The notes beneath the pieces were generated by a model. That model was not told the DNA's origin. It searched no databases and saw nothing but the letters and a program-made list of their open reading frames with translations. From positions 438,296-462,295 of the forward strand of contig NZ_JAGIXS010000002.1 of the NCBI RefSeq assembly GCF_030014915.1: a stretch of 24,000 bases of DNA. Reading direction: 5' to 3'. Position numbers and translations under genes: made by a program. This DNA comes from Pelomonas sp. V22 (GTDB taxonomy: Bacteria > Pseudomonadota > Gammaproteobacteria > Burkholderiales > Burkholderiaceae_C). Below, in pieces: positions 1-24,000 of this stretch. Position 1 is the first letter of the stretch; the number at the start of each line of letters is the position of its first letter.

Positions 1-426
1 GCCATCGCCAGTGGTGCCTTCGATGCGCTGCAGACCTCGATCAGCATTTGCGACCAGGCCAACCTGCCGGTGCGTCTGCCCGAAGCCGAGCGCCTCGGCC
101 TCGGCGTGATCGCCAAGCGGCCGCTGGCCGGCGCGATCTGGCGCTTTGCCGCCCGCCCCGGTGAGTACGCTGAAGGCCAGTACTGGGACCGCTGGCAGGC
201 GATGGGGCTTGCAAGCCAGCTGGGAGATAGCGATGTGGGTGAGCTCGCGCTGCGCTTCGTGGCCTACCTGCCCGGCGTCAGCTCGAGCATCGTCGGCACC
301 GGCAAGCTCGAGAACTTCAAACGCAACCTGGCCGCCGTTGAAAAAGGCCCACTGCCGCCCGAGCAGCAGCAGCTCTTGCGTCAGGCCTTCCTGCACCAGG
401 AACGGGGCTGGAAGGGCCTGATCTAG
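1..426 (+). CDS. aldo/keto reductase family oxidoreductase, C-terminal part (5' end lies outside the window)
   Basis: Frame 1 is open from base 1, and the track's M at 70 is an internal GTG. The tail ...GVIAKRPLAGAIW...LRFVAYLPGVSSSIVGTGKLENFKRNLAAVEKGPLP looks like the C-terminal third of AKR proteins. TAG stop at 424-426. Confidence 0.75.
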   Translation, partial: AIASGAFDALQTSISICDQANLPVRLPEAERLGLGVIAKRPLAGAIWRFAARPGEYAEGQYWDRWQAMGLASQLGDSDVGELALRFVAYLPGVSSSIVGTGKLENFKRNLAAVEKGPLPPEQQQLLRQAFLHQERGWKGLI

Positions 427-436
427 GCGGACTGAC

Positions 437-1450
437 TCAGGCCTGCGAAGGCACGATGAGGATCTTGCCCTGGCGCTCGCCCGAGGCTGCAGCAGCCACG
501 GCTTCCTTGATCTGCTCGACGCCATAGGTCGCCTGGATCGGCGTGCTCAGCTTGCCGGCGGCAATCAGGCCGGCCAGTTCCGTCAGCAGCGCGAACTGCT
601 GGGCTTGCGGCGTGGTGCGGAACCAGCGCGCCAGCCAGAAGCCCTTCAGGGTGACATCACGGAACACCAGCTCGCGCGGCGACACGGTGCAGGCTTCACC
701 ACTCAAGGCGCCGTAGTTGACGACGACCGCGCTCTCCGCGAGCGTGCCGGCCAGGCGCATCGTCGCCTTGCCACCCACGGCATCGATGCCGAGCTTGATG
801 GGTGCTCCGCCAGTGGCGGCCTTGACGCGCTCGGCGATGTCGTCGCCATCGACCAGCACCACATCGCCGCCCTGCGCCTGCACGCCGGCCACGGCCGATT
901 CGCGGCGGACGATGTTGACCGTCTTCAAGCCCCGCAGCTTGGCCAGTTGCACCACATAGCTGCCCACGCCGGAGTTGGCGCTGTTCTGGATGACCCAGTC
1001 GCCCGGTTGCAGATCGGCGAAGTCGCTGAGCAGCAGCGAGGCGGTCGGCGGGTTCACGGTCAGCATGGCCAGTTGCTTGGGGTCTGCGCCATTGGGCAGC
1101 GGCACCAGACGGGCGGCGGGCGCCACCACATGCGTGGTCCAGGTGCCGGAGCCAGCCGGCAGCAGCACGGTCTGGCCGATGGCCGGGCCTTGGGTGTCCG
1201 GGCCCAGTTCGACGACGCGGCCCACGCCCTCGCTGCCGCCCACGGCGGGCAGCGGCGGCAGGATGCCGTACTGGCCGGTCAGGGTCAGCACGTCGCTGGG
1301 GTTGATGGGCGCGGCCAGCACGGCCACCAGGGCCTGACCTTGGGCCAGCACCGGGCGTTCGAAAGGCACGGCCGCGATCACGGCCTGCGGCACCGGGCCG
1401 CGTTCGTTGTACTGGGCTTTGAGCATCTGGGTCATGGTCGGGTCCTTCAT
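437..1450 (-). CDS. MDR-superfamily NAD(P)H-dependent quinone/2-enoyl reductase (zinc-independent alcohol dehydrogenase-like)
   Basis: 337-aa ORF with a GroES-like N-terminal region (PINPSDVLTLTGQYG) and a Rossmann segment (VIQNSANSGVGSYVVQLAKLRG) typical of quinone oxidoreductase/ETR-like MDR enzymes. An AAGGA Shine-Dalgarno sits 7 nt before the ATG at 1435, so the true start may be 1435 rather than 1450. Confidence 0.85.
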   Translation of the reverse strand: MKDPTMTQMLKAQYNERGPVPQAVIAAVPFERPVLAQGQALVAVLAAPINPSDVLTLTGQYGILPPLPAVGGSEGVGRVVELGPDTQGPAIGQTVLLPAGSGTWTTHVVAPAARLVPLPNGADPKQLAMLTVNPPTASLLLSDFADLQPGDWVIQNSANSGVGSYVVQLAKLRGLKTVNIVRRESAVAGVQAQGGDVVLVDGDDIAERVKAATGGAPIKLGIDAVGGKATMRLAGTLAESAVVVNYGALSGEACTVSPRELVFRDVTLKGFWLARWFRTTPQAQQFALLTELAGLIAAGKLSTPIQATYGVEQIKEAVAAAASGERQGKILIVPSQA

Positions 1451-1575
1451 GCCGGTGTCGGCGTTGACGAGTGCTTGAACTGCGATGTGTGAATGCTAGG
1501 CAAGCTTGTCTCAAGACGGAATCCGTCATATTCGGCAAAATCTTTTGTCCAAATAGCAATGATCGAAGGCCCACG
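1451..1575. promoter_or_regulatory. divergent control region between the MDR reductase and the LysR regulator, with candidate LysR-box-like dyads
   Basis: This intergenic stretch is AT-enriched relative to its flanks. It contains GAAT-N7-ATTC (1519-1533), CAAAA-TC-TTTTG (1536-1547) and CAAGCTTG (about 1501-1508). LysR regulators usually bind dyads in the divergent promoter. No specific site is proven. Confidence 0.3.
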
Positions 1576-2487
1576 ATGGACAAGCTGCGCGCCCTTCAAT
1601 ACCTGGTCAAAGTGGCCGACACCCTGAGTTTTTCGCGGGCGGCGCGAGCCTTCGGCGTGCCGGCCTCGTCGATCTCGCGGCGCATCACCGACCTGGAGTC
1701 GGTGCTCGGCATCGAGCTCCTTCACCGCACCACGCGCACCGTGCGCCTGACCGAGGCCGGCGCGCTTTACCTGGAGCAGGTGCGGCCGGGCCTCGCGCAG
1801 CTGGACGATGCCGACGAGCTGGTGGGCCAGCGCAGCAGCACCCCGAGCGGCACCCTGCGCATCAGCGCCATGCCCGGCTACGGCCAACGGCTCCTGATGC
1901 CCGCACTGCAGGACTTCGGCGAACGCTATCCCGAGATCGTGCTGGACGTGCACCTGAGCGACGCCCTGGTGGAATTGGGCCGCGACCAGATCGATATCGC
2001 GATTCGCGGCGGCCGCCAGCCGCAGGACCGCGTGGTGGCACGCAAGCTGGACCCCAACCGCTTCGTGCTCGCCGCCTCACCGCAATACCTCGAGAAGGCC
2101 GGCACGCCGCGCACGCTGGAGGACCTGGAAGGCCATCGCACCCTGATGTACCGAGGCCCGAACGCGGTCATCAAGTGGCAGGGTCTGGACGAGGACGGCT
2201 GGCGCGAGATCCCGGTCACGCCGGCCTTCATCAGCAACGACGGTGCGAGCCTGATCGCCATGGCCTGCCGGCACCAGGGCCTGGTGCTGCTGTCGGAATG
2301 GGGGCTGGCCGACTATTTCAAGCGGGGCGAGCTGCTGCCGTTGACGCTGGACCGGCCGGTGTCGGTCGGCCGCGGCGGCGAGGCGGGCATCTACCTGCTC
2401 TACCTGCAAACGCGCTACCGCATTCCCAAGGTGCGCGTGGCGGTGGAATTCCTGGTCGAACGCCTGGGTGACGGCTCAGCGGCTTGA
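1576..2487 (+). CDS. LysR-family transcriptional regulator
   Basis: N-terminal w[57 protein letters not shown], followed by a LysR substrate-binding domain. ATG at 1576 is preceded by GAAGG 6 nt upstream. The longer track ORF from 1471 adds a non-homologous extension. Confidence 0.9.
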
Positions 2488-2545
2488 GCCCCTGCCTTCG
2501 TGTAACCTCGCGCGCACCCGGCCGCCAGGCCAGCAAGGAGCCGCG

Positions 2546-3013
2546 ATGAAGCTGAACGTGAACGGACGCGAGCACCAGCTCGACGTCGAGCCTGAGATGC
2601 CCTTGCTGTGGGTGCTCCGTGACGAGCTGAAGATCACTGGCCCCAAGTACGGCTGCGGCATCGGCTTCTGCGGCGCCTGCACGGTGCACATCGACGGGTC
2701 GCCGGTGCGCTCCTGCTCGATGCCGGTCGGCGCCGTAGCCGGCCCTGTCGTCACCATCGAAGGCCTCGGTCAGCCCGAGGCCCTGCACGCGGTGCAACAG
2801 GCCTGGATCCAGCACCAGGTGGCCCAATGCGGCTATTGCCAGTCGGGCCAGATGATGACGGCGGCCGCCTTTCTCGCGCAGGCCGGCGGCCTGCCCACCG
2901 CCGCCGAGATCGATGCGGCGATGAGCGCCAACCTCTGCCGCTGCGGCACCTACCCGCGCATCCGGGAGGCGGTGCAGACCGCCGCCAAGCTCTTGAACGG
3001 AGGCGCGAAATGA
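2546..3013 (+). CDS. (2Fe-2S)-binding small subunit of an IorAB/aldehyde-oxidase-type molybdenum hydroxylase
   Basis: [10 protein letters not shown]... carries both cluster motifs: CGIGFCGAC, and CGYCQSGQ with CRCGTY. AGGAG Shine-Dalgarno lies upstream of the ATG at 2546. The stop overlaps the next start as ATGA at 3010-3013. Confidence 0.9.
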
Positions 3014-5250
3014 GCCGCCTCCGCACCATCGCCCGCCGCAGCTTCCTGATCGGCTCGGCCGCCATTGCCGGCGGCGTCGTGTTCGGCGTCTACCAGGTCC
3101 GCAAGACGCCGGCCAATCCGTTGAAGGACGGGCTCGCGCCCGGCGCCGCAGCCCTCAATCCCTGGGTCCGCATCGACAAGAACGGCATCACCTTGATCAC
3201 GCCGCAAACCGACCTCGGCCAGGGCGCCTATTCGGTCCAGGCCTTGCTGATCGCCGAAGAGCTGGACCTCGACTTCGGGCAGTTCCGTACCGAGCCAGGC
3301 CCACCGGCTGCGGCCTACTACAACCGCGCATTGGGCAGCGAGCAAGTGCCCTTCCTGTCCTACGACAAGGGCATGGCAGCCGAGGCCCTGCGCGGCGCCA
3401 TGGGCGGCCTGTTCAAGCTGATGGGCTTGATGGTCACGGGCGGTTCGTCGACCGTGCCCGACGGCTTCGACAAGCTGCGCGAGGCCGGCGCCATCGCTCG
3501 CGAGACGCTCAAGCTGGCGGCCTCCGGCAAGACCGGCGTGGCGGTGGCACAGCTGAAGACGGCCGGCGGCGCCGTGCTGCTGCCGGATGGCCAATCGATC
3601 AAATACACCGAATTGGCTGAGATGGCTGCCACGCTGGAGCCGGTCACGGCCGTGACGCTGCGCGAGCCCTCGCAGTGGCGCCTGATCGGCAAGCCGCAGC
3701 AGCGCCTGGACATCGTGGCCAAGTCCACCGGCACACAGGCCTATGGCATCGATGTGGCTATGCCGGGCATGGTGCATGCGGCCGTCAAGGTGAACCCGCG
3801 CCAGGGGGGCAAGCTGGTCCGCTTTGACGCGAGCAAGGCCAAAGCCATGCGCGGCGTGAAGCAGATCGTCCCCGTCACCAATGGCGTGGCCGTGATTGCC
3901 GACAACAGCTGGCGCGCCTTCCAGGCCATCAAGCAGATCGCTTGCGAATGGGGCCCGGCCCCCTACCCGGCCGAGATGGCCGGCCATTGGTCGGCCATCG
4001 CTGCGAGCTTCACAGCCGAGCGGCTCGACAAGGAATGGCGACACGACGGCAAGGTCGACCAGGCGCTGGCTGAAGGCCCGGTCATCGAGGCCGAATACAA
4101 AGTGCCCTATGTGGCGCACCAGCCGCTGGAGCCGCTGAACGCCGTCGTCAAGGTTGGCGCGGATGGCGTGGATGTGTGGGTCGCCCACCAGATGCCGCGC
4201 TTCGCGCAGGAGAAGGTCGCGGCCATCACCGGCCACAAGCCCGAGCAGGTGCGCCTGCACCAGCAATCGGCGGGCGGCAGCTTCGGCCACCGGCTGGAGT
4301 TCGAGAACGTCACGCTGTGCGCCGAGATCGCCAAGCAGTTGCCAGGCGTGCCAGTCAAGCTGACCTACTCGCGCGAGGAAGACTTCGCCCACGACTTCCC
4401 GCGCCAGATCGGCATGGCGCGCGGCAAGGGCCGGGTCAAGAATGGCCAGGTCGATGCGTACGACCTGCAGGTCGCCACCGTCAGCGCCTCGGCCTCGCAG
4501 GCCGGGCGGCTGGGCCAGCCCCAGCCCGGCCCCGACCTGCAAATCGCCGCCGGTGCCTGGAACCAGCCTTTCGCCATTCCCAACTTCCGCATGCGCGCCT
4601 ACAAGGTGCCGGAGCTGGCACCGACCAGCTCCTGGCGATCGGTGGGCGCCTCTTCGCAGGGCTTCTTCGCCAACGCCTTTCTCGAGGAACTGATCCACGC
4701 CGCTGGCGCCGACCCGCTGAAAGAGCGGCTGCGGCTTTGCAATCACGAGGTCTCGCGCAAGGTGCTGGAGGCCGTGGGCCAGATGTCCCACTGGGGCACG
4801 CCACTGGGCCCCAACCGGGGTCGCGGCCTGGCCTTCGTGGAAAGCTTCGGCGTGCCGGTGGCCGAGGTCGTCGAGGTCACGAAGATGGACAAGGGCATCC
4901 GCATCGACAAGGTCTTCGTCGCGCTGGACGTGGGTCGCGTGGTCGACCCGGTGAACTTCGACAACCAGGTCAAGGGTGCCGTGGTCTGGGCTCTCGGGCA
5001 CGCGATGAACTGCGAGATCACCTATGCCGACGGCATGGCCCAGCAGACCAACTTCCCGCAGCACCCCGGCATGCGGCTGGACCAGTGCCCGGAGATCGTC
5101 GTGCGAGCACTGGAGAACGCGCCCCAGGTGCGCGGCGTCGGCGAACCGCCGGTGCCGCCGGCCGCGCCGGCCCTGGCCGCTGCCATCTTTGCCGCCACCG
5201 GCAAGCGGTTGCGCGAGATGCCGTTCAGCAAGTTCGTGGACTTCGTTTGA
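3010..5250 (+). CDS. molybdopterin-binding large subunit (IorB / xanthine dehydrogenase family) with a twin-arginine signal
   Basis: About 746 aa. The N-terminus [22 protein letters not shown] matches the Tat consensus (RRxFL). The body resembles the aldehyde oxidase/xanthine dehydrogenase a/b hammerhead and Moco-binding domains (e.g. [30 protein letters not shown]). GGAGG Shine-Dalgarno 6 nt upstream, with ATGA coupling to the small subunit. Confidence 0.9.
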
Positions 5251-5261
5251 GGCAAGCACTG

Positions 5262-6377
5262 ATGCTTTCTTCCCTGCATCGCGCTGCGGCGCTGATCGCC
5301 ACCACCCTGCTATGCCTCTCGGCAGCCAGCGCCGCAGACGATGCCGTAGAAACTGCCAACGCGAAGGCGGTTCAGGCTGTGCAGCAGGCCATGAAGGAGC
5401 GGCGCATCCCGGGCCTGCAGATCGCCGTGGTCAAGCACGGTCGACTGCTGTTGTCCGGCGCCTACGGCCTTGCCAATGTCGAGAACCAGGTGCCGGCGTC
5501 CAGCCGCACGCTGTTCCCGCTGAACTCGGCGACCAAGCCCTTCACCGGCGTCGCCATGATGCAGTTGGCCGAGGCCGGTCTGGTCGACCTGGGCGCGCCG
5601 ATCTCGCGCTACCTCGACGACCTGCCCGAGGCCTGGCGCAGGATCCGCGTGCGCCAGCTGCTCGCCCACACTTCGGGCCTGCCCGACATCGTGGACCCGC
5701 GCGGCCTGATCGGCGGCGCCACCGAAATCGAGGCCTGGAAGCAGGTGAAGGCGCTGCCGGTGGCAGCGCCCGCCGGCGAACGCTTCTCGTACAACCAGAC
5801 CAACTACGGCCTGCTGGCCCAGATCGTCACCAAGCTGACCCGGATGCCTTTCGAGCAGTACCTGGCCCGCGAGCAGTTCAAGCCGGCTGCCATGAATGTG
5901 ACGATGTTTGGCGACAGCTACGACCTGGTGCCGAACGCGGCAACGATCTACAGCGTTTTCCCGCGCGGGTCCCTGGCGCCCGATGACGCCACGCGGATGT
6001 CCCGCTGGCATTACGAGATTCCCTACGGCCTGTGGTCGGGCGGCGGCCTGCAGACCACGGCCGAGGAGGTCGCGCGCTGGATCATCGCCCTCAGCGAGGG
6101 CCGCCTGCTCAAGCCTGCCAGCCTCAAGGCCATGTGGACACCCGAGAAGCTGAACAACGGCACCGACGGGGCCTGGGGAGCCGGCTGGCCAGTGCTGCAG
6201 ACCTCGCCCCAGCTTCAGGTGGCGGGCATAGGCGGTGCCCGCGCCGCCTTCTTCGTCTACCCCGACGAGCAGCTCGCCATCATCGTGCTGACCAATCTCG
6301 CGGGCGCCAACCCGCAGAGCTTCATCCCGCAGATCGCGGCGTTCTACAAGAACCTGCCGGCCGCTGCCGGCCGCTGA
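5262..6377 (+). CDS. secreted serine hydrolase, beta-lactamase/PBP4-like (class C-related) family
   Basis: Signal peptide MLSSLHRAAALIATTLLCLSAASA. SxxK active-site motif as SATK in LFPLNSATKPFTG, with a downstream FSYNQTNYGLL (Y-x-N region). The ATG at 5262 is in frame with the long track ORF 4176..6377, whose upstream part is an Arg/Gly/Pro-rich high-GC artefact overlapping iorB. Confidence 0.85.
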   Translation: MLSSLHRAAALIATTLLCLSAASAADDAVETANAKAVQAVQQAMKERRIPGLQIAVVKHGRLLLSGAYGLANVENQVPASSRTLFPLNSATKPFTGVAMMQLAEAGLVDLGAPISRYLDDLPEAWRRIRVRQLLAHTSGLPDIVDPRGLIGGATEIEAWKQVKALPVAAPAGERFSYNQTNYGLLAQIVTKLTRMPFEQYLAREQFKPAAMNVTMFGDSYDLVPNAATIYSVFPRGSLAPDDATRMSRWHYEIPYGLWSGGGLQTTAEEVARWIIALSEGRLLKPASLKAMWTPEKLNNGTDGAWGAGWPVLQTSPQLQVAGIGGARAAFFVYPDEQLAIIVLTNLAGANPQSFIPQIAAFYKNLPAAAGR

Positions 6378-6437
6378 GGCCGCCGCCGCACGCGACAGCC
6401 CCACGGGCAAGCCAATACCCCTGCGCGCCGATTGGAC

Positions 6438-6473
6438 TTGCTGAATTTTCAGTAATTACTGAAAATTCAGCAA
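6438..6473. promoter_or_regulatory. perfect 36-bp AT-rich palindrome (18-bp arms, no spacer): candidate operator/promoter of the regulator-cydAB operon
   Basis: TTGCTGAATTTTCAGTAA|TTACTGAAAATTCAGCAA is exactly self-complementary (checked base by base). It lies 62 nt upstream of the regulator start. TTGCTG-17 nt-GAAAAT within it resembles a sigma70 -35/-10 pair, and by symmetry the same reading exists on the other strand. Confidence 0.6.
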
Positions 6474-6534
6474 AGTCTTGAGCCGGATCAACCGCCGTGG
6501 GCGGTCGCCGGTACAGGGCCGAGCTGGAGTTCCC

Positions 6535-7101
6535 ATGGAATCGCTGAGCCCCCTGGTCCGCAGCTTCGTCGCGCATTTCGGCGAGATGGGCAGCCGCTGG
6601 GGCATCAACCGCACGGTGGGGCAGATCTATGCCCTGATCTTCGTCACCCCGCGCCCGCTCAACGCGGACGAGCTGGCCGAGGCGCTGGAGTTCAGCCGCT
6701 CCAACGTCAGCATGGGCCTGAAGGAATTGCAGGCCTGGCGACTGGTGCGACTCAAGCACCTGCCGGGCGACCGGCGCGAATACTTCGAGGCCCCCGGCGA
6801 TGCCTGGGAGATCTTCCGCACGCTGGCCGAGGAGCGCCGCCGCCGCGAGATCGAGCCCACGCTCTCCATGCTGCGCAACGCCCTGCTTGAAACGCCGGCC
6901 GGCCCCGATGAGCGCTACGCCCAGGAGCGCATGCGCGGCATGCACGACCTGATCGAGCTGATGACGAGCTGGTTCGACGACGTGCAGCGCATGGATTCGC
7001 AGACGCTCGGCCAACTGATGAAGATGGGTTCCAAGGTGCAGAAGCTGCTGGAATTCACCGGCCGCATTCCCAAAGCGGCCAAGCCTGACAGGGAGTCCTG
7101 A
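6535..7101 (+). CDS. GbsR/MarR-type winged-helix transcriptional regulator
   Basis: MESLSPLVRSFVAHFGEMGSRWGINRTVGQIYALIFVTPRPLNADELAEALEFSRSNVSMGLKELQAWRLV matches the GbsR-like (COG1510) HTH pattern. GGAG lies 5 nt before the ATG at 6535. The stop is 2 nt before the cydA start. Confidence 0.85.
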   Translation: MESLSPLVRSFVAHFGEMGSRWGINRTVGQIYALIFVTPRPLNADELAEALEFSRSNVSMGLKELQAWRLVRLKHLPGDRREYFEAPGDAWEIFRTLAEERRRREIEPTLSMLRNALLETPAGPDERYAQERMRGMHDLIELMTSWFDDVQRMDSQTLGQLMKMGSKVQKLLEFTGRIPKAAKPDRES

Positions 7102-7103
7102 GC

Positions 7104-8441
7104 ATGGAAGCCCTCGACGCTCTCGTGCTGGCGCGCCTGCAGTTCGCGGCCAACATCTCCTTCCACATCCTCTTCCCCACGATCAACATCGCCCTCGCCT
7201 GGGTGCTGATGTTCTTCCGCTGGCGCTGGCTCAAGACCGGCAGCGACACCTGGCTCACGGCCTACCGCTTCTGGACCAAGGTCTTCGCGCTCTCATTCGC
7301 CCTCGGCGTGGTCAGCGGCATCACCATGAGCTTCCAGTTCGGCACCAACTGGCCGGGCTTCATGGAGAAGGCCGGCAACATCGCCGGGCCGCTGCTTGGT
7401 TACGAGGTGCTGACCGCCTTCTTCCTCGAGGCCAGCTTCCTCGGCATCATGCTGTTCGGCCATGGCCGGGTCGGCGAGCGCGTGCATCTGGCCGCCACCT
7501 TCCTGGTGGCCTTCGGCACCACGCTGTCGGCCTTCTGGATCCTGAGCCTCAACTCCTGGATGCAGACGCCGCAGGGCTTCGAGATCATCAACGGCGAGTT
7601 CCATGCGCTCAGCTGGTGGGACGTGATCTTCAACCCCTCCTTCCCCTACAGGCTCTCGCACAAGCTGCTGGCTTCGGGCCTCACCGTGGCATTCATCCTC
7701 GCGGGCGTGAGCAGCTGGCAATTGCTGAAGGGCAAGGCCCAGCCCTGGACCGCCGCCGTGCTGCGCGTGGGCCTGACGCTGGGCGCCGTGCTGATCCCCT
7801 TGCAGATCTGGGTCGGCGACATGCACGGCCTCAACACGCTCAAGCACCAGCCCGCCAAGATCGCCGCAATGGAAGGCGTGTGGCAGACCGAGCGCGGTGC
7901 GCCGCTGCTGCTGTTCGCCTGGCCGGACGAGAAGACGCGCAGCAACCATCTGGAAGTTCCCGTCCCCAAACTCGCCAGCCTGATCCTCACGCACGAGGCG
8001 GACGGCGAGATCCGCGGCCTCGATGAATTCAAGGGCGCCCATCCGCCGGTCAGGCCGCTGTTCTTCGGCTTCCGCGTGATGGTGGGCACAGGTCTCCTGA
8101 TGCTGGCCTTCAGCTGGGCGGGCCTGTGGCTCTACCGGCGCAAGCAGTGGCAGTCGCAAGACCTGCCGCGCTGGCTGCTGCGGGGCCTCGCGCTGATGAG
8201 CTTCTCGGGCTGGCTGGCCACGCTGGCCGGCTGGTACGTGACCGAGATCGGCCGGCAGCCTTTCATCGTCTACGGCCTCTTGCGCACCGCCGACGTGGCC
8301 TCCACCACGCCGGCGCCGAGCATCGCGCTGTCGCTGGCCGGCTACCTCGTCCTCTACCTGGGCCTGATCGTGGCCTACATCTCCGTGATCAAGTACATGG
8401 CCGAAAAGCCGCTCGATGCCACCGCCGGGAGCCAGCCATGA
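7104..8441 (+). CDS. cydA: cytochrome bd-type ubiquinol oxidase subunit I, short Q-loop (cyanide-insensitive oxidase-like)
   Basis: 445 aa. N-terminal LARLQFAANISFHILFPT (heme-ligand His region) and the conserved GWYVTEIGRQPF motif are present. The length is well below the roughly 520 aa of long-Q-loop CydA, as in CioA-type enzymes. Confidence 0.95.
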   Translation: MEALDALVLARLQFAANISFHILFPTINIALAWVLMFFRWRWLKTGSDTWLTAYRFWTKVFALSFALGVVSGITMSFQFGTNWPGFMEKAGNIAGPLLGYEVLTAFFLEASFLGIMLFGHGRVGERVHLAATFLVAFGTTLSAFWILSLNSWMQTPQGFEIINGEFHALSWWDVIFNPSFPYRLSHKLLASGLTVAFILAGVSSWQLLKGKAQPWTAAVLRVGLTLGAVLIPLQIWVGDMHGLNTLKHQPAKIAAMEGVWQTERGAPLLLFAWPDEKTRSNHLEVPVPKLASLILTHEADGEIRGLDEFKGAHPPVRPLFFGFRVMVGTGLLMLAFSWAGLWLYRRKQWQSQDLPRWLLRGLALMSFSGWLATLAGWYVTEIGRQPFIVYGLLRTADVASTTPAPSIALSLAGYLVLYLGLIVAYISVIKYMAEKPLDATAGSQP

Positions 8442-9433
8442 ACGCGAACGACTGGATGCCCCTGGTCTTCATGGGACTGATGGGCCTGGCCCTGCTGGTC
8501 TACGTGATCCTGGACGGCTATGACCTCGGCGTGGGCCTCCTGATGGCCGGCGCGAGCAGCGAGCACAAGGACCGCATGGTCGCCTCCATCGGCCCGTTCT
8601 GGGACGCCAACGAGACCTGGCTGGTGCTGGGCGTGGGCATCCTGCTGGTGGCCTTTCCCAAAGCCCATGGCCTGATCATCGGCGCGCTCTACGGGCCGGT
8701 GGCGGTGATGCTGATCGGCCTCACATTGCGCGGGGTGGCCTTCGATTTCCGCGTCAAGGCACAGACCGCCTGGAAGCCGCTGTGGAACCGCGCCTTCATC
8801 GTCGGCTCGCTGATGGCCTCGCTGGCGCAAGGCTGGATGCTGGCGCGCTACATCACGGCCTTCGAGACCGGCCCTGCCTACACCGCCTTTGCCGCCGTGA
8901 TCGCCCTGGCCCTGGCTGCCGCCTATGTGCTCTTGGGCGCCGGGTGGCTGATCATGAAGACCGACGGCGACTTGCAGGCGCTGGCGGTCAAGCGCGCCAA
9001 GAAGGCCTGGCCGGCCGTGGTGCTGGGCCTCGCCCTCGTGTCGCTGGCCACGCCGCTGGTAAGCCCCACGGTGTCGGCGCGCTGGTTCAGCATGCCGGCC
9101 CTGATCGCCCTGCTGCCCATCCCCTTGTGCACCGGCCTCGCCCTGCTGGCCCTGCGTGCCCTGCTCAACTCGCACCGCGTGCTGGGCAAGCTCTGCTGGC
9201 TGCCGTTCGCGCTGATGGTGCTGGTCATGCTGCTCGGTTCGCTCGGACTGGCCTACAGCCTCTACCCCTATGTGCTGATCGACCGCATGACGGTCTGGCA
9301 GGCAGCTGCGGCGCCCAAGTCGCTGGCCTTCATCCTCTGGGGCTGTGCGATCGCGGTGCCGGCCATTGCTGCCTACACGGTGTTTGCGTACCGCGTGTTC
9401 TGGGGCAAGGCCGGGGAGCTGCGTTATGCCTGA
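8438..9433 (+). CDS. cydB: cytochrome bd-type ubiquinol oxidase subunit II
   Basis: MNANDWMPLVFMGLMGLALLVYVILDGYDLGVG... is a typical CydB N-terminus. About 331 aa and polytopic. ATGA overlap with cydA at 8438-8441, with GGGAG Shine-Dalgarno 6 nt upstream. Confidence 0.95.
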   Translation: MNANDWMPLVFMGLMGLALLVYVILDGYDLGVGLLMAGASSEHKDRMVASIGPFWDANETWLVLGVGILLVAFPKAHGLIIGALYGPVAVMLIGLTLRGVAFDFRVKAQTAWKPLWNRAFIVGSLMASLAQGWMLARYITAFETGPAYTAFAAVIALALAAAYVLLGAGWLIMKTDGDLQALAVKRAKKAWPAVVLGLALVSLATPLVSPTVSARWFSMPALIALLPIPLCTGLALLALRALLNSHRVLGKLCWLPFALMVLVMLLGSLGLAYSLYPYVLIDRMTVWQAAAAPKSLAFILWGCAIAVPAIAAYTVFAYRVFWGKAGELRYA

Positions 9434-9860
9434 CGCTCAAACGCTGGCCGCCGGATTGCTGATGGCCGGCGCTGGCGTGGCCGGTGTACTCGGCGCACTG
9501 CACCTGGTGTTCACCTACAACGGCGAGCGCTTCGAGCCACGCGACGCAGTGCTCGCCGAAGCAATGCGCCAGGTCTCGCCACGCATCAGCCGCCAGACCA
9601 CGATGTGGCGGGCCGCGCGCGGCTTCCATGCCAGCCACAGCCTTGGCGTACTGCTGTTCACCACGGTCTGGATCTACCTGGCCGGCTGGCAGCTCAGCTT
9701 CCTGCGCGGCGCGCCTTTCCTGTTGATACTCGGCCAGATCGTGCTGCTGACCTATCTGCTGCTGGCACGGCTCTACTGGTTCAGCATTCCCTTGCGCGGC
9801 ATCACGCTGGCCAGCCTGCTCTACGCGGCCGGCTGGCTCGCCTTGACGCAGGCCGGGTGA
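9426..9860 (+). CDS. hypothetical 144-aa integral membrane protein (about 4 predicted TM helices), translationally coupled to cydB
   Basis: ATG at 9426 overlaps the cydB stop by 8 nt (ATGCCTGA), and GGAG lies 7 nt upstream. Four hydrophobic stretches: LAAGLLMAGAGVAGVLGALHLVF, LGVLLFTTVWIYLAGW, FLLILGQIVLLTYLLLARLYWF and ITLASLLYAAGWLAL. I could not recognise a family. Confidence 0.6.
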   Translation: MPDAQTLAAGLLMAGAGVAGVLGALHLVFTYNGERFEPRDAVLAEAMRQVSPRISRQTTMWRAARGFHASHSLGVLLFTTVWIYLAGWQLSFLRGAPFLLILGQIVLLTYLLLARLYWFSIPLRGITLASLLYAAGWLALTQAG

Positions 9861-9897
9861 ACGAGGAGCAGCAGGCCCCGCCCTTCCTGCACAATCA

Positions 9898-9916
9898 GCG
9901 GGCAGCCCCTGCCCGC
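9898..9916 (+). other. GC-rich stem-loop (8-bp stem, 3-nt loop) between the cyd operon and the next gene
   Basis: GCGGGCAG-ccc-CTGCCCGC are perfect complementary arms, ending 2 nt before the ATG at 9919. No U-tract follows. It could be a weak terminator/RNA stabiliser or could occlude translation initiation. Confidence 0.4.
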
Positions 9917-9918
9917 CC

Positions 9919-10695
9919 ATGACCACACCTGCGTTCCCTGCCCGCCGCCTGGCCACGCTGGGCTTGCTGGGCCTGGCATTGCCGCCACTGCAGGCGGCGC
10001 CTGGACGAAGCCTGCGCATGGTGCGCTCCGAATGGCCACCCTATCTCTACACCACAGGCGGCCGCCAGGGTGGGCTGGACGTGGAGCTGATCGAGGCCGT
10101 GCTGCAGCGCGCCGGCTGCAAGCTTGTGATGGTGGACGAAACGCCACGCCGCCGCCGCATCCAGATGATCGCGGCCGGCGAGCTGGACCTGGTGCCGGCG
10201 GCCACCCCTGCCGAGCACCGCCAGGCCGAAGTCTGGTTCACGGCACCCTACCGGCAGGAGTGGTTCGGCCTGCTGAGCCTCGCGTCTCGCCAGCAGGAGT
10301 TCGCCCGGCTGAACTCCTTCAGCGAGCTGATCACCCGCCGCCTGACCGTGCTGGCGCCCAAGTTCCGAATGGGCGGCGAGTTCGACAGCCTGGTGGAGCG
10401 CTTGAGCGCCGCACGCCTGATCGAGCACTACGACAGCGCTCGCAAGGGCCTAGCCATGCTGCAACGCGACCGGGGCGCGCTGATACTCGGCGACATACCG
10501 ACACAGCAGTTCCTGGGCCAGGCCGAGGGCACGCCGCTTACCCGCGTGCCGCTGCCGGAACAGCGTGAGCCGGTCAGCCTGATGCTGAGCCGCCAGACCG
10601 TCTCTGCCGAGTTGCTCGCGCAGATCAACGCGGCGATCGCGGCCCTCGAAGCGGACGGCACGCTGCCGGTCATCCGCAAGCGCTACGGCTTCTGA
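9919..10695 (+). CDS. periplasmic solute-binding protein, family 3 (PBPb-like), orphan
   Basis: Signal peptide MTTPAFPARRLATLGLLGLALPPLQAAPG. The pattern MVRSEWPPYLY...GLDVELIEAVLQRAGCKLVMVDETP..R...IAAGELDLVPAAT is typical of SBP_bac_3 proteins. No permease or ATPase gene is adjacent. Confidence 0.8.
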   Translation: MTTPAFPARRLATLGLLGLALPPLQAAPGRSLRMVRSEWPPYLYTTGGRQGGLDVELIEAVLQRAGCKLVMVDETPRRRRIQMIAAGELDLVPAATPAEHRQAEVWFTAPYRQEWFGLLSLASRQQEFARLNSFSELITRRLTVLAPKFRMGGEFDSLVERLSAARLIEHYDSARKGLAMLQRDRGALILGDIPTQQFLGQAEGTPLTRVPLPEQREPVSLMLSRQTVSAELLAQINAAIAALEADGTLPVIRKRYGF

Positions 10696-11453
10696 GCGAG
10701 GCGCGACGCCAGAGCGGCGATGCGGCCCGGCTGCGGGTCCAGCAGCCGCTGGTCGTGTCGGTAGTCCTCGGTGACCTCGATGCGCCAGCCTTGACGATCA
10801 AAGCGCCGGGCCAGCGCTGCCACGAGGTGGTCGAAGCTCAGCGCCGATTCGGCATTGCTGTCCAAGTGCACCACCCGGCCGGCAACCGCTTCGTCCTGCA
10901 ACAGGCCCAGCAAGGCCATGGCCGTTTCGGGCATGAAGGAACAAGCCGGTATCCAGCAGCGGCTGGCGGCGATGCGGCCCTGCTCGCGCTGCCAGTGGTC
11001 CAGCGTCGCGAGCATGTTGTTGCCCTGCGCGACCTCGTCGATCTGCCAACCGATGCGCGCAATGCGGGCCGTGGGGCAGGCCGCACGGATCGCATCCTCG
11101 GCGACGATCTTGAAGCGGCCGTAGTCGTCCTGCGCCGTGCGCTCGTCACCGGGGTGATGCGGGCCGTCCGGCTGATGGTGAAACACCATGGCCGTGCTGG
11201 TAAACAACAGGGGCAGATCTTGCCTCGCCGCGTACTCAGCCAGGCCCGACGCCCAGGCTGTCGGCCCCAGGGCCAGGTGGGCTATCGCATCCGGCCGGCT
11301 GGCCTGCAGGTGCGCCGCCACGGCGACCGCGTCGTCGGTCGGGATGCGCCGGCGGTCCCAGCCCAACACCTCCCAGCCGGCGCTGGCAGCCGTGCGGGCC
11401 AGATGCGGCGCCAGCGTGCCGCTGAGGCCGGTGATCAGCAAACGGCCCGGCAT
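10683..11453 (-). CDS. extended-SDR family NAD(P)-dependent reductase/epimerase (RmlD-like sugar-nucleotide-binding protein)
   Basis: N-terminal Rossmann LLITGLSGTLAPHL and a YxxxK catalytic motif (YGRFK). 256 aa. The start shares one base with the amylase stop (TGATG at 11451-11455). The 3' end overlaps the convergent SBP gene by 13 nt. Confidence 0.75.
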   Translation of the reverse strand: MPGRLLITGLSGTLAPHLARTAASAGWEVLGWDRRRIPTDDAVAVAAHLQASRPDAIAHLALGPTAWASGLAEYAARQDLPLLFTSTAMVFHHQPDGPHHPGDERTAQDDYGRFKIVAEDAIRAACPTARIARIGWQIDEVAQGNNMLATLDHWQREQGRIAASRCWIPACSFMPETAMALLGLLQDEAVAGRVVHLDSNAESALSFDHLVAALARRFDRQGWRIEVTEDYRHDQRLLDPQPGRIAALASRLAQKP

Positions 11454-12799
11454 CAGTGCCGGGTCCTTATGCTCCAGCCCCAGGGTGCCAGCTTGGCAGC
11501 CGCACCATCAAGAAGGTAGGACTGATCAGCCGCAGAAAGGTTGACCGCCACGGTCACCACATTGCCGCCCAGCTGGCGGCGGAAGGCAAAGACCTTGTCG
11601 TTGCCGGTCTCGAGCAGCTCGGCCGGCGCGCCGTACTGGCCATTGGCCAGGGCCGGGTTGTTCTTCTTCAGGGCCACAAGCTCGGCGTAGAAAGCCTGCA
11701 GCTCATAGCCCTTCCAGTCCACCAGGTCCTTCTCGAAGAAGGCCAGGCGCTTGTCGAGGCGCGACTCCTGGCCGCCGTAGATCAGCGGCATGCCGGGCAA
11801 GGTGAAGGTGAGCACGGCCAGCGCCTGGTAGGCCTCGCCATAGAGCTCGCGGTCCGTGCCGTGCCAGGAATTGAAGTCGTGGTTGCTGGTGAAGCGCATG
11901 CGGTAGGCATGACGCGGATAGACCTTCGGCGCCGTGCCTTCGTTCTGGGCCGTGAGCCAGGCGCGCATCTCGGCCGCCCCGGCCTGGCCCTTGCCCACGG
12001 CCTTGAAGACGTCAGCCAGGTCCCAGCTGTAGCTCATGTCGAAGGCGCTGCGATGCAGCTCGGGCTTGTCGGACTCGGCCAGCATGAACACCGGCTTGAT
12101 CGCATCGAGCTCGCGCCGCGCCCGCTCCCAGAAGTCGGAGGGCACGAGGCTGGCCACATCGCAGCGGAAGCCGTCCATGCCCACCTGCTGCAGCCAGAAG
12201 CTCATGGCTTCGATCATGGCCTTGCGCAGGGGCTCGCTGCGGTAGTCCAGGGCCACCACGTCGGTCCAGTACTCGGGCTCGGCACCTTCGGTGAACGTGA
12301 CCGGGAAGATCTCGCCCTTGTCGTTCAGCTTGTACCAATCCTTGTGCTGGCGGGTCCAGGGATGGTCCCAGGCCGTGTGGTTGGGCACCCAGTCAAGGAT
12401 CACCTTGAAGCCCAGCTCATGCGCGGCCTTCACCATCGCCTTGGCGTCGTCCAGCGTGCCGAACTCGGGATTCACCGCCGTGTAGTCGCTGATCGAGTAG
12501 TAGCTGCCGAGGCCGCCCTTGCGCTCCTGCTTGCCGATCGGCTGCAACGGCATGAACCAGAGGATGTCCACGCCCAGCTTGCGGATGCGTGGCAGATCGC
12601 GGGCAAAGGCCTTCAGCGTGCCCTCGGGCGTGTGCTGGCGGACGTTGACCTGGTAGATGCTGGACTGGCGCGACCAGGCCACATGGGGCATGTCGGACGC
12701 CGTGCCGGACACAGCGCTGCTGGATTGACTCATGGCGAACGGAGCGATGAAGGCGCAACAGGCCGCAAGGACCAGGGCGCGAAGCTGGGTGAAGGTCAT
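11453..12799 (-). CDS. exported GH13 alpha-amylase family glycoside hydrolase
   Basis: All four GH13 signature regions are visible: DWVPNH, GFRCDVA, FMLAES and FTSNHD. The N-terminal signal peptide MTFTQLRALVLAACCAFIAPFA has a possible LAAC lipobox or an AxA-type cleavage site. Confidence 0.9.
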   Translation of the reverse strand: MTFTQLRALVLAACCAFIAPFAMSQSSSAVSGTASDMPHVAWSRQSSIYQVNVRQHTPEGTLKAFARDLPRIRKLGVDILWFMPLQPIGKQERKGGLGSYYSISDYTAVNPEFGTLDDAKAMVKAAHELGFKVILDWVPNHTAWDHPWTRQHKDWYKLNDKGEIFPVTFTEGAEPEYWTDVVALDYRSEPLRKAMIEAMSFWLQQVGMDGFRCDVASLVPSDFWERARRELDAIKPVFMLAESDKPELHRSAFDMSYSWDLADVFKAVGKGQAGAAEMRAWLTAQNEGTAPKVYPRHAYRMRFTSNHDFNSWHGTDRELYGEAYQALAVLTFTLPGMPLIYGGQESRLDKRLAFFEKDLVDWKGYELQAFYAELVALKKNNPALANGQYGAPAELLETGNDKVFAFRRQLGGNVVTVAVNLSAADQSYLLDGAAAKLAPWGWSIRTRH

Positions 12800-12814
12800 G
12801 CGGCGCCCTGATCC

Positions 12815-14329
12815 CTAAATCTTGAGCGGCGGCGCCTTGCAATGCTGGGCGATGTAGGCCGAGTGCTCGGGCATCACGTCCACGCACTTGCCGATCACGT
12901 CACGCACGCCCTCGAGAAACTCCAGGATGCCGGCCTCGGTCTGCACATCCACCAGCGGGTGGTAGCCCTGCGTGGCCAGGTTCTGGCCTTCCATCACCTG
13001 CAGCCAGCCCACCTCGGTGAACAGCTCGTTGTTGAAGCGGAAGATCCGGCCGTGGCTGCGGTAGAGGTCCATCTTCTCCTTCAGCGTCTGCGGAATCTCC
13101 ATCGTCGCGCAGGCCTTCCAGAACTCCGAGTCGGTGCGCTGGTTCAGGTGGTAGTGCAGGATGATGAAGTCGCGGATGCGCTCGTAGTGGAAGCGGCTCT
13201 GGCGGTTGAATTCCTCGGTGTCGATGGCGCTGAAGCCCCGGTCCGGGAAGAAGTCGATCAGCTGCTGGATCGAGGCCTGGATCAGGTGGATGCTGGTCGA
13301 TTCCAGCGGTTCCAGGAAGCCGCTGGAGAGGCCGATGGCCACCACGTTCTTGTTCCAGCTCTTGCTGCGCATGCCGGTCTTGAACTTGATCATGCGCGGC
13401 TCGGCCAAGGCCTTGCCGTCGAGGTTGGCCAGCAGCGTCGCTGCGGCCTCGTCGTCGCTGATCGCGTTGCTGCAGTAGACATGGCCGTTGCCGATGCGGT
13501 GCTGCAGCGGGATGCGCCACTGCCAGCCGGCCTTGTGCGCGGTGGAGCGCGTGTAGGGCGTCAGCACCGGGGCAGACTCGCAGGGCACGGCGAGCGCGCG
13601 GTCGCAGGGAAGCCAGTGGGTCCAGTCCTCGTAGCCGGTCTGGAGCGTCTGTTCGATCAAGAGGCCGCGGAAGCCCGAACAGTCGATGAAGAGATCACCC
13701 TCGACACGCTCGCCACTTTCCAGCACCACGGCGTCGATGTGGCCATCGCCCTCGCGCTGCGTGGCATGCGAGATCTTGCCTTCGGTGCGCAGCACGCCGC
13801 GCTGCTCCGAGAGCTTGCGCAGGTAGCGCGCGTAGAGGCTGGCGTCGAAGTGGTAGGCGTAGGCAATCTCGCCCAGCGGCGAGTTCGGCAGATCGGTCTG
13901 GGCCGGCAGGAACTTGTTGGCCTTGGAGGCCATGCGGGTGATCGAGTACTCCTCCAGCGGCGCCGCCTTACCGGCGGCGCGCATCTTGCGCCAGTACTGC
14001 TCGAAGGGCACGGTCCAGAGGTCCTGGCCCACGCGGCCGAAGCCGTGCATGTAGCGATCGCCGAGTTGCCCCCAGTTGACGAACTCGATGCCCAGCTTGA
14101 ACGTGCCCTGCGTCTCGCGCATGAACTCGTTTTCGTCGAGGCCGATGGTCTTGTTGAAGCGCTGGATCATCGGGATCGTCGCTTCGCCGACACCGACGAT
14201 GCCGATTTCATCGGACTCGACGAGCCGAATCTTGAAGCGGCCACGCAACACCGTGGCCATGGCCACGGCCGTCATCCAGCCGGCCGTGCCGCCACCAACG
14301 ATGACGACGGTCTTGATGGGGGTTTGCAT
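12815..14329 (-). CDS. flavin-dependent halogenase family protein ('tryptophan halogenase' homologue, TBDT-associated type)
   Basis: GGGTAG FAD fold (14279-14296), WxWxIP motif as WQWRIP (13508-13525), FKLGIEFVNW (catalytic-Lys region) and GFLEPLESTS (catalytic-Glu region). No signal peptide. AGGA lies 6 nt before the ATG at 14329. The track ORF extends to a TTG at 14353. Confidence 0.9.
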   Translation of the reverse strand: MQTPIKTVVIVGGGTAGWMTAVAMATVLRGRFKIRLVESDEIGIVGVGEATIPMIQRFNKTIGLDENEFMRETQGTFKLGIEFVNWGQLGDRYMHGFGRVGQDLWTVPFEQYWRKMRAAGKAAPLEEYSITRMASKANKFLPAQTDLPNSPLGEIAYAYHFDASLYARYLRKLSEQRGVLRTEGKISHATQREGDGHIDAVVLESGERVEGDLFIDCSGFRGLLIEQTLQTGYEDWTHWLPCDRALAVPCESAPVLTPYTRSTAHKAGWQWRIPLQHRIGNGHVYCSNAISDDEAAATLLANLDGKALAEPRMIKFKTGMRSKSWNKNVVAIGLSSGFLEPLESTSIHLIQASIQQLIDFFPDRGFSAIDTEEFNRQSRFHYERIRDFIILHYHLNQRTDSEFWKACATMEIPQTLKEKMDLYRSHGRIFRFNNELFTEVGWLQVMEGQNLATQGYHPLVDVQTEAGILEFLEGVRDVIGKCVDVMPEHSAYIAQHCKAPPLKI

Positions 14330-14377
14330 GCTCATTCCTGCTTGCCTCGACAAGCCGGCGACGCGCCGGCCGTTGAT

Positions 14378-14411
14378 AAAAAAACCCCCGCAGGCCTGAG
14401 CCGGGCGGGGG
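14378..14411 (-). terminator. rho-independent terminator downstream of the TonB-dependent receptor
   Basis: On the minus strand, CCCCCGC...GCGGGGG (7-bp GC stem plus an inner GGC/GCC stem) is followed directly by TTTTTTT. It lies 19 nt after the TBDT stop codon and upstream of the halogenase-like gene. Confidence 0.75.
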
Positions 14412-14429
14412 TCAAGTCGAGGAGCTCTT

Positions 14430-17300
14430 TTACAGCTTGTAGTTGATGCCGAACAGATAGGTCTTGCCGTACTTGATCGTGTCGGTGATCGCGTTCGGGT
14501 CAGAGTTGTAGCGCTGGAACTTCGAGTTCGTCATGTTGTTGCCCTGAGCCAGCAGCGACAGGCCCTTCAACCAGCCGGACTGGAACTCGTAAGACAGCTG
14601 CAGGTCGACAATCGACTCGCCCTTGATGAAGGTGAGCTGGCGGTTGTCCTGGAAGTCGCTGACCTCACCCAGGAAGTCCGAGCGCTTGCGCTGGGCCACG
14701 GCGATCTGGAAGCCGGCCTTCTCGTAGTAGAAGCGCAGGTTGGTGACCTTCTTCGACAGGCCCGGCAGCGGGATCTTGATCGTGCCGACGTTCTCCACCG
14801 AGAAGCCCGCGGTGGGCAGCTCGACCGAGCTCGAGGTGTTCGAGTGGTTCAGCATGACGCCGAAGCCATCGAGCCACGAGGACACGAAGTTCAGGGGCAC
14901 GTTGATCGCCAGTTCGATGCCGCGGATGTTGCCACCCTCGCCATTGATCGGCTGGTTCAGCAGGCCGACGGTCGAACCCTTGTTGGGGCCGGTGGTCGGC
15001 AGCGGCGTGTTGGCGCTGGTGTAGGGCTTGAAGTCGAACAGCGTGGGCACGCGCAGGATGTAGCTGTCGAGCTTCTTGTAGAAGCCGGCGGCACTGAAGT
15101 AGCCCTTGCTGCCGAAGTACTTCTCGTAGGAAACGTCAACGGCCTTGGCGCGGAAAGGGTTCAGCTTCGGGTTGCCACCGTCGCCGGTCAGGATCTGCGA
15201 GCCGGTGTTGTTCACCGAGTAACCCAGGCTGGCACGCATGTCGTTCATGTTGGCCCGCGACAGCACCTTGGCTGCGGCGAAGCGCATCACCTGGTCGCCG
15301 CCCAGGTCGAAGTTCATGTTCAGGCTGGGCAGGAAGTCGGTGTAGGTCTTGCCTTGTGCCACCGTGGCACCCGGGCAGGTGGCCGCCGTGTTGCCCGTGC
15401 AGCTTGCACGATCGACGTTGAAGCCGGTCGACTCCTGGTTCGTGTGCACCAACTGGGCACCCACGTTGCCGCGGTAGTTCAGGCCGAACAGCTCACCATC
15501 GAGGTCGCCCTTGAAGTAGCCGGTCGTGACCTTTTCCTGGACGCTCCAGTCCTTGTTCAGGATGTCGGAGTCGACCTTCTTGGCCAGGTCATAAACAGTG
15601 CCCAGCGAACCGCGCGGATCCCAGGACACCACCTGCAGGCCCGTCGTGCCGGCGATGGCAATGTCCGAACCCGGCACCGTGGCGGCACCGTAAGGGTCAT
15701 TGCCCTTGATGACCAGGCGACCTTCCTGGGTCTGGCGGATCTTCTCGCGGCTCGTGTAGTTCACGCCGAACTCGCCGGCCACGATGGGGCCCCAACGCAG
15801 CTCGGTCTTGCCCGAGAGGCGCAGGCTGTCGATCTTGTCCTGCACATGAGGCAGGGCCACATAGCCGGCCTGCGGCGAGGATTCGCCACCGGACCAGCCG
15901 TCCACGTCCGTCAGCTTGGCAACGGCGCGGTCGGCGTAGCTCAGGCTGGTCGAGTACTTCACGTCGGTGAAGTTGGAGCCGTTGAAACCGGTCCAGCTGA
16001 TCGAGCCCAGGCCGGCGGCACTCTTGTTGCCATTGCCAGGCTGACCGGCGGTGGTTTCGTAGCGCGAGGAGTCACGCACCACACGCGACTGCGACAGATC
16101 GGCCAGCAAGGTCCAGTCCGCCACCTTCAGCTTGTTGTTCCAGCCCCAGGACTTCAGGCTGTCGTCGCCGCCCTCGACGTGGTTGCGCACCACGCCCTTG
16201 TAGTTGGACAGCGTGCCCGAGGCCACAACGCCATTGGCGATCGTGTAGTTGGTGATCTGGCCGCGCGGGTCGTAGGAGGCGTTGTCGTCGTCACCAATGG
16301 CGCCTTCCAGGCCGGTCTTCTTCAAGCCGAAACGGCCCTTGGAATAGAAGTAGTCGAAGGTCGACTCGAAGTCCTTGTTGGGCTTCCACTGCAGCGTGGC
16401 CATGCGGCCTTCGCGGGTGGCGGTGCTGGTCTCGGTGTCAGCGGTGAAGCCACCGATCACATTGACCTTGCCAACGCCAGAGGTGCAACCGGCCGGGGGC
16501 GTCGGGCCGTCGCAGGCCAGCAACGGCGAGCCGGCAGCGCCACTCGGCGCAAACGGCAGCGTCCAGCCGCCCCAGGAATTGAACTTCTGCTGGTCGGCGC
16601 CCTTCTCGTCGAACTTGACCAGACCCAGGGCCACACCGATGGTGCGGTCGGCGAACTGGTCGATGTAGCTGACCGACTTGCGCGTGCCCGTGCCCTCACC
16701 GGCACCCGAAGCCACGCCGGTGCGCTGCTTGCGGTAATTGACGGCAGCCTGGCGCTCCTTGAAGTTCAGCGGACGCACCGTCTGCAGGTCGATGGTCGAG
16801 GCGAGACCCTGCCCGACGAGGGCGCCGTCCGGGCTCTTGTAGATCAGGACCGAGGCCAGCAGTTCGGACGGATACAGGTCGAACTCGACGCCACGGCTGT
16901 CGCCGCTGGACGCTTGTTCGCGGCCGTTAAGCAGAGCGCCGTTGAAGTCGGGCGACATGCCGCGCACGCTGACGCTGGAGGCCTTGCCGGTGGACTTGTT
17001 GCGCTGCGAGGCCACACCCGGCAGGCGCGAAACCGACTCGGCCACCGAAGCGTCGGGCAGCTTGCCGATGTCTTCGGCCGAGATCGCTTCGATGATGGAG
17101 TCCGAGCCTTTCTTGGCCGAGATCGCGTCTTCGATGCCCTTGCGGATGCCGGTGACGGTCACCGTCTCCAGGGTCTGGGCTGGCGGCGTGGTGGCCGGGG
17201 CCGTCTGGGCGTAGACGCCACTGGCCACCATGAGCACCGCACAGCCGGCGACCACCGGGCTGAGACGGAACTGCTCATGCTTCTGTCGGGATGTCTTCAT
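14430..17300 (-). CDS. TonB-dependent outer-membrane receptor (oligosaccharide/maltodextrin-type by context)
   Basis: 956 aa. Signal peptide ...AVLMVASGVYAQ, a TonB-box-like ETVTVTG, plug-domain motifs (IEAISAEDIGKLPDASVAESVSRLPGV; VSVRGMSPDFNGALLNGRE) and a long beta-barrel region. AGGAGA Shine-Dalgarno 7 nt upstream. No N-terminal signalling extension. Confidence 0.95.
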   Translation of the reverse strand: MKTSRQKHEQFRLSPVVAGCAVLMVASGVYAQTAPATTPPAQTLETVTVTGIRKGIEDAISAKKGSDSIIEAISAEDIGKLPDASVAESVSRLPGVASQRNKSTGKASSVSVRGMSPDFNGALLNGREQASSGDSRGVEFDLYPSELLASVLIYKSPDGALVGQGLASTIDLQTVRPLNFKERQAAVNYRKQRTGVASGAGEGTGTRKSVSYIDQFADRTIGVALGLVKFDEKGADQQKFNSWGGWTLPFAPSGAAGSPLLACDGPTPPAGCTSGVGKVNVIGGFTADTETSTATREGRMATLQWKPNKDFESTFDYFYSKGRFGLKKTGLEGAIGDDDNASYDPRGQITNYTIANGVVASGTLSNYKGVVRNHVEGGDDSLKSWGWNNKLKVADWTLLADLSQSRVVRDSSRYETTAGQPGNGNKSAAGLGSISWTGFNGSNFTDVKYSTSLSYADRAVAKLTDVDGWSGGESSPQAGYVALPHVQDKIDSLRLSGKTELRWGPIVAGEFGVNYTSREKIRQTQEGRLVIKGNDPYGAATVPGSDIAIAGTTGLQVVSWDPRGSLGTVYDLAKKVDSDILNKDWSVQEKVTTGYFKGDLDGELFGLNYRGNVGAQLVHTNQESTGFNVDRASCTGNTAATCPGATVAQGKTYTDFLPSLNMNFDLGGDQVMRFAAAKVLSRANMNDMRASLGYSVNNTGSQILTGDGGNPKLNPFRAKAVDVSYEKYFGSKGYFSAAGFYKKLDSYILRVPTLFDFKPYTSANTPLPTTGPNKGSTVGLLNQPINGEGGNIRGIELAINVPLNFVSSWLDGFGVMLNHSNTSSSVELPTAGFSVENVGTIKIPLPGLSKKVTNLRFYYEKAGFQIAVAQRKRSDFLGEVSDFQDNRQLTFIKGESIVDLQLSYEFQSGWLKGLSLLAQGNNMTNSKFQRYNSDPNAITDTIKYGKTYLFGINYKL

Positions 17301-17494
17301 TTCTTGTCTCCTGAAGCTTTTCTAACAACACAAGCCCCGCAACGATCTGGGAGTAGTTCTTGTCGGGGAACCGAGAACCTGTAATTTGCAAGAATTCTGT
17401 ACTAAAACTAGATCGACTGCCAATACAAAGAAAACCCTAGCGAAGCTCAATTCATCGATGTTTTGCGGAAAAACGACTGATAAAACATGGGTTA

Positions 17495-17533
17495 ACCCTT
17501 TGTTTCCGGCCAAACATCAAACAAACAAAGGGT
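17495..17533 (-). terminator. possible terminator/stem-loop after glk (11-bp arms)
   Basis: ACCCTTTGTTT (17495-17505) is the exact reverse complement of AAACAAAGGGT (17523-17533), with a 17-nt loop. On the minus strand it sits about 40 nt after the glk stop and is followed by ...CAUGUUUUAUC, a weak U-tract. It is AT-rich and alternative pairings exist. Confidence 0.3.
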
Positions 17534-17550
17534 AAATACCTGTCTTGATA

Positions 17551-17565
17551 TGTAGCTCAACTACA
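17551..17565. promoter_or_regulatory. HexR-like operator candidate A (TGTAGCTCAACTACA)
   Basis: TGTA-N7-TACA dyad with 5-bp perfect arms (TGTAG/CTACA), in the AT-rich region between the glk stop and the TBDT start. Confidence 0.45.
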
Positions 17566-17572
17566 AACAAGC

Positions 17573-18550
17573 TCAGACCTGCTCCAGCGCCAGGGCGGCG
17601 CCACTGAGGGCGGCCAGGGTGTCGGTGATGAGGACAGTAGGCACGGCCTCCAGGTAAGAGCGGAAGCGCCCCTTGGCCTCGAAGCGCTCGCGGAAGCGCG
17701 AGGCAAAGAAGCGGTCACCCAGCCTCGGCACGATGCCGCCGCCGATGTAGACGCCGCCACGCGCACCCAGCGTCAGGGCCACGCTGCCGGCAAAGCCGCC
17801 GAGCAAGGCACAGAACACGTCCAGGGTCTGGGCACACGAGGCATCCTGGCCGGCGATACCGTTCTCGACGATCTGCTCCGCCGCCAGGGGCGCCGCCAGC
17901 GCCTGCCCACCGAGGCGAGCGACGGCCGCATGCAGCACCGGCAGGCCGATGCCGGACAGCAGGCGCTCGGCCGACACATGGGCATGCTCGCGCCGCACCA
18001 GGGCCAGCAGCTCGCTCTCGAAATCGTCGGCCGGCGCCAGCGTGGCATGGCCGCCCTCGCCCGGCAGCGCCACCCAGCCATGAGCGGTCTGGATCACACC
18101 GCCCACACCCAGGCCGGTGCCCGGGCCGATGACCGCCAGCGTGCCCTGCGGTGTCGGCAGGCCACCCGATCCGCGCAACTGGTCGGGCCGCAGACGCGGC
18201 AGCGACAAGGCCAGCGCCTCGAAGTCATTCAGCACCAGCAGGCGCTCCAGGCCCAAGCCCTCGCGCGCCGCCGCTATGGAGAAGCCCCAGGGGCTGTTGG
18301 TGAACTCCACCATGTCGCCGGCCACGGCCGTGGCCACGGCCACCGCCGCATGACGGGGCCGCAGCGGCCGCGCATCGGCGCCGCCGGGCAGCCCCTCCAG
18401 ATAGGCCTCCACCGCCTCGGCCAGCCCCGCATGGGCAGCAACCGGCAGGCTGCGCACATGAAGAATCGGACCGCCCGCCCGCTCGACCAGGCCAAACCGG
18501 GCATTGCTGCCGCCCACATCGGCCACCAGGCACAAACCATCCCGATTCAT
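17573..18550 (-). CDS. glk: glucokinase (stand-alone)
   Basis: MNRDGLCLVADVGGSNARFGL..., LNDFEA, GPGTGLGVGG, PGEGGH, VSAERLLSG and GGGIVPRLGDRFFASRFRERFEAKGRF align along the full length with E. coli Glk as I recall it. GAGG lies 8 nt upstream of the ATG at 18550. The track ORF start at 18613 adds a non-homologous leader. Confidence 0.9.
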   Translation of the reverse strand: MNRDGLCLVADVGGSNARFGLVERAGGPILHVRSLPVAAHAGLAEAVEAYLEGLPGGADARPLRPRHAAVAVATAVAGDMVEFTNSPWGFSIAAAREGLGLERLLVLNDFEALALSLPRLRPDQLRGSGGLPTPQGTLAVIGPGTGLGVGGVIQTAHGWVALPGEGGHATLAPADDFESELLALVRREHAHVSAERLLSGIGLPVLHAAVARLGGQALAAPLAAEQIVENGIAGQDASCAQTLDVFCALLGGFAGSVALTLGARGGVYIGGGIVPRLGDRFFASRFRERFEAKGRFRSYLEAVPTVLITDTLAALSGAALALEQV

Positions 18551-18634
18551 GGACGCACCTCGGCGCAGAGAGGGGCACGGAGCCCAGCAAGACGACACAT
18601 AGACAGGAGGCACACAGGAATGGGAAGTTGATAA

Positions 18635-18649
18635 GGTAGCAAAACTACA
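18635..18649. promoter_or_regulatory. HexR-like operator candidate B (GGTAGCAAAACTACA)
   Basis: It has one mismatch to the TGTA-N7-TACA core. It lies inside the spacer of a possible minus-strand promoter (TTGATG-17-TATCAA) about 85 nt upstream of glk. Confidence 0.4.
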
Positions 18650-18710
18650 TCATCAAGACAAGCGTACTAGGCCTTACTCTGTACATTGCCCGGTAAACGG
18701 TCAAAGTTCA

Positions 18711-18727
18711 ATGTAGCCCAGCTACAT
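18711..18727. promoter_or_regulatory. HexR-like operator candidate C (ATGTAGC-CCA-GCTACAT, perfect 7-bp arms)
   Basis: Perfect 17-bp dyad containing TGTA-N7-TACA, located in the divergent glk / glk-hexR intergenic region. Confidence 0.5.
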
Positions 18728-18877
18728 TTATCGGCGTATGGTGGGCGCTGCGGTCCTGTTGGGGCCGCGCAGATCTGCGGCCTCGGGCGCCCATGCGCCG
18801 GGGCCGTGCCCTCGGACGGTGCGCAATTGCGGCTCATAATCGCGCGCCGCCCGCTCCACAGGTCCGTCCCGCCCGCC

Positions 18878-20791
18878 ATGACCTCTTTCGACAGCCCCCG
18901 ACTCATTGCCGACATCGGCGGTACCTATGCGCGTTTCGCGCTGGAGACCTCTCAGGGCGAGTTCAGCCAGATCGCCTCGCTGCGCTGCGCCGAGCATGCG
19001 GACTTCCACGCGGCGGTCAGCAACTATCTGCAGATGCTGCCGGCCGGCACCGAGGTGCGGCATGCGGCGATAGCGATTGCCAACCCGGTCGAGGGCGACT
19101 CGGTGCGCATGACCAACTACCACTGGCAGTTCTCCATCGAGGAGATGCGCCAGCGCCTCGGCTTCGACACGCTGGTGGTGGTCAACGACTTCACCGCCCT
19201 CGCCATGGCCGTGCCGCGCCTGCGCCCCAGCGACCTGCGCCAGATCGGCGGCGGCGAGCCGCGCCGGCAGAGCGTGGTGGGCGTGCTGGGCTCGGGCTCG
19301 GGCCTCGGCACCTCGGGCCTGATCCCGGTCGGCGAAGGCTGGATCTCGCTGGGCGCCGAGGGCGGCCACACCAGCTTCTCGCCGCGCGACGAGCGCGAGA
19401 TCGACATCCTGCGCTTTGCCTGGCAGCAGTTCGAGCATGTGTCCTTCGAGCGCCTGGTCTCGGGCCCCGGCCTGGAACTGATCTATCGCGCCCTCGCGCA
19501 GCGGGCCGGCGCTGCCGCCGCTCCGCTGGCCGCGCCGGACATCACCCAGCGCGCGCTCGACGAAAGCGACGCCGTCTGCGTCGAGGCGCTGGACATGTTC
19601 TGCGCCCTGCTCGGCACAGCCGCTGCCAACCTGGCGGTGACGCTGGGGGCGCTGGGCGGCATCTACATCGGCGGCGGCATCGTCCCGCGCCTGGGTGCGT
19701 ACTTCGACCGTTCGCGCTTCCGCGCGCGCTTCGAGGACAAGGGCCGTTTCCGCGACTATGTGGCCGGCATCCCCACCTATGTGATCACCGCCGAGCAGGC
19801 CACGTTCATGGGCGCCTCGGCCATCCTGGACGCCCAGCTGCGCACCCTGGAGAGCACGCCCGGCTCGGCCATCCTCGGCCAGATCCGCCGCGCCCGCAGC
19901 GAGCTTTCGCCGGCCGAGCTGCGCGTGGCCGAGCATGTGCTTGCCCATCCGCGCGACGTGCTGAACGACCCCATCATTGAGATCGCCAAGGCCGCGCAGG
20001 TCAGCCAACCGACGGTGATCCGCTTCTGCCGCTCGCTGGGCTGCGAAGGCCTGTCGGACTTCAAGCTGCGTCTCGCCTCGGGCCTCACCGGCACGGTGCC
20101 GGTCACGCACACCCAGGTGATGCAGGACGACTCGGTGGTCGAGCTCGGCGCCAAGGTGCTGGGCAACACGGCCTCGGCCATCCTGCAGGTGCGCAGCGAA
20201 CTGAACCGCGAAATGATCGACCGCGCCATCGAGCTGCTGCTGAACGCCAACCGCATCGAGTTCTTCGCCGTCGGCCATTACGGCGTGGTGGCGCAGGACG
20301 CGCAGTTCAAGTTCCTGCGCTTCGGCGTCTCGAGCAGCGCCTACACCGACCCACGCCTGCAGGCCCTGGCCGCCGGCGTGCTGGGCCCGCGCGACGTGGC
20401 CGTCATCATCAGTTCGAGCGGCAAGCTGCCCGAGTTGCTCGAGGTGGCCGACAAGGCGCGCGAGCGCGGCGCCGCCGTCGTGGCCATCACGGCCAGCCAG
20501 TCGCCGCTGGCGCGCAAGGCCGATGCCACGCTGATCGTCGACCATGTGGAAGACGTCTCCACCCACCTGCCCATGATCAGCCGCATCCTGCACCTGCTGG
20601 TGATCGACATCCTGGCCGTGGGCGTGGCCATGCGCCGCCATGCCGACGGCGTGCAGGCCCTCGGCGGCAATGCCGATGCGGCGCTGGACGAAGCCGAGCC
20701 GAGCCCGGCCGCCGCGCCCACGGCCAAGCGGGCCGCGCCTGGCATCAGCATGGCTTCGCCGCTGTCCAAGTTGACCTCGCACAGCCGCTGA
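18878..20791 (+). CDS. hexR: bifunctional glucokinase / RpiR(HexR)-family transcriptional regulator fusion protein
   Basis: The N-terminal roughly 330 aa is a second full-length glucokinase (LIADIGGTYARFAL, VNDFTA, GSGSGLG, AEGGH, VSFERLVSG, GGGIVPRLGAYFDRSRFRARFEDKGRF). It is followed by an RpiR HTH (ELSPAELRVAEHVLAHP...IAKAAQVSQPTVIRFCRSLG), a SIS domain (IEFFAVGHYGVVAQDAQFKF...VIISSSGKLPELLEVA...VVAITAS) and an Ala/Pro-rich tail. The ATG at 18878 gives a Glk-like N-terminal spacing. Confidence 0.9.
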   Translation: MTSFDSPRLIADIGGTYARFALETSQGEFSQIASLRCAEHADFHAAVSNYLQMLPAGTEVRHAAIAIANPVEGDSVRMTNYHWQFSIEEMRQRLGFDTLVVVNDFTALAMAVPRLRPSDLRQIGGGEPRRQSVVGVLGSGSGLGTSGLIPVGEGWISLGAEGGHTSFSPRDEREIDILRFAWQQFEHVSFERLVSGPGLELIYRALAQRAGAAAAPLAAPDITQRALDESDAVCVEALDMFCALLGTAAANLAVTLGALGGIYIGGGIVPRLGAYFDRSRFRARFEDKGRFRDYVAGIPTYVITAEQATFMGASAILDAQLRTLESTPGSAILGQIRRARSELSPAELRVAEHVLAHPRDVLNDPIIEIAKAAQVSQPTVIRFCRSLGCEGLSDFKLRLASGLTGTVPVTHTQVMQDDSVVELGAKVLGNTASAILQVRSELNREMIDRAIELLLNANRIEFFAVGHYGVVAQDAQFKFLRFGVSSSAYTDPRLQALAAGVLGPRDVAVIISSSGKLPELLEVADKARERGAAVVAITASQSPLARKADATLIVDHVEDVSTHLPMISRILHLLVIDILAVGVAMRRHADGVQALGGNADAALDEAEPSPAAAPTAKRAAPGISMASPLSKLTSHSR

Positions 20792-20819
20792 CGCAGGCGC
20801 GGCGGATAGGATGCCCGGC

Positions 20820-21623
20820 ATGGCCCTGCGTGCCGCTCCATCGTCCATGCGCCCTCTGCTGCTCACCGGATTGCTCGCCAGCCTGCTGGCCTGGCCCGGC
20901 ATGGCCGCCGCCGCGATCAGCATCTGCTTCAACCAGGAGCTCAACGACCCTGCCGCTCACCCGGTGGCCGTCGAGATGCTCAAGGCCGTGGCACGGCGAG
21001 CGCCCGAACTGGACATCCGCCTCGTGCCCCTGCCCTGGGCCCGCTGCCTGCGCGAAGCCACACAGGGCGAGCATGACGGCGTGCTCGCAGCCAGCCACAG
21101 CCCGGAGCGCGCCGCCGGCCTCAGCTTCCCGCTGCGGCCCGATGGCCAGCCCGACGAGGCGCGCCGCATGTTCTCGCTCGGCTACTGGCTGCTGCGCAGC
21201 AAAGGCAGCACGGTGAGCTGGGACGGCCAGCGCTTCGCGGGCCTGGCCGAAGCGGGCCCGCCGCTGGGGGCGCAGCGCGGCTACTCGATTGCCGACTTCG
21301 CCCGCCAGCATGGTGCGGCCGTGGATGATGGCGCCGCCACCGCCCAGGCCCTGATGAAGAAGCTCGAGCTCGGGCGCCTGGCCGGCGTGCTGGTGTCGCA
21401 GGCCCACGCACACGAGCTGGCGGCAGATCCGCAATGGGCCGGCAAGCTCGAGCCCGCCGGGCCCCTGCTGCTGCGCAAGCCCTACTTCCTGGCCTGCTCG
21501 CAGCGCTTCGCAGCAGCGCGCCCACGGGATGCCGAGCGCCTCTGGGCCTTGCTGGTGCAGGAGCGCGAAAGTGCGGCGTTCAAGCGGCTCTACAGGAGCC
21601 AGCTGGGCGACGCCCTGCCCTGA
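20820..21623 (+). CDS. periplasmic solute-binding-protein-like protein (family 3-like), orphan
   Basis: Signal peptide ...MRPLLLTGLLASLLAWPGMAAAA. The pattern ISICFNQ...VEMLKAVARRAPELDIRLVPLPWARCLREATQGEHDGVLAAS resembles PBPb-type proteins. The start is ambiguous (ATG at 20811, 20820 or 20847); 20820 has AGGA 8 nt upstream. Confidence 0.65.
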   Translation: MALRAAPSSMRPLLLTGLLASLLAWPGMAAAAISICFNQELNDPAAHPVAVEMLKAVARRAPELDIRLVPLPWARCLREATQGEHDGVLAASHSPERAAGLSFPLRPDGQPDEARRMFSLGYWLLRSKGSTVSWDGQRFAGLAEAGPPLGAQRGYSIADFARQHGAAVDDGAATAQALMKKLELGRLAGVLVSQAHAHELAADPQWAGKLEPAGPLLLRKPYFLACSQRFAAARPRDAERLWALLVQERESAAFKRLYRSQLGDALP

Positions 21624-24000
21624 TCAGCAGACGCGGTTGCGGCCGGCCTGCTTGGCCCGGTACAGCGCAGCATCCGCCTGAGCCAGCAAGGATTCGACGG
21701 AAGACTCGGCGCCCGGCACGCAGCTGCTCACGCCGAGGCTCAGCGTCACCACCGGCCCCACCGGCGAGGCCGGGTGTGCAATGCCTAGCGCCTCGCAAGC
21801 CAGGCGCAGCCCTTCGGCCACGGCGAGCGCGGCCTCGTGATCGGCGCCAGGCACCAGGATGACGAACTCCTCGCCGCCATAGCGCGCGGCCAGGTCGCCG
21901 GCCCGCCCCACGGCATGAGTGAACACGCCGGCCACCGCCTTCAGGCAGCGGTCGCCTTCGGGATGGCCCAGCAGGTCGTTGTAGGCCTTGAAGCAGTCGA
22001 TGTCGGCGATCAGGAGCGCCAGCGGCTGCTGGCTGCGACGGGCACGGCGCCATTCCTCGTGCAAGGCTTCGTCGAAGCGGCGCCGGTTCGCGAGGCCGGT
22101 CAGTGCGTCCGCATAGGACAGGCGCGACAGATGCTCATTCGCCTCGCGCAACTCGTCGGTGCGCTGTGCCACCAGGAGCTCCATCTCGTGCTGGCGCGCC
22201 TGCAGGCTGCGGACTCGCAGGCGCATCAGCCCCATCAATCCCAGCGCGCCCGCGACGATGGCCGCGATGACGAACCAGGCCGTCTGGTAGAAACGCGCCG
22301 CCACGCTGATCACCAGCGGCGATGCCTCGCTCCACTGCACACCATCGGTCGTGGCCGACACCCGGAAGCGGTACTGCCCATGGGGCAGCGCCGGGAAAGC
22401 CACCTCGCGCAGGCTGCCCATGTCCACCCAGTCCTGGCTCAGGCCTTCCATCTGATAGCGGAAGCGCACGCGGTCGGCATACAGCAGCGTCGCCACGGTG
22501 TAGCGGATCGCCAGCGGCACGGCGCCGGGCGGCAGTTGCACCTCGGCATCGGCAGGCTGGCTGGCACCGCCCACCTGCACGTTGTCGACCCGCACCTCCG
22601 GTGGCCGGCCACCGCCCGGCAGGTGCCGGGGGTCCACGATGACCAGGCCATTGGCCGAGGGCAGCCACAGCCGGCCGTCCGGCGCCACCGCGCCGGCGCC
22701 TTGCAAGCCACCAGCGAAGGTCGTGCCGCGCAGCGCATCGCCCGGCCCGAAGCCGACCGAGCTCAGCCGGGCCTGGGTGCCATCGGCCACCGCATTCAGT
22801 TCAGCGCGCGCCACACGGTAGAAGCCGCGGTTGCAGCTCATCCAGAGATTGCCGGCGCGGTCCTCGAGGATGGTCTGCGCCAGGCTGTCCCAAAGCCCCT
22901 CGGTCGTGCGGATCGAGGCGAGCTTGCCGTCGCGCAGGCGGTTCAGGCCTTCGCCATTCGTGCCTATCCAGAGCACGCCGTCGGCGTCCTCGTGCAGGGC
23001 CATGATCCAGTTGGAGAGCAGGCCGTCGGCCTTCTTCAGCAGGCTGAAGCGGCCGCCCTTGAAGCTCAGCAAGCCCTGGCCGGCCGTGCCGAACCAGAGC
23101 GTGCCGCTGCGGTCTTCCAGCATGGTCAGCACGCCTTCGGCCGGCACCACCGGGTCGTTCACCGGCTCGAAGCCCTTGCCATTGAAGCGGGCCAGGCCGG
23201 CACGGGTACCGACCCACAGCTGGCCCTGGCGGTCCTGCAGCAGCGAGCGGATCTCGGCGCCGGGCAGGCCCTCGGCCGTGCCATAGGTCTCGATGCGGCC
23301 GCTCGGAAGCCGGTGCGCCAGACCCGCCGTGTAAGTGCCTATCCAGAGCGAGCCATCGCGGTCCTCGGCGAGGGCCGAGATCTCCTCGGTCGGCAAGCCG
23401 TCCTTCTTGCCCAGCACGCTGAGCTGCTCGCCCTCGATGCGGTTGAGCCCACCGCCGGCGGTCGAGACCCAGGTGACGCCATCGCGGCCATGCAGCACGG
23501 CGCGCACGTTGTCGTGCGAGAGCCCTTCGGCTGCCCCGAACACCACGAAGGCCCGGTTGCGCAGGCGGTTGAGGCCGCCCACCCAGTTGCCCACCCAGAC
23601 GCTGCCCTCACGGTCCAGCGCCAGCGCCCAGATCTGGTTGCCCGCCAGGCCCTCGGCCGCGCCCAGCGAGCTGAAACGCCCGTCCGGACCCATGCGGCTC
23701 AAGCCGGCGCCCCAGGTGCCGATCCACAGCGCGCCCCGCCCATCGCGCGCGAGGGCCGTCAAATGATCGGTGGGCAGGCCATCGGCCATGGTGTAGATGC
23801 GGGCAATGCGACCCTGCTGCAAGTGCACCAGGCCGGCCCCGGCCGTGGCGGCCCAGATGCCGCCTTGCGCATCGGCAATCACCGAGCGCACCTGCGCGTG
23901 CGGGAAGCGGCCGTTCTCCGGATTCATCGCCAGGAACTTGCCGTTCTCGAACGACACCAGGCCGCCGCCACTGGTGGCGATCCAGAGCACGCCGGCCGCA
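21624..24000 (-). CDS. sensor diguanylate cyclase: periplasmic Reg_prop beta-propeller repeats + Y_Y_Y domain + TM helix + coiled coil + GGDEF (N-terminus outside the window)
   Basis: At least 11 repeats of the LW(I/V)GTxxxGL type. YYY-domain signature VRFRYQMEGLSQDWV...LPHGQYRFRVSA. TM helix AWFVIAAIVAGALGLMGLM. GGDEF domain with GGEEF (21864-21878) and an I-site RAGD five residues upstream. The frame stays open to base 24000, and the track's M at 23990 is an internal GTG. Confidence 0.9.
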   Translation of the reverse strand, partial: AAGVLWIATSGGGLVSFENGKFLAMNPENGRFPHAQVRSVIADAQGGIWAATAGAGLVHLQQGRIARIYTMADGLPTDHLTALARDGRGALWIGTWGAGLSRMGPDGRFSSLGAAEGLAGNQIWALALDREGSVWVGNWVGGLNRLRNRAFVVFGAAEGLSHDNVRAVLHGRDGVTWVSTAGGGLNRIEGEQLSVLGKKDGLPTEEISALAEDRDGSLWIGTYTAGLAHRLPSGRIETYGTAEGLPGAEIRSLLQDRQGQLWVGTRAGLARFNGKGFEPVNDPVVPAEGVLTMLEDRSGTLWFGTAGQGLLSFKGGRFSLLKKADGLLSNWIMALHEDADGVLWIGTNGEGLNRLRDGKLASIRTTEGLWDSLAQTILEDRAGNLWMSCNRGFYRVARAELNAVADGTQARLSSVGFGPGDALRGTTFAGGLQGAGAVAPDGRLWLPSANGLVIVDPRHLPGGGRPPEVRVDNVQVGGASQPADAEVQLPPGAVPLAIRYTVATLLYADRVRFRYQMEGLSQDWVDMGSLREVAFPALPHGQYRFRVSATTDGVQWSEASPLVISVAARFYQTAWFVIAAIVAGALGLMGLMRLRVRSLQARQHEMELLVAQRTDELREANEHLSRLSYADALTGLANRRRFDEALHEEWRRARRSQQPLALLIADIDCFKAYNDLLGHPEGDRCLKAVAGVFTHAVGRAGDLAARYGGEEFVILVPGADHEAALAVAEGLRLACEALGIAHPASPVGPVVTLSLGVSSCVPGAESSVESLLAQADAALYRAKQAGRNRVC

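Follow-up and report, generated by a model that had tools for sequence, protein, structure and literature searches.

Gene organization of the locus

The window, by which we mean the whole 24-kb stretch of DNA that was analyzed, carries on its minus strand a row of genes that runs from a TonB-dependent receptor (TBDR) through a terminator-like hairpin and a halogenase, the second gene of the row, to an exported GH13 enzyme and an SDR-like gene. The receptor gene (14430..17300, minus strand) encodes a 956-aa protein with a signal peptide and a Pfam Plug domain and belongs to the TonB-Xanth-Caul subfamily (TIGR01782, 558.6 bits against a cut-off of 310). The halogenase gene (12815..14329, minus strand; ATG at 14329, stop codon at 12815-12817) encodes a 504-aa protein of Pfam family PF04820 that lacks a signal peptide, because its open frame extends only 8 codons upstream and no longer N-terminus is possible; an exported halogenase is ruled out both by the absence of such a peptide and by the lack of space for one. 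Fifteen nucleotides separate the halogenase stop from the start of the GH13 alpha-amylase-family gene (11453..12799, minus strand; PF00128 at 7.8e-35), whose product carries the signal peptide MTFTQLRALVLAACCAFIAPFAMS, and a 1-nt overlap (TGATG) joins the GH13 stop to the start of the last gene, which encodes an SDR/RmlD-like reductase (10683..11453, minus strand; PF04321 and PF01370). These neighbors agree with a preliminary description of the sequence, in which the halogenase was flanked by a TBDR, with a terminator between the two, and by an exported GH13 enzyme 15 nt downstream.

On the 5' side of the receptor gene and on the same strand lies a glucokinase gene (17573..18613, minus strand; PF02685 at 6e-98, NCBIfam glk), followed by a divergent glucokinase-RpiR/SIS (HexR-like) fusion (18686..20791, plus strand; Pfam Glucokinase, HTH_6 and SIS domains), which is a candidate local regulator and scores 813 bits against NF010701, under the cut-off of 920. 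The arrangement resembles the CUT loci and MalA-type maltodextrin TBDR systems (Blanvillain et al. 2007, PMC1790865), in which a Xanthomonas/Caulobacter-type TBDR adjoins a CAZyme of matching specificity, here GH13, and the nearby glucokinase and candidate regulator add to the likeness; no inner-membrane sugar transporter was found in the window, however, which would be at most a partial CUT locus. As had been noted before, there is no flavin reductase, NRPS/PKS or tryptophan-pathway gene among the ORFs of the 24-kb window. Generic flavin reductases normally suffice for flavin-dependent halogenases. The same window holds no biosynthetic genes, no ORF matching SapC (PF07277) or JOR/JmjC (Cupin_8), and no Rfam match.

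The gap between receptor and halogenase measures 100 nt and holds a hairpin with a T7 run (14378..14413, minus strand) that resembles an intrinsic terminator and may act as an attenuator. The hairpin folds at a dG of -23.2 kcal/mol (z -3.74), a stability equaled by 0 of 200 shuffles, and was found by reading and folding the sequence; the consensus terminator scan missed it because the outer stem encloses more than 8 bases, the scan's loop maximum. Of 63 related loci, 41 have an equivalent hairpin and T-run of different sequence, as do 4 of the 7 distant loci tested, namely the alphaproteobacterial L084, L085 and L088 and Lysobacter L087. Transcription would begin 5' of the TBDR gene, where an AT-rich region of 272 nt (17301..17572, minus strand) includes, as consensus matches only, an imperfect inverted repeat (17482-17546) and the sole promoter-like match within the scanned interval 10400-18900 (17394-17423), itself no better than shuffles. 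A promoter may also lie in the 48 nt before the halogenase start codon. Assuming read-through, a strong and presumably leaky terminator at this position would cut the levels of halogenase, GH13 enzyme and SDR relative to an abundant receptor.

The halogenase retains the catalytic signature of its family

The PF04820 (Trp_halogenase) profile matches the window protein over profile positions 2-456 of 458 (E=2.5e-199, 663.3 bits against a cut-off of 21), bearing out at full length the proposal that it is a halogenase homolog; NCBIfam has no model specific to it. The translation contains the four motifs quoted in the preliminary description, all encoded on the minus strand, which that description had left unmentioned: GGGTAG, the GxGxxG FAD-binding motif (residues 12-17; 14279..14296), FKLGIEFVNW (residues 77-86; 14072..14101), WQWRIP, the WxWxIP motif (residues 269-274), which lies exactly at 13508..13525 as reported, and EPLEST (residues 340-345; 13295..13312). 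The catalytic Lys/Glu pair claimed there is likewise in place: when residues are counted along the ungapped HMMER alignment with PrnA (2APG), Lys78 (codon at 14096..14098, minus strand) falls on catalytic PrnA K79, equivalent to BrvH K83, and Glu343, the second Glu of EPLEST (codon at 13301..13303, minus strand), falls on catalytic PrnA E346 within E346-S347-T348-G349. We aligned 95 sequences, comprising locus homologs, paralogs and five PDB references, and found G12, G13, G14 and G17 to be identical in all 95, Lys78 and Glu343 to be present in 93 each, and the WxWxIP residues W269, W271 and P274 to be kept in 94, 93 and 91, respectively. Alignment to characterized enzymes confirms the window gene as that of an apparently intact flavin-dependent halogenase homolog with the catalytic Lys/Glu pair in place.

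The aromatic pocket is similarly recognizable. His95 and Phe97 of HGFG (14036..14047, minus strand) correspond to PrnA H101 and F103, which stack on the indole ring, and the segment matches the 'HxFG' motif of group C (PMC8269204); H95, F97 and G98 are invariant over three orthologue groups and all intact TBDR-linked homologs examined. The protein also contains ATIPMI and HGFGR, which correspond to the group C motifs ATIPxx and HxFGx in the motif table of the same study (PMC8269204). Toward the C-terminus, a short 13-residue loop (residues 424-436) leads into E435-x-F437...W442 (13004..13063, minus strand). The loop matches the short loop of BrvH without gaps, PrnA being longer there in the same alignment, and E435, F437 and W442 are invariant across the three orthologue groups (alignment A1).

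Placement in the BrvH/Xcc4156 group

Its best sequence matches in the PDB are 9LUQ, 6Y1W and 6FRL, which score 490-550 bits where PrnA scores 292, a ranking that contradicts the earlier assignment to the PrnA/RebH type. Foldseek searches with an AF2 model (pLDDT 91.5) return the same three proteins as structural neighbors (9LUQ, Xcc4156 and BrvH; TM 0.93-0.98, rmsd 1.4-1.8 A, 47-49% identity), whereas PyrH, RebH and PrnA share 30-33% identity with the window protein in the structural alignment; in sequence alignment the identity to PrnA is about 39%, and HMMER extends its alignment to PrnA no further than residue 425. A rough neighbor-joining tree clusters the window halogenase with BrvH and Xcc4156 as well. 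With PrnA, RebH, PyrH and Thal the protein has in common the fold, GxGxxG, WxWxIP, the catalytic Lys and Glu and the indole-stacking His/Phe pair, but the 13-residue loop takes the place of the long one with which those enzymes hold the tryptophan amino and carboxyl groups, and a TBDR locus that of their biosynthetic-cluster context (prnABCD). In RebH, the tryptophan amino and carboxyl groups are bound by Y454, Y455, E461 and F465 (the 'Trp4' motif), which group C lacks (PMC8269204, PMC5945002); the BrvH/Xcc4156 group as a whole is without the loop that binds the amino-acid part of tryptophan (PMC5945002, PMC8269204). We rejected a PrnA/RebH-type tryptophan halogenase on this replacement, and both the alignments and the predicted model assign the protein to the BrvH/Xcc4156 'indole halogenase' group.

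Among these relatives, Xcc4156 of Xanthomonas campestris pv. campestris B100 (PDB 6Y1W) comes closest in structure (TM 0.95-0.98, rmsd 1.4 A, 47% identity) and shares the catalytic and indole-contacting residues and the short loop with the window protein. A 99%-identical relative of Xcc4156 is encoded right after a TIGR01782 TBDR. The Xcc4156-type module reads TBDR-SapC-Cupin_8-halogenase-TonB_C with no glycoside hydrolase in the row, in contrast to the window module, which lacks SapC, Cupin_8 and TonB_C and runs on into GH13. BrvH (Brevundimonas sp. BAL3 / Botany Bay metagenome; PDB 6FRL) is 47% identical (TM 0.93-0.96), and the locus of a 96%-identical relative, GH3-TBDR-halogenase-halogenase-LacI, is a TBDR-led glycan locus like the present one, although it is alphaproteobacterial, of beta-glucoside type and equipped with a second, tandem halogenase. 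BrvH has a demonstrated activity, the conversion of indole to 3-bromoindole. The top sequence score among solved structures, 550 bits, belongs to a Pseudoalteromonas sp. L11 'tryptophan halogenase' (PDB 9LUQ, released 2026-02-11; 48-49% identity, TM 0.93-0.96), for which we found neither a paper nor a genomic context.

Conservation of the receptor-halogenase pairing

Across genomes the TBDR linkage of these halogenases is strongly conserved. A TBDR leads the halogenase in 65 of the 69 related loci with enough flank; it is directly upstream in 58, and in the other 7 only a GH13 gene or another halogenase gene intervenes. The halogenases are on average 72.6% identical, as against 54.2% for the receptors, and the two values co-vary (Spearman 0.74). 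An adjacent TBDR is also present in 11 of 11 distant contexts from Alpha-, Beta- and Gammaproteobacteria, among them the loci that encode close relatives of Xcc4156 and BrvH, and 9 of 10 partner receptors belong to TIGR01782; the prnABCD control locus has no TBDR. The proposal that TBDR-linked halogenases recur in carbohydrate loci of many Proteobacteria is well supported by these counts. A single TBDR-linked halogenase clade was nevertheless rejected, as a second TBDR-linked lineage, 'HALa', branches near PrnA in the rough tree.

The glycan-related neighbors are more variable. Around the orthologues we find GH13, GH31, pullulanase, MFS or ABC sugar transporters, LacI, glucokinase and PGM, while GH95 or fucosidase genes directly adjoin related halogenase genes, and distant TBDR-halogenase loci carry GH3, GH20, GH95, GH43/GH9, GH68 or fucosidase genes. 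The order glk-TBDR-halogenase is kept in Roseateles-type loci, nine of which also preserve GH13-SDR synteny. GH13 as a direct neighbor is kept only within this Roseateles-type subset, so that of the conserved TBDR/glycoside hydrolase neighborhood proposed earlier the receptor part holds broadly and the amylase part locally: the broader constant of these loci is the TBDR, not the amylase. SapC and Cupin_8 are present in Xcc4156-type loci. Tandem arrays of 2-5 halogenase paralogs also exist, and some of their members are catalytically dead (L079, L091).

Discussion

Iyer et al. 2010 (PMC2938197) had already delineated and interpreted the neighborhood of a TBDR with one to three halogenases, SapC and JmjC (with or without a 2OG oxygenase), describing a TonB-class receptor adjoining halogenases with a Rossmann fold and a catalytic Lys in a widespread and laterally mobile association. 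The window gene adds one more member to this known arrangement, and the novelty first attributed to it was overstated, given that description and the biochemical characterization of clade members. It differs in consisting of the minimal pair only, with the TBDR 100 nt upstream on the same strand, and in that the receptors are of the TonB-Xanth-Caul type and lie beside glycoside hydrolase genes, which the siderophore interpretation of the 2010 study does not fit. Besides that study, the literature on a receptor-halogenase link yielded only an incidental note on Colwellia co-expression of CPS_3734 and CPS_3737. TonB is not mentioned in three papers on BrvH/Xcc4156-type enzymes (PMC7336383 and PMC8269204 among them), nor is a halogenase in Blanvillain et al. 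2007 (PMC1790865), one example of how proteobacterial TBDR glycan-uptake studies largely ignore the neighboring halogenase gene. Enzymes of the BrvH/Xcc4156 type are meanwhile studied as biocatalysts, yet are 'orphans' as to their native substrate. Here the earlier statement that no TBDR-linked halogenase has an assigned substrate or role stands for native substrate and role, but not otherwise, as Xcc4156 and BrvH have crystal structures and brominate indoles in vitro. The present data join the two literatures, in that the close relatives of the orphan enzymes and the window gene are members of TIGR01782 receptor modules. Such modules span Alpha-, Beta- and Gammaproteobacteria and adjoin genes for glycoside hydrolases of widely differing specificity.

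We consider it probable, with some reservation, that the window gene encodes a cytoplasmic, two-component halogenase of the BrvH/Xcc4156 clade that serves as an accessory gene of a TIGR01782 receptor in an alpha-glucan operon of a Roseateles-like betaproteobacterium and makes a small haloaromatic. By analogy with its relatives and from its conserved residues, we infer that the enzyme is catalytically competent. FADH2 supplied by a generic reductase would first combine with O2, and subsequent reaction with halide would yield hypohalous acid. The WxWxIP block would hold the substrate away from the flavin, and Lys78 and Glu343 would direct the halogen to whichever carbon is richest in electrons in a small planar aromatic lodged between His95 and Phe97; this family chemistry is supported by residue conservation and by the in vitro activity of homologs. 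The substrate is probably neither free tryptophan nor a glycan, since the protein lacks the loop for binding the amino-acid part and this chemistry does not act on sugars. A glycan was rejected also because the same module occurs with at least 7 glycoside hydrolase families while the aromatic pocket stays invariant. Our best guess would be a small C3-unsubstituted indole or a phenol- or aniline-type compound, and production of a haloaromatic, or modification of an aromatic, would then be coupled to glycan foraging. BrvH and the Xcc enzymes brominate indoles but not tryptophan and have an open active site (PMC5945002, PMC7336383); BrvH accepts small indoles, hexylresorcinol and anthranilate and refuses indoles with larger C3 substituents (PMC7754283), and with Xcc4156 and Xcc1333 no bromination of Trp amides is seen (PMC10099709). 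The homologs show little activity in vitro, and the authors who characterized them question whether indole is what they act on natively. Further points weigh against the haloaromatic reading. No source of indole or phenol is evident in the starch locus, and it is hard to see from a small-molecule substrate why every receptor locus should have its own halogenase, or why arrays of 2-5 paralogs exist. Roseateles and Massilia, moreover, are freshwater or soil bacteria with little bromide, the halide that the characterized relatives prefer.

The enzyme might instead be an obligate functional partner of TIGR01782 receptors, acting through a halogenated cofactor or signal or through modification of the machinery, a reading that we regard as unlikely. 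Were it true, deletion of the halogenase would impair or deregulate TonB-dependent glycan uptake, and proteobacterial glycan loci would carry an unrecognized enzymatic accessory for which the Bacteroidota SusC/SusD paradigm offers no counterpart. A little less likely again is that the halogenase handles aromatics that enter with the glycan, such as aglycones of plant or algal glycosides or toxic phenolics or indoles, in a locus-specific detoxification or salvage: several loci carry GH3 beta-glucosidases, BrvH takes phenolics and anthranilate (PMC7754283), and the gene layout suggests that the halogenase is co-transcribed with glycosidases, but the module also accompanies aglycone-free substrates (starch, chitin oligomers, fructan), the indole-contacting residues are invariant across glycan specificities, which points to one common aromatic, and halogenation is no usual route of detoxification. 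The model of Iyer et al. 2010, in which the halogenase builds a halogenated, amino-acid-derived, siderophore-like metabolite that the adjacent TBDR imports, has the original interpretation of the neighborhood in its favor (PMC2938197), and we confirm the layout for the Xcc4156 group. We nevertheless hold it improbable, since the partner receptors are of the TIGR01782 rather than the siderophore type and lie beside glycoside hydrolase genes, the loci hold LacI regulators and sugar transporters in addition, the window module is without SapC, JmjC, NRPS, exporter or iron-related gene, and a chelator cannot be built by one enzyme alone.

That the protein no longer halogenates in vivo, being a repurposed flavoprotein scaffold or regulator or a functionless genomic hitch-hiker, is suggested by the catalytically degenerate paralogs in tandem arrays (L079, L091), and no halometabolites are known from the host genera of these loci. 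Retention of every catalytic residue in the window protein and about 90 relatives, the higher conservation of the halogenase than of its receptor, the persistence of adjacency over three proteobacterial classes and the in vitro activity of members about 47% identical (PMC5945002, PMC7336383) make this quite improbable. Least probable in our estimation is that the halogenase, joined in the expanded modules by SapC and JmjC/Cupin_8, modifies some protein or peptide of the uptake system while this is still in the cytoplasm awaiting export; a Trp in the precursor of the TBDR or in a TonB-like protein would be an example. Among the non-enzyme partners only the TBDR is invariant, and each receptor locus has one halogenase set; the authors of the BrvH structure compared its open active site with the one in MibH, a peptide halogenase (PMC5945002), proteins are the usual targets of the partner family Cupin_8/JmjC (PMC2938197), and a TonB_C lipoprotein gene lies 3' of the Xcc4156-type halogenase. 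Against such a role, BrvH refuses Trp-like compounds along with indoles bearing larger C3 substituents (PMC7754283), and Xcc4156 and Xcc1333 leave Trp amides untouched (PMC10099709). The enzyme is cytoplasmic and the TBDR exported, the terminator should leave far less halogenase than receptor in the cell, these enzymes are slow, and a precursor-peptide ORF beside the halogenase was rejected, the 100-nt and 15-nt gaps being too small for one.

For the favored reading, that of an accessory halogenase acting on a small aromatic, the receptor linkage narrows the search for the substrate to cells induced by the cognate glycan, and the window offers a minimal, candidate inducible test system of three genes, the receptor, the halogenase and the amylase. 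Should the enzyme be needed for uptake, or make haloaromatics during polysaccharide foraging, this would bear on models of carbon turnover and on natural organohalogen production; if neither holds, the window gene is simply another member of a large family, which comprises 2,600 clusters at 50% identity with E<=1e-30.

The halogenase belongs with the indole halogenases

The halogenase gene occupies 12815-14329, as the preliminary description had it without naming the strand, which is minus; translation from 14329 to 12815 yields 504 residues with the N-terminus MQTPIKTVVIVGGGTAGW. The reading frame is open for just 8 codons upstream of the start, which leaves no room for a signal peptide, so that a cytoplasmic location is expected. 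All four motifs quoted in that description are found in the product, namely GGGTAG (residues 12-17), FKLGIEFVNW (residues 77-86), WQWRIP (residues 269-274, encoded exactly at 13508-13525 as proposed) and EPLEST (residues 340-345), and the Pfam search suggested there returned an end-to-end match to Trp_halogenase (PF04820, E=2.5e-199).

The proposed PrnA/RebH-type identity, on the other hand, did not survive comparison with solved structures. In a PDB sequence search the best matches were 9LUQ (550 bits), Xcc4156 (6Y1W, 520 bits) and BrvH (6FRL, 491 bits), the latter two being characterised indole halogenases, followed by LooH (306 bits), PrnA (292 bits) and RebH/Thal (about 277 bits). Foldseek gave the same ranking, with 48-49% identity to 9LUQ (from Pseudoalteromonas sp. 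L11, a structure released in February 2026), 47% to Xcc4156 at a TM of 0.95-0.98, and 47% to BrvH, versus 30-33% to PyrH, RebH and PrnA. The HMMER alignment with PrnA ends at residue 425, and residues 424-436 make up a loop of 13 residues that can be aligned gap-free with the short BrvH loop, whereas PrnA is longer across this stretch. The BrvH structure keeps the indole-ring contact residues but lacks the loop that would form hydrogen bonds with tryptophan's amino and carboxyl groups, which leaves the pocket open and the catalytic lysine solvent-exposed (PMC5945002). The enzyme is not a PrnA/RebH-type tryptophan halogenase, and its ATIPMI and HGFGR motifs place it among the 'group C, indole halogenases' defined in PMC8269204. 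Within this clade, BrvH converts indole to 3-bromoindole with a preference for bromide, accepts hexylresorcinol and anthranilate, and rejects tryptophan and indoles bearing larger C3 substituents (PMC5945002; PMC7754283); the Xanthomonas halogenases exclusively brominate, with native substrates termed 'unknown' (PMC7336383), and Xcc4156 fails to brominate Trp amides (PMC10099709).

This is a large family: 2,600 clusters (50% identity) reached E<=1e-30 in a full HMMER scan, and the best 150 all score above PrnA. Among sequences of the protein collection, the cluster representatives P0246 (984 aa), P0248 (736 aa) and P0255 (752 aa) far exceed 500 residues, and the first, with three separate matching stretches and its best match over residues 484-983, looks like a fused double halogenase. 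Another, P0402 (78% identical to BrvH), is listed under the fungus Friedmanniomyces endolithicus, as a hypothetical protein encoded on a contig of 2.6 kb; it is probably bacterial contamination of the fungal assembly.

Catalytic and pocket residues are conserved

In an ungapped HMMER alignment to PrnA (PDB 2APG), with positions counted one by one, Lys78 falls on PrnA K79 and Glu343, the second Glu of EPLEST, on E346, the following S-T matching S347-T348; His95 and Phe97 correspond to H101 and F103, the indole-ring sandwich of PrnA. Across 95 aligned sequences (five PDB references, the rest homologues and paralogues from 80 related loci) the three glycines of the FAD motif are invariant, Lys78, Glu343 and Trp271 are each kept in 93 and Trp269 in 94, and the sequences departing from the catalytic positions are clearly degenerate paralogues. 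His95 and Phe97, as well as the near-pocket residues Glu435, Phe437 and Trp442, are invariant in three distinct orthologue groups. An AlphaFold2 model made with a 35-sequence alignment is confident (mean pLDDT 91.5, pTM 0.90) and superposes on solved halogenases at 1.4-1.8 Å. Taken together, residue alignment, conservation and model uphold the claim of an intact catalytic signature, with neither the Lys nor the Glu misplaced.

A terminator-like hairpin separates receptor and halogenase

The same-strand gene order (all minus) begins with a stand-alone glucokinase (17573-18613) and continues with the TonB-dependent receptor (TBDR; 14430-17300, 956 aa, with signal peptide), the halogenase, a glycoside hydrolase of family GH13 with signal peptide (11453-12799), starting 15 nt past the halogenase, and an SDR/RmlD-like gene (10683-11453), its start sharing one base with the stop of GH13. 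The receptor and GH13 neighbours are thus as previously described, and flavin reductase, NRPS/PKS and tryptophan-pathway genes, reported missing, are likewise not found among the window ORFs.

The 100 nt from the TBDR stop to the halogenase start contain GACCCCCGC...GCGGGGGUU followed by U7, a terminator-like hairpin and T-run at 14378-14413 (dG -23.2 kcal/mol, z -3.74) that none of 200 shuffles matched in folding, and only 48 nt lie between the T-run and the start codon. Of 63 related loci, 41 have a hairpin with T-run in this position (crude start-codon calls account for some of the 22 negatives), as do 4 of 7 distant loci tested (alphaproteobacterial L084, L085 and L088, and Lysobacter L087). 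As the stems differ between loci, it is the position and not the sequence that is conserved. The genes after the halogenase are tightly packed (15-nt gap, 1-nt overlap), and from this layout we infer a single transcription unit that starts in the AT-rich stretch ahead of the TBDR and in which the terminator would attenuate transcription such that the halogenase and downstream enzymes are made in smaller amounts than the abundant receptor.

Two further repeats were noted. Between terminator and halogenase start, a second G+C-rich palindrome (14354-14371, GGCCGGCG-CGT-CGCCGGC), which lacks a T-run, may form another stem-loop or bind a protein. An imperfect inverted repeat of 24 nt (17482-17546, AAAACATGGGTTAACCCTTTGTTT / AAACAAAGGGTAAATACCTGTCTT), located in the AT-rich stretch that separates the glucokinase from the TBDR, may be the glk terminator or an operator. 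Back to back with the stand-alone glucokinase, a divergent second one (18686-20791) is fused, according to its Pfam domains, with an RpiR/HexR-type HTH-SIS regulator and scores 813 bits against NF010701, slightly below the cut-off of 920. As a pair, the two genes are a conserved feature ahead of the TBDR in Roseateles-type loci. The window has a G+C content of about 68%, and its left half carries unrelated housekeeping genes (alcohol dehydrogenase, LysR, molybdopterin enzyme, beta-lactamase-family protein, MarR, cytochrome bd, solute-binding protein). The minus strand also encodes, at 21624-23990, a large diguanylate cyclase (GGDEF, Reg_prop beta-propeller repeats, Y_Y_Y domain), ordinary in itself, though near the sugar locus.

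The receptor-halogenase pair is conserved across diverse loci

Relatives were sought in one genome per species, and the best 80 of the 584 found (63-93% identity) were analysed; these are from Roseateles/Pelomonas/Paucibacter, Massilia, Undibacterium, Limnohabitans, Rubrivivax and Ideonella, with a few Xanthomonadales. The closest, from Roseateles microcysteis MS17 (93%), lies in a locus syntenic with the window from the glucokinase genes to cytochrome bd. Conserved TBDR linkage was borne out: among the 69 loci for which 3 kb or more of upstream sequence was available, a receptor leads the halogenase in 65, either directly on the same strand (58), with GH13 in between (5) or with a second halogenase paralogue in between (L031 and L062), and 4 have no receptor in front. 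Locus L011 has the receptor-paralogue-halogenase layout too and is not among the 69, its halogenase being only 2.9 kb from the contig end. Conservation is higher for the halogenase (mean identity 72.6%) than for the receptor (54.2%), and the two identities co-vary (Spearman 0.74).

Conservation of the glycoside hydrolase neighbourhood held in part: a GH13 gene as direct neighbour is confined to the Roseateles-type subset, but a GH13-family gene occurs in the fetched flanks (up to 8 kb per side) of 54 of the 80 loci. Together with the recurrent alpha-glucan neighbours (GH31, pullulanase, MFS transporter, maltose-type ABC system, LacI, glucokinase, phosphoglucomutase), this assigns the orthologue group to starch/maltodextrin loci. 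An S9 peptidase, a DUF6445 protein, an esterase and a Na+/H+ exchanger-like protein also recur. The peptidase, of prolyl-oligopeptidase/DPP-IV type, directly follows the halogenase in about ten loci (L002, L004, L013, L014, L030, L034-L036, L050, L054), and another lies near the Xcc4156-type module of L081 (381-2609), in front of the TBDR and on the other strand. The DUF6445 protein (PF20043, E=2.6e-63, at L032:8760-9515) adjoins the halogenase in L032, L067, L072 and L078; its cluster c23 has 5 members in 5 loci, including L064, L067, L072 and L078, and it may be the second, 2OG-oxygenase-like partner of Iyer et al. 2010.

Distant contexts were collected by searching the protein collection with Xcc4156 and BrvH and looking up the encoding contigs, and by tblastn against annotated plasmids. 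A 99%-identical Xcc4156 relative in Xanthomonas lies in the order TBDR-SapC-Cupin_8-halogenase-TonB_C, and the Dyella-like (metagenome contig) and Lysobacter orthologues in TBDR-halogenase-SapC-Cupin_8-halogenase. A 96%-identical BrvH relative, Brevundimonas-like, is found in GH3-TBDR-halogenase-halogenase-LacI, an order shared by Sphingomonas with an added MFS gene. The order is TBDR-halogenase-IS element-halogenase in Caulobacter, TBDR-halogenase-GH95 in Asticcacaulis and TBDR-halogenase-MFS-ROK-GH20 in Pseudoalteromonas. The TBDR is divergent in Niveispirillum (four halogenases, GH43 and GH9 nearby) and Croceicoccus (halogenase abutting an alpha-L-fucosidase gene) and convergent with the halogenase in Hirschia (adjoined by LacI, GH68, MFS and ROK). 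A receptor is thus adjacent in all 11 distinct contexts, and the Burkholderia pyrrocinia pyrrolnitrin cluster prnABCD, used as control, has none beside it. Nine of ten partner receptors, including the window's, exceed the curated cut-off of TIGR01782 ('TonB-Xanth-Caul'). In L081, the product of the gene after the Xcc4156-type halogenase (10702-11709) has a TonB_C domain and a lipoprotein-like signal (…LLVGLAAC) and would provide a dedicated TonB-like partner for the receptor module.

The observation is real and its anatomy clean. Crystal structures and in vitro activities are already known for the enzyme clade, annotation as halogenase is routine in this huge family, and Iyer, Aravind and colleagues reported the receptor neighbourhood in 2010, pointing to the intact Rossmann fold and lysine and suggesting a siderophore-like halogenated product (PMC2938197). 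The word TonB was not found in the papers on BrvH/Xcc4156-type halogenases that were checked for it. Our analysis adds the link, through 96-99%-identical relatives, of these 'orphan' biocatalysis enzymes to TIGR01782 receptor modules, the breadth of accompanying GH families, the terminator conserved between the genes and a minimal form of the system with three genes, making the in vivo role of BrvH/Xcc4156-type enzymes more directly testable.

Proposed halogenation of a small aromatic alongside glycan uptake

By analogy with the PrnA/RebH mechanism (summarised in PMC5945002) and from the conserved residues, FADH2 supplied by a separate reductase would react with O2, halide attack would generate hypohalous acid, WxWxIP would hold the substrate apart from the flavin, and Lys78 and Glu343 would steer electrophilic halogenation of an aromatic ring gripped by His95 and Phe97. 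Absence of the amino-acid-binding loop makes free tryptophan an unlikely substrate, and the BrvH and Xcc4156 profiles favour small C3-unsubstituted indoles or phenol/aniline-type compounds over peptide or protein tryptophan. The aromatic-contacting residues are invariant among halogenases of alpha-glucan, beta-glucoside and SapC/JmjC-type modules, which argues for one common aromatic moiety rather than locus-specific aglycones. To our knowledge, sugars are not substrates of flavin-dependent halogenase chemistry. We consider the enzymology and receptor coupling, taken together, reasonably probable; on the strength of the missing loop, the invariant contacts and the characterised profiles, we tentatively propose, at somewhat short of an even chance, that the enzyme halogenates a small compound of indole or phenol type in the cytoplasm and is turned on along with glycan uptake.

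A halogenase that modifies a protein of the uptake machinery would suit the open active site, the JmjC partners and the strictness of the receptor pairing, but the terminator, the substrate data and the difference in cellular compartment speak against this role. Synthesis of a siderophore-like metabolite, as put forward by Iyer et al. 2010, sits poorly with the receptor subfamily and with the surrounding glycoside hydrolase, LacI and sugar-transporter genes. Processing of co-imported aglycones or toxic aromatics is at odds with the invariant pocket and with the occurrence of the module alongside starch, chitin and fructan genes as well. Loss of function is opposed by conservation. Small-molecule halogenation in the cytoplasm leaves unexplained the one halogenase set per receptor locus, the tandem arrays of up to five paralogues and the source of the aromatic substrate.

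Such arrays, each beside one TBDR, comprise five tandem paralogues in L079 (1965-9497; MAG Pseudomonadota, JAZKHP010000021.1) and four in L091 (4364-10488; Niveispirillum cyanobacteriorum plasmid NZ_CP025614.1). The catalytic Lys, WxWxIP and the EPLEST Glu are lost in L079 3515-4963 and 6496-7968 and in L091 5893-7326, and the placement of these degenerate copies between intact ones, with 4-nt start/stop overlaps, suggests putative heteromers of intact and degenerate halogenases.

Follow-up and report, generated by a model that had tools for sequence, protein, structure and literature searches.

Palindromic dyads of the type TGTAG-N5-CTACA in Pelomonas sp. V22 are probably the operators of a protein encoded beside them, in which glucokinase is fused to an RpiR/HexR-family regulator (18878-20791) and which we regard as a HexR paralogue dedicated to an alpha-glucan regulon. 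We infer the identity of the binder from co-localisation, autoregulatory position, co-occurrence across genomes and the family-typical motif. The regulon that these predicted operators mark is that of alpha-glucan use (starch, pullulan, maltodextrin and glycogen), not the Entner-Doudoroff (ED) pathway. The features of the window, by which we mean the whole stretch of 24,000 nucleotides analysed, and the regulon loci beyond it are as follows:

11453-14353, minus strand: genes of a flavin halogenase homologue and a GH13 alpha-amylase, downstream of the receptor gene
14430-17300, minus strand: TonB-dependent receptor (TBDT) gene, 956 aa, TonB-Xanth-Caul subfamily (TIGR01782, 558.6 bits; cut-off 310)
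17394-17423, minus strand: predicted sigma-70 promoter of the TBDT gene (TTGGCA, 18 nt, CAGAAT)
17398-17412, minus strand: site A', TGTACTAAAACTAGA (minus strand TCTAGTTTTAGTACA), a degenerate dyad and predicted proximal operator of the TBDT gene
17551-17565: site A, TGTAGCTCAACTACA, a perfect TGTAG-N5-CTACA dyad and predicted distal operator of the TBDT gene
17573-18550, minus strand: stand-alone glucokinase gene glk, 325 aa, divergent from the fusion gene
18635-18649: site B, GGTAGCAAAACTACA, 85-99 nt upstream of the glk ATG
18711-18727: site C, ATGTAGCCCAGCTACAT (ATGTAGC-CCA-GCTACAT, perfect 7-bp arms), 152-166 nt upstream of the fusion-gene ATG
18878-20791, plus strand: glk-rpiR fusion gene, 637 aa (Glucokinase, HTH_6 and SIS domains), proposed dyad binder
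Beyond the window: the divergent pullulanase and cyclomaltodextrinase genes
Beyond the window: glgP-glgB-glgX-malQ, divergent from malKEFG-glucosidase
Beyond the window, on another contig: a second, larger pullulanase gene

Sites A, B and C were found exactly where the first-pass annotation had placed them and are confined, as it had also stated, to the non-coding DNA flanking glk. Site A lies 8 nt beyond the glk stop codon and 251 nt upstream of the TBDT ATG, while sites B and C fall inside the 327-bp spacer between glk and the fusion gene. The degenerate dyad A' is a fourth site in the window that had been overlooked. Three copies of GTAG-N5-CTAC in the window compare with 0.07 expected, and none of 100 dinucleotide shuffles of the window reached this number. 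A raised count across the 5.08-Mb genome was rejected, as the six exact cores observed compare with 5-22 expected under simple models. Five of the six fall within 38 kb, all of them intergenic and in AT-rich spacers. The non-random feature of the exact cores is their clustering and context, not their total number. The sixth core (C1:734421, CGTAGCAGAACTACT) is devoid of the flanking T and A, scores below 11.3 bits with the weight matrix described below, lies outside the top 45 matches and was discarded as background.

Site A' occupies the spacer and the first bases of the -10 element of the predicted TBDT promoter, which is the sole promoter-like match returned by a promoter scan of 17250-18900 and whose TTGGCA and CA[GA]AAT elements are largely kept in the related genomes G001 and G017. 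The site is invariant across 4-5 genera in a surrounding leader that is 63% identical, and in all four genera measured its distance is 151-154 bp to site A and 109-113 nt to the TBDT ATG. The exact 15-mer of A' occurs once per genome in 7 of 41 genomes, exactly those with a fusion gene of at least 74% identity, and in none of the remaining 34. A counterpart of site A is located 248-296 nt upstream of the TBDT start in G001, G005, G012, G017 and G033; since the G033 copy is 20 kb away from glk, site A belongs to the receptor gene and not to the end of glk. Control of the outer-membrane importer by the regulator, as originally suggested, gains support from sites at the receptor gene in six genomes, but the predicted binder is a paralogue and not the central-carbon HexR. 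A scan of the window revealed no dyad upstream of the flavin halogenase homologue and GH13 alpha-amylase genes themselves, and their co-regulation with the receptor gene is probable. Distances of 76, 77, 88, 89 and 153 bp between paired sites of this genome suggested multiples of 11, but helical phasing was dropped because 81 mutually dependent pairs at orthologous loci span 78-396 and are only weakly periodic (best R = 0.27). The conserved A-A' spacing is an exception.

The divergent arrangement of glk and the fusion gene is kept in G001, G002, G005, G012, G015, G017 and G033. Within this spacer, site B forms an island of identity, the rest being 42% identical, and a 15-mer identical to it is present upstream of 34 orthologues. 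Most fusion-gene orthologues are preceded by a second TGTAGY-N3-RCTACA (two sites in 41/79, three sites in 8/79), and the position of site C suggests that the fusion gene is likely to be autoregulated. The glk promoter formerly proposed around site B (TTGATG-17-TATCAA) does exist as a sequence; its -10 element, however, has no T at position 6, its hexamers are not conserved in orthologues and the promoter scan did not report it, so that we set it aside. No conserved promoter could be placed on B or C by orthologue alignment and promoter scan, and start codons are 85-240 nt from these sites. Repression at B and C is an assumption; activators exist too in the RpiR family.

An unbiased count of dyads in the 450 nt upstream of 79 fusion-gene orthologues ranks TGTA-N7-TACA first (56/79) and GTAG-N5-CTAC second (53/79), with 0 occurrences of each in coding controls. 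The consensus of 122 orthologous sites reads T-G-T-A-G-Y-N3-R-C-T-A-C-A with a variable spacer. Its half-sites are nearly invariant, while positions 6 and 10 frequently hold bases that do not pair (C and A in GGTAGCAAAACTACA, for instance), which fits recognition by a protein and not an RNA stem. Sites also accompany glgP in G001, G005 and G012, the smaller pullulanase gene in G001, G005, G012 and G017, and the larger one in G001 and G005; no exact core was found near glgP in G017 or near the larger pullulanase gene in G012. Five genomes of the same family that have no fusion gene yielded 0-8 scattered matches, nearly all in GC-rich spacers, and no cluster. Among the genomes searched, site clusters occur only in those carrying the fusion gene, and in the compact cluster of G017 this gene is the sole regulator gene. 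The phylogenetic footprints, together with this co-occurrence, bear out the earlier view of the dyads as candidate operators: they behave as a conserved set that goes with the fused Glk-RpiR gene.

A weight matrix trained on six sites of contig C2 and scanned genome-wide returned one strong untrained match (23.2 bits), which is located on contig C6, 50 nt upstream of the gene for a 1192-aa pullulanase; the runner-up (18.0 bits) lies within a coding region. The scan had been proposed in the expectation of enrichment at zwf, edd, eda and gap, which was not found: in the genome-wide matrix scan zwf, edd and eda, the genes upstream of which a functional HexR has its operators, were without a TGTAG-type site. 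The genes flanking site-bearing spacers are alpha-glucan genes only, with sites upstream of two pullulanases, cyclomaltodextrinase, glgP, malKEFG, the TBDT gene, glk and the fusion gene. No other regulator gene adjoins the site-bearing operons of this genome, and the LysR and MarR genes situated between these loci are without a dyad.

The fusion protein belongs to the RpiR/MurR family (PF01418 at 332-402, 67 bits, cut-off 28; PF01380 at 454-580, 59.5 bits, cut-off 25), and its glucokinase part is recognized by PF02685 (373.6 bits) and TIGR00749 (316.5 bits, cut-off 225). In Escherichia coli Glk, sugar binding and catalysis involve N99-D100, E157-G-G-H160 and E187. The corresponding motifs ND, EGGH and E are present in the fusion protein and invariant in 81 orthologues, and the domain is thereby a predicted glucokinase. 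The protein scores below the cut-offs of both the bifunctional regulator/glucokinase equivalog NF010701 (812 bits versus 920; match 17-601 of 638) and HexR NF008451 (235 bits versus 296). Nor does it preserve the set of residues by which Pseudomonas RccR contacts KDPG (S139, S183, S185, S188, H148, R152, H164, K270 and R277). Relative to the RccR pocket we observe A138H, S139Y, H148F, H164R and S188L, while R152, S183 and S185 are kept; the region of K270 and R277 is unaligned and there is no aligned C-terminal helix. Tyr139, Arg152 and Ser183 are fixed in 81 orthologues, and the main pocket substitutions are fixed or nearly so. The RccR pocket is likewise altered in Glk-RpiR fusions of other lineages, the Burkholderia type encoded in the zwf operon among them, so that the pocket change alone is no proof of lost KDPG sensing.

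The likeness of the dyads to HexR/RpiR operators, to which the first-pass annotation had pointed, proved right. RccR, a HexR paralogue of Pseudomonas, has been footprinted on the 15-bp operator TGTAGT-N3-ACTACA, for example TGTAGTAAAACTACA (PMC5489143, PMC11014249), and our sites conform to this palindrome with its substitution-tolerant 3-nt spacer. RccR of P. fluorescens and P. aeruginosa is autoregulated and occupies a pair of aceE sites separated by 68 bp; the same cells have a HexR with another dyad as its target (PMC5489143, PMC11014249). The RccR structure (PDB 8JU9; PMC11014249) is near-identical to chain 8K3B, and among proteins of solved structure RccR matches the RpiR part of the fusion best (E about 1e-63). 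Both proteins are of the RpiR family (HTH_6 and SIS) and share the 15-bp operator type and two sites per promoter region. In contrast to the fusion, RccR has no glucokinase domain, its targets are aceEF, the glyoxylate shunt and gluconeogenesis instead of alpha-glucan use, and its effector KDPG is contacted by the residues listed above as replaced.

HexR of Pseudomonas putida and Shewanella oneidensis (Leyn et al. 2011, 2016) likewise shares the family and the palindromic operator type, the Pseudomonas HexR site being TTGT-N7-8-ACAA (PMC5489143). The published core regulon of HexR consists of zwf, pgl, edd, eda, pykA and, as a core target, glk, and the supplement to that work makes no mention of maltodextrin, pullulanase or amylase (PMC5343134). 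The Burkholderia-type bifunctional transcriptional regulator/glucokinase (NF010701, PRK14101) has the same three domains, the recognition helix VSQPTVIRFCRSLGC and TGTAG-N5-CTACA dyads as well. In the Burkholderia-type genome G060, however, the protein is the third gene product of a zwf-pgl-glk/hexR operon, and the dyads, located immediately upstream of zwf (TGTAGTTAAACTACA) and between edd and a second hexR, mark an ED regulon. The fusion gene of the window, by contrast, has its own divergent promoter region; the pockets read HYFRRSSSL versus NSYRYSKSA, and the Burkholderia-type protein reaches 1339 bits with NF010701. Among maltose regulators are MalT of E. coli, the LacI-family MalR/MalI and GlvR, an RpiR-family activator of the Bacillus subtilis maltose operon. 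They govern the same kind of regulon (binding-protein-dependent maltodextrin transporter, phosphorylase, amylomaltase, pullulanase), but differ in family, or in architecture for GlvR, and in their operators; to our knowledge, none of them is fused to glucokinase. MalR of Streptococcus pneumoniae also governs a pullulanase (PMC4451989). Literature searches found nothing on a bifunctional glucokinase with RpiR or on an RpiR-run maltodextrin/TonB-dependent regulon, and nothing on this system in work on Roseateles/Pelomonas starch use with glucokinase, RpiR and pullulanase.

The genome also encodes a separate stand-alone HexR, which is linked to zwf, has an intact KDPG pocket with all nine of the RccR contact residues and scores 245 bits against NF008451, likewise under the cut-off. 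The zwf, edd-eda and ppc genes carry GTAAC-N3-GTTAC instead of the TGTAG dyad, and those at zwf and ppc are also seen in relatives. The fused protein had been taken for the central-carbon regulator HexR, but the ED role of HexR fits the stand-alone protein and its dyad, and on these grounds we consider the fusion to be a paralogue for alpha-glucan use. Close to the original picture is the reading that the canonical, KDPG-sensing HexR itself binds the TGTAG dyads, whereby ED flux would directly gate the glycan importer. The two regulators are indeed about 47% identical over the RpiR part and have a similar helix-turn-helix, their dyads mainly differ at one or two positions per half-site, and the Burkholderia-type genome has TGTAG dyads at zwf and edd. 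Yet most genomes of the family have this stand-alone HexR, whereas TGTAG clusters and the A' 15-mer appear only alongside the fusion gene; zwf, edd and ppc have the other dyad here; and the recognition helix reads SKPTVV in stand-alone proteins of the host family as opposed to SQPTVI in the fusions. We regard this reading as very unlikely. Some cross-binding of the dyads by the stand-alone HexR is possible, given the closely related helix-turn-helix.

An unrelated regulator encoded elsewhere, such as a LacI- or GntR-type maltose regulator with the fusion gene only as a target, is an improbable binder as well. Maltose regulons of other Proteobacteria do use MalT or LacI-family regulators, our assignment was made from sequence, and the gene calls employed were crude. 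Against such a regulator, the motif agrees exactly in geometry, and also in half-site, with RpiR-family operators known from experiment and is not of the CG-centred LacI type (PMC5489143), the sites follow the fusion gene across genomes, including the G017 cluster with no other regulator gene, and two or three sites upstream of a regulator's own gene are the usual signature of autoregulation. That the palindromes act as RNA (hairpins, terminators or a repeat family) or arose by chance can be given hardly any credence. The proximity of site A to the glk stop codon would suit a terminator, and the 35 nt surrounding B and those surrounding C form more stable folds than shuffled sequences do (z -4.8 and -2.8, respectively). 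The stems, however, comprise just 5-8 AT-rich base pairs of -6 to -10 kcal/mol and lack a T run; site A folds no better than shuffles (-8 kcal/mol, z -1.26), and a scan found no terminator there. Furthermore, the half-sites are invariant instead of covarying, site B has additional outer arms that are not conserved, and most sites lie between divergent genes. The three matches in the window were equalled by none of the 100 shuffles. With no Rfam match in 17200-18950 and hairpins this weak, an RNA element was rejected.

If the fusion protein is the binder, as we favour, it would, by analogy with HexR and RccR, occupy the 15-bp dyads and repress when inducer is missing, probably in the form of a tetramer bridging paired sites. 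At the receptor gene, binding to A' would occlude the promoter, assisted by A at about 153 bp further upstream. In response to a sugar signal the fusion protein would then leave the dyads, while the divergent tal and zwf-hexR genes, edd-eda and ppc would be served by the separate stand-alone HexR recognizing GTAAC-N3-GTTAC. We infer repression over activation, the bridging tetramer and the effector. Canonical KDPG sensing is probably not the source of the signal, since KDPG-contacting residues are replaced in the fusion; the signal may instead act through the intact glucokinase domain or be a different phosphosugar. More tentatively, and with some doubt, the glucokinase domain and not the SIS pocket could be the sensor of a 'trigger enzyme' repressor, the ancestral HexR regulon having been split after duplication. 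Release would be brought about by binding or phosphorylation of glucose from imported maltodextrins or, alternatively, by glucose-6-phosphate made in cis and handed to the remodelled SIS pocket. Both the half-site (GTAGY versus GTAAC) and the signal (glucose, not KDPG) of the fused copy would have changed once HexR was duplicated, so dividing one ancestral regulon into an uptake and depolymerization regulon and a central-carbon regulon.

The analysis supplies a predicted regulator and operator for the starch and maltodextrin systems of widespread freshwater and soil Burkholderiales (Roseateles, Pelomonas, Paucibacter, Mitsuaria, Ideonella and Undibacterium), with a TonB-dependent importer, secreted pullulanases, the inner-membrane MalEFGK transporter and cytoplasmic glycogen-type enzymes joined in a single putative regulon. 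It also offers a natural example of two HexR-family paralogues per cell that appear to be separated by a change of one or two bases in the half-site and a remodelled ligand pocket, which makes specificity-swap experiments straightforward, and it cautions against extending the equation of HexR with the ED regulon to all HexR-like proteins. In public records the 637-aa regulator is called just 'glucokinase'.

The window spans C2:438296-462295 of a genome (G000, Pelomonas sp. V22) of 67% G+C in the Pelomonas/Roseateles group and holds the following genes and dyads.

14430-17300, minus strand: TonB-dependent receptor (TBDT) gene, TonB-Xanth-Caul subfamily
Downstream of the receptor gene: flavin halogenase homologue and GH13 amylase
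17573-18550, minus strand: stand-alone glucokinase gene, glk
18878-20791, plus strand, divergent from glk: fusion gene glk-rpiR, 637 aa, Glucokinase + HTH_6 + SIS
17551-17565, 18635-18649 and 18711-18727: sites A, B and C
17398-17412, minus strand: site A′

Sites A, B and C lie exactly where the first-pass annotation had placed them. The window has three occurrences of GTAG-N5-CTAC where 0.07 would be expected, a count reached in 0 of 100 shuffles, and A′ appears as a fourth site when one mismatch to TGTA-N7-TACA is allowed. Among named orthologues of the fusion protein, that of 'Pelomonas sp. SE-A7' is the nearest (91% identity). Upstream of the fusion gene, a CATAAT hexamer (18836-18841, context GGCTCATAATCGCGCGCC, ~40 nt from the ATG) is kept in G000 and in the genomes G001, G002 and G012. 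It is a candidate -10 element, which would put site C ~115 bp upstream; no good -35 precedes it. G000 has five glucokinase-family matches (C1:1625380-1626333, C5:101452-102402, C1:1853423-1854394, and 17573-18550 and 18878-20791 of the window), the one at C1:1853423 carrying an internal TGA.

The divergent pair glk and glk-rpiR is kept in at least seven other genomes of several genera. Their aligned spacers are 42% identical overall, yet site B forms a conserved island and site C recurs. In 79 orthologues of the locus drawn from GTDB species representatives, among them Roseateles, Paucibacter, Mitsuaria, Pelomonas, Ideonella and Undibacterium, we counted every pair of a 4-mer and its reverse complement, with gaps of 0-12 and no motif specified in advance. 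TGTA-N7-TACA came first (56/79) and GTAG-N5-CTAC second (53/79), both with zero occurrences in coding controls; the third, TAGT-N3-ACTA (16/79), is the inner portion of the same palindrome. Most loci carry two or three sites, and the consensus of 122 orthologous sites is TGTAGY-N3-RCTACA, the spacer bases being free. Exact cores are scarce in five relatives too (6-22 per genome) and group around the fusion gene, whereas five same-family genomes lacking that gene have 0-8 scattered matches, nearly all with GC-rich spacers and without a cluster. Receptor orthologues carry a site 248-296 nt upstream in G001, G005, G012, G017 and G033; since the receptor gene of G033 lies 20 kb from glk, site A is an element of the receptor gene and not of the end of glk. 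Further orthologues with upstream sites in relatives are glgP and the smaller and larger pullulanases, the smaller being divergent from a cyclomaltodextrinase gene in G001.

Across G000, exact GTAG-N5-CTAC cores number six, five of them at C2:419-457 kb. Expected totals range from 5 to 22 between models, so the overall number shows no excess; clustering and context are what is non-random. Two further spacers on contig C2 carry sites.

Pullulanase and cyclomaltodextrinase: AGTAGCAAAACTACA and a weaker AGTAATTTAGCTACA
glgP-glgB-glgX-malQ and malK-malE-malF-malG-glucosidase: TGTAGTTTCACTACA and TGTTGTAACACTACA

A weight matrix trained on the six C2 sites found exactly one strong untrained match in G000 (23.2 bits, C6:22307), 50 nt upstream of a 1192-aa secreted-type pullulanase and with a weaker partner site 76 bp off; the runner-up (18.0 bits) lies within a coding region, and zwf, edd, eda, pgi and gap gave no match. 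The first-pass annotation had expected such a scan to lead to Entner-Doudoroff genes; the sites are indeed strictly intergenic and functionally coherent, but they mark alpha-glucan utilisation instead. The dyads thus give a solid, testable prediction of an alpha-glucan regulon. The operon malK-malE-malF-malG-GH13 glucosidase-aldo/keto reductase (C2:431268-438721), ~24 kb upstream of the receptor gene, has a predicted TGTAG-type operator as in the window and supplies the inner-membrane transporter for the alpha-glucan cluster. Paired sites in G000 are 77 bp (window 18635/18712), 76 bp (C6:22233/22309), 88 bp (C2:431213/431301) and 89 bp (C2:419247/419336) apart; a rule of spacing near multiples of 11 bp was discarded, as the regularity is lost in orthologous loci.

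Receptor-gene leaders aligned from four genera are 63% identical overall, and in this alignment TCTAGTTTTAGTACA, site A′ (17412-17398, minus strand), is invariant. In all four genera it lies 151-154 bp downstream of A and 109-113 nt upstream of the ATG. The only sigma-70-like promoter predicted by a promoter scan of 17250-18900 consists of TTGGCA, 18 nt and CAGAAT, and A′ occupies its spacer and extends over the first -10 bases. This placement is the best positional argument for a putative repression through promoter occlusion, in which A would serve as an auxiliary operator to A′. Of 41 genomes, precisely the 7 with a fusion gene at ≥74% identity have the exact A′ 15-mer, once each, and the other 34 lack it. 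A nearly invariant CTAGGGTTT box ~20 nt upstream of A′ (17432-17440, minus strand) in the leaders of the four genera could be an UP-like element or the site of a second factor; nearer the ATG, conservation extends to a TGTGTTGTT box and to the ribosome-binding region, CAGGAGAC.

G000 encodes two HTH_6 proteins, the second being a stand-alone HexR of 288 aa (C1:1436548), whose gene overlaps the zwf stop codon opposite transaldolase. A perfect GTAAC-TTC-GTTAC precedes zwf (C1:1435029), and GTAAC-N3-GTTAC with at most one mismatch is found 39 nt upstream of edd-eda (C1:74073) and 48 nt upstream of ppc (C2:523900); the zwf and ppc dyads are also found in relatives. We predict that these dyads, at tal/zwf-hexR, edd-eda and ppc, constitute a classical HexR central-carbon regulon with a half-site of its own, GTAAC differing from the GTAGY of the window at the fourth and fifth bases. 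Another such site, at C7:358649, is close to a contig end, with no gene called next to it.

The fusion protein is probably the binder of the TGTAG dyads. In G000 the operons with sites adjoin no other regulator gene; the LysR and MarR genes between the loci are neighbours of unrelated genes and carry no dyad. In G017 the cluster is compact (malG, pullulanase, amylase, receptor, glk, fusion), and the fusion gene is its only regulator gene. The dyads are of the RpiR-family type: RccR, the Pseudomonas HexR paralogue, binds TGTAGT-N3-ACTACA, for example TGTAGTAAAACTACA, as established by ChIP-seq, SPR, DNase I footprinting and EMSA; it has two operator copies 68 bp apart at aceE and tolerates substitutions in the spacer but not in the half-sites (PMC5489143, PMC11014249). 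An unrelated regulator, which would need both an RpiR-type motif and the genome distribution of the fusion gene, is improbable. That the stand-alone HexR acts at these sites is very improbable, because most genomes of the family have it whereas the sites follow the fusion gene. Hence the proposed operator set stands and its assignment to the fused regulator is probably right, but the label 'central-carbon HexR' does not hold. All Glk fusions examined share the recognition helix VSQPTVIRF; it reads VSQPTIARF in the Burkholderia-type stand-alone HexR beside TGTAG sites, VSEPTIVRF in RccR and VSKPTVVRF in stand-alone HexR proteins of the window's family, of which the G000 copy pairs with GTAAC sites; this correlation of helix variant with dyad type is suggestive only. 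The palindromes are unlikely to act as an RNA element or terminator: their stems are weak, AT-rich and without a T run, site A folds no better than shuffled sequence, an Rfam search gave no match, and the half-sites are invariant while inner positions are often unpairable.

RccR contacts its effector KDPG through S139, S183, S185 and S188 (phosphate), H148, R152 and K270 (C1), and H164 and R277. The stand-alone HexR keeps every one of these residues; the fusion protein differs from RccR by A138H, S139Y, H148F, H164R and S188L, and the K270/R277 helix has no aligned counterpart in its low-complexity tail. Because Y139, R152 and S183 are fixed and H138, F148, R164 and L188 nearly fixed in 81 fusion orthologues, the SIS pocket has been remodelled rather than decayed. 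Departure from the RccR pocket is also seen in other Glk fusions. In the fusion orthologues the Glk motifs ND, EGGH and E do not vary. Given the remodelled pocket and intact Glk motifs, the fusion protein appears unlikely to sense KDPG in the canonical way; a plausible signal is glucose or a glucose phosphate, involving its Glk domain.

In the Burkholderia-type genome G060 the fusion (1339 bits, above the NF010701 cut-off) comes third in a zwf-pgl-glk/hexR operon. There TGTAGTTAAACTACA lies directly ahead of zwf, the interval separating edd from a second hexR contains paired TGTAG sites, and a GH3 beta-glucosidase gene has a perfect TGTAGTCAAACTACA 24 nt upstream (G060:C24:79430; position 2630 of locus L151). 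On the strength of these sites the TGTAG class is the ordinary beta-proteobacterial 'HexR' dyad, which bears out the HexR likeness noted in the first-pass annotation, and in the Burkholderia-type lineage, too, predicted HexR sites of this type extend to glycoside hydrolases. The published proteobacterial HexR core regulon comprises zwf, pgl, edd, eda, glk and pykA (PMC5343134), and the words maltodextrin, pullulanase and amylase are absent from the supplement of regulon tables (PMC5343134). The window's lineage would differ from G060 in how the work is divided: the TGTAG dyad, with the fusion, apparently serves alpha-glucan loci, and the GTAAC dyad, with a KDPG-competent HexR, central carbon. 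In G040, from another family, glk adjoins and overlaps an rpiR-type gene, but a stop codon separates the two and they are unfused (G040:C6:270189-272007); the pair may represent a forerunner of the fusion or a split version of it. Public records (NCBI, UniRef, JGI) name Glk-HTH-SIS proteins of 631-661 aa (P0002, P0005, P0016 and others) just 'glucokinase', so that the regulator half is missing from the name.
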